Virus record (IMG/VR): IMGVR_UViG_3300045988_147571
DNA length: 64,000 bases
DNA from: a virus
Strand: one strand, 5' to 3'
The notes beneath the pieces were generated by a model. The model saw only the letters and a program-made list of their open reading frames with translations, was not told the DNA's origin and made no database searches. Below, one piece after another: positions 1 through 64,000 of this stretch. Each line of letters starts with the position of its first letter. Positions within the stretch are counted from its first letter, which is position 1. The position numbers and the translations under genes were made by a program.

Positions 1-1
1 C

Positions 2-82
2 AATGCATTAAAAAATACGTTTGAAGGATGTATTTTTGATTTGGCAGTCACAGAAAAAACAGAGGTTCCTGTTGAGGAATGA
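2..82 (+). CDS. 3' end of an upstream gene (partial, runs off window start)
   Basis: Frame open from the window edge to TGA at 80-82 (...NALKNTFEGCIFDLAVTEKTEVPVEE*). No function assignable. Confidence 0.3.
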   Translation, partial: NALKNTFEGCIFDLAVTEKTEVPVEE

Positions 83-88
83 TGACAG

Positions 89-862
89 GTGCCCTGTGGT
101 ATATATTGCATTGAAAATAAAATAAATCATAAAAAGTATGTTGGTCAATCTATTGATATAAAATCAAGATGGACTCAGCATAGACATACAAGTTCTTTAG
201 TAAGAGATACATTTCTTTATAGGGCAATGGACAAATATGGTGTTGAAAACTTCGATTTTTATATACTCGAAGAATGTCATCCTAATGAACTGGATGATAA
301 AGAGATTTATTGGATAGCCACCTTAGATACATATAATCATGGGTATAATATGACTCTTGGTGGGTCAGGCTTAGCAGGTTATAAAGCCTACAATAGAAAC
401 TGCATTCCTAAGAATTTTGGGATGCTTTCCAACAATGTAGATGAAACTGTACCTATTATAAAGTTAGATACTAATTATGAAGTATTAGAGTATTATGTAA
501 GTGTTCAAGACTGTGCTAGAGCTAATAATATAGCTTCTACAAACATTTCTAAAACTGCATCAGGGAAAAATGGTACATGTCATGGTTATATATTTATGTA
601 TTTCAATGACATAAAAGATATGACTACTGATGAAATTATAAATTATAGAAAAAATCAAAGAAGTTCTTATAAAAAATCAATTTTAAAATCTGTAAATCTA
701 GTCTCCTCTTCCGGAGAAATTATCAATAATTATGAAAGTATTGCACAGGCAGCTAAAGAACTATGTTTAGATGCATCTTCTATTAGTAAGGTGTGTAAAG
801 GAAAACTAAAACAAACTAACGGCTATAAATTTAGATATGCCGTAGTAAATAATAAAGAATAA
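89..862 (+). CDS. GIY-YIG homing endonuclease (free-standing)
   Basis: N-terminal CGIYCIENKINHKKYVGQSIDIKSRWTQHR (GIY...YVG...R motifs). C-terminal SSISKVCKGKLKQTNGYKFRY resembles a NUMOD/IENR-type DNA-binding helix. Paralog of the ORF at 11061-11843. GTG start with GAGGAA upstream. Confidence 0.85.
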   Translation: MPCGIYCIENKINHKKYVGQSIDIKSRWTQHRHTSSLVRDTFLYRAMDKYGVENFDFYILEECHPNELDDKEIYWIATLDTYNHGYNMTLGGSGLAGYKAYNRNCIPKNFGMLSNNVDETVPIIKLDTNYEVLEYYVSVQDCARANNIASTNISKTASGKNGTCHGYIFMYFNDIKDMTTDEIINYRKNQRSSYKKSILKSVNLVSSSGEIINNYESIAQAAKELCLDASSISKVCKGKLKQTNGYKFRYAVVNNKE

Positions 863-879
863 AAGGAGAAATAATTATT

Positions 880-1152
880 ATGACAAAAGCAGAAGTTATT
901 ACAAAAGTAGCAGAAACAACAGGAATCACAAAGAAAGATACTGGAGCAATGGTTGACGCATTCCTTCAGACTATCACTAACGAACTGGCAAGCGGAGGAA
1001 AAGTAGCATTCTCAGGATTTGGTTCTTTCTCAGTTGTTGAAAGAGCAGCTAGAGAGTGTCGTAATCCACAGACAGGAGAAACTATGATGACAGAAGCTCG
1101 CCTCGCACCTAAATTTAAGGCTGGTAAAGCACTCAAAGATGCAGTGAAATAA
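880..1152 (+). CDS. HU/IHF-family DNA-binding protein
   Basis: 90 aa. Typical HU signature: GFGSFSVVERAARECRNPQTGE...KFKAGKALKDAV. Strong RBS AAGGAG. Confidence 0.9.
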   Translation: MTKAEVITKVAETTGITKKDTGAMVDAFLQTITNELASGGKVAFSGFGSFSVVERAARECRNPQTGETMMTEARLAPKFKAGKALKDAVK

Positions 1153-1201
1153 GCAAATAGATATTAAATTACTGACCTGGTGAATTCCAGGTTGGCGATT
1201 T

Positions 1202-1273
1202 GTCCGGTTAGTCTAGTGGTTAAGACACTGCGCTTTCAATGCAGTAACATGGGTTCGATTCCCGTACCGGATG
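1202..1273 (+). tRNA. tRNA-Glu (anticodon UUC)
   Basis: Manual cloverleaf. Acceptor GTCCGGT/ACCGGAT, D arm GTCT-AGTGGTTA-AGAC, anticodon arm CTGCG-CTTTCAA-TGCAG, T arm ATGGG-TTCGATT-CCCGT. Confidence 0.85.
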
Positions 1274-1363
1274 TTTGTATATTTGAGAGTTGTGGGTAAT
1301 CTCAAATGTCATTTTCCGTATAGTTGTTTCTTTGGGGAGAACTGGAACTCCCCCTCCTATTTT

Positions 1364-1446
1364 GCAAAGTAAATTCACTAGGTGTGGAACCGACCTGCTA
1401 AGTCGTGTGATCCGACAGGATTGAGTTTCGATTACTCTGCTTTGCG
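1364..1446 (+). tRNA. tRNA-Ser (anticodon GCU), type II
   Basis: Acceptor GCAAAGT/GCTTTGC, 3-bp D stem, anticodon loop CTGCTAA, long variable arm ATCC-GACA-GGAT, T loop TTCGATT (one mismatch in the T stem). Confidence 0.7.
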
Positions 1447-1525
1447 CTAGATAGTCAGATTGGTTCTGGTTGATAATTAGGAAATGGCTGCTGGGCGGCC
1501 TGACAATCTGGAAAGACAGATTAAT

Positions 1526-1609
1526 GTTGCGTGTCCGGCAGGTCGAGGGTGCAGTCTTGAAAACTGTCTGGGTGTAAAAGCCTCTGGGGTTCGAATCCCT
1601 AACGCAACG
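1526..1609 (+). tRNA. tRNA-Ser (anticodon UGA), type II
   Basis: Acceptor GTTGCGT/ACGCAAC, anticodon arm GCAGT-CTTGAAA-ACTGT, long variable arm, T arm TGGGG-TTCGAAT-CCCTA. Overall layout matches bacterial tRNA-Ser. Confidence 0.8.
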
Positions 1610-1612
1610 TCT

Positions 1613-1694
1613 GGGAGAACGGTAGAGATGGAGATCTACGGCGGTCTGTAAAACCGTTGCAATTGCTTTGAGTGTTCGAATCACTCTTCTCCCA
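1613..1694 (+). tRNA. tRNA-Tyr (anticodon GUA), type II
   Basis: Acceptor GGGAGAA/TTCTCCC, D arm GTAG...CTAC, anticodon arm GCGGT-CTGTAAA-ACCGT, long variable arm, T arm GAGTG-TTCGAAT-CACTC. Confidence 0.85.
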
Positions 1695-1835
1695 TGAGGT
1701 TGACAAATTAAATCAAAATTCCATAAAACAAAGTAGATAAGTTTTACTATGAGAAGTGCTTGCACTTAGATTAGGTTTATTAAAGGTTTTGTCTCTGATT
1801 GCAACAGATAATGAGCCTTTTGAGTCTACAAATAA

Positions 1836-1908
1836 AGCAGGTTACGTAGGATCGGCTCCTCGGAGCTTTCATAGGGCTTGTAGATGGGTTCAACTCCCAT
1901 ACCTGCTA
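1836..1908 (+). tRNA. tRNA-Met-like (anticodon CAU), non-canonical D region
   Basis: Perfect 7-bp acceptor AGCAGGT/ACCTGCT, perfect T arm ATGGG-TTCAACT-CCCAT, anticodon arm GAGCT-TTCATAG-GGCTT. The D arm only folds as AGGA-TCGGC-TCCT with abnormal spacing. Confidence 0.5.
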
Positions 1909-1913
1909 CTATT

Positions 1914-1937
1914 AAGATACTTCGGTATCTTTTTTTA
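1914..1937 (+). terminator. Rho-independent terminator after the tRNA cluster
   Basis: AAGATAC-TTCG-GTATCTT hairpin followed by a T run. Confidence 0.75.
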
Positions 1938-1960
1938 TTGGATGAAAAGGAGGTGCTCTA

Positions 1961-3163
1961 GTGGCACAAGAAGTTGAAAAAAAGCCTGTACCAAGAGCTA
2001 AACCTAAAGCACCTGCTCAAAAAGTTATTGATCGTGCTATTGATGAAGCTCTTTATGAAGTAGGGCGTACTAAATTTACATGTAATATGTGTGGAAAGCT
2101 GAAAGATGCTTCCGACTTTTATAAAAGTACAGATCCTCTATGTACTACTGGTGTGACAAGAATATGTAAAATGTGTGCAGCAAAGTTGGCATATTCTGAA
2201 GATTTAAAAGGCAATAAGAAAGCCCCTGATGAACAGAGTGTCCAGTTAGCGCTCAGATATTTAGACAAACCTTTCTTTCAAAAGCTTTATGATGAATCTA
2301 TTCTTGAAGCTGCTAACACTATGTCTGGTAGACCCAAAAATAATACTTGGACTAGTTATATAAAAAATATATCTATGCCACAATATAATACATTAACTTG
2401 GAAAGATGGTGATTGTGGTAATAGTTCTACTCTTCTACCGTCTATTGGGTCTGTAGATAACTCTGATGAAGTAAAAAAAATGTATAAAACCAATAAAAGA
2501 ACTGTTATTTCAGCTCTTGGTTATGATCCATTCGAATCTGCTGCTGATGCAGATAAACCATTAATGTATGGAAAATTAGTAGGTTTCCTTGATGAAAGTA
2601 CGCAAGACGATGAATTGAAGTTAGGTGCCTGTGTAGAGATTGTACATAGTCTTAATCAATCTGAAAAAATCAATACTGTAATTAATGCTCTGCAGAAAAC
2701 TCCAGAATCTATTATAAAAAATTCTGCTACTATTAAAGCTCTTGAAGCTACTAAAAAAGACATTATGAAAACTACTCTTGATTTGGCTCGTGATAATGGA
2801 ATTAGTATTAAGCATAGTAACAGGAATACTAAGGGTGCTCATACTCTTACTGGTAAACTTAAAATGCTTAAGCAGTCTGATCTTAGAAGTAAGGAAATGA
2901 ATCTTTTTGATATTAATACTGCTGAGGGTATGAAACAAGTTGCTGAATTAAGTTTTGAAGCAATTATGAAACAGATTAATCCTGATGAAAATGATTTCGC
3001 AGAAATGGTTCGTACTCAGGCTGAGATGATCAAGGAGCTACAGAATAAGTGTGATGTTGCAGAAGAAGAAGCGAGAGTTTACAGACGAGAAAATAATGAT
3101 TTGAAAGAATTTCTACAAGAGAAAAAGTTAATTAATGAATCCGGGGAGGTTATATATGAATAA
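1961..3163 (+). CDS. hypothetical protein, Cys4 zinc-finger plus C-terminal coiled coil (positional candidate for small terminase)
   Basis: GTG start after AAAGGAGGTG. CNMCGK...CKMCAAK motif. Charged helical C-terminus. Lies immediately upstream of the large terminase. Function inferred from position only. Confidence 0.35.
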   Translation: MAQEVEKKPVPRAKPKAPAQKVIDRAIDEALYEVGRTKFTCNMCGKLKDASDFYKSTDPLCTTGVTRICKMCAAKLAYSEDLKGNKKAPDEQSVQLALRYLDKPFFQKLYDESILEAANTMSGRPKNNTWTSYIKNISMPQYNTLTWKDGDCGNSSTLLPSIGSVDNSDEVKKMYKTNKRTVISALGYDPFESAADADKPLMYGKLVGFLDESTQDDELKLGACVEIVHSLNQSEKINTVINALQKTPESIIKNSATIKALEATKKDIMKTTLDLARDNGISIKHSNRNTKGAHTLTGKLKMLKQSDLRSKEMNLFDINTAEGMKQVAELSFEAIMKQINPDENDFAEMVRTQAEMIKELQNKCDVAEEEARVYRRENNDLKEFLQEKKLINESGEVIYE

Positions 3164-3181
3164 TATTTATACTCCTCAGTT

Positions 3182-6100
3182 ATGCAAAAGAGGTGCTCAA
3201 TTATGGTAAAAAACGATGCTGGTATTTGGGTGCCGGATTATAAAAATATATTTGTTCTCCCGTCTAAAGAAGTTATGGCTCAAAGAAAACTTGATGCCAT
3301 GGAAGAACTAGCGGAAATACGTGCCTGGGGACTACGTAACCCGGTAAAATGGATTGAAACCATGTTTGGTGTAGAACTACTGGACATACAGAAATATGCA
3401 ATTCAAATGTCATGGAATAAAAAATATGCATTATGGTTAGCAACCCGAAACATGGGAAAAGCTTTGGCTTTAGATACTCCTATTCCGACTCCTGATGGAT
3501 ATAAGCTTATGTCTGATCTTGAAGTTGGAGACTATGTATTTGGTGATGACGGGGAACCCACACAGATAGTAAATACCTCTCCTATTTTTTATAACCACAC
3601 TTGCTATAAAGTGTCATTTGAGGATGGAGAAGAAATAATTGCAGATGCAGATCATTTATGGGAGGTAAAAGCCAAAGATTATAGACCTACTATAAGAGTA
3701 CTAAATACCGAACAAATGTCTAATAATTTTGCACATAAGAGAAAAGATGGAAAAGGCATTGAGTACAAATATAGAGTAAAAATAAGTAAACCGTTAGAGT
3801 TTCCTGAAAAGGATCTTCCAATTCATCCGTATGTATTAGGTCTTTGGCTAGGAGATGGATGTTCCGAAGATGGGTATATTACTTCTTATATAAATGATTC
3901 TGTTGACATAATAAATAATATAGAATCTTTTGGCTATTTCGTTTCATCAGTCAAAGACGATTCTGGAAATAATTATAGATTACGAATTCAGGATGAATAT
4001 GGAGTACCGTTAAAGATTTTGTTGCGTGAAAATGACTTATTAAGTAATAAACATATCCCTTATATATATTTTATTGGTAGTACAGAACAACGATTACACT
4101 TGCTGCAAGGTTTAATGGATACTGATGGTTTTGTCGCAGCGAATTCTACTTACTGTGAGTTCTCGCAAAAAAGTGAACGATTAATTATTGATTTTTGTAA
4201 ATTACTTGATAGCTTATCAATTAAATATTCTAAAAAATATAGATCAACTATATGTAATGGTAAATATTTTGATTCTTATAGAATTACCTTCTACTCTTCT
4301 AAAGAATTTCCATGTGTAAAAATGCAAAGAAAATTTGACAGACTTCCTGATAAAACCAGTGAACGTCAGAAATATAAATCTATTGTTAATATAGAAAAAG
4401 TTTTTAGTGTGCCGACTAAATGTATAAGAGTTGATAACGATTCGCATTTATTTTTATGTGGAACTAAGAATACTGTAACGCACAACAGTACTCTTGTAGG
4501 TCTTTATATTATGGCACGTACAATGTTAGTAAATAACTGCCGCTGTTATATATGCTCCGGTACAGCTACTCAGTCTGCCGAGACATATTTGAAGATTGAG
4601 AATATAGCTAAAGATAAAATAGAAAGTTTTTTAGGGTTAACAGACATTTATTTAGGTGAAGTAGTTACAACCCCTAACAGTGATGGGTGGATTCATAATC
4701 CTGCAGGTTTTACATATTCTCTTTATAATGGATCTTTTGTAAAAACTATAAATAGTAATGTTGATGCGTCTCGTGGTTTCCGAGCTGAATTATGTGTACT
4801 AGATGAATGTGCGTTTTTAGGAGAAGAGGTATTTCAAGTTATTGAGCCATTTACTGCACAGGATAAAAACTTCAGACTTGGTAAGGATAAATCTGGCAAA
4901 GAAATTGATGTTAAAGCATTACCTAGAGAATTGCCAAACCAAATGTTATACTGCTCTTCTGCTGGAGAAAAAGATGGATTTTTCTATACAAAGTATAAAC
5001 AATACGCACTACAACAAATGTGTGGATCCAGGGATCATATGGTCCTTGATGTTAACTGTGATGTCATGATGAAAGCAACTAAAAATGGTCGTGGTTGTGA
5101 TTTTTCTCTGCTTGACAAACAAAAGGTTGACAATGCAATGCGTGAAAATAAAGAAAAAGCTCTTCGTGAGTATTATAATATATTCACTTCTGATGGCGGC
5201 GCAGATGCCATCTTCAAACGTTCTATGATAGTAAAAAATTCTACTATCCGTCCCCCAATTATGTTTAATGATACAAAAGACAGACTTTTTGCCTTCGCAT
5301 ATGATCCAGCTAGATCTATGGATAACTCTTTTGTCCTTGTTGGAGAATATTATAAAGATTCTTCAGACAATTGGAGAATGCGTATTGCTAATGGTATTAA
5401 TTTTATGGATCTTAGTAAAAAGAATAAAACTCCTATGCGTACGCCTGAACAGGTCAAGAAACTGAAACAACTGATCCTTGACTATAACGGTGATGGAGTC
5501 GATGACTATACAAACATAAGTAATATCTTTATAGATGCTGGTTCTGGTGGTGCCGGTGTTAATATTGCAGATTATCTTATGGAAGATTGGTATGAAGAAG
5601 GACATGAAGGTGAACAGAAATATTTACATAGAGGTCTTATAGATAAAGAACAATCGTCTGATTATGTCAAAAAATTTCCTAATGCTGTAGATAAAATTAA
5701 ATTATTACCGCCTACTATGTATAAATCTATTATCTATGAAGCTGCTATTGAAATGATGAGACTTGATCTCATAGATTTCACTGCTGAGTATGATAATAAA
5801 GGATATTTAACAATGCTAGATATAGACGAAAAAGAAATGGCAAAAGCAAAAAAAGATTTAATTGCTAAGTATAAAGATAAATCTATGTCTAAAGGTGAAT
5901 TAGATCGTTTAGTTGAAGAAGAACTTCAAGAAAGAAATTTGGCCTCAACTAAAATTTATAAACTATCTCCTGATGAGGAACTTGGTCTAGTACAGATTGA
6001 CTCGCTAAAGGAGGAAATGGTTAATATGGTACGAAAGAAACGAGAATCTGGTAAAGATGGCTTTGAACTGTCTACAGAGAAGCAAAACAAATTGCATGAT

Positions 6101-6247
6101 GATCGTTCGTATTGTTTCTCAATGCTCTGTTATGGACTCTCAGAACTTCGTAGAGAACATATTAAAAATAAGAAACGTCCCAAAAAAGAAAATATAGCTG
6201 CTGCTATGCCTATTCGTAAAGGTGTAGTAAGAAAAATGTTTAGTTAG
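3182..6247 (+). CDS. terL: terminase large subunit, intein-containing precursor
   Basis: After removal of the intein the P-loop reads ATRNMGK|ST (A-x4-GKS). Walker B is ELCVLDECAF. Lies upstream of the portal. The probable true start is ATG 3203 (AGAGGTG 7 nt upstream). Confidence 0.85.
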   Translation: MQKRCSIMVKNDAGIWVPDYKNIFVLPSKEVMAQRKLDAMEELAEIRAWGLRNPVKWIETMFGVELLDIQKYAIQMSWNKKYALWLATRNMGKALALDTPIPTPDGYKLMSDLEVGDYVFGDDGEPTQIVNTSPIFYNHTCYKVSFEDGEEIIADADHLWEVKAKDYRPTIRVLNTEQMSNNFAHKRKDGKGIEYKYRVKISKPLEFPEKDLPIHPYVLGLWLGDGCSEDGYITSYINDSVDIINNIESFGYFVSSVKDDSGNNYRLRIQDEYGVPLKILLRENDLLSNKHIPYIYFIGSTEQRLHLLQGLMDTDGFVAANSTYCEFSQKSERLIIDFCKLLDSLSIKYSKKYRSTICNGKYFDSYRITFYSSKEFPCVKMQRKFDRLPDKTSERQKYKSIVNIEKVFSVPTKCIRVDNDSHLFLCGTKNTVTHNSTLVGLYIMARTMLVNNCRCYICSGTATQSAETYLKIENIAKDKIESFLGLTDIYLGEVVTTPNSDGWIHNPAGFTYSLYNGSFVKTINSNVDASRGFRAELCVLDECAFLGEEVFQVIEPFTAQDKNFRLGKDKSGKEIDVKALPRELPNQMLYCSSAGEKDGFFYTKYKQYALQQMCGSRDHMVLDVNCDVMMKATKNGRGCDFSLLDKQKVDNAMRENKEKALREYYNIFTSDGGADAIFKRSMIVKNSTIRPPIMFNDTKDRLFAFAYDPARSMDNSFVLVGEYYKDSSDNWRMRIANGINFMDLSKKNKTPMRTPEQVKKLKQLILDYNGDGVDDYTNISNIFIDAGSGGAGVNIADYLMEDWYEEGHEGEQKYLHRGLIDKEQSSDYVKKFPNAVDKIKLLPPTMYKSIIYEAAIEMMRLDLIDFTAEYDNKGYLTMLDIDEKEMAKAKKDLIAKYKDKSMSKGELDRLVEEELQERNLASTKIYKLSPDEELGLVQIDSLKEEMVNMVRKKRESGKDGFELSTEKQNKLHDDRSYCFSMLCYGLSELRREHIKNKKRPKKENIAAAMPIRKGVVRKMFS
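3461..4486 (+). mobile_element. intein (342 aa) with LAGLIDADG homing endonuclease, class-3-like
   Basis: Block A ALALDTPIPTPDG (Ala1). Block B EIIADADHLWEV. Two LAGLIDADG motifs (LGLWLGDGC, LQGLMDTDGF). Block F TKCIRVDNDSHLF. Block G NTVTHN followed by +1 Ser. Inserted between GK and S of the Walker A motif. Confidence 0.85.
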
Positions 6248-6258
6248 GAGGTGAGACA

Positions 6259-7803
6259 TTGGCTATTAAAGAGGAAAAAACAACTCAAGAGATAAAAAAT
6301 TATGCTCTTAAACAACAGGCATTACAAGAAAAATTCGCTCAAGTAAAGCAAGCTGTACAGCTTATTGATTTAACTAAAACAGAAACAAGAACATTTACTG
6401 TATTTAGTAAAGATAAATTACGTCAATATATGCAAAACCCTAAAACCAATGAATCTAACCTTCGTAATTTGAGCAGATTCTTATATAGAGTTTCTCATAA
6501 TTACAGAAGACTTATCTCCTATCAGGCAGAAATGGTAGATTTAACAGCTCTTAATGTTATACCTCAGATAGATTTTATTGAGGATGCGCATGACGATGAA
6601 AAAATAAAGACTAGTTATTTTAATACTTTAGTACAACTTGATAAGATGAATATGCAGTCAGAGATTTTAAAATGCCTATTGATTGCATGGCGTGAAGATA
6701 CATTTTATGGTTATACATATGAAGATGATTCTGGTTTCTTTATTTATCCTCTTGATGGAGATTACTGTAAAGTATCTTCTGTTAATTACGATGGTACTCT
6801 TAATTGTGCTTTTGATTTTAGCTATTTCAGAAGTCATACTGCCGACTTGGAATACTGGGATTCCGAATTTAATTCTAAATACAATTCTTTTCAAAGTGAC
6901 AATACTCTTCGTTGGCAAGAGCTGGACCCAGAAAGAACTTTTGTTATAAAAGTTAATATTGATGATCCAACTCTTAACATGCCACCTCTTTCAGGTTTGT
7001 TCGAACCACTTATTGATCTTATTGATCTCCAAAGTATTCAGTCGGTGAAGGATGACTTATCGATTTATAAACTTCTGGTTGCAAGATTAGAAACACTTAC
7101 TAATTCTGATGAACCAGATGATTTCTCAGTAGATATTGATACAGCTATTGAATATTATAACAGATTGGTCGAATCTCTCCCAGACTGTGTATCTGCAGCT
7201 ATCTCCCCTCTTAAAATTGAACCTATAGAATTTCAAGGTGATCAAACTCAAGATGTTAATAGAATCGCTACTGCCACTTCGAACTTATTTAAAAATTCTG
7301 GTGGTGCACAGATTCTTGATAATGACAAAATCTCAGGTACTACTGCTTTTACTGCTGCTATTCTTTGTGACACAATGATGGCAATTAAAACTGTCCTTCC
7401 ACAGATTGAAGAACGAGTTAATAGATATCTTACTTATACAATTGGTGATGATCATGCAAGGGTAAAATATTTTGAAGTATCTCCTTATACCAAAGCTTCT
7501 AAAAAAGAAGAGCTTATGAAATCTGGAGAACGAGGTGTGCCAGTGAAATTAGCTGTTGCTGCCCTTGATGGTATTTCACCTCTTGAAGCTTTATCTATGG
7601 ATTATCTTGAAAATACTGTTTTGAAGCTCCATGAAACATGGATCCCATTTAGTACTTCTTTCACATTGAGCGGTTCTGCTTCACAACAAGTAATTGATGG
7701 AAAAACAGATGCTACCAATGGAGGAAGACCGGAATCTGATACTCTTACAGATGAAGGTGAGAAAAGTAGGGAATCTGGAAAATCAAGTGAGCAGGAAGGA
7801 TAA
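6259..7803 (+). CDS. portal protein (putative)
   Basis: 514 aa directly downstream of terL. TTG start 7 nt after GGAGG. Acidic, Ser/Gly-rich C-terminus. Call rests on position and size only. Confidence 0.6.
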   Translation: MAIKEEKTTQEIKNYALKQQALQEKFAQVKQAVQLIDLTKTETRTFTVFSKDKLRQYMQNPKTNESNLRNLSRFLYRVSHNYRRLISYQAEMVDLTALNVIPQIDFIEDAHDDEKIKTSYFNTLVQLDKMNMQSEILKCLLIAWREDTFYGYTYEDDSGFFIYPLDGDYCKVSSVNYDGTLNCAFDFSYFRSHTADLEYWDSEFNSKYNSFQSDNTLRWQELDPERTFVIKVNIDDPTLNMPPLSGLFEPLIDLIDLQSIQSVKDDLSIYKLLVARLETLTNSDEPDDFSVDIDTAIEYYNRLVESLPDCVSAAISPLKIEPIEFQGDQTQDVNRIATATSNLFKNSGGAQILDNDKISGTTAFTAAILCDTMMAIKTVLPQIEERVNRYLTYTIGDDHARVKYFEVSPYTKASKKEELMKSGERGVPVKLAVAALDGISPLEALSMDYLENTVLKLHETWIPFSTSFTLSGSASQQVIDGKTDATNGGRPESDTLTDEGEKSRESGKSSEQEG

Positions 7804-7806
7804 GAG

Positions 7807-7992
7807 ATGAAGAAAAATTTTATACAGACTGCCGATCGAGAAACAGCGGATATCTTAAAATCTATTGGCTTTCCTCAGATCAGTGATAAAAAAGGTATCT
7901 ATACATTTGCAAATTGCTCTTCTCTCTCATTTGCAAATGTAAATATAGATATAAATAAACTAACTTATACTGATATTTATTGTGCAAGTTAG
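7807..7992 (+). CDS. hypothetical protein (61 aa)
   Basis: Compact ORF packed between the portal and scaffold-like genes. Confidence 0.4.
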   Translation: MKKNFIQTADRETADILKSIGFPQISDKKGIYTFANCSSLSFANVNIDINKLTYTDIYCAS

Positions 7993-8040
7993 TGCTCCTC
8001 TTCTATGAGGATAAAAATATATGATAGAAAGGAGGCTAAC

Positions 8041-9618
8041 ATGAAGAAAAAAGTATTGACATTAGATGATCTCTATTCTTTTTTTGAGCAGAAAAACCAA
8101 ACTACTGTTTTTAGTGCAAAAGAATCTGGATTCAATATTGCGGTTCAGGTTCCTGCAAAATTTGAATTAGAAGACTCTAATGAAGACGATGGTTTTTTAC
8201 GAACTAAATTCAAAGTAAATCATTTATATGAAAATAGAAATAAGTCTTATATATCTGAAGAAGCTCAGTTAGAAGCTTTACCGTCTTTACATTATAGACC
8301 AGTTCTGGCCGCTATTACCACTTTATCTGATGGAACTACAGATTTTACTTCTCATGCTATGGAATTTGATGAAGAAGGAAATGTTACATATATTGAACAA
8401 CCTATAGGTGTTTTTGTTAATCCTGAAGGGTATCATCTCGAATACGATGAAGAGCATGACAAAACTTATGTTATTGCTGATGCAGTAATTTATAACGATT
8501 ATTGTGCTCCTGCTTGTGAAATTATTCAGCGTAAACAAGGAACTAAAGTAAGCTGTGAATTAAGTATTTCAGAACTATCTTTTGATACTAAAGATAAGGT
8601 GCTTCATTTAGATAAATTCAGATACAATGGCGTAACTTGCTTAGGTACTGATCCTATTACCGAAAAGCCTGTTGAAGAAGGTATGGAAGGCGCCAGATTA
8701 GATATTGCTGATTTTAGTGAAGAGAAAAATAGTCTTTTTACTAATACAGAAGAAAAATTGTTAAAAGTTATTCAGTCTTTGCAAGACACTCTTGCTAAGT
8801 TTGAAGTTACAAGTCCAACGAAAGGAGGAAACGAACTGTTGAAACTCAATGAACTATTAGAAAAATATTCTAAAACTGTAGAAGACCTTGATTTTGATTA
8901 TGAGTCAATGTCTGATGAAGAGTTAGAAGCTAAGTTTGCAGAATTATTTGATGAACCTGAGGCAGACCCAGAACCAGAAGTTACTACTGAGCCAGATCCG
9001 GAGCCGGAAGATAATTCTGATTTTAGCAAGAAAAAATACACAAAAAAAGATAATGGTAATACAGAAGTTACTTTTGAAATTAGCCATGAAGATGTGAGAG
9101 GTGCATTATATTCTCTTCTGTCTACTTGGGAAGAAAATGATAATGAGTGGTATTACATTAATGCTACATATGATGATCATTTTGTTTATAGCAACTGGGA
9201 TGAAAGTAAAATCTTCCGTCAGGGCTATACAAAAGATGGTGATGCAGTATCTCTTTCAGATGAAAGAACTGAGTTATTTAAAGAATATCTTACTACTTCA
9301 GAAAAAGCTGAATTAGAAGAACTCAGAAGTAACTATGCCGCTCTCCAGACTAAAGTTAACGAATACGAATCAAAAGATAAAGAGGTTGTTCTTAGTGCTG
9401 AAATCTACAATGAACTGAAAGATAGAGAAGATTTTAAAGACCTGATTAAAAATCAGGCTGTTTACAGTGTAGAAGAAGTACAGACAAAAGCTGATGCTAT
9501 TTTAGGTAAATATGTTAAAGAAAAAGGCACTTTCAACTATCAGCAGAAACCTAGTGCTATAGGTTTTACTGAACCTAAGAGAGCTAAGAAACCATATGGA
9601 AGTTTATTTAAGGATTGA
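8041..9618 (+). CDS. scaffolding-like or head morphogenesis protein
   Basis: ATG 8041 lies 5 nt after GGAGG (the ORF track start at 8005 is less likely). Very acidic PE-rich linker (EPEADPEPEVTTEPDPEPED). Coiled-coil C-terminal half. Lies between the portal and capsid genes. Confidence 0.45.
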   Translation: MKKKVLTLDDLYSFFEQKNQTTVFSAKESGFNIAVQVPAKFELEDSNEDDGFLRTKFKVNHLYENRNKSYISEEAQLEALPSLHYRPVLAAITTLSDGTTDFTSHAMEFDEEGNVTYIEQPIGVFVNPEGYHLEYDEEHDKTYVIADAVIYNDYCAPACEIIQRKQGTKVSCELSISELSFDTKDKVLHLDKFRYNGVTCLGTDPITEKPVEEGMEGARLDIADFSEEKNSLFTNTEEKLLKVIQSLQDTLAKFEVTSPTKGGNELLKLNELLEKYSKTVEDLDFDYESMSDEELEAKFAELFDEPEADPEPEVTTEPDPEPEDNSDFSKKKYTKKDNGNTEVTFEISHEDVRGALYSLLSTWEENDNEWYYINATYDDHFVYSNWDESKIFRQGYTKDGDAVSLSDERTELFKEYLTTSEKAELEELRSNYAALQTKVNEYESKDKEVVLSAEIYNELKDREDFKDLIKNQAVYSVEEVQTKADAILGKYVKEKGTFNYQQKPSAIGFTEPKRAKKPYGSLFKD

Positions 9619-9640
9619 GCTATCAAATAGCTCTTTTTTA
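9617..9640 (+). terminator. Rho-independent terminator
   Basis: GAGCTAT-CAA-ATAGCTC hairpin followed by TTTTTT. Confidence 0.7.
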
Positions 9641-9672
9641 TTGCCTAAAAATATTTAAAGGAGGAAATAAAA

Positions 9673-10146
9673 ATGGCATCTAATTTTCAGAAATTTATGG
9701 CTACTGCTGAAAAACATGCTGTAGCTGGCAGTTCTAAACTGAAAGCTACTATTGCAGGACATATTTATAATATCCAGATTGAAGAAGATCTGGATAATGG
9801 ATCAATTGTTGCAAAAGGCGATTATATCAAACCGGAGACTTATAAAGCAAAAGATTCTACTGGTTTTAAAGGTAAAGTGCTTGATAAAGCAGCTAATGGT
9901 AATTGGTATGTAGAAGTTGAAGAAGCTGGAGACGCTCTCCTGGTTCTGCAGGTACCGATGCTGTATGAGGAATACACTACTGCTCTTAAACACGAAAGTA
10001 ATTTCTACAATGCAAATGGAGATATTGTTCGTGCTTATGAACTGTATGCAGGTGACGTATTCGAAGTATCAGCTGAAGGATTCTCTGGAACACCTGCTAA
10101 AGAATCTGCTGTAACTGTAACAGGCAAAAAGCTGACAATTGGTTAA
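9673..10146 (+). CDS. hypothetical head protein (decoration or scaffold candidate)
   Basis: 157 aa. Strong RBS AAAGGAGGAA. Lies immediately upstream of the capsid gene. Confidence 0.35.
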   Translation: MASNFQKFMATAEKHAVAGSSKLKATIAGHIYNIQIEEDLDNGSIVAKGDYIKPETYKAKDSTGFKGKVLDKAANGNWYVEVEEAGDALLVLQVPMLYEEYTTALKHESNFYNANGDIVRAYELYAGDVFEVSAEGFSGTPAKESAVTVTGKKLTIG

Positions 10147-10164
10147 TGGAAGGAGGAATACATA

Positions 10165-10625
10165 ATGAAACTTAATTTTTCTAGTAATGAAGTAAGAAAC
10201 ATTTTTGCAGAAAATGATTATGCAGAGTACTCCCAGCTTATGTTTGACACAGCTATGGGAGAAGAAAAAGTATCTACAAAAGATGCTAATGACAAGATCA
10301 GAGAGATCATGTTCTCCGTACTTGGTGTAGATGAAAATTGCACTAAGAAAGAGCTTAGAAAAGCTATTCGTAGACATAAAATTGATGTATTTGAAATCAT
10401 CGAGGAAACAGTAGAGAATCTGCTTGTTTCTGGTTGGGGAGAAAACCCATTCTTCAATGAATTCGTAGAGATTAAATCTATGGCTGATGGTGATACTAAT
10501 GAGTTCTATGTACCGGATGAAGTTATTCTGACAGTGTCTGAACTTGCGGGCAATCACCATGATCTGATCAGACAGCGCCTGGCAGAAGGACAGACATTCT
10601 CTGTTAAAACTTCTTGGTATGGGAT
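10165..10625 (+). CDS. major capsid protein, exon 1
   Basis: Strong RBS GGAAGGAGGAA. The reading frame continues seamlessly in exon 2 after intron removal (...KTSWYG-I-KIYAEYELFMAGRIDW...). Unspliced, the ORF stops at 10635. The capsid call rests on position, expression signals and a downstream terminator. Confidence 0.65.
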
Positions 10626-11866
10626 TAACTTTTAGTCCCCTTAACATTGTGAAATGTTTTGAAATAAATAACGCATTGAATTGCTGGAAAACCTTAAAGC
10701 TAGTTAAACTACAACGTAATCTAAAAAGATAAGCGTGAATGTAACGAAAGTAGAAAAAATTAACTAGATGATACATGGTTCAATCCTAAATATCATGAGT
10801 AATTAGACACCTGTTTATAGGTGTTTTTTATTATGCTCAAAAATAGGCAATCAGCAGCTAAGACTTTTTAAAATGAGTAAAGTTCAACGACTATCTGGAG
10901 ACAGAGTACATATACAAGTGTTTGGTATATGGAAGTGGTGCGCACCCTCGATGGGTGAAGATATAGTCTAATCTTTAGCGAAAGTTAAAGGGCTTTAAGC
11001 CAACACGGAGTAGCGTCCGATTAATATCATTTTTCAAAATAATTATATAAGGAACTATGAATGCAAGAAAAATTATGTGGTATTTATTGTATAAAAAATA
11101 CTTTAAATAACAAAAAATATATTGGTATGTCAAGAGATATAAAACGAAGATGGTCCGAGCATAGAACAGAATTAAATAGCCACACTCATGTTAATCAATA
11201 TTTACAATCTGCATGGGATAAGTATGGTAAATCAAATTTTAAGTTCTATGTTATTGAGTTATGTGAAGAAGAAAAACTTAGTGAACGTGAATGTTATTAC
11301 ATACAATTATATAAATCTTTATCTCATGAAAATGGATACAATTTAACAACTGGTGGTGAAAATACATCTATTGGTAAATCTGTTATATATTTGAAAGATG
11401 GAACGATTTATAACTATGTAAACGAAGCTGCTCAAGAAGCTAATGTTCAGTCCGTAACTATGATTAGTTGGTGCCGCAAGAAACATAACTATATGTATTT
11501 AGATGAATATAACACTCTTTCTAAAACAGAAAAAGAATACTGGAAAAATTTTAATTGGGAAGAATTTGACCATCAAAAATTAAGTCAAGCACATTCTCGT
11601 GAAAATCTCTCAAGGGTCACAATAAACAAATTAAGTCAAGCTACATCTGGAGATAATAATCCAAGAGCACTTAAAGTTTATTGCCCACAGCTAGATGAAA
11701 CATTTGATTGTATAAAATATGCCTCTGACAAATATGGAGTTAATAGAAGTAGCATATCTTCGTGTCTTAAAGGAAGACTTAAAAGTGCCGGTAAGCATCC
11801 CGTTACCGGAGAAAAACTAACATGGGAAACAGTTGAAAAATGATATTGAATTGTTAAATATAAATG
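10626..11866 (+). mobile_element. group I intron in the capsid gene, carrying a GIY-YIG HEG
   Basis: P1: exon GGGAU (10621-10625) pairs with GUCCC (10635-10639), with a U-G wobble at the splice site. P10: UUUUA (10630-10634) pairs with exon 2 UAAAA (11867-11871). Omega-G at 11866. J8/7-P7 is GAAGAUAUAGUC (10957-10968), with the P7 partner GACUAU at 10889-10894. Confidence 0.85.
11061..11843 (+). CDS. intron-encoded GIY-YIG homing endonuclease
   Basis: MQEKLCGIYCIKNTLNNKKYIGMSRDIKRRWSEHR. C-terminal SSISSCLKGRLKSAG DNA-binding motif. Lies in the 3' (P9-side) part of the intron and ends 23 nt before the 3' splice site. Confidence 0.85.
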   Translation: MQEKLCGIYCIKNTLNNKKYIGMSRDIKRRWSEHRTELNSHTHVNQYLQSAWDKYGKSNFKFYVIELCEEEKLSERECYYIQLYKSLSHENGYNLTTGGENTSIGKSVIYLKDGTIYNYVNEAAQEANVQSVTMISWCRKKHNYMYLDEYNTLSKTEKEYWKNFNWEEFDHQKLSQAHSRENLSRVTINKLSQATSGDNNPRALKVYCPQLDETFDCIKYASDKYGVNRSSISSCLKGRLKSAGKHPVTGEKLTWETVEK

Positions 11867-12485
11867 TAAAATTTACGCAGAATATGAGCTGTTTATGGCA
11901 GGTCGTATTGACTGGGCTGGATTTGTACAGAAAATCTATGAAGCCTTTGATAAGAAAATCAACGATATGGTATATGCAGCTGTAATGGCAGCAGGTGAGA
12001 AGGTTCTCCCGTCTACACAGTTTAATAAGACAGGTACACTTTCATCAACAACAAAAGATGAGTTTATGACTCTGATTGAAGATGTACAGATGGCTACAGG
12101 TGATGAAGTAGTTGTTATGGGTACCAAATCTGCTCTTGCAAAACTTTCTGCTATGGAAGATATCACTTGGGTATCTAATGAGATGAAAAACGAAAGACAT
12201 ACTACAGGTCGTTTAGGTCTGTTTGAAGGTATTCGTCTTGTTGAAATTCCTCAGAGATTTGCAAATAATGATACAACTACTAAGTTAGTAGATAATACTA
12301 AGCTTTTGATTATGCCAGTAGCTGATAATAAATTTATCAAGATCTACAATGAAGGCGACGCTCAGATTAAAGAAGTATCTGATGGAAATACAAATATGGA
12401 TAAAACTATTGAGTATGAATATCAGCTTAAAATGGGTGTAGCTACAATTATTGGTAAACGATTTGGAGTTTGGACACTCAAATAA
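11867..12485 (+). CDS. major capsid protein, exon 2
   Basis: In frame with exon 1 (461 + 619 nt = 360 codons including the stop, 359 aa). The frame is open upstream of the ORF-track ATG (11895) back to 11850. Confidence 0.65.
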
Positions 12486-12495
12486 AAAACTACTT

Positions 12496-12521
12496 AAAGA
12501 GGTGGGGGCTTCCACCTCTTT
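12496..12521 (+). terminator. strong hairpin or terminator after the capsid gene
   Basis: AAAGAGGTGG-GGGCTT-CCACCTCTTT, a 10-bp stem. The U tract is short. Confidence 0.6.
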
Positions 12522-12545
12522 AATTGATTAAAAAGGAGTAATAAT

Positions 12546-13085
12546 ATGGCAACAACAAGAAGAGCTGCAACAAAAACTGTTGCTACTACTGAAAATACTG
12601 CAAAGGAAACAGCTCCTGTAAAGACTACTAAAAAGTTTGAACAGAACGAACTTATTGAGTGCCGTTCTTTGGTACAGGGAACATTGTTTATGCCTGGTAA
12701 ACAGAGTGATATTTTATATCGTTGGGACGGTTATGGAGATATCCGTGAAGTAGAATACAGAGATTTATATTCTCTTAAATCTAGTCGGTCACCATATATT
12801 TATGATCCATGTTTCCAAATTGAAAATGATGAATTATTAGAAGATCCTAGATGGAAAGATGTAAAAGATCTCTATGATAATCTTTATGATACTTCTGATA
12901 TTAATCAATTTCTTGCTCTCTCACCAGCTCAGTTTAAGAAAGCACTTGCTGAAGTTCCTAAGGGACTTAAGACAGCAATTAAAATTGAGGTGGCAACCAG
13001 ACTGGATAATGGTACATTTGATTCTATTCAGAAAGTACGTGCTGTAGATGAGATTTGTGGTACAGAGTTAGAAAAAATGATTTAG
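12546..13085 (+). CDS. hypothetical protein (head module)
   Basis: 179 aa, RBS AAAGGAG. No recognisable motif. Confidence 0.4.
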   Translation: MATTRRAATKTVATTENTAKETAPVKTTKKFEQNELIECRSLVQGTLFMPGKQSDILYRWDGYGDIREVEYRDLYSLKSSRSPYIYDPCFQIENDELLEDPRWKDVKDLYDNLYDTSDINQFLALSPAQFKKALAEVPKGLKTAIKIEVATRLDNGTFDSIQKVRAVDEICGTELEKMI

Positions 13086-13095
13086 GAGGTATCAT

Positions 13096-13545
13096 ATGAC
13101 CTCTTATGAAACAGTATTTAAACGATTTGAAAATAAAGTCGAAGACATAAAAGTATTGAAATTAGCATCTGATGACTGGACTGAATTGTGCTTAGAATGG
13201 CTAAATAGTGCTATTGCAATGATTGAGTTGGACAAGTTAAAAATAGAGCATGATTTAACTAAAAAGAATGATGTTTTGTTTGAGTTCGAGGAAACTCTTA
13301 CCAATGGAGAAATTGAAGTAATTGCTCTGTATATGGTCGTTGCATGGTATGACATTCGTTTGAACTCTTTAGAACATACTAACATGTTTTATGGTTCAAA
13401 GGATGAAAAATGGACCAGCCAAAAGGAACATGCTAATTATATTATGAGTATTCAAAAGAAATATAAAAAGGAAGCCAGAAAATATTTTAGGAATCACTCT
13501 TCCAGAAGTAATTCTTATCTGGATGGTGAACAAAATGAAATATAA
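13096..13545 (+). CDS. hypothetical protein (head-tail connector candidate)
   Basis: 149 aa, RBS AGGAGG. Function inferred from position only. Confidence 0.35.
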   Translation: MTSYETVFKRFENKVEDIKVLKLASDDWTELCLEWLNSAIAMIELDKLKIEHDLTKKNDVLFEFEETLTNGEIEVIALYMVVAWYDIRLNSLEHTNMFYGSKDEKWTSQKEHANYIMSIQKKYKKEARKYFRNHSSRSNSYLDGEQNEI

Positions 13546-13849
13546 ATATGGGACTTTTAATGACAATCAGTTTTCTGATTATATAAAAATACTACATAAT
13601 AAAATTCATTGGCTTTTAATATATCAAGAAAATGGCTATCCAAAATTAAGTATCTATTTTAATAGTTTACAATTATACATTGCAGGATTGGCTGAATTGA
13701 TTTCATCTCCTTATATAATTGATTTAGCAAACACTATAGAATGTGCAAAAATAGAATTTGAAAGTAATGATTTTAATCATGACAAATACAGAAAATTAAT
13801 ATTTGATGCACATACTATTATAGATAAGATAGGTGATAATCATGAGTGA
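13523..13849 (+). CDS. hypothetical protein (head-tail joining module)
   Basis: An alternative start ATG 13535 follows GGTGA. Overlaps its neighbours, typical of a coupled late operon. Confidence 0.35.
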   Translation: MVNKMKYKYGTFNDNQFSDYIKILHNKIHWLLIYQENGYPKLSIYFNSLQLYIAGLAELISSPYIIDLANTIECAKIEFESNDFNHDKYRKLIFDAHTIIDKIGDNHE

Positions 13850-14900
13850 TATCTTTAAAAAAAGAATGGCCTTATGCGGTAATACAGTATCTGATAGTAT
13901 TCGTATTCAATCAGATGAAATCATGCAAAAGACATTCACAAATGATCTAGGATATAGACAATGTAAGCTATATTCTAGGACGATGGAATACTTAGAAGAT
14001 GTCGAAATTAAATATCAGTATTCTCAAGTCTACACAATCAATAAAGACCAGGTTGAGTATCTGGCTCAATTCAGACCTGGCTATTTTCCTGAAAAAAAAT
14101 ATATGGAACCTGATGGAATTGAACGTTTTGGTTTTTATATAGAAATACCTGATAAGAATACAGGTGTACATGAAATGTGGTTAATCTTAGGAAAGAATGA
14201 TAAGAACTCTTTTATAAGATATAACATTCTTAAATGTAATTGGATGTTTAAATGGGTAAAAAATAAACAGATTTATAGTTGTCTCGGTATAATAAGAAAC
14301 CGCAATAACTACAACAGTGGCGTATGGAGTGATGGATTCTTTACGTCCGTAGATAATCAATCACAGTTTATTATTCCTACTACCCCAATTACAGAAACAA
14401 TTGATTATAATGATCGTTTTATGCTAAGTGACTCTATGATTAGACCTTTAGTTTTTGAAGTATCAAAACTAGAAGATACTTTCCCATGTGGAGTAACTAA
14501 AGTAACGCTTAAACAGGATCATTTCAATAAAGTTACAGATAATGTTGAATTAAAAATATGTGACTATTATGACTCTCCGGTTATTCCTCAAGAGCCAGAA
14601 ATAGAGGACATTGTTTTATCATGTTCAGGTACTAATAGAGCTTTACGTGTTGGAGGCTCTAAAAGAACTATTTCAGTTGCGAGTGATATTAAAGATAAAT
14701 CTGTCATTTGGTCTTATGAGTTCAATGGAAACAAATTATCTGTAGAAGAATTATCTAATGACTTTGAAATCTCTGAAGGTAAGAATACGTTAAGTATCAA
14801 AGCTTTGTTAAATTATAATAATTTAGGAAAAGTAATAAAGATTATTGCTACTCTTCCAAATAAGCAACCATCTTCTATTGAATTGGAGGTGATGCGATGA
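13842..14900 (+). CDS. hypothetical structural protein
   Basis: ATG 13842 lies 5 nt after AGGTGA. Overlaps the upstream stop. Confidence 0.4.
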   Translation: MSDIFKKRMALCGNTVSDSIRIQSDEIMQKTFTNDLGYRQCKLYSRTMEYLEDVEIKYQYSQVYTINKDQVEYLAQFRPGYFPEKKYMEPDGIERFGFYIEIPDKNTGVHEMWLILGKNDKNSFIRYNILKCNWMFKWVKNKQIYSCLGIIRNRNNYNSGVWSDGFFTSVDNQSQFIIPTTPITETIDYNDRFMLSDSMIRPLVFEVSKLEDTFPCGVTKVTLKQDHFNKVTDNVELKICDYYDSPVIPQEPEIEDIVLSCSGTNRALRVGGSKRTISVASDIKDKSVIWSYEFNGNKLSVEELSNDFEISEGKNTLSIKALLNYNNLGKVIKIIATLPNKQPSSIELEVMR

Positions 14901-15463
14901 ATCAAGAGCGTATTGATAGATTATTTTCTTGTAGAAATGAACAGGGATTTGACAGTATTTCTTATGATAAGAGAAAAATCTTAGAAGATTTATACAAAGA
15001 TTCAGATATTATTGAAATCTTAAATAATAAAGAACTTCAAGCAGTTAATGCGTGTCCGGAAGATTATTATAATGTAAATATTTATTCTTTTTTAAAGATT
15101 CCAGATGCACAAAGTAAAGTCAAAAACTTTATTTGCTTTGAAGTAAATGACACTGAAATTGTATACTCAAATAATATTATGGTTTCTAAACAAATTATTT
15201 TTAGAACTATAGCTCACCAGGATGATGTCAGTACTATTTGGGGTATTGATCGACAGGATTTACTAGCAGCTTTAGTTAAAGAAAGATTTCAATGGTCAAA
15301 CATATTAGGTACGCAGTTAATAAAAACATATGATTCTGGCAAAGTGGCTGAAAATGGTTATTACTATAGGAATATGTATTTTGAACAGACTGCTCCGAAT
15401 GATATTCAAAATAGGCTTAAGAGTAATCGCTTAGATAAGTTAGGTCGTGATTATTATGGATAA
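14897..15463 (+). CDS. hypothetical protein (head-tail joining module)
   Basis: ATGA start/stop overlap with the upstream gene. Confidence 0.35.
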   Translation: MNQERIDRLFSCRNEQGFDSISYDKRKILEDLYKDSDIIEILNNKELQAVNACPEDYYNVNIYSFLKIPDAQSKVKNFICFEVNDTEIVYSNNIMVSKQIIFRTIAHQDDVSTIWGIDRQDLLAALVKERFQWSNILGTQLIKTYDSGKVAENGYYYRNMYFEQTAPNDIQNRLKSNRLDKLGRDYYG

Positions 15464-16247
15464 ACTTCTCATTTATTTAGGTGAGAATCTTAAAATTAAT
15501 GATCAGATTACTATTTATCAACCTTCTATTCTTGATATAGCTAAATATGGAGAAAATCATTATTTTAATGTAGTTTATAAAATATGTTCTATACCTTCTG
15601 ATTATAAGTCTGAATTGTGGGATCTTGGTTATAACTATAGTAAGTTGGATGATTTTGATTTATTCATACTTCTTACTCGTGATATAGGTGTTGAAGATAC
15701 CTGTCTTCTTTTAGGTGATACTATTTCATTGAAAGATATGACACCTTTAGTCGATCCGGAAACTCATAATATAATGCTTTATGATGAAAATACTGAATTA
15801 ATAATTACTCGTGATATATACATAGAAATGATATCTTTCATTCGTGAAATGCACAATATTCATCCTAAGCGTGAACGAGCTGCAAACAAAGAAACCTTAC
15901 AGCTATTAGTAGATGAAGATAGAAGAAAAAAAATTCAAAGAGTAAAAGAAACTTCTCAAGAACCCTCTCCGGGTTCTTTTTTATTGCCTTTAATTTCATC
16001 TATGGTAAATAGTCCTGGTTTTAAATATGACATTAACAGTCTTAAAAGTCTTGGAATCTATGCATTTTTAGATTCTGTTCAAAGGATTCAGGCCATTAAT
16101 ACTGCTGCATCCATCTCTGCAGGAATGTACAGCGGAATGGTTGATATGTCTAAGAATCCAAATCTACTTAAACAATTAAATTGGTTGCGTGACTTATCTA
16201 ATGAGTACTCCTCTTCGAGCAATGTACGAGTCACTAAAACCGAATAA
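15456..16247 (+). CDS. hypothetical protein (tail completion candidate)
   Basis: Overlaps the upstream gene. The ORF-track GTG 15447 is an alternative start. Confidence 0.3.
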   Translation: MDKLLIYLGENLKINDQITIYQPSILDIAKYGENHYFNVVYKICSIPSDYKSELWDLGYNYSKLDDFDLFILLTRDIGVEDTCLLLGDTISLKDMTPLVDPETHNIMLYDENTELIITRDIYIEMISFIREMHNIHPKRERAANKETLQLLVDEDRRKKIQRVKETSQEPSPGSFLLPLISSMVNSPGFKYDINSLKSLGIYAFLDSVQRIQAINTAASISAGMYSGMVDMSKNPNLLKQLNWLRDLSNEYSSSSNVRVTKTE

Positions 16248-16268
16248 TAAATCAAGGAGGAAAATATT

Positions 16269-17069
16269 ATGGCAAATTTTGATTCTCTGGTTATTGATAG
16301 AGTCTTAGAAATTGTTGGTGAAAATAGCGATGGAGAATTACTCTATCTGTTAAACAATTTATCTAATGTTTCTATTAATACAACTTCTGAAAGTAAAGAT
16401 AAAACAGACGCTCTTGGCGTATTAATTAAGAGATTTTATACTTCCAAATCTGTAGAAGTATCTGCTGATTGTAACTTACTTTCATTCTCTATGCTGTCTC
16501 AGACTTTTGGTACAGATAAGATTGTTGCTTCAAAAGAATCTAAGATTCTTGCACCAAAAATCTTACATATTGATACTACAGGTATTAAAGAGTATACAAT
16601 TCCTGAGAAGCTGAAACCGAAAGCTCCACTTACAAAGCTTTATGCTCTGGAAGCAAATGGTACTTTAGGAAAAGCATATAGCGCTTCTTCTACTGCTGCT
16701 CCATCTGCAACTGAATTTGTATATGCTGAAGACAGTGGAAAAATCACTCTTCCAACTGGAGTAACAGGTACTCTTATTGCTAAATACGAGTATGAAACAG
16801 AAAATGGTGTTAAGGTTACTAATGAGTCTGATAAGTTCCCAACAACCTCTTCTCTGACAATGAAAGTTCTTGTTGCAGATACTTGTTCTGTAGATACTGT
16901 ACGTGCAGCTTATATTGTATTCCCAAGTTTCCAGGTATCTCCAGATTGCGACTTAACACTGGAAACAGATAGTACAATTTCTTTCTCAGGTGTAGCTCAG
17001 AAAGATTATTGCCAGACTGGTGCTCCACTGTATTACATTGTAATGACAGAGGATGATGTAGAGGAATAA
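16269..17069 (+). CDS. major tail (tube) protein, putative
   Basis: Strong RBS AAGGAGGAAA, a strong terminator downstream, 266 aa, located upstream of the chaperone-like/TMP block. Confidence 0.55.
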   Translation: MANFDSLVIDRVLEIVGENSDGELLYLLNNLSNVSINTTSESKDKTDALGVLIKRFYTSKSVEVSADCNLLSFSMLSQTFGTDKIVASKESKILAPKILHIDTTGIKEYTIPEKLKPKAPLTKLYALEANGTLGKAYSASSTAAPSATEFVYAEDSGKITLPTGVTGTLIAKYEYETENGVKVTNESDKFPTTSSLTMKVLVADTCSVDTVRAAYIVFPSFQVSPDCDLTLETDSTISFSGVAQKDYCQTGAPLYYIVMTEDDVEE

Positions 17070-17082
17070 TCCTTGAATTGTT

Positions 17083-17110
17083 ATACCCCGGATTCGTCCG
17101 GGGTATTTTT
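17083..17110 (+). terminator. Rho-independent terminator
   Basis: ATACCCCGGA-TTCG-TCCGGGGTAT hairpin followed by TTTT. Confidence 0.8.
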
Positions 17111-17130
17111 AAGAAAAGGAGGAATACTCA

Positions 17131-17448
17131 ATGAAATCAAAACCAAGAATTTGTGTAACTTGCGGCACTACTTATGAGTATTGTCCTAAGTGTTCAAAAG
17201 ATGCTGATAAACCTGTTTGGATGGTAGCTTTTCATACAGAAGAATGCAGAAAAACATACAATGTTATTGCAAAGTATAACACTGCCGACATATCCAAAGA
17301 GGAAGCAAAAAAAGAATTAATTGGTATTGTTTCTCATAATGTAAAATTTACTGCTCCTATTCAGGAAAAGGTTGATGAAATTATGAAAGAAGAAACAATG
17401 CAAGAGAAACCTACCGTAAAACGTAGAAAAATAGTGACGGAAAATTAA
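17131..17448 (+). CDS. hypothetical zinc-ribbon protein
   Basis: CVTCG...CPKC motif, basic C-terminus, RBS AAAGGAGGAA. Confidence 0.4.
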   Translation: MKSKPRICVTCGTTYEYCPKCSKDADKPVWMVAFHTEECRKTYNVIAKYNTADISKEEAKKELIGIVSHNVKFTAPIQEKVDEIMKEETMQEKPTVKRRKIVTEN

Positions 17449-17460
17449 ATACTTTATTAA

Positions 17461-17503
17461 GGGGAAAGCCGCACTATTTTTGCAGTTTCCCCTTATTTTT
17501 TTG
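17461..17503 (+). terminator. probable terminator
   Basis: GGGGAAA...TTTCCCC stem followed by TTATTTTTTT. Confidence 0.55.
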
Positions 17504-17513
17504 GAGGAATTAA

Positions 17514-17723
17514 ATGGAGATTGTAATACCTAACTTAAAAGGAGTTCCTTATGATCCTGTTCAAGCCGTAAGAATTATTGATCCACATCAACAGAAACTC
17601 TATCTCAAGCATGGGGTAAAACCATTAGATGTTTATTATAGTCCAGATGTGATCGTAATGGTGTTTGATAAGAAAGAAAGTTATCCGTATTACAAAGAAT
17701 ATCAAAATCATACTTTGGAGTGA
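17514..17723 (+). CDS. hypothetical protein (69 aa)
   Basis: RBS GGAGGAA. Confidence 0.4.
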   Translation: MEIVIPNLKGVPYDPVQAVRIIDPHQQKLYLKHGVKPLDVYYSPDVIVMVFDKKESYPYYKEYQNHTLE

Positions 17724-17727
17724 TAAC

Positions 17728-18210
17728 GTGAGGAACTATAAAAAAAGATCTAAATACGGTGTTGATCAAACAACTAAAGGTAAACAGAATCGTACTATTG
17801 TAGATAGAAAAACAGAAAAAGAAGTATGTTTCGATTCTCTATTAGAGAAAAAGTTTTATGAAGACATCATATGTACTGGGTTAGATTCCGGTGAAATTAT
17901 AGATTATGAACTACAAAAGAAATACAAATTACAACCATCTTTTAAACATAATGGAAAGACTATACGAGCAATAGACTATGTAGCAGATTTTTGGGTTAAA
18001 TACTCAGATGACAGCGAAAAAGTATTTGATACAAAAGGTGGAATGGTTGATCCTTCTGCTAAGATCAAACGAAAATTAATGTATTATATCTATCCTGATT
18101 TAGATTACGTATGGATTACTCATACTAAATCCACTGGTTGGATTGATTGGGATGAAAATGAAGCTTTAAAAAGAGCAAGGAAGAAAGAGGGAAAAAAGGA
18201 TGGAAATTAA
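17728..18210 (+). CDS. PD-(D/E)xK-type nuclease-like protein (DUF1064-like)
   Basis: GTG 17728 lies 7 nt after GGAG. The motif IDYVADFWV...VFDTKGG fits a D...(D/E)xK nuclease core. Confidence 0.4.
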   Translation: MRNYKKRSKYGVDQTTKGKQNRTIVDRKTEKEVCFDSLLEKKFYEDIICTGLDSGEIIDYELQKKYKLQPSFKHNGKTIRAIDYVADFWVKYSDDSEKVFDTKGGMVDPSAKIKRKLMYYIYPDLDYVWITHTKSTGWIDWDENEALKRARKKEGKKDGN

Positions 18211-18712
18211 TATTTTAGAATTTGTAAAAGAATATAAAGAAAACCCTATGGAAGCTTTAGGGAAACTTGAGGTTGAAAATTATGTGCCGTTTGCTACAAA
18301 AAGAGCACTTATAGATACAGTTATTGAAAGTATTCTCGAATACGATACTTCTCTTCTTACATACGAACCTATGAACAAACATTTAAACTTTGTTCTTTCC
18401 TGTGTAATCATTTATACGAATCTTGTTTATGAAGATGAAGAAGGACTTGATGCTTATGATGCATTAGTATCTTCTGGTCTTTTAGATAAAATTATTGAAA
18501 TGATTGGTGTAGATTACAGCGATATGGTCGCTATGTTCGAAGAAACACTCTCTGCCCGTATTTCATTTACTAATTCTATTTCTAATAGATTTAGTGCTTT
18601 TCTGGGTGTGCTAGAAAATGTTTTTAAAAATGCATCTCCAGAGCAGTTAGATTATTTACGAAAGTTGGCTGATACAGATGGGGACAATACCACAGCTAAG
18701 AGCGCTAATTAA
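18200..18712 (+). CDS. tail assembly chaperone candidate
   Basis: Acidic 170-aa protein two genes upstream of the TMP. Confidence 0.35.
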   Translation: MEINILEFVKEYKENPMEALGKLEVENYVPFATKRALIDTVIESILEYDTSLLTYEPMNKHLNFVLSCVIIYTNLVYEDEEGLDAYDALVSSGLLDKIIEMIGVDYSDMVAMFEETLSARISFTNSISNRFSAFLGVLENVFKNASPEQLDYLRKLADTDGDNTTAKSAN

Positions 18713-19142
18713 CGAAGGAATAACTATAGGCTTACAGCAGTTCGTTAATGAATATAAGCCTAAAATGGAACAAGATGCTCAGAAATCAGAAGAAAAATAT
18801 TACAATGACTATTCTTCCTGGGCTGACGGATATAGACATTTTGATTTAAAAAACATTCATACTATTACAGGTTTTGCTTTCAGTAGAAGCGCAGAGCTTA
18901 GGGCACGATTTGATTCAAGCAAAATGGCTGGAGGTCATGGAATCTGGAGACCTTTAAGTGATTATACTGCTGATCCAGAAACTGTTTTTTCATGGGGATT
19001 TGAAACAGGTAATCATGGATGGTATGTAGGAAAAACTCCTATTAGAACTTATTGGGAACAATATTTCCGAGCAAGAAAAACACAAGCCAAAGGGCAAGCT
19101 ACAAAATTTGTTATCAGCGGATTACATTCTGTTGGTTTATAA
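18678..19142 (+). CDS. hypothetical protein overlapping the chaperone candidate
   Basis: Overlaps the upstream gene by 35 nt in the +1 frame. That frame is open from 18651. Confidence 0.35.
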   Translation: MGTIPQLRALINEGITIGLQQFVNEYKPKMEQDAQKSEEKYYNDYSSWADGYRHFDLKNIHTITGFAFSRSAELRARFDSSKMAGGHGIWRPLSDYTADPETVFSWGFETGNHGWYVGKTPIRTYWEQYFRARKTQAKGQATKFVISGLHSVGL

Positions 19143-19159
19143 AAGTGAGGTGAGAAAAA

Positions 19160-21694
19160 ATGGCTGATTATACAATACAAGTAGGCGTAGAAGTTGAAGA
19201 TAGTAAATTGGATGCGCTGGAAACACGAATTAATTCATTAAAAGATAAACATGTTAAACTCAATGTGGATTTTGGTAATAGTAAGCAGTTGGCTAGAAAC
19301 GCTCAGACAGCGGTAAAAACTATTAATAAAGCTACTGTAAAAGCTGCCAAAAACAGTCCTTCAATTAAGGGGGCCAATCTTGTAGAACAAATGGTTGATC
19401 CCGAAAAAGCTTTAAAAGCAATGTCTAGTACAGTTGGCAAGCTATCTAAATATCAGGGAAAACTTGATTTAGGAGAAGTAAGACTTTCAGTTAATCAAGG
19501 GATTATGGGAGAACTAGATGGTCTTCTTAGTAAATTAAATGAAATTAAAGCAACTGCTAAGAACATGGGATCCATCAAACTTACTGTTGGTGATAATATT
19601 AAAACACAAGACGGTAAAATAGTTGTTGGATCAAATAGCAGTGCCTCTACTGGTTCTGTCAGATCATCTGGACTAACACTTAGACAAGCGCAGGCCGAAA
19701 TCAAAAAAAATATGAAAACCATTGGTACTTTACAAGAACAGTATATCAATGGTCATGTTGATGAATCTACATATAGACAGTCAAAAAAAACTATAGGACA
19801 AAGAAATGCTTATTTAGCAAGAATGGTGCAAACTCAAGGTACTGCTTCTGACTGGGTTACTTCTGCTACTGATTTTAGAGAAGCTCAAGCCAAGAATCGA
19901 GCTGCCTATAGAGAGATGATGTCTAGTGCTGATGCCTATGATAAAGTAATTAGTGATTTGGGTGAAAAACAAAAAACATTTAATGAAGCTGCTCAAGTAT
20001 ATAATTCTAACAGTAGAAGTCCATTAAATAAGACTTTAGGACCCGGATATCAAGCAAGGCTTACAGCTTTTAATGATGTCTATGGTCAATTAAAAGAGTC
20101 ACATGATAAAATCTCCACGCTTACTGGAGATGAAAAAGATCTTGAAAAAGTACGTTTCAGCGCTCTTAAATCTGAAGCTAATCGTCAAGCCAGACAGCTT
20201 AATAATGTGAGTCAGTTTTTCTCAAAAACTCCAAATAAATATAGTAGATCTGAATTTGTAGGTACAGACTTAGATGTGACTTCTGATAAAGTTCAGAATA
20301 AAATGTCACAAATGGTTGATAATCTTGCTAATGGCAGTAGATATACTAAAGAATTTAATGCAGCACAAGGAAAAATGTATGCTACAATAGACAGAGGCTC
20401 TGGTGTATTTGAAAAATATCAGCTTGCATACAAAAATGGGCCAGGTAATATCGATCAGTCTCTTAGCAAAGTCACTCAGAGCGTAAAACCTCTTTCTAGT
20501 TACATTTCTGAAATGGGACAAAAGTTCCGTAGTCTTAGCCAGTATCTTATCAGTAATTTCGGATTCCAAGCTTTAACAACAGGTATCAGATCAGGTGTTA
20601 CATCTATAAAAGAATTAGATTCAGCAATGACTGAATTAAAGAAAACCTCTGAAGGTACAAAACAGGAATATAGAGACTTTACTACTCAAGCTAGGAGTGA
20701 CGCTAAAGATATCGGTAGTACGACTACTCAGATTACTAATAGTGCTGCTGATTTCTCACGTCTTGACTACACACTTGGCGAATCTCAAACTCTAGCTAAA
20801 AATACTGGTATATTAAAAAATGTATCAGAATTTGAGTCTATAGATGATGCAACAACTGCTATGATTTCTATGATGAAAGCATATGATGTAAAAGTTGATG
20901 ATTCTATGGATCTCATTGATAAAATGAATCTTATTGGTAACAACTATGCAATTTCTACAGATGGAATTGCTACCGCTTTACAAGATTCAGGTTCAGCATT
21001 GGTAGCAGCGGGAAACGACTTTGACAAGTCAGTTGCTCTTGTGACGGCTGCTAATAGTGTAGTACAGGACCCATCAAAGGTAGGCGCTGGTCTTAGAACA
21101 ATTGCTTTACGACTTAGAGGCACTTCTGCTGAAGAATTATCTTCTATGGGTGAAGATACAGAAGGTCTTGTAGAGACCACTTCTAAACTTAATTCAAATA
21201 TTAAATCTCTTACTGCCGTTAACGGTAAGGCTGGAGTTTCTATTCTTGATATGAATGGAAACTATAGAGATACTTATGATATTTTAAAAGATATCTCTCA
21301 GGTTTGGGATGATATTGGTAAGCAAGATTTGGCAGATGGTCAGAATAGACAGGCTGCTCTGCTTGAAATGATGGCAGGAAAAAATAGAAGTAATATTCTT
21401 GCATCCATATTACAGCATCCTGAATTACTTACAGATGTTTATAATGATTCCGCAAATAATTATCAAAATTCAGCTCAGAACGAGCTTAATACATACCTTG
21501 ATTCTATCGAAGCAAAAACAACTAAAATTAAAGAATCTTGGTCACAGTTATGGCAATCAGAAGGTAGTACTAATACTTTTAAAGGATTGCTTGATATTGG
21601 CAACGGCGCTGTAGGACTCTTAAATGGTTTAGGACTCAATAAAACCTTAGCCGGAGTCGGCGGTATGCTTGTTAGCCATGCTATGAACTGGGGT
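19160..21694 (+). CDS. tape measure protein, exon 1
   Basis: TP901-type TMP core (DIGSTTTQITNSAADFSRL...GIATALQDSGSALVAAGNDFDKSVALVTAANSVVQDPSKVGAGLRTIALRLRG). Unspliced, the ORF ends at 21721 inside the P1 loop. Confidence 0.85.
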
Positions 21695-22114
21695 GGGACA
21701 AATTATCAGTTGGTCCTTTAGAAAACGCCCCATGTAACCTGGTGGTGACACGGAACGATCTCATATGAGAAAGGGGTTACTAAGCAAACAACCGAAACTG
21801 TCTTTATTCGAAGGAATAGAGAAATGCTTTTAATTTGGCATTCAGGGTGAACCGAAGTATATACTACTCCCCTATTACAGTAATGTAATAGGTATAGTAA
21901 CAACGTATATATATGGGTAATCTGCAGCGAAGCTTCTTTATTTTATAGAGAAGAACGTTCATCGACTATAATGGGAACTTGGTCTCCGGATCAAGAAGGA
22001 ATAGTCAGGACTGTTAGGCAGCTTACGCCGAATAAATTAAAGGGTAAATACATCTTACTCTTGTAAGCAATCTTACCTTATGTGCAAAGGTGATGTAAGC
22101 ACAAAAGCAAGAGA

Positions 22115-22225
22115 TTACTCTCCTGCTTCTTTATGTTTAATATAATATGTACAATCTTCATTTTCAAAGTAAGGACATTCCTCTTCCTTACATTCTTTGT
22201 AGAGAGGACATTCTAATATTTCCAT
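22115..22225 (-). CDS. 36-aa Cys-containing micro-ORF
   Basis: MEILECPLYKECKEEECPYFENEDCTYYIKHKEAGE. Perfect GGAGG 10 nt upstream of the ATG. Below the size cut-off of the ORF track. Confidence 0.45.
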   Translation of the reverse strand: MEILECPLYKECKEEECPYFENEDCTYYIKHKEAGE

Positions 22226-22300
22226 AATCTTTAAACCTCCATAGTATAGTTTTGTTGACTGTCTAAAAGAAATTATTGATTAATTTTCAGAATATAACCT

Positions 22301-22852
22301 TTAATGATTTAAAAAACATTGATCTAACTCTAATAATATTTTTTCCAAATCATCTATATTGATAATAAGAAAAAATTTTCCTTTATGATCTTCTCTAATA
22401 TCTTCGTCTTCAAATTGTATAGCTTTTATTTCAGTACTTGCGTTATGAGTTAATGGATGAATCATTAAACGATCATGGCAGACAGCATTCCTTAAATGTT
22501 TAATTACATTTCTTTCACAATTATTTTCTTTGTATGTGTTTTTATAGATCTCATTATACGTCTTATTAGTGAGTCTTTTTAATGTAGGCACATTCTGAAA
22601 ATTATCTTTTCTATTAGATAGATAATTAAAATATTTCTCTTTTGGAAAAACAAGTAACCCCAAAAAAGAATTTATTAATTGAGTGACCTCATAACATTTT
22701 TGATACTCAAATTCATTGGCAAACATAATTCTTTTTAAACAAGAAATCTCTTTATTTTTATTATGTCCAGCTAATTTTTGAATCATGAAATAATTCATTT
22801 GTGTCCTACAAATAAACTCTTTAACATAATCATCATCTTTAAAATTACTCAT
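22301..22852 (-). CDS. HEPN-like protein (Rx4H motif), predicted RNase
   Basis: The C-terminal half carries IKHLRNAVCHDRL (R-x4-H). About 180 aa, predicted helical. The start lies 6 nt after the upstream stop, with GGTGA inside the upstream gene. Confidence 0.5.
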   Translation of the reverse strand: MSNFKDDDYVKEFICRTQMNYFMIQKLAGHNKNKEISCLKRIMFANEFEYQKCYEVTQLINSFLGLLVFPKEKYFNYLSNRKDNFQNVPTLKRLTNKTYNEIYKNTYKENNCERNVIKHLRNAVCHDRLMIHPLTHNASTEIKAIQFEDEDIREDHKGKFFLIINIDDLEKILLELDQCFLNH

Positions 22853-22858
22853 AAACTA

Positions 22859-23362
22859 TCACCAAGTATATCCACAAGAGTTACACTTAAAGCTCTTGTT
22901 AATCTTCTTACTGAATAATCCCAATATTCCTACTGATACCATACGTTCTCCTGTAGAGATTTTACGAATATTGGTGGAACCACATGTTGGACACTTAGGC
23001 CCAGTAGAGAATTTCTGAGCATTCTGTTTGGCATACCACTGGTCTGTTATCCTGTTTTGCTCTTCTATTCCTTCAGGAGATTCACTATATTTTCTTTTTT
23101 TAACGGCAGAGTAATCTACTTCATTGTCTAACTTTCCATAAAAATATTTTTGCCTAAATATCTCAGATGATTCCAAATGACTAGGACAATGACCATCATG
23201 AGTTTTCTCATATTCTTTTGATAGCTCCATATATGCTGTAGACCAATCAATGCCAGTACCTATATAAGTTCCAGTTTCACAGGTATAACATTTATCTCCT
23301 ATTTTATAAGAAGAAGATGTACTAGTCTTTCCACATTTATTACAAAATAATAATTCTTCCAT
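22859..23362 (-). CDS. double zinc-ribbon protein
   Basis: CNKCGK...CYTCETG at the N-terminus. CPTCGSTN...hydrophobic VSVGILGLF...CNSCGYTW at the C-terminus. Confidence 0.55.
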   Translation of the reverse strand: MEELLFCNKCGKTSTSSSYKIGDKCYTCETGTYIGTGIDWSTAYMELSKEYEKTHDGHCPSHLESSEIFRQKYFYGKLDNEVDYSAVKKRKYSESPEGIEEQNRITDQWYAKQNAQKFSTGPKCPTCGSTNIRKISTGERMVSVGILGLFSKKINKSFKCNSCGYTW

Positions 23363-23403
23363 ATTGTTCCTTTTTATTATATATAGTAATTAAGATTAGC
23401 TAT

Positions 23404-23432
23404 ATTATATCACACAGTTTGGTTTTCGCCAA
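23404..23432 (-). promoter_or_regulatory. sigma-A/sigma-70-like promoter for the antisense cassette
   Basis: The minus strand reads TTGGCG-17 nt-TATAAT with a TG extension (TGaTATAAT). The -10 lies in the last 18 nt of the intron and the -35 in the first 11 nt of TMP exon 2. Confidence 0.45.
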
Positions 23433-26400
23433 GAATGAAGATGGAGAAATTTTACCGCAATCACGAAGAGCTCAACGTAATGCTGCTATAGCGAAAGGTT
23501 ATGTAGAAGCCAATAAAAATTGGCAAGCATATTCAGATGATTTAGAAGTTCTTAAAGAGCTTAACAAGCAACTTGATAATAATGGTCAGGCCATTACAGA
23601 CAACGAGCAACGTATGGCCAAAGCAAATGAAGTAACGAAGAATGCTAGTCAAAGAGCTAAAGATTATGGTAAACAAATGGCCACTAATGCTAAGACTCTC
23701 ACTGATTTTAAAAGAGAAAATGAGGTAGAGAAACCTGATCAACAGAAACAAGGGAAATGGTCCGATGGTCTAAAAAGTATGGCATCTGCAGGTCTCTCAA
23801 TGATTGGCAATGCTTTTATTTCCGCTGGTGTTGGAATGCTTGTGCAAGGAGCTTTCTCATTGCTTGGTAAAGGCATTGACGCTTTCGTTCATAAAAATGA
23901 GAACTTAATTGCTAAAGGTCAAGAAGCAAAAGAATCCATTCAATCCCAAACTAAAGCCTATGAAGACCAGAAAGCATCTCTTGGAGAACTTACTTCCAAA
24001 TACACAGAATTATCTAAAGGCGTAAAAATATCTGGTAATTCTATTAAAAATATTAGTCTTACAGATGATGAATATAAGGATTTCTTAAATACAAGTAATC
24101 AGATTGCTGCCGCAGCACCTAGTCTCACACGTTCATGGGACTCCCAGGGTAATGCCATTCTTAATGCTGGGACTAATGCTGAGGATTTAAACACTCAGAT
24201 TAATGATTACTTGAAGTTACAGAGGAACCTTACTTACTATGATACTAAGAAAAATATTAGTAATCAGTATGAGGGATATGAAACTGCTTTAGGTACTAAC
24301 GAGCGTCAAAAAAATGATTACAAAGATAAATATGATGCAGCAAAATTTAAAGTTAATTCTATGCAGAATTTTTCGAATATGCTTAAAAAGCAAAAAAAAG
24401 GAGAAGATACCTTTAGCTACACATTGGATCAAGCTGCATATGATGCACTCGGCAATACCTTTGGAAAAGCAATAAAAAACTATACACAATCTGCTGATGG
24501 TCAAACAATAACTTTGGAATTTGATGGCAAACAATTAGATTTTCTTAACAACGAAGCAGCCAACATATTAAGTTCTGATAGTAGTGAACTTCAAGAAGCT
24601 CATACCAATTTAGTTAATACACAAGAATCTATAGATGCAGCAAAAAGAGAAATGGTTTCTTCTATCAAGTCAATGGCAAGCACTATTGATTCTTTTGATA
24701 GCTGGGACGATCAAGATAAAGCATCAGAATTTCAATCACAGTTGAATAGTATGCTTAATTCTACGGACAATACCAGATTGCTTAATGATTTTAAAGAATC
24801 CGGTAAAGATATGGACACATGGCTTCGCAATAACATTGTGAACCCTATGTCAACTGCAAATTCAGATGAACAAAAACTTTGGGAACAAGCATTTGAAATG
24901 GAGCCTAAAGATAAAGAAACAGTTCAAGAATTTGCCGCTCGTAGAAATAATCTTTTCGATCAGATTGCTGCTATTTCTGACAGTGATTTTTGGGATAGAG
25001 ATACACTTGGAGAAGCTTTTGGCTTTAACCATACAGAATATGATGATAATGGAAAAGCTGAATTTGTATGGGAAAATCAAGATAAGTTAAATCGAATACA
25101 AGACGCATTGAAAAATGCAAAAGCCAGTAAAACAAAAGGCGATGCTTCTGATGTAAGAACAGATCTTAATAATATGACCCCTGATGAGTTGGACATAGCT
25201 GTACAAGTTATTACTGACTCAGATGCTTTAACTTCTATAGATTCTTTTTATGAGGCATTCGAAAAGGCTAAACAAGCAGCTAAAAATATGAGTGATCAGG
25301 CAGCCGTTTCTTTAGATTCAATGGAAACTAAAGTATCAACTGCTAAGTCTACTCTTTCTTCTATGGGAACTATTCTTACAGAGACTACTTCTGCAGGCGG
25401 AGTTTCTAAAGACAATGTTAAGATTCTTTCTACTGCTTTCAAAAATGTGAAAGACCCTCGTGGCATTGAGCAAAATGTTAATGATTTATTCACCACTACT
25501 TCTGATGGTATCAAACTAAACATAGATGCTTTGAAAACCTTTACGGAATATCAGACTGAAGCCACTGATGGAGATTTCGAAAAGGGTATTAAGTTACAGA
25601 CTAAAGCTATTGCCGAGCAAGCAGAAGAAACAGATAAAGCTTGGAAAGCTATTGCTAAAGCCGATGACAAGGAAGCAGCTAGAGCAACTTATAACGCAGA
25701 AAAAGATAAATTAAAAGATGCTAGAAACGAATATTTATCTTATATGCAATCTCAGTCTGAATGGCAAGCAACTAAGAAACAGCAACAGGAACTTCTTTCT
25801 TATTATTCTCAGTGGCAACGTGCCCAGAGTACGGAGAATGCCGGAGATAAATATAATAACATTGTTGCCGGACTAAAAAATGCTAAAGATGCATATGATA
25901 AAGGTCTTGTAGGTACAGATGATTTTAAATCATTTGCTGCTCTTATTTCTCCTACAGGTTCAGATGATAGAGCAAACTTTGCAGAGAATTATGGTAAAGC
26001 TGTAAGATACCTCACAGAAGATAAGACAGGTGTTAATAATTTCTTAGCTGATCTTAAATCTAAGGGTATGGCATCTTATGATGATGCAAGTAAAAGATGG
26101 TCATTTGACATAGATGATATGAGTAAAGCCGCTCGATCAATGGGAATCAGCAAAGAATTCATGAGTGCTAACTTCGGTCGTCTTCGTGATTATGGCATTG
26201 ATAATAATTTTATATCATCTACAGAAGAAGGTATAGATAGGGTTCAGGAACTTACTTCTGCTCTTTCAGACGAACAAAAACGACTTGAAGAATTAAAGAA
26301 TACGGATAGCACCAATACTACTGCTATTACTGCTTCTGAGGACAAAGTTAATAAATATAAACAGGATTTAAAAGAAACCTATGATAATATGGGTGACTAC

Positions 26401-29400
26401 TCTGAAGATGCTGCACAGACTGCTGTTGATAATTTTAATTCGGCAGCAATGGGTGTACAATCATATCAGAATGCAATAGAAAATGTTAAAAAGAATGAGA
26501 ATCTGACAGAAGCTCAAAGAACTTCTGCAATTAATCAATTAATAGCTAAACAGGAAGAATTAGCTGCCACTTACGGTACTACTGTTAAAGAATTATTAGG
26601 AGCAGATGTATCTTCATTAATGGATGGCATTATAACAGATTCTGCTTCTGTTACTACTGCTCTTGATGGTATCAATAAAGCATATGAAGAACAGAACACA
26701 GATGTTACTTCTTTAGTTGACACTCTTGGAAAATATACTTCTGAACAGTTAGAAGGTATAGATTTCAATGATGGTAAGTGGGATACTGAATTAGGCGATG
26801 CTGAAAAAGCTGTTGAGTCTTTATGTGAGAAGCTTGGTTTAACAAAAGACCAAGCTCGTTCTGTTATTGAGGCTTTAAAAGAAGCTGGTAAATTAAAAGA
26901 TTCTGAGGAAAGTAGTGATTCCTCTAAAGAAACTACTAAGGGGTCTTGGGAGAAACCACAGACTGCTGAACAGATGGGATTCGGTGATGATCCTGACAGA
27001 GCTGCTGAATATACACATTCATTGGAAGCTCTTACTGCTGCCCATAAAGAAAATGATGCCGCTACTGAAAAGTCATTTGAAACCCTTTCTAAATATAATC
27101 GTACACAATTAGAGGGTATCAAATTAAATGATGGTGCTTATAATGTTGAGGGTATAGAACAGGCTGAAGATGCCATACAACAGTTAGCAGATAAGACTCA
27201 GTTGTCTAAAGATCAGATTCTTACTGCTCTTGAAGGTCTTGGTGTTTTGAAAGTTAATGCTCCTACTATGGATGCGACAAAAGGTTTGGAAGATTTAGTT
27301 TCTGAGGCTAAAGATGCACAGGACGAATTGTCTGATCTTACTGGTAAAACATACACATTTGATTTTGATACTACTGATTTAGATACTGCTCATAAACAGG
27401 TAGCTGACCTGCAGGAAGAAGTAAATAAATATAGAGATCGTGATGGTAAATACCATCCAGAGATTACTGGCGGAGAACAGGTGCAATCAATGTACAAAGC
27501 CGCTATTGCTCAAGAACAGAATGCTGAATATAGTTCTTCTGCTATTGGACAGTCTAGTTTATCATCAGATGTCGTACAAGCTGCTCAAGATTTTATGACA
27601 GCTAAGAATGAAATGGATCAGCAAACTCAACTTTATCAAAATGGAATGGATAATACTCTTGATAAAGCTACAGAGAAAGCTAACGCCGCATTTGAATCTT
27701 TACAACAAGCTCAAACTGATTCGGGTATTGAACTTGTAGATACTAATAATATTCAAAAAGCTGAAAATCAGTTACTTTCTATGACTGATAAAGATTTACA
27801 GGCTAAAATAGATGTTCAAGCAGATACAAGCGATGCCGAAGCAGAATTAGATGTCCTAGAAGAATTGGACGGATCTACACTTAAGCTTACTTGCGAATTA
27901 TCGGATGAAGATAGTTTTGAACGAGCTAAATCTGCTATTGAATCTATGCCAGCTAACACCGTTACAACCGTAGATATGGAAGTTAATGGTGAAGAGGATG
28001 TAGAGAAAGCAACAGAGCTTATTGAATCGGCACCTACTGATGGTACTGAGCTAGTTGTTAACTGTCATGTTGATAATGCTGAAGACTTAGATAAAATAAA
28101 TGAAGCTGCTGCAACTGCCAAAGCAAACGGAGCAAATATTAAAATAAACGCTACTGTTGGTGAAGTGGATGCTTCAACTGCTACGAGTACAGAACCTGTT
28201 AAAATGACAGGTGAAATAGAAAGTGCAGAATATACTGGCGCTCCAGTTGAAATAGAAGCTACAGCAAATATTACTAATGTGACTAATGGTGATTCCGCAG
28301 AAGTTAATCCTACAATAAATACGGATGAAGTGGATAACTATACTGTCGATGACAAAGAAGTAAATGTTGATTTTAAAAAGAATTCAGATGAAGTTGATAA
28401 TTATCAACCGGACGATAAAGATGCAACTGCCTATTATGGAGTAGATTCTTCAGCACCAGATAGTTATCAGCCGAGTGATAAAGATGCATATATCACGTAT
28501 CATATACGTGTTGAAGGAGGAATAGCTGCTGGCATTCCAAATAGTCCTTCTGGAGGATCTGGTGGTTCTTTTGCTACAGGTACAATGGCATCAGTTGCTC
28601 GTGCAGATGGTACAATGTACAATGCACCTTGGAACTATCAACTTCTCTCTTCTGCTTTTGCAAAAGGAGATGCTGCTTTACATAAAGACGAAAAAGCGTT
28701 AGTAAACGAAGTCGGGACCGAATCTATTGTGCGTGACGGTACTTGGTTTACGATTCCTGGCGGAGCACATCTTGAGAATCTTAAAAAAGGAGATATTATT
28801 TTCTCTGCTCAACAGACTAAAGATTTACTTGAACATGGCGCAACACCGGGACATGCTAGAACTTATGCACAAGGCACAGCCCCAGGATTAAGTATCTCTC
28901 CTGCTTTCTCATCTGGTTCTAGTTCTTCTACTAACACAGAATTAGATAACAAAATCAAAGAAGTTAGTACTCAGGCAAAAGACTGGATAGACGTAGCTCT
29001 TGATCGTTTAGAGAGAATCGTTGAAAAATACAAAGACACTGCTGAAAGTGACTATTCCAACTATAGAGCTTCTATTAAGGCTTACAATTCAGCACTTAAA
29101 AATCTTAAAAACCAATTAAAGACTCAAAAAGATTCCAGAGCAAAGTATGTAACTAAAGCAGACGAAGTCGCTTCTGCTGTCGGATTGTCTGACGATTTAA
29201 AAAAGAAGGTTCAAAATGGTACTATCAATATAGAGAACCTGTCAGAAGATGATAAAAAACGTGTTGATGCATATCAGGAATGGTATGAAAAAATCTTAGA
29301 CTGTGACAAAGCTATACGTCAGCTCACTATTTCGCAGAAAGATTTAGCTAAAGCTAAAGTTGATCGGGTTACTGAAGCTTATGACACTGTTATAGGCAAA

Positions 29401-32094
29401 CGTGAAAGTAAAGCTGAATATTACAAAGCAAAACAGGAATTAAGAATCACTCAAGGTTACAATCAGAAACCTGGATCTATTTATGAGAAGTATATAAAAA
29501 ATGAACTTTCTTATACTAATAAACAGAAGAAACTTACTGATAAGGAAATAAAAACCTATAAAGGTAAGATGAAAGAATATCTTGCAGAAAATGGTCATAA
29601 AACTGTTGATCCTGAATATCAGAAAATGAAGAAACAGCTTTATGATCTGGAAACCTCAGCTGTTAAATTAGAGAATGAAGCCGCACAGTTAAGACAGGCT
29701 CTACAAGATAATCGTGAACAGATTAAACAATGGGCGGTTGACCGTTGGGAAAGAGCTGGTAGTAAACAAGATGCAGTAATTAATTATAAGACTGTTTCTG
29801 ATGATCCAAACTATCAGATCAAGGAAAAGGATTACACTGAGAGAATCAAAACAAATAATCGTCAGATTATAGCTTTACAGAAGTTGAGAGCAGAAAAAGC
29901 TGAGTACTATGACAGTTATTTTAAGAGCGGAAACAACGAAGAAGCTCAGAAATATCTTGAAGCTATTGCTCAGATTGACGAACAGATTCTAAAACTTGGA
30001 GCTAGTACAGAAGAGTTAAAGAATCAAATCATGGAACTTCGTTGGAAGCCATTTGAAGATATTCAAGATGACCTTTCTAATGTAATCAGTGAGTATCAAA
30101 CCATGCAGAAGCTTCTTGGTGATACAGAAAGTTTCTACAATGACGATGGATCTTTCACTGAAAATGGTTTGACAAATATCCTTCTTTTACAGGAATCTAT
30201 TGATGTTACTAAGCAGAAAATAGCTAACTATAGAGAAGCTTTAGACAAACTAGATGAACAGTATAAGAATGGTTGTTATAGTCAGGAAGAATATACTGAG
30301 AAATCTAAAGAGCTATTAAACGGATTACAGCAAGAGTCTGCTGCCCTCTCTGATTTGCAACAGAATATGCTTACAATGTATGAGACTCAGGTTAAAACTG
30401 AGAATGATCTCTTACAGAAAAATATTGATAAGCGTTTGGAAGCTCTTGATGCTAAAGAGAAGTATTATGAGTATGATAAGACTTTGAAAAAGAAGTCTAA
30501 AGATATTAATACTCTGAAGGCACAGATAGCAGCCCTTGAAGGAACAAGCAATGCTGCTGCCAAAGCCCGTTTAGAAAAATTAAAGGCTGAATTAGCAGAA
30601 TCTGAAGAGGATATGCAAGATACTGTTCATAATCATGAAACTGAAATGAAGAAAACAGGTTTTGAGAATCTTCAATCAGATGCTGAGAAAGCTCTTGATA
30701 ATACCTTAGATGCACTGAAAAAGAATACCAATTTTCAGCAAGCAGTTATTGGTAATATGTTATCCAATGTAACTGCTAATTATGATAGTACCTATAGTCA
30801 TCTGCATGATGTTATGGATCAATATGGAGTACAGGTGTCTACTACATTTGATAAGATGATTACTAAGTCTGCTAATTTTAATACGTCCTTAGTAGCACAG
30901 ACTAAAGCTATGCAAGATGTTATTAATATGGCTACTAAACTTCCTGCCAATCTTGGCGGGACTGCTACTGACATTGTAAATAATACTGCTAAAGTTAATG
31001 GTACTTCAACCGGAGCCGGTAATGTAACGCCGGGAAAAGTAAATGATACGACTTACTCTCTGAAGTTAAATGCATCAGAAATTTATCTAACATACAGTCA
31101 TTTGAAATATTCATTGAAAGCTACATGGTCTCCAAGTAAACCGGAACACTCTGATATTGAATGGTCGAGTACAGATAAATCAGTTGCAAAGGTCTCAACT
31201 TCTGGTGTTGTTACAGGTGTAGCTGCGCCACTTAGTAAACTTGGATTAATGTCAAGAGATGAATCTTTGACTAGAAAATGTAAGATTATTGCAAATGGTG
31301 GTCCGGGTCTTGCAAAAGCTGAGTGTACGGTACATATTATGCCAGATGAACATTATAATGCCATTAAGCAATATGCTGATAAAGTTGGCATCGATACTTC
31401 TAAAGAAGGCAATAATCTTAGAGATGCTATGGAATACGCTTATAAAAATGGTGCATTCCGAAGCAATCAGTCAAGTACCGCTGTTGAAGGATTCCAGAAA
31501 GCTTATCTAAAAGACTGGTTTAATGCTCTTCCAGACCGTCCTAACGGTGCAACGGATGTTCCTAGTGGAGTTAGTCAGCTAGCTGGATATTTCTATTCCA
31601 AAGGTAAACAAGTCACACGTAATGATATGCAGAAACTTGCTGATATCCTTCAGATTAAAACTCCGGGAGTTGGAAGTTATGATACCTGGGGTGGCACACT
31701 TAAAAATAAGATTCTGAAAGCATACAAAGCTTATGGTTATGCTACTGGTGGCGTAATCAATAGACTTGTTCCTGCCAATATGGAAACACTCTTAGGTAAA
31801 GCAATCATCTCCAATGGAGATCAAGGTTTTATTGGCGCTAAAGTTGGAGAAACCGTAATGACTGAAGAGTTCACTCGTTTGCTCAAACCTTCTATTGCTG
31901 CAATGAGCGACTTTACCAATATGTTTAACCCAACTACTCCTATTGCTACCACAAATAATGATTATTCTATCAACAATGAGGTAAACATTAATGTAGCAAG
32001 TATGAGCAGTGATTTAGACATCCAAGATGTCGCCAATAAAGTCTCTACAATTATTAATAAGAATATGACTAGAGACTGGAGAAAACTTAGATGA
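23422..32094 (+). CDS. tape measure protein, exon 2
   Basis: 2890 codons in frame with exon 1. No credible RBS or ATG at the ORF-track start (TTG 23419). Long coiled-coil regions, a Big_2-like Ig domain (DIEWSSTDKSVAKVSTSGVVTGV) and a hydrophobic Gly-rich segment near the junction. Confidence 0.85.
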   Translation, partial: VFAKNEDGEILPQSRRAQRNAAIAKGYVEANKNWQAYSDDLEVLKELNKQLDNNGQAITDNEQRMAKANEVTKNASQRAKDYGKQMATNAKTLTDFKRENEVEKPDQQKQGKWSDGLKSMASAGLSMIGNAFISAGVGMLVQGAFSLLGKGIDAFVHKNENLIAKGQEAKESIQSQTKAYEDQKASLGELTSKYTELSKGVKISGNSIKNISLTDDEYKDFLNTSNQIAAAAPSLTRSWDSQGNAILNAGTNAEDLNTQINDYLKLQRNLTYYDTKKNISNQYEGYETALGTNERQKNDYKDKYDAAKFKVNSMQNFSNMLKKQKKGEDTFSYTLDQAAYDALGNTFGKAIKNYTQSADGQTITLEFDGKQLDFLNNEAANILSSDSSELQEAHTNLVNTQESIDAAKREMVSSIKSMASTIDSFDSWDDQDKASEFQSQLNSMLNSTDNTRLLNDFKESGKDMDTWLRNNIVNPMSTANSDEQKLWEQAFEMEPKDKETVQEFAARRNNLFDQIAAISDSDFWDRDTLGEAFGFNHTEYDDNGKAEFVWENQDKLNRIQDALKNAKASKTKGDASDVRTDLNNMTPDELDIAVQVITDSDALTSIDSFYEAFEKAKQAAKNMSDQAAVSLDSMETKVSTAKSTLSSMGTILTETTSAGGVSKDNVKILSTAFKNVKDPRGIEQNVNDLFTTTSDGIKLNIDALKTFTEYQTEATDGDFEKGIKLQTKAIAEQAEETDKAWKAIAKADDKEAARATYNAEKDKLKDARNEYLSYMQSQSEWQATKKQQQELLSYYSQWQRAQSTENAGDKYNNIVAGLKNAKDAYDKGLVGTDDFKSFAALISPTGSDDRANFAENYGKAVRYLTEDKTGVNNFLADLKSKGMASYDDASKRWSFDIDDMSKAARSMGISKEFMSANFGRLRDYGIDNNFISSTEEGIDRVQELTSALSDEQKRLEELKNTDSTNTTAITASEDKVNKYKQDLKETYDNMGDYSEDAAQTAVDNFNSAAMGVQSYQNAIENVKKNENLTEAQRTSAINQLIAKQEELAATYGTTVKELLGADVSSLMDGIITDSASVTTALDGINKAYEEQNTDVTSLVDTLGKYTSEQLEGIDFNDGKWDTELGDAEKAVESLCEKLGLTKDQARSVIEALKEAGKLKDSEESSDSSKETTKGSWEKPQTAEQMGFGDDPDRAAEYTHSLEALTAAHKENDAATEKSFETLSKYNRTQLEGIKLNDGAYNVEGIEQAEDAIQQLADKTQLSKDQILTALEGLGVLKVNAPTMDATKGLEDLVSEAKDAQDELSDLTGKTYTFDFDTTDLDTAHKQVADLQEEVNKYRDRDGKYHPEITGGEQVQSMYKAAIAQEQNAEYSSSAIGQSSLSSDVVQAAQDFMTAKNEMDQQTQLYQNGMDNTLDKATEKANAAFESLQQAQTDSGIELVDTNNIQKAENQLLSMTDKDLQAKIDVQADTSDAEAELDVLEELDGSTLKLTCELSDEDSFERAKSAIESMPANTVTTVDMEVNGEEDVEKATELIESAPTDGTELVVNCHVDNAEDLDKINEAAATAKANGANIKINATVGEVDASTATSTEPVKMTGEIESAEYTGAPVEIEATANITNVTNGDSAEVNPTINTDEVDNYTVDDKEVNVDFKKNSDEVDNYQPDDKDATAYYGVDSSAPDSYQPSDKDAYITYHIRVEGGIAAGIPNSPSGGSGGSFATGTMASVARADGTMYNAPWNYQLLSSAFAKGDAALHKDEKALVNEVGTESIVRDGTWFTIPGGAHLENLKKGDIIFSAQQTKDLLEHGATPGHARTYAQGTAPGLSISPAFSSGSSSSTNTELDNKIKEVSTQAKDWIDVALDRLERIVEKYKDTAESDYSNYRASIKAYNSALKNLKNQLKTQKDSRAKYVTKADEVASAVGLSDDLKKKVQNGTINIENLSEDDKKRVDAYQEWYEKILDCDKAIRQLTISQKDLAKAKVDRVTEAYDTVIGKRESKAEYYKAKQELRITQGYNQKPGSIYEKYIKNELSYTNKQKKLTDKEIKTYKGKMKEYLAENGHKTVDPEYQKMKKQLYDLETSAVKLENEAAQLRQALQDNREQIKQWAVDRWERAGSKQDAVINYKTVSDDPNYQIKEKDYTERIKTNNRQIIALQKLRAEKAEYYDSYFKSGNNEEAQKYLEAIAQIDEQILKLGASTEELKNQIMELRWKPFEDIQDDLSNVISEYQTMQKLLGDTESFYNDDGSFTENGLTNILLLQESIDVTKQKIANYREALDKLDEQYKNGCYSQEEYTEKSKELLNGLQQESAALSDLQQNMLTMYETQVKTENDLLQKNIDKRLEALDAKEKYYEYDKTLKKKSKDINTLKAQIAALEGTSNAAAKARLEKLKAELAESEEDMQDTVHNHETEMKKTGFENLQSDAEKALDNTLDALKKNTNFQQAVIGNMLSNVTANYDSTYSHLHDVMDQYGVQVSTTFDKMITKSANFNTSLVAQTKAMQDVINMATKLPANLGGTATDIVNNTAKVNGTSTGAGNVTPGKVNDTTYSLKLNASEIYLTYSHLKYSLKATWSPSKPEHSDIEWSSTDKSVAKVSTSGVVTGVAAPLSKLGLMSRDESLTRKCKIIANGGPGLAKAECTVHIMPDEHYNAIKQYADKVGIDTSKEGNNLRDAMEYAYKNGAFRSNQSSTAVEGFQKAYLKDWFNALPDRPNGATDVPSGVSQLAGYFYSKGKQVTRNDMQKLADILQIKTPGVGSYDTWGGTLKNKILKAYKAYGYATGGVINRLVPANMETLLGKAIISNGDQGFIGAKVGETVMTEEFTRLLKPSIAAMSDFTNMFNPTTPIATTNNDYSINNEVNINVASMSSDLDIQDVANKVSTIINKNMTRDWRKLR

Positions 32095-32096
32095 TA

Positions 32097-32124
32097 AAAG
32101 GACTGTTCCGACAGTCCTTTTATT
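32097..32124 (+). terminator. Rho-independent terminator after the TMP
   Basis: AAAGGACTGT-TCCG-ACAGTCCTTT hairpin followed by TATT. Confidence 0.65.
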
Positions 32125-32155
32125 GTACAAAAATATAAATGAAAGAGGTGAATAA

Positions 32156-33100
32156 ATGTTACAATTTGAATTTGATGGACACAATTCTAATGAATACGGG
32201 ATTATAGTAACCGCTATTACAGATAATGATAATCTTGAGAGCAGATCTTTGCAGCTAGGAGAAAAGAACCGATATAGAGCAAGGGAAAATCATTTTGGTG
32301 CACTTTATGATGGAAACTACTCTTTTACTCTAAGTATTATGAAAAATCCTTGTAGAACTGTAAATGTTGTGCCAAATTTAGTAGAAGGAATAGTTAAATA
32401 TCCAGAACAATGTAGACCTACTATGGAAAACAATATTCTTACTTTCCCATTGGATTATACTCCAGATATTAAACAGGGTACAATGCAAATGAATAATACT
32501 GATTATTTATCTTCAAGCAATATTCGTATAATAAACAGTTGGCTAACTTCTCCGCAAACCCCAAGACTGTTTAAAATAATTGGTGGAGACTATTTTTATG
32601 AAGAAATAGAATTTTTTGTTACTTTTACAGAAATTAATACTGATCATGTGATATTTCCATATGAAATGAACTTTACAGTAACTTGTGATAGTCCTTATGG
32701 ATACACTCCAGAATTTACGCATAGTATCACCTCTTCTTCCACTCTTACAAAAACTCATGTAATTAATAACACTTCTGATTGCCATGAAGATTATATTTAT
32801 CCTCTTATCAAAATTTCTCCTAAAAGTCATGGTACTATAACAATCCAAAATGTAACAGATAATAATGGTACAATGAAAATTGACGCATTGAAGAATGACA
32901 ATTTTTATATTGATTGTCAGCATTTAAAAATATATGACACAACTAATTCTATTATAAGTTTTGAGAGTCTAGGTGTAAAAGATACAGATAATATATACTG
33001 GCCTAGATTAGCTTATGGTGAAAATATATTAAAATTTACTGGTGATGCAACATTTGAAATTATTTATAGAGAGCCAAGAAAGGTAGGTGCGTTCGCATGA
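32156..33100 (+). CDS. distal tail protein (Dit), putative
   Basis: Directly after the TMP. The N-terminus MLQFEFDGHNSNEYGIIV resembles the siphovirus Dit or tail-family start. Confidence 0.55.
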   Translation: MLQFEFDGHNSNEYGIIVTAITDNDNLESRSLQLGEKNRYRARENHFGALYDGNYSFTLSIMKNPCRTVNVVPNLVEGIVKYPEQCRPTMENNILTFPLDYTPDIKQGTMQMNNTDYLSSSNIRIINSWLTSPQTPRLFKIIGGDYFYEEIEFFVTFTEINTDHVIFPYEMNFTVTCDSPYGYTPEFTHSITSSSTLTKTHVINNTSDCHEDYIYPLIKISPKSHGTITIQNVTDNNGTMKIDALKNDNFYIDCQHLKIYDTTNSIISFESLGVKDTDNIYWPRLAYGENILKFTGDATFEIIYREPRKVGAFA

Positions 33101-36100
33101 AAATAAACCATAAATATGATGTTTATGGACGCACTGAGCCTTCAATTATATATTTAGCCAAACCAGGCAAAAGATTATTCTGTGCTCTTGGTGGAATTGA
33201 CAGTTCTACTGTCTCACTATCATTAAAAACAAATAATACAGCAGAGCTAACATTCACAGTAGATAAGTATATAAATAATGCCCTTACTGATGGATATGAA
33301 GAATTAGATGAATTGATGGAATTATACTGTGATGGAATTTGGTTCAAAATTGTAGATCCGCCCACGATTAGCAACAATGGAATGCGTGAAACCAAAGAAA
33401 TCACTGCTGAATCTTATGAGATTATGCTTACCCAGTATAAATTGAAAAACTTTAAAATCAATATGGGTGAAGAAGATTCATATGAAATGATGTATCAAGC
33501 TACTCATGACAAAAGCAAGTTTTATCAAATTAAATTCTACGACCCAGACAATGAAGATTTAAGTTTTCTTCATTTAGTCTTAAAACATGCAGATGTTCCT
33601 GGATGGAAAATAGGATATGTAGATAATATTACTCCTGATGATGACGGAAAACTACTTCCTAATAATATTTGTAACTTTGAAGTAGACGACCAGAATGTGT
33701 ATGCATTTTTAACTCAAGAAGCTGCTCAAGGTTATAAGTGTGTATTTGAATTTGATACTGTCAATATGACTATAAATGTTTATAGACCTGACAGCTTAGG
33801 AAAAGATACAAATGTAGTCTTGGGATTTAGGAATATACAAAATAGCGTAACCATTTCCAGAGATGAAAATTTAGTTACACAATTTTATGTTGAAGGCTTA
33901 GATGATTATAATATTGATGCAGTCAATTTTGGTGATTCTGTAATTACTGATCTTTCCTATTTTATACGTGAGCCTTACATGGATACTTCACTACAAGAAA
34001 AATATAATGCATGGCAAAGCTACCGGGAGTCCCGCAGAGAAGAGTTTATTAATTTATCCAAAGAATATAATAAAAATCTGGAAGTTCTTACTGAATTAAT
34101 GAATAGAGTCCCAATTGATACTGCTCAAACAAATTGGTTCGGGAAAAAAGTTGAAGATTTAAAAGATGCATATAATGCTAACATGGCAATCATTAAGGGT
34201 TTAGAAGCTCTATATGTTGACGATGAAAAGAATTTTGATTTAGAAGCTTTAAAAAAGTCACATGATTGGCCTTTATATGAATCAATTATGAACTACACTC
34301 TTCCATCTATTGTGGCTGCATTACAAGCTCAAGACGAAACCGTAGAAGGATTCGGTAAAGGAAATATTATTTCATGTGTAAATCCGATTGTATTGGGCCA
34401 AGATTGGTATATGGTAAACCCTGGAACTTCTTCTTTTCAAACTATACAAATTGATGATGCTCCTGCTTATGGAATCACTCGTGGAGTTAAAGTAACTGGT
34501 ACTAATGGAGGAATTTATCAACACAATATTAGTATTGAACCATCTCAGAGATATACTCTTAGTTGTTTTGTAAAAGGATCCGGTACATTTTATCTTGGTT
34601 ATAATAACACCGGAGAGGACAGAAAGAATATTTCTTATAACATCACATCTTCTTGGACCAGAGTTTATACTTCTTTCAATCTTTCTTCTCGTTTAATTGA
34701 TGTAGCATTCACTGGAACTAATGATTTCACTATATGCGGTATGCAATTAGAGATGGGCGATTCACCTAGCCAGTTTGGGTATTTCACGCAATCTGAAAAT
34801 ATTATAAAAGCTTATGAGACTGATTGGAAGTTATACGGAATCTCAGAATTAAAAGTAAAGATTTCAACTTACGATAGCTGTATTAAAGAATTAAAAAAGA
34901 GTGGTTATGCAGATGGGTATAATCCTTTATCTGGATATGAAGAAGCATATTTTACTCAGATGCATCAAAAATATCTGGATTATCTGAATTTAAAAGATCA
35001 GGCTGAGGCTGCTTTAAAAGAACGCCAGGCTGAATATGATAAGGCTAAGAAACCTGAAATTCAAGAGAAACGAAATCAGATTGCAAAAGATGTATTACTT
35101 GAAAATTTTGGTAAAATACAGAACAAATATTCAGCATTTACTGATAAAGAAACATATATTATTAAGAGTTTATATAGCCAATCCACTTATACAAATGAAA
35201 ATATTATTGTTACTACTCTTGACAGTACTGCTGATGCCGTAGATAAGTCTAAAGTTCTTTATGATGATGCATTGGAAGAATTGTATGTGGAATCACATCC
35301 ACAATATACATATACTGATGATGTAGAGAATGTATACGCTCTTCCAGAGTTTAAGGAGTACCATGAACAGCTTGCAGTAAATGATTTTGTACGTGTAGGA
35401 ATCACTGATACTAATTATATTAAACTAAGAGTAATTGAGATCACATATAATCCTTGTGATTTAGATGAATCTATGGAAATTACTTTTAGCAATATGATTC
35501 AGTACAAAGCTAAAAGGAATGATTATAATACTCTTTTAAACGATGCTCTTAATACTTCCAACCGTAATGGTGGTCGTGTTAATTCAGTCAACAAATCTAC
35601 TACTTCTGACTATGTAATCACTTCTGATGCTATTAAGCAGATTTTCTCAAATCCTCTCTTCAATTCAATGTTAGGTGGAGCTACTACCGGAGGAACTGGA
35701 TCAGGAGGCACTATTACTGCTGGTATGATCGTTGCAGAACTCGTGAAAGCAAAAGAAGGTGTATTTGATAAGCTTACTGTTGATACTGCTTTCATGAAAT
35801 ATCTCGATGTAAAACTTGTTTCCGCAGATAAGATTACAACTCGTATTCTCGAAGCGGAACAGGCAAATATTGAAAAGCTGTCAGCTAAGATTATAGAATC
35901 TAATCAGATTAATGCTGATATGATCAATGTGAAAAATCTCCTGGCAGGAAATGCTGGTGTAGGTAATCTCCAGGCAGTACATCTTACTGCTCAGAATGTA
36001 ACTATTGACCAAGCAGTAATCACGGATCTTATTGCTAAGAAGATGACTGTAGCTGACTTAAATACTCATACTGCTACTGCTGATGAGTTTATGATCATCT

Positions 36101-39100
36101 CTAGTGGAAAAGCTGGTATTGCCTTTAAGAATAGCACTCAGCAGTTCTATGATTCAACAGGAGCTGTTAGGGTACAGATTGGTCAGGATGGTACCGGAAA
36201 GTTTAATTTTGTTGTCAAGAACGGTGATAAGACAGCATTATTTGATGAAAATGGTATCACTCAAACAGGTATTCCTGATAACACTATTGTCAATAATATG
36301 ATCTCTGATGGAACAATCAATAAAGAAAAACTAAGTTTTACTATGGTAGAACCGAATGAACAAGGTGGAATTGATATCAGTCAGGTATACCTTGATGGTA
36401 AAAAGTTCGGTCAGCAATATACTTCATTTAAAGACCAGACAACTGAGCAGATTACTAACATTACTGATCCTCAAAAGGGTCAAATCGTACAGAGTATACA
36501 AAACAGTTTGTTTAATGAGGACGGATCATCTATCTATACAAAATATACAGAGTATAAACAAACTGTTGATGGAATTACTCAGACGGTTTCAAATAATAAG
36601 CTTGATACGGACAAAAAGCTTGATGCAGCTTCTACTTCTATAACACAGACTGCTGATAAGTTGAATCTTATTGCTACTGGTGGGACTGGAGAATCTAAAT
36701 TAGAGCTGACCCCAGATTTTATAAATCTTGTTTCATCTAAAGTTGTAGGTATTAAAGCAGATCAGATCAATATTGATGGTGTGATTACAGCAATCAATAC
36801 CAATGGCACAACTGCAGGTAAGACTCAGATTGATGCTGGAGCTATCAGTACAGAGAATGTTAATGCTCTCTTGATCAAAACAGGAAAACTGAAATCTAAT
36901 AATTATAAAGATCCTTCAAACACTTCTCCTCTTTATTCCCAGGCAGGAACATTGATTGACATGGAGAACGGCGCTATTACTTCGAAGAACTTTAGTATAG
37001 ATACTTCAGGGGAAGCTCATTTCAAAGGTAACGGAGAGTTTGGTGGAAAGATTTCTGCTAATTCCGGTTATATTGGTGGCGAAAAAGGTTTCGTTATTGA
37101 AGCTGGAAAATTGTATTCTGGATTAAAAGATTTTCCTACTCAATACCCATCTTCTATTTCAACGAATAAAAATGTATATGTAGGAATCAATGGCATTGCT
37201 CTTGGTGACGGTAATTTTATGGTTGATTCTAACGGTAAGATGTATGCTAATCAAGGTGAGTTTACAGGTAAGATTGCAGCTAATGATGGATTTATTGGTG
37301 GATGGATTATTTCAAGTAATTCTTTAACTGCTAATAATGGAAGCATAAGTATAAGTCCAGATGGTATTCATTGGGGTGATTACCTAAACATTAATAGTCA
37401 AGGCGCTACATTTAAAGGTCATATTACAGCCACTTCAGGGAGCTTTACGGGAGATGTAATTGCTAATTCACTTACACTTGGACCAGGTTCAACTGTTAAC
37501 GGACTAAGTTATAATGATCTTAACGATAGACCTAATATTCCATCTGATCTTAGTGGGTATATTACTGTTGATGGAAAAATTGGTATTATTCAAAATGAAG
37601 ATCAAGAAATACCCTCTGGAGCAACTGGATTTAAAGTATCAAAAAATGGTTTGTTACAAGCAAGTAATGCTATTATTTCTGGAACTATTTACGCTTCTTC
37701 TGGTACTTTCGCCGGAAATGTAACCGCAAGAACAATGACTGCAAAAAGAAGTTATAGCATTTATTATAATGATGTAAACGGTAACCCTACTGATTCAAGA
37801 GAAATCATCTCTGCTACTAATTGGGGACTTACAAGCGGTGATTTAAGATTCGGGCTAAATGATGATTGCGGATATATGATATCTACAGATGTTGGTGGCA
37901 AGAACACCTTGCGAATAATGGGAGATACTCTCCTTGTTACCGCGCCTATGCAAATACAAAGCAATTGTTTAGTACAAAGTCAATTTGTTATAGATACTAA
38001 AACAGGATCTATTCCTTATCAGAATATGAAATGGACACCATATGAAGTTAATAGTTCTGGAAATCCAATCTATCTTGATTATGATAATCAAAAATATTTT
38101 TCATATAATGGATATGGACATAATCATACGTTGCTTCCAAATACAGAAGGCGGTTGTGCAATTGGTATTGGTAACGTAGATAAGCAAGATGCTGATGTTA
38201 CCGCTACATGGTGTATTATGCCTTATAATATTTATACTGAAAAAAAAACTGATGAGAATACAAACGGAATCCCGGTTATAACAAGTATCAAAAGAGATGC
38301 AAGTGCAACTATGAATATTGGTTCTAAAAATAATAAATTTAATTGTTTGTATGTAAACGCAATTCATATGGGTGGACACACATACACATCTTTAAATTCT
38401 GGTGGCGGAAAGATTGCTTCTTACAAAGCAACTGCCAGTCAAGTTAATTATAACGATGATCCTAAAGTAGAGACTTCTGTAAACACTGCCGGAGATACTT
38501 TGACATTTAAATTTAGTATCCCTAAGGGAAAAGACGGAACCAATGGTATAGATGGTGCTCGTGGTCCGAGAGGATATCAAGGAGATCCTGGACCAGCTGG
38601 ACCACGGGGAGAAAAAGGTGAACCTGGTTCAAGCGGGATTTTTGATAGCTCTCAAGGTGGAATTGGAGCAAGTTATAATGGAACTCATAAAATTTTACCA
38701 AAATTAAATGGTTCGTGGACTAAAAATGTAATTAATTTAGGATCATCTAATTATCTATTTGCATCTGTTTGGGTTAATGGAGGTACTTGCAGTGGCTCTG
38801 ATAGAAATATTAAAGAAGAAATTAATCTATATCATGAAAATATAGAAAAAGCATATATGGAATTTCAACCTGTATCATACAAATTTAAAAATTTCGTTAG
38901 TACAGATAGCCATGATAGAATCCATTATGGATTGATTGCACAAGATGTAGAAGATACTTTGCACAAATATAATATCACGAATGAAGAGGCTGGTTTTTTA
39001 TTAATTGATTATCTTGATAAGCCAAACGAGGCAGGGAAATTAGTAAATTATGGACTTAGATATGGCGAATTTATTCCACTTAATATGCATATGACACAGA

Positions 39101-39249
39101 AAGCTCATCGCAGAATAGACTCTCTTGAAGAACAAAACACATCTCTCAAATCTGAGAATCAATCCCTTAGAAACGAAATTCTTATGCTCCAGGGACAACT
39201 ATCTCTTATAAATCAACGATTACAAAAATTGGAGGAAAAGGCATGTTAA
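33097..39249 (+). CDS. tail-associated (Tal-like) fibre protein with collagen-like segment and C-terminal S74 chaperone domain
   Basis: ATGA overlap with Dit. The N-terminal region resembles a siphovirus tip or minor structural protein. G-X-Y repeats. The C-terminus GSDRNIKEE...HYGLIAQDVE... matches the intramolecular chaperone auto-processing (peptidase S74) signature. Confidence 0.7.
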   Translation: MKINHKYDVYGRTEPSIIYLAKPGKRLFCALGGIDSSTVSLSLKTNNTAELTFTVDKYINNALTDGYEELDELMELYCDGIWFKIVDPPTISNNGMRETKEITAESYEIMLTQYKLKNFKINMGEEDSYEMMYQATHDKSKFYQIKFYDPDNEDLSFLHLVLKHADVPGWKIGYVDNITPDDDGKLLPNNICNFEVDDQNVYAFLTQEAAQGYKCVFEFDTVNMTINVYRPDSLGKDTNVVLGFRNIQNSVTISRDENLVTQFYVEGLDDYNIDAVNFGDSVITDLSYFIREPYMDTSLQEKYNAWQSYRESRREEFINLSKEYNKNLEVLTELMNRVPIDTAQTNWFGKKVEDLKDAYNANMAIIKGLEALYVDDEKNFDLEALKKSHDWPLYESIMNYTLPSIVAALQAQDETVEGFGKGNIISCVNPIVLGQDWYMVNPGTSSFQTIQIDDAPAYGITRGVKVTGTNGGIYQHNISIEPSQRYTLSCFVKGSGTFYLGYNNTGEDRKNISYNITSSWTRVYTSFNLSSRLIDVAFTGTNDFTICGMQLEMGDSPSQFGYFTQSENIIKAYETDWKLYGISELKVKISTYDSCIKELKKSGYADGYNPLSGYEEAYFTQMHQKYLDYLNLKDQAEAALKERQAEYDKAKKPEIQEKRNQIAKDVLLENFGKIQNKYSAFTDKETYIIKSLYSQSTYTNENIIVTTLDSTADAVDKSKVLYDDALEELYVESHPQYTYTDDVENVYALPEFKEYHEQLAVNDFVRVGITDTNYIKLRVIEITYNPCDLDESMEITFSNMIQYKAKRNDYNTLLNDALNTSNRNGGRVNSVNKSTTSDYVITSDAIKQIFSNPLFNSMLGGATTGGTGSGGTITAGMIVAELVKAKEGVFDKLTVDTAFMKYLDVKLVSADKITTRILEAEQANIEKLSAKIIESNQINADMINVKNLLAGNAGVGNLQAVHLTAQNVTIDQAVITDLIAKKMTVADLNTHTATADEFMIISSGKAGIAFKNSTQQFYDSTGAVRVQIGQDGTGKFNFVVKNGDKTALFDENGITQTGIPDNTIVNNMISDGTINKEKLSFTMVEPNEQGGIDISQVYLDGKKFGQQYTSFKDQTTEQITNITDPQKGQIVQSIQNSLFNEDGSSIYTKYTEYKQTVDGITQTVSNNKLDTDKKLDAASTSITQTADKLNLIATGGTGESKLELTPDFINLVSSKVVGIKADQINIDGVITAINTNGTTAGKTQIDAGAISTENVNALLIKTGKLKSNNYKDPSNTSPLYSQAGTLIDMENGAITSKNFSIDTSGEAHFKGNGEFGGKISANSGYIGGEKGFVIEAGKLYSGLKDFPTQYPSSISTNKNVYVGINGIALGDGNFMVDSNGKMYANQGEFTGKIAANDGFIGGWIISSNSLTANNGSISISPDGIHWGDYLNINSQGATFKGHITATSGSFTGDVIANSLTLGPGSTVNGLSYNDLNDRPNIPSDLSGYITVDGKIGIIQNEDQEIPSGATGFKVSKNGLLQASNAIISGTIYASSGTFAGNVTARTMTAKRSYSIYYNDVNGNPTDSREIISATNWGLTSGDLRFGLNDDCGYMISTDVGGKNTLRIMGDTLLVTAPMQIQSNCLVQSQFVIDTKTGSIPYQNMKWTPYEVNSSGNPIYLDYDNQKYFSYNGYGHNHTLLPNTEGGCAIGIGNVDKQDADVTATWCIMPYNIYTEKKTDENTNGIPVITSIKRDASATMNIGSKNNKFNCLYVNAIHMGGHTYTSLNSGGGKIASYKATASQVNYNDDPKVETSVNTAGDTLTFKFSIPKGKDGTNGIDGARGPRGYQGDPGPAGPRGEKGEPGSSGIFDSSQGGIGASYNGTHKILPKLNGSWTKNVINLGSSNYLFASVWVNGGTCSGSDRNIKEEINLYHENIEKAYMEFQPVSYKFKNFVSTDSHDRIHYGLIAQDVEDTLHKYNITNEEAGFLLIDYLDKPNEAGKLVNYGLRYGEFIPLNMHMTQKAHRRIDSLEEQNTSLKSENQSLRNEILMLQGQLSLINQRLQKLEEKAC
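38527..38637 (+). repeat. collagen-like G-X-Y repeat (37 aa)
   Basis: GKDGTNGIDGARGPRGYQGDPGPAGPRGEKGEPGSSG. Confidence 0.9.
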
Positions 39250-39467
39250 AAATTAGTGAAACAAGAAATGTATCCGGTCAGGTTATGATCGGTTCTGACG
39301 AAAATGCAAAACAGGTTGCTTATCTTAATGCTTCTGTTAGCAAGGATGGCAATGTAAATATCAATAAATCTATTCAAGATAGCGAAACATTTAAAACAAA
39401 TAAAGAAGCTGTGCTGAAAGATTTTACAGAGTTTGAAACATACGTATATGGAATTATTCCTGAATAA
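39243..39467 (+). CDS. hypothetical protein (74 aa)
   Basis: Overlaps the Tal stop by 7 nt. A terminator lies downstream. Confidence 0.4.
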   Translation: MLKISETRNVSGQVMIGSDENAKQVAYLNASVSKDGNVNINKSIQDSETFKTNKEAVLKDFTEFETYVYGIIPE

Positions 39468-39472
39468 ATAAG

Positions 39473-39498
39473 AGGCCTGAGCAATCAGGTCTTTTATT
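39473..39498 (+). terminator. Rho-independent terminator
   Basis: AGGCCTGA-GCAA-TCAGGTCT hairpin followed by TTTATT. Confidence 0.65.
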
Positions 39499-39509
39499 AT
39501 ACAAAGAAG

Positions 39510-39893
39510 GTGAAATATTTGACCAGTCGAGAATATGAACTTGAATTAAAGAAAATCAAAGCAAAAAATCGACAGATTGAAATGAAACGAAATCTGAAGG
39601 CGGCAAAAGTTAAAAGATTCAATATTCCAAGAGTCTCTACAAGTAAATTAATACTTGTCGCTGTACTTTTACTTAATCTACAGATTATTCATTTTGTAGA
39701 AAAAGCAATTATGACCTATGGAGATTTATCTGCTCTCTACGCTCTCATTGCTATCCCAGCAACACTCGTCCCTACAGTTTGGGCTTATTATGCAAAGGCT
39801 CGTGCAGAAAACTGCACAGGAGGCATTACTTATGATTCTGCAATGGAACAACTTAGACAGCAAGACTCTTCAGATGATGAAGCAGTCGGTTAG
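39510..39893 (+). CDS. membrane protein with two TM helices (holin candidate)
   Basis: LILVAVLLLNLQIIHFV and LYALIAIPATLVPTVWAYYA are hydrophobic spans. The start is ambiguous: GTG 39510, or TTG 39519 after AAGGTGA. Confidence 0.4.
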   Translation: MKYLTSREYELELKKIKAKNRQIEMKRNLKAAKVKRFNIPRVSTSKLILVAVLLLNLQIIHFVEKAIMTYGDLSALYALIAIPATLVPTVWAYYAKARAENCTGGITYDSAMEQLRQQDSSDDEAVG

Positions 39894-39904
39894 GAGGAAA
39901 AATT

Positions 39905-40303
39905 ATGGACATTAAACAGGGTATTCAGGATGTATTATATCTGATCATTACTGGTATTCTCCCACTTCTTATTACATATGGAGTCCTTTTTCTTAAAGTA
40001 AAGATCAAGGAACAGGAGAAACAGCTTGAGAATGATCAGCTCGTAAAATATATTGATGCTGCTACTGATGCTATCAGTAAAGCTGTACTTACAGTAAATC
40101 AGACGTATGTAGATTCATTGAAGAAACAAGGTAAGTTTGATGAAGCGGCGGCTAAAACAGCAAAACAGATGGCAATTGATAAAGCTAAGGCTCTTATTAC
40201 GGAGAATTCAAAAAAAGCCATCGAAACATTGTATTCTGACTTTGAAGCATATCTCAATGATGCTATAGAAGAACTTGTCAGAGAAAATAAATTTACAGTT
40301 TAA
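39905..40303 (+). CDS. LL-H-family holin-like membrane protein
   Basis: A single N-terminal TM (VLYLIITGILPLLITYGVLFL) followed by a hydrophilic helical tail (AISKAVLTVNQTYVDSLKKQGKFDEAAAK). This resembles LL-H-type holins. Confidence 0.45.
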   Translation: MDIKQGIQDVLYLIITGILPLLITYGVLFLKVKIKEQEKQLENDQLVKYIDAATDAISKAVLTVNQTYVDSLKKQGKFDEAAAKTAKQMAIDKAKALITENSKKAIETLYSDFEAYLNDAIEELVRENKFTV

Positions 40304-40324
40304 ATAAAAAGGAGAACAAGGATT

Positions 40325-40762
40325 ATGAAGAAAACTATCGTAAATGCAGACGTTGTGGCTATGTATAAAACATTAAATACTATGAAAAGTCGTTCAGATA
40401 TTGTGCCAGGAGATGTTGACGTATTCTGGGCTAATACAATGAATCTGAAAACATTAAAAGCGCAGGCAGATAAGATTGCTGAGTTCGAACAGGAGCTTAT
40501 TAACTCCTTTTTTACAGAAGAAAACTCTCATGTTGTTACAGATGAAAGTGGTAATGAAACTGGACGTGCTCTTAACGATGATATAAAAGACACTGTTGTC
40601 CCTGAGATTCAGGAAGGTCTGCAGAAAATTTATGATAAGACTTGCGAGCTTGATATCGAGATGATTCCTAAAGAGTCTCTTAAGAAGATGCTCAAAGCAA
40701 ATGAAGATAAGCTGTCAATGCTCGACATGACAGTAATGTACAATTTTGTAGAAGGTGAATAA
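40325..40762 (+). CDS. hypothetical protein
   Basis: 145 aa, RBS AAAGGAG. Confidence 0.4.
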   Translation: MKKTIVNADVVAMYKTLNTMKSRSDIVPGDVDVFWANTMNLKTLKAQADKIAEFEQELINSFFTEENSHVVTDESGNETGRALNDDIKDTVVPEIQEGLQKIYDKTCELDIEMIPKESLKKMLKANEDKLSMLDMTVMYNFVEGE

Positions 40763-40764
40763 TA

Positions 40765-41232
40765 ATGGCAACATACATTCAGGGAATCCAAACCTCTGTT
40801 GGTGTTGTTAAGTATGATTATAATTATTTGGCGAATCTCCCTGAATCAGATGCAACATTATCTAAACAGGGAGGATTTGCTGATGCTCTTATTGTAGGAA
40901 GAAAATTTGTTCAGTTAGGTGCTGATGTTGATAAATTGAAAGAATCTATGACTAATGCACAGAAAGCAATATCAGATCTTCAGACTGCAGATGGTTCTAC
41001 CAATACAGCTATAGAACAAATTAATACATCATTACTTGACATTACTAACAGTATTGAAACTATTCAGAGCAATATCACATCTCTGCAGAGCAGTGTTAAT
41101 ACACTAAACAAAAATGCTACAGAGATTAAAAATACTGCGAATACTGCTAACACTGCAGTTACCGCTTTACAGAAAACTGTCTCTTCTCTTCAGACAAGAA
41201 TTGAGACATTAGAAAAAGCCCAGACTAAATAA
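40765..41232 (+). CDS. coiled-coil fibre-associated protein
   Basis: The C-terminal half is a Thr/Asn/Ser-rich heptad-like coiled coil (SLLDITNSIETIQSNITSLQSSVNTL...). Confidence 0.4.
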   Translation: MATYIQGIQTSVGVVKYDYNYLANLPESDATLSKQGGFADALIVGRKFVQLGADVDKLKESMTNAQKAISDLQTADGSTNTAIEQINTSLLDITNSIETIQSNITSLQSSVNTLNKNATEIKNTANTANTAVTALQKTVSSLQTRIETLEKAQTK

Positions 41233-41246
41233 GAAAGGAGGATGTT

Positions 41247-41954
41247 ATGTATACACTAAAAATTTCAGATGATAATACCGTTACTACTACGGTAAAAGAA
41301 ACTCTTATTGAAAGAAGCAATTATGTAGATAGAATTCAGATCGTGACAAATAAATTATACAGAGAACAGATCGATATGTCTGATACTACTGTTTATATGA
41401 AATATAAGCTTCCGGTATCAAATAAGATCAAAATGACACAGCTCACTGTAAATGATCTTGAATATGAAACAAACTACATACAGTATCTGATTCCTGTTGA
41501 TGCAGGATTAACAGCCGAAGCTGGAGATATTGAAGTATCATTCACATTTCTGAAACTTGTTGCTAATGACGACGGAACTTACACTTCTTATATTCGAAAG
41601 ACCACATCTGGTGTTATTCATATTACTCCACTTACACAATTTGATAAATATGAACCTTCTGAGATGTTCACTGAAATTGATCAGAGACTGCTTGCAATAG
41701 AAGGATACATAAAAGATCTGGATGCTCTTAACAAGGCGACATATGAAAATGCAGTAAAAGATATTCGTCTTGATACAGAAAAAAGAAAAGTAACTTTAAC
41801 AAATAATGATGGTGAGGATACCGGTGAAGGTATTGCTATGACAGATCTTTCTAAGATGGTTGGCGAAGACCTCACAGGAAAAGATCCTGATGGAGTTCAG
41901 GATGGTGTCGTACATCTCGATCAGGTTATTGACCTGGATAAATTACTAATGTAA
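41247..41954 (+). CDS. hypothetical structural protein
   Basis: 235 aa, RBS AAGGAGGA. Confidence 0.4.
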   Translation: MYTLKISDDNTVTTTVKETLIERSNYVDRIQIVTNKLYREQIDMSDTTVYMKYKLPVSNKIKMTQLTVNDLEYETNYIQYLIPVDAGLTAEAGDIEVSFTFLKLVANDDGTYTSYIRKTTSGVIHITPLTQFDKYEPSEMFTEIDQRLLAIEGYIKDLDALNKATYENAVKDIRLDTEKRKVTLTNNDGEDTGEGIAMTDLSKMVGEDLTGKDPDGVQDGVVHLDQVIDLDKLLM

Positions 41955-41968
41955 AGGAGTCATGTATT

Positions 41969-44900
41969 ATGTCGTTTAAAGATGCTAAGAAACTTGCTGC
42001 AGCTAACTCAGCAAACACGACTTTGATGACCGCTGAGTTGGCCGCAGTCACCATTGATGATGATTATACGTTATGTACTGATGGACGCTATGAAGTATAT
42101 AACAAATATAGCGATGATAATTTTTCATCAGTGGACAATTTAAAAAATATAACCGTTGACTCTTCACAGATCAATATCATGCAGGAAGAAAACAGTCAGT
42201 ATATGCCATTCAGAATTCCAAGATACTGGGATGGAATGGATCTTATGGATATGTTGATTCAGGTAAGATATCAGTCTGTGGCTCAGAGCAAAGGTCAGAT
42301 TGCAAATGTGATCAATGTTGCATCAAGTTCTACTCATATTACTTTTGGATGGCTAATTGATGCAAATGTTACTGCTTCTGCAGGTGATATTATATTTGAA
42401 ATCACAGCAACTGGCTTAAATGAAAAAGGAAAAAACTATATTTGGAGAACCAGACCAAATGGTAAGTTTACTGTTCTGGAAGGTCTGAATTATGATGGCA
42501 TCATTGAACCATCTGATGATTGGTATACAAGCTTTGTCAATATGGTCTTAGGACATGTAGCCGAAGCAAAACAGTATGCAGATGAAGCCAAAGCTTCTGC
42601 CGCTTCTATTAATGTAGATGATATTAAGGCAGATGTAACTTCTTCTGTTACAAAAAATCTAAATCAGACCGTAGCTGAGTCTCTGAAAGATTATTATACA
42701 AAAACAGAAATTGATCAGACTGTAAATGAATTAAATACTGCTATCTCCAGTATTGACAGTCTGAAAAACTTAAAAGTTGAATATGATAATACAACTGGAC
42801 ATCTCGTATTTAAAGATAAAGAGGAACAGATTGGCGAAATTACAATCAACAGTCTTTCCAATCTTGTCGTTGAATATTCTGTAGTCAATGGCAAAGGTTC
42901 ACTCGTGTTTAAGAATGGAGAAACAGAGATCCAGACTGTAGAACTTAGTTCTATTGAACCGTCTGCCGCATGGACTTCTGCTCTTAAAGAGGACATTTCT
43001 AAGAGTACAGATGAAAAGCTCTCTCCTGTTGTAGATCGTGTGTCTGCTCTTGAGACTGCAAAAGATGATCTGGCAGGCAAAGTTGAAACAAATACAACTG
43101 ATATTTCAGGTCTGAAAACAGATGTAGCTGGATTAAAAGAATCTAACGAAACAATTTCTGCTACTACTACAGAAACCAAAAATACGGTAGATATTCTGAA
43201 GCAGAATGTTTCTGGTTATGATTCTCAGTTTGAATCCATCAATAGTGACATTACTGCGATCAATGAATCTATTAAGGATTTAGGTAAAAATACAGGTCAT
43301 GAGTATGACGTTTCTTATGAAGAAAATGTTTTTACTCTGTATGAAGATGATGTAATTAAGAAACAGTTTACAATCACTGGTGGCTCTGGACCATCTGACA
43401 CTACTACGGTCACAATCGAGAGAATTACAAGTTCTGATGCGATCTTCTTAGCAGGAAACTCTGCAGTGATCGAATATAACTTTACCTCTGTAGATAATAC
43501 AGGAGATACAACCGGTAATGGTACTGCTACATGGCGTGTCGGAAGTACAACAGTTGCTACTACTGTAGCTGCTCAGGGTAAGAATAGTTTTGATATTACA
43601 CAATATCTGAAAAATGGTGCAAACTCTATTAGACTTTCTATCACTGATAGTTTTGGTACAATCGCTACTAAGACTTGGACCATTACAATTGTTGACTTTA
43701 AAATTGAGAGTATTTTTGATGATACACTCTTCTATTCAGACGAGGTAACATTTAGATATACTCCATATGGTGATATTAATAAGACTGTACATTTTGTTCT
43801 TGATGAAAAAGAAATTGCAGGAGTTGAAACAACTGCTTCTGGTAGACAGATGACTTATACTTTGGCAAAACAGAGTCATGGTGCTCACCTTCTGAAAGTG
43901 TATATGACTGCAAGTATCAATAATCAGGACGTAACTTCTGAGTCAGTATATAAAGATATTATCTGGGTTGAACAAGGAAATACTACTCCTATTATTGGAT
44001 GTTCTATGGTTGAATTTACTGCAAAACAGTACAATACAACAAGCATCAAATATGTTGTATATGATCCAGAACATAATCCTGCTACTGTAAAACTCTTTGT
44101 TGATGGCAAAGTTGCTTCTACTCTTACTGTTGGAAGAACTGCTCAGATCTGGAGCTACAAGTCTACCGAAATAGGCAAACAGTCTCTTACTATCAGTTGC
44201 CGTAGAATCACAAAGATTCTTACTGCTACTATTGAGAAACTGGATATCAATGTATCTCCGGTAACTACAAACCTTGCATTTGACTTTAATCCATCTGGTA
44301 AAAACAATGGTGAAGCTGACTGGCTGAAGATCAATGATAATCTTACAATTGAAGTGTCAGATAACTTTGATACAACAAATGGTGGTTATCAGGTCGATGA
44401 AGATGGAGATACTTATTTCTGCGTAAAAGCAGGAACTGCTGCTACTATCCCATATCAGTTATTTGCTGATGATGCAAAGAAAACTGGCAAGAACTTTAAA
44501 TTCATTTATAAATGTACAAATGTAAAGAACTATGAAGCTCAAGTACTCTCCTGTTTTGCAGATAATCTTGGTTATACTGTAAAAGCTCAGGAAGCAACAC
44601 TGAAATCTGAACAGAACGAAATCTCTGTCCCATATTGTGAAGATTACTATATGGAGCTGGAATTTAATATTCTGCCGGACAGTGAATATACAGAAATGGT
44701 TATGTGGGTTGATGGCATTCCTACAAGAGTAAAACTGTATGCCACTTCTGATAGTTTCACGCAGACAAATCCTGTAGGTATTACAATCGGTTCTGATGAC
44801 TGCGACGTTATTGTATACAGAATAAAAGCTTATACAATGAACCTCACTGATGATGAGATTCTGGATAACTTCATTGCTGATGCAAAAAATGCAAATGAAA

Positions 44901-47900
44901 TTATCAACCGATACAACCGCAATGATATTCTTGATTCTTCTGGTGGACTTGATCCTGATGTACTGGCCGAAAAATGTCCAGACTTGAGAATCATTAAACT
45001 GGAAGTACCAGTATTTACAACTGGTAAGAAAAATAAAGTACCATTTACATCTGTACAGCAGATCTATAAGAATGGTCGTCCTGTTGATAACTGGATCTCT
45101 CGTGATGGTATTCATAATGGACAGGGAACCTCTTCTGAATATTATGGTGATTCTGGTCGAAATCTGGAACTTAACTGTAAGAATGGATTTACATTCGCAA
45201 ATGATACAACTGCCGATGTTTATTCTATGGATGAAAATGCTATTGGAATCAACTATTTCAATGTCAAAGTAAATATTGCTTCTTCTGAGAATATCAATAA
45301 TGCAGGTCTTCAAGGAGAATATCAGGAATTCAACCCATATATCCGTCCTGCTAGAAAGAAAGATCCTCGTGTACGTGATACTATGCAGTTCTATCCTTGT
45401 GTTGTATTCTTAAAAGAAACAGATGTAGATAATGCTGTAGAGTTCAAAGACGGTCAGTGGCACTTCTATGCTGCAGGTGATATTGGTAACAGTAAGAAGA
45501 ATACAGTTGCACAGGGAATGGATCCAGAGAATCACAAAGAATTCATTGTTGAAGTGTCAAATAATACTGATCCTCAGTGCCGTTTCTTATCTGATGACTT
45601 ATCAAATGAAGAATGGGGTGGAGATACTTCATTCGAAATGAGATATCAGAATCCAAATTGTACAAAAGAAGAAATTCAGGCTGGCAGACAGGCTTGGAAC
45701 GATCTTTTGACTTGGGTTGTAAATGCTGATTCTGAAACATTTGTAAAAGAGTTTGAACAGCACTTTATTAAAGACTCATTACTCTTCTATTACTTATTTA
45801 CCGAAAGACATACTATGGTAGATAACAGAGCAAAAAATACTTTCTGGCATACAGAAGATTTGGTTCACTGGGATTTATGTATGGATTATGATAACGATAC
45901 TGCAATGGGTAATGATAATGAAGGTGGATTAACTCTTACTTACGGATATGAAGATACTGATACTATTGGAACAAAATCAGTCTTTAATGCATCTGATAGT
46001 AAAGTGTTCTGTTATATCAGAGATTACATGTTTGATGATCTGCAGAGTATGTTCCTTCAGATGGAGGCCAAACTTACATGGTCTGCAAACCGTATCTTAA
46101 ATAAATTCGAAACTCTTCAGAATTATAAACCGGAACGTCTCTGGATCGCTGATATGAGAAGAAAGTATTTCAGACCTTACGAGGATAAAGGTACGACTTC
46201 TTATCTGGAAATGATGAACGGAAGCAAGAAACAGCAGAGACGACAGTTCCAGAAATATCAAGAGAAATATATTGCATCTAAATATGTAGGTTCTACTACT
46301 ACCTCAGATGTAATCACAATCCGTGGTTACACTCCAACAAACTGGACTGGTGTAAAACCGGATGGTACATTCCATATTGTTCCTTATGCTGATTCTTATG
46401 TTGATGTAAGATTTGGTTCTAACCTTGTTCGTCAAAGAGCTAAGAGAGGTCAGACTTATACAGTCAAATCTCCTATTGCTGCTATGAACGATACAGAGGT
46501 CTATGTATATAATGCATCTTTGATGCAATCCATTGGTGATATTGCGCCATTCTATCCGGGATATACAAATTTCAATCAGGGTGTAAAAATGACAGACATT
46601 CTTATTGGTTCTGATGTTGAAGGATATCAGAATACAAATATGAATGATTTCTCAATCGGACAGAATGTTCTTCTGGAACGACTGAATCTTGAGAATCTGC
46701 CAAACCTGAAAAAGACAATCGACCTTTCTAACTGTAAAAATCTCGAAGAGTTTCTAGCAGAAGGATCTGGTATTACAGGTGTTATCTTTGCTCCTGGCGG
46801 AAAGATTGAAACTGCTCATCTTCCTGCCATCGCATCTCTTACCGGAAAGAACCTGTATAGATTGACCGATCTTACTATAACAAGTTATGCAAATCTTACT
46901 ACTCTGTCTCTTGATAACTGCAATACTTTGGATGCAAAAGACATTATCAATAAAGCTACTGGATTAACCAGAGTTCGTGTAACTGGCATCAATTGGGAAC
47001 TGGACGATACTACTCTGCTTGACAGATTAGCAAAAATGACTGGTATTGATGATAACGGATATAACTCTGTACATTCTGTTCTTATAGGAACTGTACACAT
47101 TCCTGTTATGAGACAGCAAAGACTGGATGAATTCGCTGAATTATGGCCAGATTTAGAGATTACCTACGATTCAATTATCACTCAGTTCAAAGTAACATTT
47201 GTCAACGACGATGAAGAAAATACAGTTCTTGATATCCAGTACGTTGATAAAGGTGCAAATGCAGTTGATCCTATTACAAGAGAAATTGATCCGATTCCTA
47301 CTCCTACCAAAGAAAGCACAATCAAACTTGATTATACATTCAAAGGCTGGAATGGATCTCTAACTGGAATCTTCGCTGACAGAACTATCAAAGCTGTATA
47401 CAATAGCAAAGTGCGTGAATATACAGTAAAATATGTTTCTAAAGGATTAACTCTACAGGAGTCTACTGGACAGTATGGTTCTTATATTAAGTATGAAGGT
47501 GACACTCCTACTTATACTGCTGAGGAATCTGCTTATAAATATAATCTATTCAAAGGTTGGGACAAATCTGGATTCGTTGATGGTGAGAAAACTATCAATG
47601 CTGTGTATGAAACCTGCGAATATGTAGATGGATACTTTGACGGAAAAGATCTGTCAAATATGACTCAGGTTGAGCTTTATACTCTTATGAAAATGGGACT
47701 TGAAACAAAAGCTCTGTCTCTTAAAGATACATTAGATTTTAAGCTTGGTGTTGATTATTCCTATGGAGATATTGAAGAACATGAAGTAATCTCTGCTTCT
47801 ACTAAGTTTGATGGAACAAATTATATTGACACTGGACTGAAAATCATGGAGAAAGATAGAGACTTTACTGTTGCTATTGACTTTGAATTTGATGCAGGAA

Positions 47901-48859
47901 ATAATGTCAATGCTACTCTTGCTCAGTGCTTCCAAAGCGATGGTTCTAATGGATTCAGACTGTGGTATTCTCAAGAACCTAGATTTTCATGGAATACTGA
48001 TAGTGTATCTCCTTCTGCTGGAACAAACAGAGAAATCGTAGTATTCCGTCATGAAGCTGGAAGTCAGAAGCTTTATGTGTACAATTCAAACATGACTGGG
48101 AAAGAAGTATCTTCTACTACTCTGAATGCGATCAGGATTCCAGAGCATAGTTCCACTCTCGTATTTGGATGTTCTAAAGCTGACGACGGAGCATATGAAA
48201 ACTTTGCAAAAGGCACTGTACATTGGGCTAAGGTTTGGTATGCGGATCTTGGTGAAGAACAATGTATGGATATTGCTTCTTGGATTCATGAAATTATTCC
48301 AATGGAAGTGGCTAAGTTTAAAGGATATTATCTGTCTGACGTTGCTTCAAAGAGAGCTAACATTACATTTGTTGCTTCTAATCTACTTGGTACAGAAAAA
48401 CCTTATAATAATAAGAGCACAAATGCAGGTGGATGGGCTGATTCTACATTGAATACTTGGCTGAATACCAGACTGCTTAAAGCGATCTCTCCTTTATGGA
48501 AAGCATTGATTAAACCAGTCAAAGTATACTCTTCTATCGGTAATAAATCCAATGACACATCTGTATCTAACTGTAGATTCTATATTCCGTCTTTATATGA
48601 AGTTGATCCTACATCTGCTTCTGAACCATATATCTCTGAAACAAATGCTCCTATTGTTTATTTCACAGATGATGATACCAGAAAGAAAGCAAAATCTTCT
48701 GCTCCTACGGAGTATAAATCTTACTGGACCAGATCTCCGAATGCTACAGTTGCAAATTGGTTATATACAGTCAATGAAGCCGGTGGAACATATGGATTCT
48801 CTTATCCAGGACAGAATTCTGGAATCTTACTTATGTTCTCAATTTCAAGTGAGGGGTAA
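41969..48859 (+). CDS. giant multidomain fibre or receptor-binding protein (2296 aa)
   Basis: Coiled-coil stretch, Ig-like repeats, leucine-rich repeats (LERLNLENLPNLKKTIDLSNCKNLEEF...), two FKGW-type Listeria-Bacteroides repeats, and a LamG-like segment (FDGTNYIDTGLKIMEKDRDFTVAIDFEF). Confidence 0.6.
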   Translation: MSFKDAKKLAAANSANTTLMTAELAAVTIDDDYTLCTDGRYEVYNKYSDDNFSSVDNLKNITVDSSQINIMQEENSQYMPFRIPRYWDGMDLMDMLIQVRYQSVAQSKGQIANVINVASSSTHITFGWLIDANVTASAGDIIFEITATGLNEKGKNYIWRTRPNGKFTVLEGLNYDGIIEPSDDWYTSFVNMVLGHVAEAKQYADEAKASAASINVDDIKADVTSSVTKNLNQTVAESLKDYYTKTEIDQTVNELNTAISSIDSLKNLKVEYDNTTGHLVFKDKEEQIGEITINSLSNLVVEYSVVNGKGSLVFKNGETEIQTVELSSIEPSAAWTSALKEDISKSTDEKLSPVVDRVSALETAKDDLAGKVETNTTDISGLKTDVAGLKESNETISATTTETKNTVDILKQNVSGYDSQFESINSDITAINESIKDLGKNTGHEYDVSYEENVFTLYEDDVIKKQFTITGGSGPSDTTTVTIERITSSDAIFLAGNSAVIEYNFTSVDNTGDTTGNGTATWRVGSTTVATTVAAQGKNSFDITQYLKNGANSIRLSITDSFGTIATKTWTITIVDFKIESIFDDTLFYSDEVTFRYTPYGDINKTVHFVLDEKEIAGVETTASGRQMTYTLAKQSHGAHLLKVYMTASINNQDVTSESVYKDIIWVEQGNTTPIIGCSMVEFTAKQYNTTSIKYVVYDPEHNPATVKLFVDGKVASTLTVGRTAQIWSYKSTEIGKQSLTISCRRITKILTATIEKLDINVSPVTTNLAFDFNPSGKNNGEADWLKINDNLTIEVSDNFDTTNGGYQVDEDGDTYFCVKAGTAATIPYQLFADDAKKTGKNFKFIYKCTNVKNYEAQVLSCFADNLGYTVKAQEATLKSEQNEISVPYCEDYYMELEFNILPDSEYTEMVMWVDGIPTRVKLYATSDSFTQTNPVGITIGSDDCDVIVYRIKAYTMNLTDDEILDNFIADAKNANEIINRYNRNDILDSSGGLDPDVLAEKCPDLRIIKLEVPVFTTGKKNKVPFTSVQQIYKNGRPVDNWISRDGIHNGQGTSSEYYGDSGRNLELNCKNGFTFANDTTADVYSMDENAIGINYFNVKVNIASSENINNAGLQGEYQEFNPYIRPARKKDPRVRDTMQFYPCVVFLKETDVDNAVEFKDGQWHFYAAGDIGNSKKNTVAQGMDPENHKEFIVEVSNNTDPQCRFLSDDLSNEEWGGDTSFEMRYQNPNCTKEEIQAGRQAWNDLLTWVVNADSETFVKEFEQHFIKDSLLFYYLFTERHTMVDNRAKNTFWHTEDLVHWDLCMDYDNDTAMGNDNEGGLTLTYGYEDTDTIGTKSVFNASDSKVFCYIRDYMFDDLQSMFLQMEAKLTWSANRILNKFETLQNYKPERLWIADMRRKYFRPYEDKGTTSYLEMMNGSKKQQRRQFQKYQEKYIASKYVGSTTTSDVITIRGYTPTNWTGVKPDGTFHIVPYADSYVDVRFGSNLVRQRAKRGQTYTVKSPIAAMNDTEVYVYNASLMQSIGDIAPFYPGYTNFNQGVKMTDILIGSDVEGYQNTNMNDFSIGQNVLLERLNLENLPNLKKTIDLSNCKNLEEFLAEGSGITGVIFAPGGKIETAHLPAIASLTGKNLYRLTDLTITSYANLTTLSLDNCNTLDAKDIINKATGLTRVRVTGINWELDDTTLLDRLAKMTGIDDNGYNSVHSVLIGTVHIPVMRQQRLDEFAELWPDLEITYDSIITQFKVTFVNDDEENTVLDIQYVDKGANAVDPITREIDPIPTPTKESTIKLDYTFKGWNGSLTGIFADRTIKAVYNSKVREYTVKYVSKGLTLQESTGQYGSYIKYEGDTPTYTAEESAYKYNLFKGWDKSGFVDGEKTINAVYETCEYVDGYFDGKDLSNMTQVELYTLMKMGLETKALSLKDTLDFKLGVDYSYGDIEEHEVISASTKFDGTNYIDTGLKIMEKDRDFTVAIDFEFDAGNNVNATLAQCFQSDGSNGFRLWYSQEPRFSWNTDSVSPSAGTNREIVVFRHEAGSQKLYVYNSNMTGKEVSSTTLNAIRIPEHSSTLVFGCSKADDGAYENFAKGTVHWAKVWYADLGEEQCMDIASWIHEIIPMEVAKFKGYYLSDVASKRANITFVASNLLGTEKPYNNKSTNAGGWADSTLNTWLNTRLLKAISPLWKALIKPVKVYSSIGNKSNDTSVSNCRFYIPSLYEVDPTSASEPYISETNAPIVYFTDDDTRKKAKSSAPTEYKSYWTRSPNATVANWLYTVNEAGGTYGFSYPGQNSGILLMFSISSEG

Positions 48860-48888
48860 CCATTCCCCTCTTCTAAGGAGGATATCAC

Positions 48889-49131
48889 ATGTATTATAAA
48901 GTAATCAAAAATGATGAAGTTGTAGATGTCCTTGAACATATCCTGTATATCAAATATCAGGAAAAACATAGTCTGTTGCTTCTATGTGATATCACAGAGG
49001 CGCAGGCTATTTTAAGTTCAGACGGAAAATATGGATGGCACATTGAAGGTCTCTATAATTTTCCGCCTGATAATGACATCTATACAATAAAAGAAATTTC
49101 AAAATATGAATATGACAAATTAAAGAGGTGA
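48889..49131 (+). CDS. hypothetical protein (80 aa)
   Basis: RBS AAGGAGGA. Confidence 0.4.
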   Translation: MYYKVIKNDEVVDVLEHILYIKYQEKHSLLLLCDITEAQAILSSDGKYGWHIEGLYNFPPDNDIYTIKEISKYEYDKLKR

Positions 49132-49138
49132 TCACAGC

Positions 49139-50002
49139 ATGGCGTTAATTCCAACCTGGTATTCTGCATCAACTAAACAAATTGCAGAAAAGGCTTTACA
49201 AAGAGGGGTGCTGAAGTACCCAGGACTTTGTTACATCCAAGACAGTAAGAGTATAGCGTGGGTGACCATCGACAATACATTAGAATATGTTAAAGGGGAC
49301 AAACAGATCACAGATGTAAAATGCATCGGATCAAACCTTATGTTTTTCTCTGGAGATAAACTACTTTTCTCTTACGACATATCTATGACTGACGAAGATA
49401 AAGGTCATATTGTTGAAGAAGTCAAGAAAACAATTGGATTAGATAATTATGTCAAATCTTCTGAGCTTTCTACTCTTTTAGATAATATAATCGGTAATCT
49501 TGAAGATAAGTCCACTGTTGTAGACTATATCAACAGCTTATCTTATAACAAATTATCTGATGTACCTATTGTAAATCTTATAGGTACACTTACTGTTCCT
49601 GTGAAGATATTATCACTTGATGATGGTATTTATAAAGTAAAAGGCCAATGTATCATTGGCGGAAACAATACTACTGTTCAATCTTCTGCAGACGACGTTC
49701 TGTATCTTGTATCTCATGACGCTGATACTTCCAGCACAACAATCACAAAAATGCAAGGAAAATCAATTACATTGTATTTCATTCAGCAAGATGGTGAATA
49801 TACGACTGATCGTTATGTCACTGAAAGCTGGATTAATGAACAGAATTTTGCAAGTGCTGATTCTGTAAAAGAATACGTTTCAAATATCATTGAGGAAACC
49901 GTTTTAAATGTTTTAGATGATCATATTGATGCTGCTTTAGATCGAAAACTTGGAGGTATTGATTCCGAAGATTTAACAAATATATTTCAAGGAGGAAACT
50001 AA
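49139..50002 (+). CDS. hypothetical structural protein
   Basis: 287 aa in the fibre module. Confidence 0.4.
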   Translation: MALIPTWYSASTKQIAEKALQRGVLKYPGLCYIQDSKSIAWVTIDNTLEYVKGDKQITDVKCIGSNLMFFSGDKLLFSYDISMTDEDKGHIVEEVKKTIGLDNYVKSSELSTLLDNIIGNLEDKSTVVDYINSLSYNKLSDVPIVNLIGTLTVPVKILSLDDGIYKVKGQCIIGGNNTTVQSSADDVLYLVSHDADTSSTTITKMQGKSITLYFIQQDGEYTTDRYVTESWINEQNFASADSVKEYVSNIIEETVLNVLDDHIDAALDRKLGGIDSEDLTNIFQGGN

Positions 50003-50004
50003 TT

Positions 50005-51075
50005 ATGGCAAAATTACAGTTCGCTACACTTTCTAATCTTCAGGAGTTCTTAAATCTGCATAATGTACAGATTGACTCTAAAATCAGTGAAGCTGTTAAA
50101 AGCTCAATTAAAACAGTATCTCAGTCAGAAGACGGATACACACTTTATTTCTACACAAAAACTGCTCCAGTAACTATTGATGAAGCAGCATTTACTATTA
50201 CTATTCCTCAGCCGACAGGAAAAGCTGACAAAGTAAAAGGCGCAGTAAAAGGTCATATTGCAGGTCTTGATGCAAACGGCAACCTTACTGATTCTGGTAA
50301 GTCAGTTGCTGATTTTGAAGTAGCTGGTGCTGCTGAAAAAGCAAAAACAGAAGTGATGGGATATGTTGGTACTATTCCTGCTGATGCTAAAGCTAAAAAT
50401 GTAGTTGCTTATATCAAAGAAGCTGTTACAGCTGGTCAGTATGATGATTCTGAATTAAAAGCAAACGTAGCTGCTAATACAGCTGCTATTGGAACTCTTA
50501 ACGGTACTGGCGAAGGCTCTGTAAAGAAAGCTGTTGCTGATGCTGTAGCTTCTATTGTTGCTGATGCACCAGAAGCATACGACACACTGAAAGAGATTTC
50601 TGACTGGATTTCAAGTCATGCATCTGATGCCGCAACAATGAACAGTCAGATTAAAACAAATAAGACGGATATTGCTAATCTGAAAACTTTGATTGGTACT
50701 CTTCCAGATACAGCTACATCCAAAGATATTGTAAGCTATATCGCTGAATATGTATCTAAAGCTCTTGCTGATTCTGACCTTTCTCAGTATGCAAAAGCTG
50801 CTGATCTTAAAGCTGCTGTAGGAAGAATTGATGCTATTGAAAAGAAATTACCTACATTAGAAGCTGCTGATAAAACAAACGCCGATAATATCGCAGCTAT
50901 AACAACAAGAGTAACTACTGCCGAAGGTAAGATTACTGCTCTTGAAAAAGACCTTGCTGCTGAAAAACCGAAGATTGCTAAGAATACATCTGACATCACC
51001 GCTCTTAAGGGGCTTGTTGGAGATGGATATGAAGCAATTCCAAGTGCATCTATCAAAGGTTTATTTACTGCGTAA
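50005..51075 (+). CDS. Ala-rich coiled-coil fibre protein
   Basis: Long Ala/Lys/Thr-rich helical repeats (AADLKAAVGRIDAIEKKLPTLEAADKTNADNIAAITTRVTTAEGKITALEKDL). Confidence 0.45.
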   Translation: MAKLQFATLSNLQEFLNLHNVQIDSKISEAVKSSIKTVSQSEDGYTLYFYTKTAPVTIDEAAFTITIPQPTGKADKVKGAVKGHIAGLDANGNLTDSGKSVADFEVAGAAEKAKTEVMGYVGTIPADAKAKNVVAYIKEAVTAGQYDDSELKANVAANTAAIGTLNGTGEGSVKKAVADAVASIVADAPEAYDTLKEISDWISSHASDAATMNSQIKTNKTDIANLKTLIGTLPDTATSKDIVSYIAEYVSKALADSDLSQYAKAADLKAAVGRIDAIEKKLPTLEAADKTNADNIAAITTRVTTAEGKITALEKDLAAEKPKIAKNTSDITALKGLVGDGYEAIPSASIKGLFTA

Positions 51076-51082
51076 AAGAAAA

Positions 51083-51102
51083 AGAGGGCATTTCTGCCCT
51101 CT
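51083..51102. terminator. hairpin shared by convergent genes (good terminator on the minus strand)
   Basis: AGAGGGCA-TTTC-TGCCCTCT hairpin. A T run follows on the minus strand only. Confidence 0.6.
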
Positions 51103-51113
51103 AAAATATTACT

Positions 51114-51452
51114 TTATTTTGCTTCTAACATATATTTAATAAATGAACCTATAGAAGCATTCTTCATATCTTCAATGGATAATAACTTATGTCCATCTGA
51201 TATGAGTTGTCTCATGTAATCAAATACATGAGCATTATGTATAATATTCTGGATTTCATCGAAAGTTATCATATCCATTGTGTTCATTTCGAAAAGCAAT
51301 ATTTTTGTTCCTTTTCTATTTTTATGTGTATCAATGAATTTTTTAATCGTTTCTTCGTCTGTAGTATTAACTTCATCTACTACATAACTTTCAAAGTGAT
51401 CCAGACGAATACATAATAATTTAATATAGCTTTTTATTTCAAAGTTAGCCAT
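51114..51452 (-). CDS. hypothetical protein, antisense moron in the fibre module
   Basis: 112 aa. Perfect RBS AAAGGAGGTGA. Has its own terminator. No recognisable motif. Confidence 0.6.
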   Translation of the reverse strand: MANFEIKSYIKLLCIRLDHFESYVVDEVNTTDEETIKKFIDTHKNRKGTKILLFEMNTMDMITFDEIQNIIHNAHVFDYMRQLISDGHKLLSIEDMKNASIGSFIKYMLEAK

Positions 51453-51541
51453 AATTCACCTCCTTTCCAATAACATTATATATTAATATTATCGAAATTT
51501 CTGCAGGTAAATTATGGAAATAGGAAGGATGTGAATAAAAA

Positions 51542-54500
51542 ATGAAGCAACAATTTCTTGATCTTAATGGATTAACAGAATTAGTTACATATTTAAAAAA
51601 GAGTATAACAGAACAAAAAGAAATACTTCCATATGCTTCCAATAAGCTGTTTCCTTCTACAGGTAATGTAAATACAATTTACATAGATACAGCAACAAAT
51701 ATCATTTATCGTTGGGACTCATCGAACAAGAAATATGAAATATTGGCTAAAGCAGTGAAATCAGTATCTATCTCAGAAAGTACTGAAAACGGAAAAATCA
51801 CACTCACTGTAGATGGTAATAAAACTACTGTTCCTATTCATGGATTGGGATCTGCTGCATATACAAATTCAAGTGCTTACTCTCCTGCCGGGCATACTCA
51901 TACAAAAGCTCAGGTGGGGCTTGGCAATGTAGATAATACTGCTGATGCTAATAAAAGTGTAAAACATGCAATTACTGCTGATAGTGCAACTACTGCAGGA
52001 ACAGCTACAAATGTATCCGCTGGAGAAGGTACTGCTGATGCAGCTAGACATGTTTGGTTTTCTGACTCTGCTACGGAGACAAAGCGAGCATACAGCAATA
52101 AGTTTAAATATAATCCTGTTACTAATAATCTGACGGTAAATGTTACAGGAAATGCTGCAACTGCAAGTAGTGTCGCATGGGGTAACGTTACAGGGAAACC
52201 TTCTACCTATGCTCCTTCTGCTCATAATCATGATGATTCTACTATCACTTCTCTCAATGCATCAAAGCTTTTTGGAACAATTGACATAGCAAGACTTCCA
52301 CATGGAGCATTAGAAAGATGTGTAATTGTTGCAGATGATACTGCGAGATTTGCTCTTACTACTGCTAAAATTCAACTTGGTGATACAGTCAAAGTAAATA
52401 AGACTCAGAAAATGTATTTTGTTATTGATGATAGTAAATTGAATTCTGAGGCTGGTTATACAGTTTATACTGCAGGATCTGCTACTTCTGTACCTTGGTC
52501 AGGTGTAACAGGAAAACCTACAACATTCACACCAAGTTCTCATACTCATCCATATCTTAGTGCTTTGAGTGTTTCTGGAAAAACTATTACTTATACAAAA
52601 GGTGATGGAACTACTGGGACTATTACTACGCAAGATACATGGAGAGGTATTCAGAATAATTTAACAAGTACAAGCACAACTGATTCTTTGAGTGCCGCTC
52701 AAGGTAAGATTTTGAAAGGATTAGTTGATGAAAAACTGTCATTGAGTGGTGGCACTATGACTGGAAATATTGCTTATAAAGGTTCTAAAGCTACTTATGA
52801 AATGATTAAATTCATAGATAATTCAAGTGATACATATGGTAATGGTATTGCTATTGGCGGCGGTGGTCTTACTATTATCGGAGGCGGAGAATCTTCTGAT
52901 GTTATAAAAAATGCTGCCAGTAGTGGCGGGGAAGAGCGATTAGTTCTTGCAAATGATGGTGCAATTGAATTTTATACCAATTGTCAGGATGGTATAGATA
53001 AATCTGTACATACAACCATTGATAATACTGGACTTTTTTCAGGTACTGCTGCCAATGCAAAAGCCGTACCATGGAGCGGAGTTACTGGAAAACCTACAAG
53101 TTATCCGCCAAGTAGTCATACTCATGCTTATTTGCCATTGTCTGGGGGAACTATGACTGGCGCTCTTAACTTCGCAAACGGCATTTGGAATGTAGTTGGC
53201 GATGATGTTGCGATCGGTGATATGAATATTAGTGGTACATTAGGTGTTATGGGTAAGAATGGTAATACAGCTATTAAATTGGTTCAATATGGTGCGTCTA
53301 CAACATCTGGATCAGCTGCTCCTGGAGTCACATGGATTTGTACAGGTGCTAATGCTTCTACTATTTCTGGAACTTTGTCTGGTACATTTTCTGGTAATTT
53401 GAGTGGTACTGCTACTTCGGCTAACGCTGCTCCGTGGTCTGGTATTACGGGGAAACCAAGTACATATCCACCATCAAGTCATACACATAATTACGCTGGC
53501 TCCTCTACAGCTGGTGGAATTGCTTATAATGCTAATGCACTATATAAAAATTCATCAACAAGACAAACTTCTGCAAATTATGATTTAACAAACGATAATA
53601 TTTATGCTCATAGGGTTACTTATTCTGTTGCTTCAAGCACTATGACAACAGCAAAACCACCTACTGATGCACATATCCTTACATTTGGTTGGGACACTAA
53701 TGCTGGTTACGGCGCACAGTTTGCAGTTGGTAATTCATTTTCAAACCATTTATATATTCGAGGAGCAAAATCTGAAACGAAAGATAACAAAAATGTATGT
53801 ACGTGGGAATCTAGTTGGAGAACTGTTTTGGATTCTGGAAACTATACTTCATATACAGTTACAAAAACTGGTTCTGGTGCATCTGGTACATGGGGAATTA
53901 ATGTCTCTGGAGGCGCTGCTTATCCTACAGGTTTTAATTCAAGGGTTACTTCGGCTACTTGGGGAAATCAAACAGGTACTTTAATCACAGACTGGCATAC
54001 AAGTAATGGTGGAGATATTCAATTTCGTGATAACAGTGGCCAGTTAAATGTAATTACCGATGGATTCTTTTACCAAAACGAAGGTAGAAATTTAGTTCTT
54101 GATTCATCGAATTATAGCAACTATGCTGCAACAAAAGGACATACGCATAACTATGCAGGATCAGCGTCAGCAGGTGGAAATGCGAACGCAGCTGTAAAAT
54201 TGGCTAATGCAAGAAAAATTGGTAATGCTTCATTCGATGGTACTGCTAATATTACCTTATCTCAGATGGGACTTAACGTTCCTGTTGAAATTACAAAAGC
54301 TGACTATCTTGCAAAAAAGAAAGCTGGAACTTTAAATGCAAATACCTATTACAATGTTATTGATGAATATGATTCTGCAAATGTTATTAACGACTCATCT
54401 GTAACAGCCAACAGTGCATTTTCAAGTACTAAATCGGAAAAAACATATGCAAAGAAAAGCGCCATAATTAATACTACTCTTACAGCTAGTAAATGGACTG

Positions 54501-54724
54501 GTTCCTCTGCCCCGTATACATATGTATTACCTGTATCTGGTGCAACTACTTCAAATATAGTAGAAATTAATTATGCTTCTAATGCATCATCTCAAGCAAT
54601 AGAGGCATATCAGAACGCTATGTTAGCAGATGGAGGACAGACTACAAATCAGATTACTATAAAAGCAACCGAGAAACCAACTGTAGATATTCCTATTACT
54701 ATTGTTATAAGAAATGATTTATAA
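51542..54724 (+). CDS. tail fibre with repeated W-G-x-(V/I)-TGKP...SSH-x-H motifs
   Basis: Six H-x-H sites (GHTHTK, SAHNHD, SSHTHPY, SSHTHAY, SSHTHNY, GHTHNY). QVGLGNVDNTAD and FDGTANIT fibre motifs. Confidence 0.7.
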   Translation: MKQQFLDLNGLTELVTYLKKSITEQKEILPYASNKLFPSTGNVNTIYIDTATNIIYRWDSSNKKYEILAKAVKSVSISESTENGKITLTVDGNKTTVPIHGLGSAAYTNSSAYSPAGHTHTKAQVGLGNVDNTADANKSVKHAITADSATTAGTATNVSAGEGTADAARHVWFSDSATETKRAYSNKFKYNPVTNNLTVNVTGNAATASSVAWGNVTGKPSTYAPSAHNHDDSTITSLNASKLFGTIDIARLPHGALERCVIVADDTARFALTTAKIQLGDTVKVNKTQKMYFVIDDSKLNSEAGYTVYTAGSATSVPWSGVTGKPTTFTPSSHTHPYLSALSVSGKTITYTKGDGTTGTITTQDTWRGIQNNLTSTSTTDSLSAAQGKILKGLVDEKLSLSGGTMTGNIAYKGSKATYEMIKFIDNSSDTYGNGIAIGGGGLTIIGGGESSDVIKNAASSGGEERLVLANDGAIEFYTNCQDGIDKSVHTTIDNTGLFSGTAANAKAVPWSGVTGKPTSYPPSSHTHAYLPLSGGTMTGALNFANGIWNVVGDDVAIGDMNISGTLGVMGKNGNTAIKLVQYGASTTSGSAAPGVTWICTGANASTISGTLSGTFSGNLSGTATSANAAPWSGITGKPSTYPPSSHTHNYAGSSTAGGIAYNANALYKNSSTRQTSANYDLTNDNIYAHRVTYSVASSTMTTAKPPTDAHILTFGWDTNAGYGAQFAVGNSFSNHLYIRGAKSETKDNKNVCTWESSWRTVLDSGNYTSYTVTKTGSGASGTWGINVSGGAAYPTGFNSRVTSATWGNQTGTLITDWHTSNGGDIQFRDNSGQLNVITDGFFYQNEGRNLVLDSSNYSNYAATKGHTHNYAGSASAGGNANAAVKLANARKIGNASFDGTANITLSQMGLNVPVEITKADYLAKKKAGTLNANTYYNVIDEYDSANVINDSSVTANSAFSSTKSEKTYAKKSAIINTTLTASKWTGSSAPYTYVLPVSGATTSNIVEINYASNASSQAIEAYQNAMLADGGQTTNQITIKATEKPTVDIPITIVIRNDL

Positions 54725-54739
54725 AAAGGAGGCGATAAC

Positions 54740-55282
54740 ATGGCAATTTACAAAGGTGAACAATGTCTTGCCGGAGTTGGTAAGAATGCAACTATTAAAA
54801 TCGGTACTGCTAAAACAGGTACTTCAGCTGCAGTAACCAATTCTGGTACAGATACAGATGCAATATTAAATTTTACACTGCCCAAAGGTGATCAGGGAGT
54901 TGGAATTTCAAGTGTTATCCCTCATTATCTTGCAAGTCCTAAATCACAGGGAGTAACCAGATCAACTACTGGATGGGCGACTTCCGCTCAGGTTATGACA
55001 TCTACAAACAAATATTTGTGGTGCTATCATGAATTTGTTTTGACAAACAATAATCATTTGTACACTACTCCAACAGTTATAGGTGTTTATGGAGATAAAG
55101 GTGATCCGGGTACAACTGATTATAATGGATTACAGAATAAACCGGTCGTTAATGGAGCTGTAACTGCTTATCAGTCAGATATTATGAAATCTCAGTTAAG
55201 AAATGTGACATTCTCTACTGAAGAACCTAAGACATCTGATGGTAAGCCTGGTGATATGTGGGTGGTGTATGTCGATGAGTAA
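54740..55282 (+). CDS. small fibre or adaptor protein
   Basis: GDKGDPG collagen-like bit. The C-terminus is EEPKTSDGKPGDMWVVYVDE. Stop/start overlap ATGAGTAA with the next gene. Confidence 0.45.
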   Translation: MAIYKGEQCLAGVGKNATIKIGTAKTGTSAAVTNSGTDTDAILNFTLPKGDQGVGISSVIPHYLASPKSQGVTRSTTGWATSAQVMTSTNKYLWCYHEFVLTNNNHLYTTPTVIGVYGDKGDPGTTDYNGLQNKPVVNGAVTAYQSDIMKSQLRNVTFSTEEPKTSDGKPGDMWVVYVDE

Positions 55283-57983
55283 TATTAAAACTGGTGATAT
55301 TTTAAACTTTGGTTATACTGGTGCTGTTCAGAGTGTAACATTGCCTAAAGGAACATATAAATTGGAGTGTTGGGGCGCTCAGGGTGGAAATAGCAATCAA
55401 TCAAACGGAACTTATGGTAATGGTGGAAAAGGTGGATATTCTACTGGTATTTTAAATGTTTCAACTAATACCACTATATATATAACAGTAGGAGGGCAAG
55501 GTCAAAATGGTGCCCTTAATACTAGAACTGCTGGTGGTTTTAACGGTGGTGGTGATGGTTATGGTACTAACAACTCTGGCGTAGGTGGCGGAGGTGGTGG
55601 AGCTTCTGATATTTCTTTAATGCATCCTGTATTTTCACAGTCATCTTATTTTATAAATAAAATTCGAGATACAAACTCACTATTAAGTAGAATTATCGTA
55701 GCAGGTGGCGGAGGATCTGCAGGATATGATGTTAGTAATAATGCAGCTAATGGTGGTGCTGGCGGAGGTACTACAGGACAAGATGGATTATCAAACCGCG
55801 TTTATCATGGCACTGGCGGAAAACAAACTACTTTTGGTACAGGAGGATCATCAGAGGAATCTAATAGGTATTCCGTCCAAGCTAAATTCGGATGTGGAGC
55901 ATCAGCCAGTAATTCTACAGATGTAGCGCCTGGTGGAGGCGGTGGCTGGTATGGAGGTGGATTACATTGTGATTCTGCTGGTGGCGGTTCTGGTTATGTC
56001 TACACCTCTTCTACAGCCTCTAATTACCCATCAGGTTGTTTATTAAACTCTTCTTATTACTTAACCGATGCCAAAACCATAGCAGGCAATAATTCTTTTG
56101 TTTCTCCCACAGGTTCATCTGAAACCGGACACTCAGGCAATGGATATTGTCGAATTACTGTTATTAAATGTAAGAGTACTGCGCTATATACCAGAATAAA
56201 TAATTCAATGAAAAAGGCTATTGCTTTTTATTTTAAATTAAATAATAACAAAATGTACGGTGTTGGTTCTGCTAATTTTAATGGTACTGTTATGAATTTT
56301 GATTATACTGGTTCAGTTCAAACTGCTACATTGGCTCCTGGAACATATAAGTTAGAATGCTGGGGTGCTCAAGGCGGGAATTGCTATTGGAGTAGCGTGG
56401 AACGCCCTGGAAGTTTAGGCGGGTATAGTTCGGGCATTTTAAAAATCACTTCTAAAACAAATTTATTTTGTTACGTTGGTGGCGCCGGTGAAAGACGGAC
56501 AATTGTTTCGATGGGTGGTGGTGGCTTCAATGGTGGAGGTCATGCATATAGTTATACATCTTCTAATCCGTCAGGAGCTGGTGGAGGAGGTTCAGATATA
56601 AGGATTGGAACCGATTCTCTATATTCAAGAGTTATCGTAGCAGGTGGAGGAGGCGGAGCAGGATATGATAATTCTGGAAATTATGGGTATGGTGGAGGAA
56701 CAGTTGGGGGCACTCAAACTGTTAACAGTAATTCCGAACGACAGGCAAATGGTGGTTCTCAAACTAACGGTGGTATAAATAAATCTGGATATACTACTTC
56801 AGGAGCTTTTGGTGTCGGAGGAAATGGAACTCAACAATGGACTTCCGGCGGCGGTGGCGGCTGGTATGGAGGAGCTGGTTGTTACTGTGATTATGCTGGC
56901 GGAGGTTCAGGTTATGTATATACTTCATCTACAGCTAAAAACTATCCATCTGGATGTTTGTTAAACTCTTCTTACTATCTCACTAATGCTTCTACTATTG
57001 CTGGCAACAAATCATTCCCTTCTCCTACAGGTTCTACAGAAACAGGACACTCAGGTAACGGCTATGTAAGAATCACTAAATTAACAGATGTAATATATCT
57101 CACTCATGCTAATAACGACATAATGAATTTTGATTACACAGGTTCCACACAATCTAAAACTCTAAAACCAGGTACATATACAATAGAATGCTGGGGTGGC
57201 CAAGGAGGAAGTTATAGTAGTTACATAGGCGGATACGGTGGTTATTCCAAAGGCACAATTACTCTTACTAAGGTGACTACTGTTTATGTGTCTGTTGGCG
57301 GAGCTGGATCTTCCTCTTCTACTACTGCAGGATTCAATGGTGGAGGAGCTGGTATTTCTTCTGGTAGAGGTGGCGGCGGCGCCACAGATGTTCGTATAGG
57401 TCAAAATTCTCTATATTCAAGAGTTATCGTGGCTGGGGGCGGAGGAGGCGCTGGAGTTACAGGTGCTAATGTTAATCCTTGTGGTTGTGGCGGTGGAGAA
57501 TATGGTGGAGATGGCTATAATAATAATACCACTGGTTCCTATACTACTGGTCAAAACAGATCTGGTGGTAGCGCTTCTCAAACTGCAGGTGGAATAACTT
57601 GGAATACAGGCGCTCAGGCTACTTTTGGTCAAGGCGGAAATGCTTCTGGCTACTCTTGTGGAGGAGGTGGTGGCGGCTGGTACGGTGGAGGCGGTGCATA
57701 TGATAGTGACTCTGACTCTGATGGACGTTGGGGTGGAGGTGGATCTGGATATGTTTATACCTCTTCTACAGCTAAAAATTATCCTAACGGATGCCTACTC
57801 AATTCCACTTATTATTTAACGAATGCTCAAACAATAGCCGGAAACACTTCTTTCACTTCTCCTACAGGATCAGCAGAAACTGGACATACAGGTAACGGAT
57901 TCTGCAGAATTACAAATTTGAACCCAACACAATATGGATTATACGTAAAAACTAACTCAGGTTGGAAACACATAGATTTATAA
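55275..57983 (+). CDS. protein with three tandem glycine-rich-domain (GRD) modules
   Basis: Three copies of about 270-290 aa. Each reads NFDYTG..Q..TL.PGTYKLECWGAQGG ... GGFNGGG ... GGGGGASDIR ... SRVIVAGGGGGAG ... GGGGGWYGG ... GGGSGYVYTSS ... GHSGNGYCRIT. Confidence 0.7.
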   Translation: MSNIKTGDILNFGYTGAVQSVTLPKGTYKLECWGAQGGNSNQSNGTYGNGGKGGYSTGILNVSTNTTIYITVGGQGQNGALNTRTAGGFNGGGDGYGTNNSGVGGGGGGASDISLMHPVFSQSSYFINKIRDTNSLLSRIIVAGGGGSAGYDVSNNAANGGAGGGTTGQDGLSNRVYHGTGGKQTTFGTGGSSEESNRYSVQAKFGCGASASNSTDVAPGGGGGWYGGGLHCDSAGGGSGYVYTSSTASNYPSGCLLNSSYYLTDAKTIAGNNSFVSPTGSSETGHSGNGYCRITVIKCKSTALYTRINNSMKKAIAFYFKLNNNKMYGVGSANFNGTVMNFDYTGSVQTATLAPGTYKLECWGAQGGNCYWSSVERPGSLGGYSSGILKITSKTNLFCYVGGAGERRTIVSMGGGGFNGGGHAYSYTSSNPSGAGGGGSDIRIGTDSLYSRVIVAGGGGGAGYDNSGNYGYGGGTVGGTQTVNSNSERQANGGSQTNGGINKSGYTTSGAFGVGGNGTQQWTSGGGGGWYGGAGCYCDYAGGGSGYVYTSSTAKNYPSGCLLNSSYYLTNASTIAGNKSFPSPTGSTETGHSGNGYVRITKLTDVIYLTHANNDIMNFDYTGSTQSKTLKPGTYTIECWGGQGGSYSSYIGGYGGYSKGTITLTKVTTVYVSVGGAGSSSSTTAGFNGGGAGISSGRGGGGATDVRIGQNSLYSRVIVAGGGGGAGVTGANVNPCGCGGGEYGGDGYNNNTTGSYTTGQNRSGGSASQTAGGITWNTGAQATFGQGGNASGYSCGGGGGGWYGGGGAYDSDSDSDGRWGGGGSGYVYTSSTAKNYPNGCLLNSTYYLTNAQTIAGNTSFTSPTGSAETGHTGNGFCRITNLNPTQYGLYVKTNSGWKHIDL

Positions 57984-57998
57984 AAGGAGGGCTTAACT

Positions 57999-58277
57999 AT
58001 GCCAATTATATTTCATGGAACAGGTAGTGGCGGCTCTGCTAAAAAACTAAAAACCGCACGAACTATTAATGGTACGAATTTTGATGGTACAGCTAATATT
58101 ACTACTTCTAGTTGGGGAACAACAAGAACCGTTACTGTAGGAAATACAAGTAAATCTGTAAATGGTTCTGGAAATGTAAGTTGGTCTATGGATGAAATAG
58201 GTATTCATGTGTCTAGTTCTGAGCCTACTGCTTCTCAGGGAAAGAATGGTGATATTTGGATTGTTTATGATAGTTAA
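57999..58277 (+). CDS. small fibre or adaptor protein
   Basis: FDGTANIT motif. The C-terminus SSSEPTASQGKNGDIWIVYDS is paralogous to the end of 54740-55282. Confidence 0.45.
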   Translation: MPIIFHGTGSGGSAKKLKTARTINGTNFDGTANITTSSWGTTRTVTVGNTSKSVNGSGNVSWSMDEIGIHVSSSEPTASQGKNGDIWIVYDS

Positions 58278-58288
58278 AAATAGAAAGG

Positions 58289-60697
58289 ATGGTGAGAGTT
58301 ATGGCTTGTAGTTCTGGATGCGGTACAAGTTGCTCTACGAATTGTTCTACTACTTCGTCTGGAAACTGCGGTGGATGTGGTACTGCGTGTTCTACAAGTT
58401 GCCAAACCACTGCTAGTGGTCAAAGTTGTAGTGGATGTGGAACATTGTGCTCAAGTAGTTGTGGTGATAGTTGTCATGGCACCTGTAGCGGTAGTTGCGT
58501 CGGTACTTGTAGTGATACCTGCACCGCTGGTTGTAACACTACTTGTTATTATACTTGCACCGGCACTTGTGATAGCACTTGTTCTGCAAGTTGCGCAAAT
58601 GATTGTTCCGGTACTTGCTCAGGAGGCTGTCAAGGTTGTACTGCTTCATGTCAAAATGATTGTTCTGGTTGTTCTGGTTGCGGAGGATCTTGTTCACACA
58701 GCTGTTCAGGCGATTGCGAAGGCGGCTGTTACGGATCATGCAATACTACTTGTACCGCTGATTGTCAAAATGACTGTAGCTCTGGATGTAATGATGGATG
58801 TAAAGATTCTTGCAAAAACACTTGTAAAGATACATGTACCGGTACATGCGTAGGCGGATGCGGTGCTTCTTGTGATAATACCTGTAACACTGGATGTGAA
58901 AACTCTTGTAGCTCTAATTGCACATCATTATGTAGCATAGCTGGTACTTATGGTGAATCAGAAACCAATATATTAAACTTTGATTACACTGGTGCTGTTC
59001 AGAGTGTAACATTGAAACCCGGGAGATATGTGCTTGAATGTTGGGGTGCTCAAGGTGGTAATGGATGTACGGGAAATTCATATAAAGGCGGTGCCGGAGG
59101 ATATTCCAAAGGTACTCTCACACTAGCCAAAACAGAAACTTTATACATATATGTTGGTGGACAAGGAGTTAGCGCTGCAGCTTCTGGCAATGGAAATATT
59201 CGAGAAGGTGGATTCAACGGTGGTGGATCTGGACGTGATTGGGGTAGTACTGGTCATGGCGGTGGCGGAGGTGGTGGCGCCTCTGATATTCGAATTATAA
59301 CTGATAGCTTCTATGCTCGTGTTATAGTCGCCGGCGCTGGTGGTGGAGCTTCTGATAATGGAGCAGGCGGTGCTGGCGGCGGCACTTCTGGGATTTCATC
59401 ATCCTCTTCCGCTGGAACAGCAACTGGAGGCAGCGGTTTTGGTCAAGCGGCGGCATCAAGTTGCACTTCCTATGAATGTGGTGGCGGTGGCGGTGGCTGG
59501 TATGGCGGCTATGGCGGATCTTCAGAAAACTATCCTGGCGGTGGTGGATCAGGTTACGTATATACATCTTCTTCTGCTTCTAACTACCCTTCTGGGTGTC
59601 TCTTAAATTCTTCATACTATCTCACCGATGCTCAAACCATTGCAGGAAATCAAACTTTTAAATCACCTACCAATACAAATGAAACGGGTCATTATGGTAA
59701 TGGCTATTGTCGAATTACATGTTATGTTCCTAAGAAATCATATTTCTGCAAAGTGGGTAATACTATAAAACAATCTCCTGTTGTAATTGCAAAAGCAAAT
59801 AATAAATTATTCGACACAGGAGCCGCAGTAATGAATCTTAGTTATACAGGAACTTCTCAAAATGTAGTCCTTCCAGCAGGTACGTATAAATTTGAATGCT
59901 GGGGAGCACAGGGAGGTTATAGATCATCTTCTACTTATGGCGGTAAAGGTGGTTACTCCGTCGGAACTATTACGCTTACACAAACAACTAATCTATTTGT
60001 ATATGTTGGAGGTTCAGGTAACTCTGCTACTGCTTATACTAATGGTATATATGCTGGTGGATTTAACGGCGGTGGTTATAGATATGGATATAAAGGTGGC
60101 GGTGGTGCTACTGATATTCGTATTGGTAAAGATGATCTTTATGCAAGAATAATTGTTGCAGGCGGTGGAGGTTCTGATGGTGCTAGTAATAAAACAGGTA
60201 TGTATGGTGGAGGACTCGAAGGTGGAACTACTACTGAAAGTTGTGGTTCTGGTGGATATGGAGGAACACAAACAGGAAATACGTGGCTAACTACTACTCG
60301 AACCACTTCTGCTACATCTACTTCTAACTGTTATGCTGGATTTGGATTCGGCGGAAATGGATGTTATAGTTCTTCTGGCTATGCAGGTGCTGGCGGTGGA
60401 GGCTGGTATGGAGGTTCCGGTTCATATCCAGATGGCTCTGGCGATGATGACAGAGGAGGAGGCGGCGGCTCAGGTTATGTTTACACTGCAAAAACTGCTG
60501 CAAATTATCCTTCTGGAAATTACGTCAACTCTTCTTATTATCTCACTGACGCTTCCACTGTCGCAGGAAATCAATCATTTACTGCTCCAGATGGATCAAC
60601 TGAAACTGGTCATTCCGGTGATGGATTTTGTCGTATTACAAGGCTCAAAAATGCGACAGTATATGTAAAACAAAATAATGTATGGATCAAGAGCTAA
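58289..60697 (+). CDS. Cys-every-fourth-residue domain fused to two GRD modules
   Basis: The N-terminal 209 aa hold about 52 Cys, mostly C-x3-C. Two modules of the same family as 55275-57983 follow. An alternative start is ATG 58301. Confidence 0.7.
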   Translation: MVRVMACSSGCGTSCSTNCSTTSSGNCGGCGTACSTSCQTTASGQSCSGCGTLCSSSCGDSCHGTCSGSCVGTCSDTCTAGCNTTCYYTCTGTCDSTCSASCANDCSGTCSGGCQGCTASCQNDCSGCSGCGGSCSHSCSGDCEGGCYGSCNTTCTADCQNDCSSGCNDGCKDSCKNTCKDTCTGTCVGGCGASCDNTCNTGCENSCSSNCTSLCSIAGTYGESETNILNFDYTGAVQSVTLKPGRYVLECWGAQGGNGCTGNSYKGGAGGYSKGTLTLAKTETLYIYVGGQGVSAAASGNGNIREGGFNGGGSGRDWGSTGHGGGGGGGASDIRIITDSFYARVIVAGAGGGASDNGAGGAGGGTSGISSSSSAGTATGGSGFGQAAASSCTSYECGGGGGGWYGGYGGSSENYPGGGGSGYVYTSSSASNYPSGCLLNSSYYLTDAQTIAGNQTFKSPTNTNETGHYGNGYCRITCYVPKKSYFCKVGNTIKQSPVVIAKANNKLFDTGAAVMNLSYTGTSQNVVLPAGTYKFECWGAQGGYRSSSTYGGKGGYSVGTITLTQTTNLFVYVGGSGNSATAYTNGIYAGGFNGGGYRYGYKGGGGATDIRIGKDDLYARIIVAGGGGSDGASNKTGMYGGGLEGGTTTESCGSGGYGGTQTGNTWLTTTRTTSATSTSNCYAGFGFGGNGCYSSSGYAGAGGGGWYGGSGSYPDGSGDDDRGGGGGSGYVYTAKTAANYPSGNYVNSSYYLTDASTVAGNQSFTAPDGSTETGHSGDGFCRITRLKNATVYVKQNNVWIKS
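58307..58933 (+). repeat. protein-level C-x3-C periodic low-complexity region
   Basis: CSSGCGTSCSTNC...CKDSCKNTCKDTCTGTCVGGCGASCDNTCNTGCENSCSSNCTSLC. Codons are degenerate, so it is not a clean DNA tandem repeat. Confidence 0.9.
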
Positions 60698-60716
60698 GGA
60701 AACTTAGCTCTTATTT
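60691..60716 (+). terminator. Rho-independent terminator or attenuating hairpin
   Basis: GAGCTAAG-GAAA-CTTAGCTC hairpin followed by TTATTT. Confidence 0.6.
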
Positions 60717-60735
60717 AAATTAAGGAGGATTTTCT

Positions 60736-61107
60736 ATGAAACTTATTTTAAAAGACAATACTGAAATTACAGTAACTCGTATGAACAATACTTATGCATA
60801 CGAAAATTTCGTAGATGGTATGGGTTATGACATGAATAAAAATATTTCTGCAAGTTTTACTATTTTCGACTCCGATAAAAGCTTTGAAGAATTAAAAACT
60901 ATTTTATCAGGAGAAAATAGAGAAGGATTTAGACTTGCTTATGGCGTAACAGAAAAAGATTTCCCAGGAATGAAAATCGAATCTATTTCTGAGGATATTG
61001 CCAATGATAGAAGTATTATCACAATTTCTATGAATGGAACTAAAGTAGAAGAAAAAACAGAGAACTCAGCTACAGATGCTGAAAAAGATACAAATAAAGA
61101 AGTTTAA
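60736..61107 (+). CDS. hypothetical protein (123 aa)
   Basis: RBS AAGGAGGA. First gene of the radical SAM operon. Confidence 0.45.
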   Translation: MKLILKDNTEITVTRMNNTYAYENFVDGMGYDMNKNISASFTIFDSDKSFEELKTILSGENREGFRLAYGVTEKDFPGMKIESISEDIANDRSIITISMNGTKVEEKTENSATDAEKDTNKEV

Positions 61108-61141
61108 TTAGTCAACAAAGGATAGAAAGGAATAAACAGAT

Positions 61142-61471
61142 ATGAGAAGAATTATTGTAAAAATTGATCGTGACAAAGCAGTTGAACTTGAAAGAGTTAA
61201 CTTTGAATTAAGTTTTACAAAGGATGTTATACAAAGACTTATTGAGTCCCATCCGAATGATACAGAGCTTATTAATGGAGAAGTATTCCAGAAATATAAT
61301 CGTCAGGGCGCAGAACTTCAGGCTAAATACTCTCTCCTTGCTGCCGAAATTGAAAGAGAATATATCCCTGAGAAATTAAAAGGTCATAAGTATACATGGA
61401 ATATTCCTAATGGTACAAATGACTTTATAATTGATATTCAGTGTAATTGTGAAATCGAGGGAATTGAATGA
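61142..61471 (+). CDS. hypothetical protein translationally coupled to the radical SAM enzyme
   Basis: ATGA stop/start overlap with 61468. The C-terminus is DIQCNCEIEGIE. Confidence 0.45.
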   Translation: MRRIIVKIDRDKAVELERVNFELSFTKDVIQRLIESHPNDTELINGEVFQKYNRQGAELQAKYSLLAAEIEREYIPEKLKGHKYTWNIPNGTNDFIIDIQCNCEIEGIE

Positions 61472-62802
61472 GAAAACATGAACAATATTCTGATCAGATA
61501 GCTAGGTTGTATCCGCCAGAGAAGCCTGAGACCGATGACGGACAACGAATTTTAACTCAAAGCGTTACTTTTCAAGTAACTGATGATTGCAATCTCGCAT
61601 GCAAATATTGTTATCAAACCTGCAGAAATAAGCGTTCGATGTCATTTGAAACTGCAAAGAAATTTGCTGATTTAATTATTTCAGGAGATAAAGGCTTTTC
61701 TAAGTATATCAACCCAGAGAAATCTCCAGGATTAGTTGTGGATTTTATTGGAGGAGAACCTTTTCTTGAAATAGAATTGATTGACCAGATTTGCACATAT
61801 ATCATGGATCGATTGATAGAACTTGATCATCCATGGGCCATGAAAACTAAATTTTCTATATGTTCTAATGGTACTCTTTATAGAGAACCTAAAGTGCAGG
61901 ATTTCTTACGTAAATGGGCCAATAGATTATCTTTTTCAGTCACTATAGATGGTAACAAGGAATTACATGATTCTTGTAGAGTATTCCCTGATGGAAGTCC
62001 AAGTTATGATCTTGCAGTTGATGCAGCTACAGACTGGATGAAAAAAGGTTATTATATGGGAAGTAAGATTACTATAGCTCCTGGCAATATAAGTTATCTT
62101 TATGATGCAATAGTTCATATGACAGAACTTGGCTATAATGAAATTAATGCTAACTGTGTATTTGAAGAGGGATGGACTACTATGCATGCTACTGTTCTTT
62201 ATGATCAAATGAAACGTATATCTGATTATTTCTTAGAAAAAGATTATGATTTCGAACATGACTTTTTCTGCTCTTTATATAATGATGATTTCTTTAAACC
62301 AAAAGATGTGGCAGAGATTCAAAATTGGTGCGGTGGGACAGGTTCCGCTATGATTTCATGTGATCCTGATGGACATATTTTTCCTTGCATCAGATATATG
62401 GAATCTTCTCTTAATGGACAACAAGAACCTTATTCTATTGGAGATGTAGATAATGGGATAGGCTACTGTGATTGTTATAAATGCAGACTTAATTGCCTTA
62501 ATTCTATTGATCGTAGAACTCAGAGTACAGATGAGTGCTTCTACTGCCCTATTGCAGAAGGCTGTGCATGGTGTTCAGCTTACAACTATCAAGTATTTGG
62601 AACTCCGGATAAAAGAGCGACATTTATCTGTGTTATGCACAAAGCTCGTGCTTTAGGTAATTATTACTTCTGGAATAAATATTATAGAAAACATGATCTG
62701 AAAAAACGTATGGAGATTTTTGTGCCTGATGAATGGGCACTTGAGATTATCTCTGAATCAGAACTTAATATGTTGAAAGAATTGGAAAGAGAGGACGATT
62801 AG
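61468..62802 (+). CDS. radical SAM enzyme with SPASM domain (anSME or peptide-maturase family)
   Basis: CxxxCxxC in DDCNLACKYCY. SPASM-type motifs WCGGTGSAMISCDPDGHIFPC and CFYCPIAEGCAWC. Confidence 0.85.
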   Translation: MRKHEQYSDQIARLYPPEKPETDDGQRILTQSVTFQVTDDCNLACKYCYQTCRNKRSMSFETAKKFADLIISGDKGFSKYINPEKSPGLVVDFIGGEPFLEIELIDQICTYIMDRLIELDHPWAMKTKFSICSNGTLYREPKVQDFLRKWANRLSFSVTIDGNKELHDSCRVFPDGSPSYDLAVDAATDWMKKGYYMGSKITIAPGNISYLYDAIVHMTELGYNEINANCVFEEGWTTMHATVLYDQMKRISDYFLEKDYDFEHDFFCSLYNDDFFKPKDVAEIQNWCGGTGSAMISCDPDGHIFPCIRYMESSLNGQQEPYSIGDVDNGIGYCDCYKCRLNCLNSIDRRTQSTDECFYCPIAEGCAWCSAYNYQVFGTPDKRATFICVMHKARALGNYYFWNKYYRKHDLKKRMEIFVPDEWALEIISESELNMLKELEREDD

Positions 62803-62816
62803 TCCTCTCTCTTTTT
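62788..62816 (+). terminator. Rho-independent terminator
   Basis: AGAGAGGAC-GATTA-GTCCTCTCT hairpin followed by CTTTTT. Confidence 0.7.
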
Positions 62817-62902
62817 AATATCCATAGTCTATATTTACATTTCTATTTTAAGAACAATCAGTTCTTATCTTTAATTCACATCTACGAAGGAGGCTTGATA
62901 TT

Positions 62903-64000
62903 ATGACAGAAATCAAAGGTATTGATGTTTCCCGTTGGAACGGAACAATTGATTGGAAAACTGTTGCTAATTATGGCATGGGCTTTGCTATCCTAAGAAT
63001 CACAGAAAAAGGAAATATTGTTGATAGCACATTCGAACCAAACTACAAAGGCTGCATTGAGAATAAGATTCCTGTTGGAGTCTATAAATACAGCTATGCT
63101 ACTACTATTGCTCAGATTGAAGATGAAGCAAATGTAGTTATTAAAACATTGAATAAAAGAAAACTGGATTATCCAGTATTTCTTGATATAGAGGATAAAT
63201 GTCAGGAGAATTTATCTGACAGTTTAATGATGAAAATGATTGAAACGTTTAGAGCTATTATTGTCAAAGCTGGATATAAATTTGGTATTTATTGCGGTTA
63301 TTCTTGGTATCAGAACCAGTTACCAGAGGGCGCGAAAAAGTACGATTGCTGGGTTGCTCGATATCCTAATAATGATACCGGTGAATTACAGGAAAGATTA
63401 AGAGTTCCTGCTTCTACTGGTGTTATTGGATGGCAATATTCTAGTAAGGCAACCATTCCTGGAATGCCAACAAAAACCGATCGAAGTGTATTCTATAAAG
63501 ACTATTCTAAATCTTCTACTACTTCTACAAACTCTCCCAAACCAACAACTACACAAGGAAGTGATGCTATGAACAAAGAAAAGGCTATTGATGCTCTTAT
63601 TGCTTGCGCTGAAAATGAGGTTGGATATTTAGAAAAGAAATCTAACTCTCAGCTTGATGATAAGACTGCAAATGCGGGTTATAATAACTATACTAAGTAC
63701 TGGAGAGACGTATATCCAGAATATCAGGGACAGGCATGGTGTGCTGCATTTGTGAGCTGGTGTATGATGAAAACATTCGGTCTTGAGACAGCTAAAAAGC
63801 TCCTTAAACATTGGCCTTATGTATATTGTCCTACTCTTGGAAATCTCTTTACAAAGTATGCAAATCCACAGCGAGGAGATATTGTAATCTTCTATCGTAA
63901 TGGCACATTTACACATACAGGATTAGTTACTAAAGTTGAAGGGGATAAGTTCTACACAATTGAAGGTAATACCTCAGGAGGATCTTCTATCGTTCCAAAT
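62903..64000 (+). CDS. endolysin, GH25 muramidase plus C-terminal CHAP/NlpC-like domain (partial, runs off window end)
   Basis: Not in the ORF track because it has no stop in the window. RBS GAAGGAGG. MTEIKGIDVSRWNGTIDWKTVANYGMGFAILRITEKG...FLDIED is a GH25 signature. After a Ser/Thr linker, QAWCAAFVSW...FTHTGLV...IEGNTSGG fits a Cys-His amidase or peptidase. Confidence 0.8.
   Translation, partial: MTEIKGIDVSRWNGTIDWKTVANYGMGFAILRITEKGNIVDSTFEPNYKGCIENKIPVGVYKYSYATTIAQIEDEANVVIKTLNKRKLDYPVFLDIEDKCQENLSDSLMMKMIETFRAIIVKAGYKFGIYCGYSWYQNQLPEGAKKYDCWVARYPNNDTGELQERLRVPASTGVIGWQYSSKATIPGMPTKTDRSVFYKDYSKSSTTSTNSPKPTTTQGSDAMNKEKAIDALIACAENEVGYLEKKSNSQLDDKTANAGYNNYTKYWRDVYPEYQGQAWCAAFVSWCMMKTFGLETAKKLLKHWPYVYCPTLGNLFTKYANPQRGDIVIFYRNGTFTHTGLVTKVEGDKFYTIEGNTSGGSSIVPN

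Follow-up and report, generated by a model that had tools for sequence, protein, structure and literature searches.

The 64-kb window (the whole stretch of viral DNA analysed, 64,000 nucleotides) was found to encode a protein that begins with a cysteine-repeat domain and continues into two glycine-rich modules, together with a radical SAM/SPASM enzyme three genes downstream of the repeat. Judged by its sequence matches, the repeat is probably a member of a catalogued family of CXXX-repeat targets (NCBIfam TIGR04114, TIGR04117 and TIGR04118; Pfam PF27846, tSAM_targ_Cxxx_rpt), and it is very probably the target of this enzyme. Thioether formation, suggested by homology, is narrowly favoured as the chemistry, and the whole chain, in which the enzyme modifies the repeat, thioethers are formed and a stapled tail-fibre segment results, is considered probable. 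The features concerned are collected in Table 1.

Table 1. Positions in the window of the CXXX-repeat protein, the maturase and neighbouring open reading frames
Feature	Position	Strand	Basis or remark
Sister pair: 180-aa ORF and 3xGRD protein	54740-55282 and 55239-57983		
92-aa ORF similar to tail-fibre repeats, immediately preceding the CXXX gene	57999..58277	+	PHROG tail-fibre families, best E 5e-12
CXXX-repeat / 2x glycine-rich-domain protein gene, 798 aa from ATG	58301..60697	+	ORF list, homologue starts, RBS-like site
CXXX-repeat domain, predicted radical SAM maturase target	58307..58933	+	52 Cys in 209 residues
160-aa ORF overlapping the Cys domain in the +1 frame	58371..58853	+	Public gene calls; open frame in relatives
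Glycine-rich domain module 1, ALK/LTK GRD type, ORF residues 227-478	58967..59722	+	PF12810; phrog_1589 matches 227-478
Glycine-rich domain module 2, ORF residues 525-785	59861..60643	+	Best PF12810 stretch
123-aa small protein (ORF-A), semi-conserved accessory of the phage-type cassette	60736..61107	+	Relatives beside cassette
109-aa helper protein between target and enzyme genes	61142..61471	+	4-nt overlap of its stop with the radical SAM start
Radical SAM/SPASM maturase, CXXX-repeat target family, three genes downstream of the repeat	61468..62802	+	TIGR04115

CXXX-repeat target systems owe their definition to comparative genomics of the Haft and Basu 2011 type (summarised in PMC10114670). 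Sub-segments of the domain scored 24.9 and 30.6 bits against TIGR04114 (cutoff 20 bits; E 1.9e-5 and 2.9e-7); the whole domain scored 10.1 bits, below the cutoff, probably owing to the composition correction, and its first 60 residues gave no match. A homologue of 85% identity (P0152) carried precomputed matches to both PF27846 and PF12810. Across the family, 1830 of 2080 cysteine-to-cysteine spacings are 4, and Gly is the commonest residue at X2. The original prediction had treated the architecture as unrecognised, which did not hold: the repeat is of a catalogued kind, and the enzyme family TIGR04115 is named for that target. Literature searches on the repeat, on the accessions of the family and on radical SAM enzymes in combination with phage fibres yielded no paper on the system, and no demonstrated reaction or biological role was found there for any TIGR04115 member.

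The description of the domain that preceded this analysis proved accurate on translation, both in its cysteine count, which was exact, and in its account of a C-x3-C register kept nearly throughout, with a few C-x2-C and two longer gaps: the counted spacings are 4 (44 times), 3 (five times), 8 and 9 (once each), so that 44/51 are C-x3-C. In 20000 shuffles of the domain's residues, 44 spacings of 4 were attained in none. The remaining residues are S40, G34, T31, N13, D12, A8 and Q5 with a few Y, K, L, H, V and E, in agreement with the small polar spacers and missing hydrophobic core described earlier. Many T, N, D and E, which are known thioether acceptor residues, occur at X positions. Cysteine makes up 24.9% of the domain versus 1.06% of the other long plus-strand ORFs, and no second comparable run was present in the six frames of the window. 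The mixture of codons (35 TGT and 17 TGC) was likewise as reported, and the DNA does not form a clean tandem array: only short, weak repeats were detected over the domain by TRF and a repeat finder (the top one with period 12, 4.4 copies and 70% matches). AlphaFold2 modelling of the full protein from a 10-sequence alignment gave a mean pLDDT of 39, with residues 1-226 at 21-30 and uninformative, and the search of solved structures gave no chain similar to the domain.

A radical SAM/SPASM enzyme had been noted nearby, and its gene was located as listed in Table 1. The product matched TIGR04115 over profile positions 1-359 of 359 at 533.3 bits (cutoff 350; E 3.5e-160); among relatives (loci are denoted L), the enzymes of L041, L049, L052, L062 and L180 passed this cutoff and that of L048 failed it at 300.6 bits. 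Invariant in a seven-sequence alignment are C41, C45 and C48 of the CX3CX2C motif and C288, C307, C357, C360, C366, C369 and C388. The next-best NCBIfam models were PapB (170 bits), the SCIFF maturase, QhpD and CcpM. Some relatives carry an intein within the Fe-S motif of the enzyme. Inteins are usually found in conserved sites of functionally important genes, and their presence here suggests that the enzyme matters to the phage.

Co-occurrence of the periodic domain with SPASM enzymes had been proposed as a check, and the association was found to be close. When loci were chosen by the enzyme alone, a CXXX-run ORF was present in all 45 viral and GenBank loci with enough upstream DNA and, on the same strand and within 3 kb, in 76 of 80 loci from bacterial genomes; among the four exceptions, the contig ends just upstream of the enzyme gene in L058 and L064. 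Choosing 60 viral loci by the glycine-rich module instead gave repeat and enzyme together in 45, neither in 15 and one alone in none, many of the 45 concordant loci coming from one lineage and not being independent events. Among the roles first offered for the domain, that of a radical SAM substrate is the one favoured by both the enzyme family and the coupling, and the thioether ladder stands as the most likely chemistry purely by homology. A scan of species-representative genomes returned at least 452 confirmed CXXX-repeat radical SAM loci, and this family is widespread in gut anaerobes.

The mechanically called ORF opens at 58289. Translation is likely to start at the ATG at 58301 (M-A-C-S-S-G-C...), which is preceded by a Shine-Dalgarno-like GGTGAG, and homologues are called from MACS; the cysteine run therefore begins at residue 3 of the protein. 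PF12810 (ALK_LTK_GRD) matched in two stretches at 326.1 bits (gathering threshold 24.5; E 2.5e-97), both in frame with the repeat in a single ORF, as expected from the N-terminal fusion to two glycine-rich modules that had been described. The glycine-rich part shows weak direct similarity to solved structures of ALK (E 0.003), and the PHROG families that match it are annotated 'unknown function'. At 798 aa, with no leader or signal peptide and with its first repeat cysteine at residue 3, the protein departs from a canonical RiPP precursor, and it lacks the twin-arginine motif that is present in 75/107 bacterial family members.

In its C-x3 periodicity, small polar spacers, adjacent target and enzyme genes on the same strand, and an enzyme above the curated cutoff, the cassette resembles other CXXX-repeat systems (TIGR04115 with TIGR04114, TIGR04117 or TIGR04118). 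The usual targets, however, are peptides of 55-66 aa or proteins of 90-350 aa with a twin-arginine signal or an N-terminal domain, whereas here 52 cysteines starting at residue 3 are fused to ~580 glycine-rich residues within a phage tail-fibre module, and the cassette has the conserved 109-aa helper and 123-aa ORF in addition. Three points look new: a leaderless repeat beginning at residue 3 and lacking a signal peptide, its fusion to two ALK/LTK-type glycine-rich modules, and a tail-fibre module with two conserved small helpers that recurs after tail-fibre genes in unrelated prophages.

Relatives were recovered with the full-length protein as query; a search with the Cys domain alone missed the closest of them, presumably because low-complexity words swamp the index. 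Loss of the periodicity among relatives had been named as grounds for rejecting a constrained domain. Across four lineages of diverged relatives, 45/47 cysteine columns of the domain are conserved, 37 of those 45 with TGT/TGC switches, and only 37/158 non-cysteine columns (23%) are identical, so that the periodicity is upheld at the protein level, as had been supposed from the DNA. Insertions and deletions in the alignment are mostly of 4 or 8 residues; the ends of the domain are conserved and its middle (ORF residues 39-158) varies in length. In the glycine-rich modules, by comparison, only 5/11 cysteine columns are conserved.

The small genes around the repeat were compared among cassettes. 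ORF-A gave no match in Pfam, NCBIfam or PHROG, and relatives of it adjoin the cassette in L041, L046, L057, L059 and L180. The 109-aa helper, also with no match in these three collections, is conserved in L041 and L046, and it keeps its place between target and enzyme in cassettes of both phages and prophages. Between distant cassettes the small ORFs showed no significant similarity by pairwise BLAST; the helpers were linked by profile-profile comparison only (hhalign against the prophage helpers, probability 99.3%, E 9e-21). The repeat, helper and enzyme are coupled genetically. The AlphaFold2 model of the helper (pLDDT 90.9) is a two-helix hairpin with a small sheet, for which the best match among PDB folds had E 0.47 and all matches were generic helical hairpins. 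Two assignments of the helper were discarded: it has neither the winged-helix fold nor the sequence similarity of a PqqD-like RiPP recognition element, and it is not TIGR04114, since no NCBIfam model matched it and TIGR04114 is the 18-residue model of the repeat itself.

Evidence on where the product ends up came from the neighbouring genes, which make the virion-fibre label given at the outset a reasonable one: the CXXX/GRD protein is likely a component of the virion tail fibre. The 92-aa ORF directly before it is conserved in relatives and probably forms the partner piece of the fibre nearest the virion. In L180, a syntenic relative, the CXXX protein is a separate gene in the same fibre locus, preceded by a 166-aa ORF that likewise starts MPI[IV]FHGTG. 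A P2-like prophage of Anaerobacterium has the order Phage_tail_fib, CXXX protein, two small ORFs, radical SAM enzyme and lysis genes, and immediately upstream of the cassette there are tail or tail-fibre PHROG matches in L041, L054, L055, L056, L061 and L062. Megablast of positions 50000-64000 against deposited phages found nothing, and tblastn found a close enzyme in two unannotated faecal contigs only and in no cultured phage.

The same gene order would also fit a product that is not part of the virion, namely a large RiPP-like or adhesin-like molecule that is expressed late and freed at lysis, its adjacency to fibre genes reflecting merely a late-operon position. The cassette is always terminal in the structural module, immediately before the lysis genes, and other branches of the family have small peptides or exported proteins as targets, with no phage link. 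This reading is nevertheless unlikely: the repeat is fused to 580 glycine-rich residues of the same kind as those of the adjoining 3xGRD protein, the CXXX and 3xGRD proteins are each preceded by a small fibre-like ORF, the placement right after tail-fibre genes recurs in unrelated prophages, and the cassette has no signal peptide, protease or transporter.

For a modified tail-fibre segment, thioether stapling is the best guess as to chemistry since PapB, CteB and QhpD are the closest enzymes that have been characterised; the extrapolation is from relatives whose models score the window enzyme below their own family cutoffs. All three enzymes form thioethers (PMC11002830, PMC9413430). According to the same papers, PapB is a SPASM enzyme that forms six successive small thioether rings on a C-x3-D register substrate and tolerates other ring sizes and Glu. 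The PapB/PapA (freyrasin) ranthipeptide system supplied the second-best model for the window enzyme, at 170.4 bits against a cutoff of 340 for NF047865. PapA has six C-x3-D repeats and a leader, whereas the window domain has Cys at i+4 in ~50 repeats at the start of a leaderless 800-aa protein; the C-x3-D logic is not directly transferable, since i+4 is the next cysteine and only 14 Asp/Glu (12 of them Asp) are available for 52 Cys.

Similarity to CteB of the SCIFF (thermocellin) system (PDB 5WGG/5WHY) spans the radical SAM core and the SPASM region. CteB 5WGG is the closest solved structure (E 3e-19), and the alignment starts at CteB residue 93, from which the N-terminal peptide-recognition domain is concluded to be absent in the window enzyme; the SCIFF maturase model TIGR03974 scored 97.9 bits against a cutoff of 425, with the match beginning at profile position 97. 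The nearest precedent for a stapled protein is QhpD, which forms Cys-Asp and Cys-Glu thioethers as permanent structural staples in the protein subunit QhpC of quinohemoprotein amine dehydrogenase and not in a natural product for secretion (PMC11002830). The QhpD model gave 97 bits against a cutoff of 453, and QhpC, a bacterial enzyme subunit, has three or four links, compared with the dozens proposed here for a phage protein. CefA/CefB (NF038107) is also a catalogued pair of strictly periodic Cys peptide and SPASM maturase; it differs in its period of 5 rather than 4, and the enzyme scored 53.8 bits against its cutoff of 600.

The proposed mechanism is as follows. The radical SAM/SPASM enzyme would modify the 209-residue domain by introducing many intramolecular thioether bonds. 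For each link, a cysteine sulfur held on an auxiliary Fe-S cluster would be bonded to a carbon of a nearby residue once the 5'-deoxyadenosyl radical had abstracted a hydrogen. Since a fused recognition domain is missing from the enzyme and a leader peptide from the substrate, presentation of the substrate would fall to the 109-aa helper, perhaps together with the 123-aa ORF. The outcome would be an N-terminal rod or linker on a tail-fibre-type protein, held by covalent staples, resistant to proteases and independent of redox state, placed between the small virion-proximal fibre piece and the two distal glycine-rich modules. The fullest form of this proposal, that a leaderless part of a tail fibre is stapled by the phage's own radical SAM enzyme and a new small helper protein through dozens of thioethers, which would be the first RiPP-type radical modification of a structural virion protein, is offered only tentatively.

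The phage cassette suggests a testable role, that of an enzyme-stapled structural segment of a receptor-binding fibre, in a minimal set of four genes (target, two helpers and enzyme). If the proposal is right, RiPP-type chemistry reaches from small secreted peptides to virion architecture, and the fibre would be a new, covalently laddered one produced inside anaerobes, whose reducing cytoplasm does not allow disulfides to form; this would show how phages of strict anaerobes gain covalent stabilisation without them. A leader-independent and highly processive cross-linking system of this kind would also be of interest for protein engineering.

Somewhat less probable again than a released product is a cysteine ladder that serves as a metal- or Fe-S-binding rod, in which ions might, for instance, lie between the chains of a fibre trimer; the enzyme would then be unrelated or preparatory. 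The extreme cysteine density, the small polar spacers and the absence of a hydrophobic core are in keeping with it, and the twin-arginine route of the bacterial members noted above is typical of cofactor-loaded or pre-folded proteins. There is also a precedent in the His-x-His iron sites of T4 gp37, a phage fibre with metal-binding repeats. A metal rod leaves unexplained, however, both why the repeat is almost always coupled to one radical SAM/SPASM family and why that family lies close to thioether synthases; twin-arginine export is equally compatible with a cross-linked product, and no known Fe-S or metallothionein model matched the domain.

It is very unlikely that the cysteines remain unmodified, or form ordinary disulfides after release, in a low-complexity spacer while the radical SAM enzyme acts elsewhere. 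The nearly free evolution of the X positions and the variable length of the middle of the domain are spacer-like, but the cysteines are almost invariant amid this rapid change, repeat and enzyme are gained and lost jointly, and the association persists family-wide in loci chosen by the enzyme alone.

The notion that the Cys frame is not translated at all, with the 160-aa ORF of the +1 frame and the gene for a 555-aa glycine-rich protein as the real genes, can be set aside with near certainty: public gene calls for L134-L136, including GenBank OP075123.1, do give this pair (the 555-aa GRD protein starting from an internal GTG), and the +1 frame over the domain is mostly open in all relatives, but the Cys frame runs on without a break into the glycine-rich frame, whose domain the alternative start would cut at V248, cysteine columns are kept through synonymous codon switches, changes between relatives fall chiefly at the third codon position of the Cys frame, other gene callers yield full-length MACS... 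proteins, and the CXXX repeat belongs to a family seen in many architectures. The 160-aa ORF most likely reflects composition rather than a gene. In practical terms, by choosing it the public gene calls of this phage lineage omit the Cys domain entirely.

The cysteine-rich domain of the original prediction (209 residues, plus strand) held in every detail. Its translation matched the quoted residues exactly, 52 cysteines were counted where about 52 had been claimed, and the C-x3-C periodicity was recovered, with successive cysteines 4 residues apart in 44 cases, 3 in five, and 8 and 9 in one each. The spacers, described as dominated by G, S, T, N and D, were nearly all S, G, T, N and D; TGT (35) and TGC (17) codons were mixed and only short, weak DNA repeats were present, in line with the description of the DNA as no clean tandem repeat. 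The 44 spacings of 4 were reached in 0 of 20,000 shuffles of the same residues, Cys content was 24.9% versus 1.06% in other long plus-strand ORFs, and a second run of this kind was absent from all six frames of the 64-kb window. The fusion to two glycine-rich modules was likewise confirmed, both being of the PF12810 ALK/LTK type in the same ORF (E 2.5e-97).

The architecture, reported as unrecognised, turned out to contain a catalogued repeat, covered by three NCBIfam target models (TIGR04114, an 18-residue Cys-rich repeat; TIGR04117; TIGR04118) and by Pfam PF27846 (tSAM_targ_Cxxx_rpt). TIGR04114 scored 10.1 bits on the whole domain, a low value probably due to composition correction, and 24.9 and 30.6 bits on two of three sub-segments (cutoff 20); homologue P0152 (85% identical) carries precomputed PF27846 and PF12810 annotation. 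A CXXX-repeat target with its own radical SAM maturase is thus a kind already known, catalogued in NCBIfam and Pfam; the comparative-genomics approach to this pairing is summarised in PMC10114670. In the literature searched, which took in few subscription journals, no experimental study of the family and no phage or tail-fibre connection was found. As far as known, four features are new: an N-terminal repeat that has no leader, its joining to glycine-rich fibre modules, a pair of conserved helpers, and systematic placement at phage tail-fibre loci.

Targets near the enzyme came in several styles: 55–66-aa peptides in some clostridia; 90–350-aa proteins, chiefly from Bacteroidales and often present in several copies, that carry a twin-arginine motif (75 of 107 ORFs); phage or prophage proteins of ~190–360 aa with a ~100-residue partner domain (F..LK.RVK.EM.RR, then GSSxxC..C.GLC) before the repeat; and the partner-domain type in reverse order, repeat first (P0042, P0032, P0084, L062, L065). 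In the window lineage, two glycine-rich modules take the place of the partner domain. Among the bacterial genome loci (L054–L133), the motif RRxF[LF]K stands ahead of the repeat in most Bacteroidales targets, and runs of two to five tandem target genes occur at several loci, which suggests that the product is exported already modified or folded.

The radical SAM enzyme scored 533.3 bits against TIGR04115, "radical SAM peptide maturase, CXXX-repeat target family" (cutoff 350), and the next NCBIfam models each fell under their own cutoffs (PapB 170, SCIFF maturase 98, QhpD 97, CcpM 95.5 bits). The CX3CX2C motif and seven SPASM cysteines were invariant among relatives 35–81% identical. The nearest solved structure was CteB (5WGG, E 3e-19); the enzyme has no counterpart of the N-terminal recognition domain of CteB, as the alignment begins only at CteB residue 93. 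In contigs selected by the enzyme only (47 viral, 2 GenBank), a CXXX-run ORF lay just upstream in every one with enough upstream DNA, bearing out the proposed co-occurrence of repeat and SPASM enzyme. Scanning of species-representative genomes with the enzyme alignment confirmed 452 relatives; among the best 80 of these 452 loci, 76 had a CXXX-run ORF no more than 3 kb away and in the same orientation. At two of the other four (L058, L064) the contig ends just upstream of the enzyme gene. Sixty viral loci picked by the second glycine-rich module gave 45 with repeat and enzyme, many of them from one lineage, 15 with neither and none discordant; among the 45 are L178 and L180, whose enzyme is 69% identical, and L179 (44%), where a separate protein bears the repeat.

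Two variants of the maturase gene were observed. In contig L032 it forms a single 799-aa ORF whose CX3CX2C motif is interrupted in frame by ~355 aa (junctions CNLACSY/CLSGDTKI and AVHN/CYQG, with LAGFYDAEGH between). This insert bears the marks of an intein containing a LAGLIDADG homing endonuclease, and the +1 Cys is the third cluster ligand. The same split pattern occurs in L033–L036; the window enzyme has no such insert. In L050, L053 and L179 the radical SAM and CXXX genes contain one to six in-frame stops each, TAG only, and terminate in TAA, so phages with an apparent reassignment of TAG carry the cassette as well.

The window covers the late region of a tailed phage (see table). Near-identical contigs have a GH25/CHAP/SH3 endolysin after the cassette, which points to a Gram-positive host. 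In Anaerobacterium chartisolvens, a P2-like prophage has baseplate J, Tail_P2_I and Phage_tail_fib ahead of the CXXX protein, with two small ORFs, the enzyme and the lysis genes following in that order. Tail or tail-fibre PHROG families match genes immediately before the cassette in L041, L054, L055, L056, L061 and L062. The syntenic relative L180 has, after its three-module glycine-rich protein, a 166-aa ORF sharing the MPI[IV]FHGTG start of the window's 92-aa ORF, followed by a separate 357-aa protein (65 Cys) with an N-terminal partner domain and a CXXX repeat unfused to glycine-rich modules, then helper, enzyme, a relative of the 123-aa ORF (others in L041, L046, L057 and L059) and endolysin. 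One lineage thus has the repeat joined to glycine-rich modules, and others have it on its own. Given the prophage order, the PHROG neighbours and L180, it is a recurrent element of a variable fibre-tip locus, where the fusion in the window lineage looks, from the separate protein of L180, to be a rearrangement of domains. From this gene context, the CXXX protein is probably carried in the virion as part of a fibre. Two successive gene pairs of the same design were also noted, the 180-aa ORF with the 914-aa protein and the 92-aa ORF with the CXXX protein: in each, a small tail-fibre-like ORF ending in GDxWxVY precedes a multi-module glycine-rich protein with a gap of a few bases or a short overlap, and only the second has the repeat. 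Such pairs look like a modular two-piece fibre.

Features of the cassette and of compared loci
Feature	Sequence	Coordinates	Strand	Remarks
Large terminase	window	3182-6247		
Tape measure	window	19160-21721		
1060-aa protein	window			phage fibre repeats; just upstream of CXXX gene
180-aa ORF	window	54740-55282		tail-protein similarity; upstream of CXXX gene
914-aa protein	window	55239-57983		three glycine-rich modules; upstream of CXXX gene
92-aa ORF	window	57999-58277		tail-fibre repeat similarity; upstream of CXXX gene
ORF with N-terminal CXXX domain	window	58289-60697	+	runs on into glycine-rich modules; gene from 58301
CXXX domain	window	58307-58933	+	
160-aa +1-frame ORF	window	58371-58853	+	Val-rich; public gene calls
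123-aa ORF	window	60736-61107		downstream of CXXX gene
109-aa ORF (helper)	window	61142-61471		end overlaps next gene
444-aa radical SAM protein	window	61468-62802		
Counterparts of 160-aa ORF and glycine-rich protein calls	L134-L136	6342-6824 and 7001-8668		
Syntenic relative	L180 (IMGVR_UViG_3300045988_124554)	7126-10748		
Radical SAM gene with insert	L032 (IMGVR_UViG_3300045988_168947)	8807-11206		
Genes with in-frame TAG	L050	597-3013		
Genes with in-frame TAG	L053	6760-8864		
Genes with in-frame TAG	L179	10364-11626		
Histidine-biosynthesis genes	L134	13760-15668	-	
Histidine-biosynthesis genes	L135	13759-15245	-	

PapB, CteB and QhpD all form Cys-to-carbon thioethers, PapB making six successive rings, according to passages of PMC11002830 and PMC9413430. 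By homology to them, thioether chemistry is somewhat favoured for the window enzyme. A Cys sulfur would be held on an auxiliary cluster (as in a passage of PMC10177961) and, following hydrogen abstraction, bonded to a carbon in a nearby residue, the step being repeated along the chain like the successive rings of PapB. The X positions are rich in acceptor residues known from these enzymes (T 27, N 12, D/E 14 in 44 units). PapB follows an i+4 Asp rule, whereas in the window repeat i+4 is the next Cys and the rule is inapplicable. Since the substrate has no leader and the enzyme no recognition domain, the helper is a natural candidate to present the one to the other. It is common to the window lineage and prophage-type cassettes (hhalign probability 99.3%, E 9e-21), with weak matches in some bacterial loci; its confident AlphaFold model (pLDDT 90.9) is a two-helix hairpin plus a small sheet, for which no similar solved fold was matched. 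A stapled, redox-independent rod would suit particle assembly inside anaerobes, where the cytoplasm is reducing. That the cassette instead makes a released product is unlikely: it does adjoin lysis genes, but a 580-residue glycine-rich fusion and the recurrent position after fibre genes fit this poorly. A metal or Fe-S ladder is a little less likely again, as it leaves the coupling to the TIGR04115 family unexplained.

Across four diverged lineages (enzyme identity 81–90%), 45 of 47 ungapped Cys columns were all-Cys, 37 of these 45 with TGT/TGC switches, while only 37 of 158 non-Cys columns in the repeat were identical. Periodicity was therefore held at the protein level, as predicted, and the possibility of relatives without it clearly fails. 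Non-Cys identity was 15–50% in the repeat versus 52–57% in the glycine-rich modules, where only 5 of 11 Cys columns were conserved. Repeat indels were mostly of 4 or 8 residues; the first 34 and last ~60 residues were gap-free and better conserved, and length varied at residues 39–158. An unmodified spacer is contradicted by this Cys constraint and by the repeat/enzyme co-occurrence, and is very improbable.

The CXXX protein most likely begins at ATG 58301, its first repeat Cys being residue 3, since gene calls of homologues begin at M-A-C-S and a GGTGAG site lies ahead of this codon. Gene calls of near-identical phage contigs, including GenBank OP075123.1, choose the 160-aa +1 ORF and give the glycine-rich protein an internal GTG as its start codon, so the CXXX domain is absent from the deposited annotation of this lineage. 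The Cys frame is favoured because it is continuous with the glycine-rich frame, relatives differ mainly at its third codon position and Cys columns are kept with synonymous switches; a real +1 gene over an untranslated Cys frame, despite those gene calls and a +1 frame that stays open in relatives (most likely a by-product of composition), deserves almost no credence.

A few kb past the endolysin, on the opposite strand of the 170–177-kb phage contigs L134 and L135, lie genes for PRA-CH, IGPD and histidinol dehydrogenase, which could be auxiliary metabolic genes or mark a host junction.

Follow-up and report, generated by a model that had tools for sequence, protein, structure and literature searches.

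Probable cross-linking of a gut phage fibre protein by the phage's own radical SAM/SPASM maturase of the CXXX-repeat target family

The TIGR04115/TIGR04114 CXXX-repeat target system was reportedly first described by Haft and Basu in 2011. The pairing of a radical SAM (rSAM) enzyme with such a target is already in the databases as an in-silico prediction, which is what the names TIGR04115, TIGR04114 and PF27846 mean, and for years the family has stood there with no chemistry or biology attached to it. A full-text literature search returned no paper on the CXXX-target rSAM family or on rSAM-modified phage fibres; genomics preprints on Clostridia mention ranthipeptide clusters and hold nothing on the CXXX-target system. 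Among characterised enzymes, PapB, the freyrasin ranthipeptide maturase (NF047865), acts on repeated Cys-X3-Asp motifs and produces several small thioether rings, and CteB, the SCIFF maturase (5wgg, TIGR03974), has an RRE domain at its N-terminus. The reactions catalysed by SPASM enzymes as a class are diverse. On the side of virion proteins, polyglycine-rich phage adhesins exist, for example gp38 of phage S16.

We analysed a 64,000-nucleotide stretch of viral DNA (the window), in which terminase, portal, tape measure and fibre genes are followed by a radical SAM cassette and then by an endolysin gene. The fibre genes encode, among others, a 1060-aa protein with PF22337 (Phage_fiber_rpt) and a 2050-aa protein with Peptidase_S74 and collagen repeats. 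The features discussed below are as follows, with the basis of each assignment in brackets:

55239..57983, + strand: paralogous 914-aa protein with three glycine-rich domain (GRD) modules and no CXXX domain (Pfam; paralogy comparison)
57999..58277, + strand: 92-aa fibre-type protein preceding the 802-aa gene (sequence)
58289..60697, + strand: 802-aa predicted substrate, a CXXX-repeat domain plus two ALK/LTK-type GRD modules (ORF list; PF12810)
58307..58933, + strand: CXXX-repeat domain, residues 7–215 (Cys spacing count; homologue alignment)
58967..60679, + strand: two GRD modules, approximately residues 227–478 and 514–797 (PF12810, PHROG, paralogy with the 914-aa protein)
60689..60712, + strand: terminator-like hairpin with a 10-bp stem, overlapping the 802-aa stop codon (-16.6 kcal/mol, z = -3.15, weak T tail)
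60736..61107, + strand: 123-aa protein, semi-conserved fourth gene of the system (ORF list; related-locus comparison)
61142..61471, + strand: 109-aa partner with a conserved C-terminal CxCEI motif (ORF list; homologue alignment)
61468..62802, + strand: 444-aa radical SAM/SPASM enzyme, TIGR04115 (533.3 bits against a cutoff of 350; phrog_1802)
62788..62810, + strand: intrinsic-terminator-like hairpin closing the operon (9-pair stem, 5 GC pairs, tail CTTTTT)
62903..64000, + strand: endolysin with GH25 and CHAP, running off the window end (domain search)

The three + strand genes for the 123-, 109- and 444-aa proteins are bounded by a terminator-like hairpin upstream and a strong terminator downstream, and the 802-aa CXXX gene ends 39 nt before this operon. 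The closing terminator overlaps the rSAM stop codon (62800–62802) and is stronger than the upstream hairpin. No promoter-like site was found between the upstream hairpin and position 60736, and this hairpin may serve as an attenuator that separates the maturase genes from the structural gene. An earlier sequence-only reading had described 60736–62802 as an operon of the enzyme and the 109-aa gene; both genes are present, but the 123-aa gene starting at 60736 had been passed over. The hairpin that it drew at 60691–60716 is real but displaced by a few nucleotides. Its remaining structural observations agreed with our results: the 109-aa gene overlaps the enzyme start codon by 4 nt (ATGA), indicating translational coupling; the roughly 52 Cys reported for the upstream gene correspond to 52 in residues 7–215, out of 65 in the whole 802-aa protein; the 444-aa ORF carries CNLACKYC and a SPASM C-terminal domain, with invariant Cys in both; and the domain matches (PF22337, Peptidase_S74, GH25 with CHAP) place the operon between fibre genes and the endolysin.

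The enzyme matched TIGR04115 over the entire model (positions 1–359 of 359) with an E value of 3.5e-160. Its rSAM cluster motif comprises C41, C45 and C48, further enzyme motifs are CGGTGSAMISCDPDGHIFPC and CFYCPIAEGCAWC, and the SPASM signature reads C288-x13-G-x4-C307, C357-x2-C360-x5-C366-x2-C369 and C388. All three rSAM Cys and all seven SPASM Cys were invariant across 15 homologues of 53–81% identity. The next-best NCBIfam models were PapB (170 bits), SCIFF/CteB (98 bits), QhpD (97 bits) and CcpM (95 bits), all of which are thioether or Cys-directed maturases. The PapB model NF047865 was covered nearly completely at 170.4 bits (cutoff 340) and the SCIFF maturase model TIGR03974 scored 97.9 bits (cutoff 425), so the enzyme is a member of neither family; because it falls under both cutoffs, its chemistry and its acceptor carbon cannot be read from homology. 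The best PDB relative was CteB (5wgg, E 3e-19), the closest solved structure, with the same rSAM plus SPASM layout. The alignment begins only at CteB residue 93, and the catalytic domain of the phage enzyme begins at about residue 30, which indicates that the phage enzyme has no fused RRE.

Anaerobic sulfatase-maturating enzymes (anSMEs) likewise have the rSAM plus SPASM layout and target Cys or Ser in a protein substrate. However, the anSME models TIGR03942 and PRK13745 matched the N-terminal half of the window enzyme alone, at 38.1 and 36.4 bits, far under their cutoffs of 349 and 484, and anSME identity was rejected. A scan of 12 window proteins (those of the cassette and of the fibre module from 49139 on, two giant upstream ORFs and the endolysin) returned no Pfam sulfatase domain. 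The sequence-only reading had left room for a formylglycine synthase, an option to which these scores lend no support, and had reasoned that grouping with housekeeping anSMEs would speak against its hypothesis; the enzyme groups with TIGR04115 instead. Since the enzyme is a clear TIGR04115 member and not an anSME, the enzyme-target pairing inferred in that reading turns out to be an existing database prediction.

Within residues 7–215 of the 802-aa protein, the gap from one Cys to the next was exactly 4 (CXXX) in 44 of the 51 spacings, for which the chance probability at the same Cys density is ~6e-36. The Cys content of this domain was 24%, compared with 1.35% in the other long + strand ORFs of the window. 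Among the residues between the Cys, position +1 was mostly S/G/T, +2 mostly G/T/S/N and +3 mostly S/T/G/D. Conserved caps mark the start (MACSxGCGTSC) and the end (C..YG) of the domain, and comparison of homologues showed that conservation is restricted to the Cys positions and these two caps. The window domain shows the long period-4 Cys array of the target type, in which the intervening residues are small or polar, and it aligns end to end with stand-alone CXXX targets. Against the TIGR04114 model it scored 9.1 bits (cutoff 20), and the stand-alone homologue in another myovirus type (L005) scored 31.2 bits. PF27846 (tSAM_targ_Cxxx_rpt) was found on almost all homologues retrieved with the window CXXX domain, with only a faint match in the orthologue at locus L001. 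AlphaFold2 (AF2) modelling of the CXXX domain with the first glycine-rich module gave no fold for the array (pLDDT ~27), and the model was unusable (mean pLDDT 42). A mixed alignment that included stand-alone CXXX proteins was set aside, as these had aligned onto the glycine-rich part. Recent DNA-level expansion of the array was ruled out, just weak 9- and 12-nt arrays being present. Neither a second CXXX gene nor a type-A N-terminal domain was found in the 64-kb window. CXXX repeat genes are often mis-called by gene callers.

The C-terminal 580 residues of the 802-aa protein consist of two PF12810 (ALK_LTK_GRD) modules, the ALK/LTK receptors' glycine-rich domain (7lrz), matched in 2 stretches with a Pfam E value of 2.5e-97; the direct match to ALK was weak. 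PHROG matches were phrog_1589, 5811 and 7388. The 914-aa protein upstream has three modules paralogous to these two. The 92-aa protein that precedes the 802-aa gene has a counterpart in the 180-aa protein (54740–55282) that precedes the 914-aa gene, with a shared C-terminal GDxWxVY motif, and its homologue at locus L010 is a 233-aa protein with fibre-type repeats. Unlike the ALK/LTK receptors, phage PF12810 proteins have no function assignment in PHROGs; since their families are annotated there as "unknown function", the label "fibre or adhesin" comes from gene position only. By analogy with S16 gp38, the GRD modules may act as an adhesin, and the gene context makes it reasonably likely that the 802-aa protein is part of the virion fibre.

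The cassette was present in at least 566 IMG/VR contigs, and the search for enzyme homologues yielded 3865. Many enzyme homologues carry inteins. All 90 related loci that have 2.5 kb or more of sequence upstream contained a CXXX ORF, and the partner was present in 99/99 loci of the same survey. The single locus with nothing upstream has its CXXX gene 5.7 kb downstream. With the glycine-rich domain as its anchor, a scan yielded 44 loci with both CXXX and rSAM genes, 19 with neither, 0 with rSAM alone and 1 with CXXX alone, this last being cut by a contig end. These results demonstrate that the enzyme, the partner and the CXXX protein strictly co-occur. The sequence-only reading had named related phages that keep the enzyme without its neighbours as evidence against it, and no such case without the CXXX protein appeared among the 90 informative loci.

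In four further phage types the cassette adjoins or sits among tail or fibre genes, and in two of these the lysis genes come directly after it: it follows a collagen-like fibre gene in a siphovirus-type prophage (L100), a tail-fibre gene in a P2-like prophage of Anaerobacterium chartisolvens (L102, GCA_003337415), baseplate and fibre genes in the other myovirus type, and a BppU_N protein at locus L104. Where lysis genes are near, the cassette sits between them and the fibre genes. Most CXXX targets elsewhere are stand-alone proteins of 165–560 aa, as are most of the 120 relatives listed for the window domain, at about 165–390 aa; unrelated phage backbones share the conserved N-terminal domain of ~110 aa of these stand-alone targets. 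In L061-type phages an in-frame TAA separates two CXXX ORFs. Against GenBank phages, blastn with the cassette gave no match; tblastn yielded only unannotated human-faecal phage contigs (35–37% identity) and distant rSAM genes (24–26%) in Erwinia and Salmonella jumbo phages.

The partner family was present in 103 of the 105 related loci, always encoded immediately upstream of the enzyme, with overlapping reading frames in the window, L001 and L005, the loci examined in detail. The 109-aa protein, which ends in DIQCNCEIEGIE, is conserved along its whole length, with 18 invariant positions and two semi-conserved Cys near the C-terminus; the CxC motif is not kept in the distant members L100 and L102. 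AF2 gave a confident model (pLDDT 90.9) consisting of a strand, a two-helix hairpin and two strands, and this predicted fold ruled out an RRE or PqqD-like winged helix (three strands plus three helices). A Foldseek search of PDB and BFVD with the model returned no RRE/PqqD-like match (coiled-coil-type matches only, best PDB E 0.33), and a profile search of PDB sequences returned nothing below E 0.16. No NCBIfam, Pfam or PHROG model matched the partner or the 123-aa protein. The family comprises 256 representative clusters. Of the 150 listed, almost every one is a stand-alone protein of ~95–120 aa and none is fused to the enzyme; the few longer homologues are mostly ~205–220 aa with two matched stretches, apparently tandem duplications. 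The sequence-only reading had offered this protein as a substrate or a recognition partner. Its conservation pattern, that of an enzyme subunit, points to a conserved accessory partner and makes it implausible as a substrate; because it does not resemble known RiPP recognition elements, its role is a guess. The 123-aa family was found in 82/105 related loci, its gene being placed either between the CXXX and partner genes or immediately behind the rSAM gene.

Compared with the TIGR04115/TIGR04114 system, the window shares an enzyme above the family threshold, a complete SPASM domain and an adjacent protein with Cys at every fourth residue. It differs in that the array makes up the N-terminal domain of a protein of 802 aa, encoded in a phage fibre module, that also has two glycine-rich modules, in that the array falls under the TIGR04114 cutoff, and in that the 109- and 123-aa proteins match no model. 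What is new is this setting, with a CXXX array joined to two glycine-rich modules of the ALK/LTK type within a phage tail-fibre module, together with the recurrence of the cassette across IMG/VR and beside the tail or fibre genes of other phage types. PapB, the best-scoring characterised relative, is the nearest mechanistic analogy; its substrate has approximately six Cys, whereas the window substrate has 52 in ~210 residues, and position i+4 is the next Cys in the window array and Asp or Glu in the PapB substrate. In contrast to CteB, the phage enzyme has no RRE equivalent and is accompanied by a separate 109-aa partner that lacks the RRE fold.

Taken together, family membership, co-occurrence and position support in silico the earlier hypothesis that the enzyme modifies the neighbouring Cys-periodic fibre-type protein, and the CXXX array is very likely its substrate. 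Since the enzyme's family is predicted to modify CXXX repeats, a fibre protein of this gut phage is probably cross-linked by the phage's own enzyme. In our proposed mechanism, the 802-aa fibre-module protein would be made in large amounts late in infection, whereas the 123-aa protein, the partner (109 aa) and the enzyme (444 aa) would be made at lower levels by read-through of the weak hairpin. The enzyme, having no fused RRE, would work with its translationally coupled partner in the reducing, anoxic cytoplasm on residues 7–215. The most likely chemistry would be that of the nearest characterised relatives: SAM would be reductively cleaved to a 5'-deoxyadenosyl radical, which would take a hydrogen from a carbon atom in a small residue nearby (Ser, Thr, Gly, Asn or Asp), after which the Cys sulfur, held at an auxiliary cluster, would close the thioether. 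Up to ~50 repeats would thereby convert a segment unable to fold alone into a small-ring ladder. This rigid spacer would withstand proteases and redox change and would carry the two glycine-rich, receptor-binding-type modules on the distal fibre. For this account as a whole, a phage-borne CXXX-repeat target maturation system that makes a fibre thioether ladder, we put the chances at about even.

Whether the modified protein belongs to the virion bears on one alternative, in which the same enzyme and substrate would produce a very large RiPP-like accessory cargo (perhaps one that binds metal, acts as an adhesive or kills bacteria) that is released at lysis and merely fused to a glycine-rich binding module in the window. 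Most targets are stand-alone, the cassette moves as a unit between backbones, and the ~110-aa N-terminal domain, leader-like and kept across siphovirus, P2-like and other backbones, resembles a leader more than a virion-attachment domain; moreover, the tail-fibre/lysis junction where the cassette lies is a classic site for non-structural accessory genes too. We nevertheless consider such a cargo unlikely: no peptidase or exporter was found beside the cassette in any locus with gene calls, the array of the window lineage is covalently joined to modules paralogous to those of the adjacent fibre-module protein, and a tail or fibre setting recurred in all phage backbones examined.

The product itself could differ, as a SPASM enzyme that reaches the curated cutoff of no characterised thioether synthase model, from a class so diverse in its reactions, might instead carry out formylglycine formation, dehydroalanine-type oxidation, C–C cross-linking, epimerisation or methylation on the array. 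Non-thioether chemistry appears improbable given that the top-scoring characterised relatives, PapB, CteB/SCIFF and QhpD, all form Cys thioethers, that the anSME models reached just 36–38 bits with no sulfatase domain among the scanned window proteins, and that Cys is the only conserved residue of the repeat. Analogy with these three relatives thus makes thioethers the fairly probable product. It is very improbable that the 109-aa protein is the real substrate, with the Cys-periodic neighbour being incidental or a metal or disulfide element that needs no enzyme. Its two semi-conserved C-terminal Cys and its translational coupling to the enzyme would suit that role, but it is conserved along its length like a folded subunit with a confident predicted fold, its CxC motif is lost in distant members, and it is the CXXX protein that co-occurs with the enzyme without exception and by which the enzyme family is defined.

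The window offers a concrete, testable case for the CXXX-target rSAM family, one whose target belongs to a large protein of the fibre module, and the comparative data show that the cassette is above all a very common phage tail-module element. Genome-mining tools probably count CXXX prophage cassettes as "ranthipeptide" gene clusters in Clostridia. We suggest, tentatively, that many phages of gut anaerobes use RiPP-type rSAM machinery to staple a Cys-every-fourth segment of a fibre or adhesin, giving a virion part with ~50 thioether rings. We know of no earlier radical-enzyme cross-link in a virus structural protein, and to our knowledge ~50 rings would make this by far the most heavily cross-linked rSAM substrate. 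Such a ladder would be an enzyme-installed covalent rod, made in a reducing cytoplasm where disulfides cannot form. If thioether ladders are indeed made, they would add a new kind of covalent reinforcement to phage structural biology; RiPP enzymologists would have before them an enzyme acting at ~50 sites of one substrate the size of a protein, and protein engineers might obtain a way to make hyper-stapled, protease-resistant rods.

Pairing of the 444-aa radical SAM/SPASM enzyme with the CXXX array (Cys at every fourth residue) of the upstream 802-aa protein was strongly supported. ORF calling recovered three ORFs in the interval described in the sequence-only reading, and the ATGA overlap that this reading reported between the 109-aa and 444-aa genes was present, as were CNLACKYC and the C-terminal Cys motifs, both in the 444-aa enzyme. 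The operon and its signals were as follows:

58289-60697, +, 802-aa protein, the gene preceding the operon
60689-60712, +, hairpin with a 10-bp stem (z = -3.15) and weak T tail, overlapping the stop codon of the 802-aa gene
60736-61107, +, 123-aa protein
61142-61471, +, 109-aa protein
61468-62802, +, 444-aa enzyme
62788-62810, +, terminator, better than the hairpin at 60689-60712, closing the operon and overlapping the stop codon of the enzyme gene

The interval from the hairpin to 60736 contained no promoter-like site. The window represents a phage's structural arm, with this gene order:

3182-6247, large terminase
6259-7803, portal
19160-21721, tape measure
after the tape measure, giant proteins of fibre type, one of which carries Peptidase_S74 and collagen repeats; the giant ORFs of the tail region are:
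23419-32094, +, 2891 aa
33097-39249, +, 2050 aa, collagen repeats and a Peptidase_S74 intramolecular-chaperone domain
41969-48859, +, 2296 aa, DUF6273 at its end
then a 1060-aa protein with Phage_fiber_rpt
then two glycine-rich-domain proteins (914 aa and 802 aa), followed by the operon
after the operon, an endolysin (GH25 and CHAP)

The terminase ORF encodes 1021 aa, of which terminase profiles span only residues ~80-470; the remainder may represent an additional domain or inserted element. Two paralogous cassettes were also observed (54740-55282 with 55239-57983, and 57999-58277 with 58289-60697), and in each a small protein of fibre type (180 aa or 92 aa) precedes a glycine-rich protein with several modules. 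Both small proteins end in a G(K/N)xGD(I/M)W(I/V)VY motif, and the Cys array is confined to the second cassette.

The enzyme matched NCBIfam TIGR04115, "radical SAM peptide maturase, CXXX-repeat target family", over the full model length (533 bits, E 3.5e-160; cutoff 350 bits). The next best models, PapB (170 bits), SCIFF maturase (98), QhpD (97) and CcpM (95), each fell under their own cutoffs. An anSME identity was rejected, as the anSME models scored just 38 and 36 bits. The nearest solved structure was CteB (5wgg, E 3e-19). Since the alignment begins at CteB residue 93, which according to the literature lies past its N-terminal recognition domain, the phage enzyme, unlike CteB, carries no fused RiPP recognition element (RRE). 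Three radical SAM Cys and seven SPASM Cys (C288, C307, C357, C360, C366, C369 and C388) were invariant in 15 homologues of 53-81% identity. Many of the 3865 homologues in the protein collection were interrupted by inteins (Intein_splicing, LAGLIDADG_3, PT-HINT, Hom_end_hint), including P0003, P0006, P0011, P0014, P0023-P0027 and others, as well as the enzyme of a related locus (L040:8807-11206). In L040 the intein (C...HN) lies within the cluster motif, between CNLACSY and CYQ, so that the third cluster Cys is the +1 extein residue.

In the 802-aa protein, residues 7-215 contain 52 Cys, with 44 of 51 spacings exactly four residues (chance probability ~6e-36 at that Cys density); Cys content reaches 24% in this domain versus 1.35% in the other long + strand ORFs of the window. 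Conservation is limited to the Cys residues and a cap at either end of the array (MACSxGCGTSC opens it, C(Y/F)G closes it); the three intervening positions are small or polar and freely variable. No DNA-level tandem repeat was found, indicating that the periodicity is kept by selection and not by recent expansion. Almost all homologues retrieved with this domain carried PF27846 (tSAM_targ_Cxxx_rpt), and most were stand-alone proteins of ~165-390 aa. Against TIGR04114 (cutoff 20 bits), the window array scored 9.1 bits, under the cutoff, and the stand-alone homologue in L005 scored 31.2 bits, above it. Two PF12810 ALK/LTK glycine-rich modules follow the array (E 2.5e-97) and are paralogous to the three carried by the 914-aa protein encoded upstream, in which the array is absent. 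Compared with the nearest relative, IMGVR_UViG_3300045988_164214 (window 58289-58960 versus L009:6800-7520), the arrays were just 85% identical and unequal in length, whereas the glycine-rich part was 97.6% identical and the enzyme, 109-aa partner and 123-aa protein 99%, showing that the array evolves much faster than its neighbours.

The 109-aa protein was conserved over its whole length in 28 sequences, with 18 invariant positions and a near-invariant C-terminal CxC. AF2 gave a confident fold (pLDDT 90.9: strand, two-helix hairpin, two strands), which matched no solved structure (best E 0.33); no family model matched, and BFVD matches were limited to uncharacterised gut-phage proteins. Among the 150 clusters listed of 256 representative clusters, nearly all members were stand-alone (~95-120 aa) and none was fused to the enzyme. 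Of 105 loci, 103 had a member of the family; it was encoded immediately before the enzyme in 99 of 99 loci, and we infer that it is an obligatory partner replacing the missing recognition domain. The 123-aa protein had no family match; its relatives, in 82 of 105 loci, lie directly after the CXXX gene or the enzyme, and it may be an assembly factor.

Enzyme relatives were encoded on at least 566 IMG/VR contigs, and a CXXX-rich ORF occurred in all 90 fetched loci whose upstream sequence extended for 2.5 kb or more. L105 had no upstream array, and a 440-aa CXXX protein lay 5.7 kb downstream. In the reverse direction, a search anchored on the glycine-rich domain yielded 64 new phage loci: 44 with both CXXX and the enzyme, 1 with CXXX alone (array cut by the contig end), none with the enzyme alone and 19 with neither (P = 2e-15, Fisher's exact; not independent, as many loci are close relatives). 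Thus, glycine-rich phage proteins free of the system exist, and in these loci the enzyme occurs only alongside the array. The cassette was found in unrelated phage backbones:

L100, siphovirus-type prophage, between a collagen-like fibre (1373 aa) on one side and holin and amidase on the other, in that order
L102, P2-like prophage of Anaerobacterium chartisolvens, after the tail-fibre gene and before the endolysin
L005, myovirus type, following the genes for baseplate and fibre
L104, prophage, after a BppU_N baseplate protein

In L005, a reverse transcriptase (RVT_1, 14795-16072; also in L006-L008) lies ~0.4 kb downstream of a fibre-type protein (760 aa), itself positioned after the cassette, pointing to a diversity-generating retroelement within this tail module. 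Elsewhere, tandem CXXX paralogues of the stand-alone type A (442 and 561 aa; L160:12115-15243) stand beside a single enzyme gene, so the largest targets are protein-sized and duplicable.

Where a long CXXX ORF came after a short CXXX protein of type A, both used one reading frame, in 34 of 34 such loci (e.g. L005:8327-9661). In 17 of these (L061:8134-9350 and 16 similar loci of the L059-L099 group), a single TAA separates the ORFs (...GCTTSIKA*KEENERACTSSC...), and no ATG, GTG or TTG precedes the repeat in the second ORF; in L049, L054 and L056 both parts are joined as one protein. Possible causes of this arrangement are read-through of the stop codon, non-canonical initiation and decay of a split gene. 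Gene callers also mishandled CXXX-coding DNA: an intact 816-aa ORF was broken into three calls (L003/L004:6753-9203), and L104:1978-3168 was called in the wrong frame and on the opposite strand, with further trouble spots at window 58371-58853 and 58225-58423. Because of such errors, and because several alternative frames are open throughout the array, public data probably under-annotate CXXX targets.

The names TIGR04115, TIGR04114 and PF27846 bear already express the enzyme-target association; the sequence-only reading had thus rediscovered a known in silico system, on which a literature search found no experimental work. Three features are unrecorded in the family names and searchable literature: the array as part of a large glycine-rich protein of the fibre module, the placement of the cassette beside tail-fibre genes, consistent across all phage backbones examined, and the conserved non-RRE partner.

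The main rival explanation is that the CXXX protein is a non-structural RiPP-like product, as the ~110-aa N-terminal domain of the stand-alone type-A targets is leader-like and kept across backbones. However, the loci with gene calls showed neither a protease nor an exporter, and in the window lineage the array is covalently fused to glycine-rich modules. In the reading with the best support, the fibre-module protein would have its Cys array modified by the enzyme and partner ahead of lysis. By analogy with PapB, CteB and QhpD, the modification most likely consists of thioether bonds to carbon atoms in adjacent residues. The 802-aa protein is presumably located in the virion. AF2 predicted no structure for the unmodified array (pLDDT ~27). 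Once modified, this segment, which lacks both by itself, would become structured and chemically robust, and this in a cytoplasm that does not allow disulfide formation.
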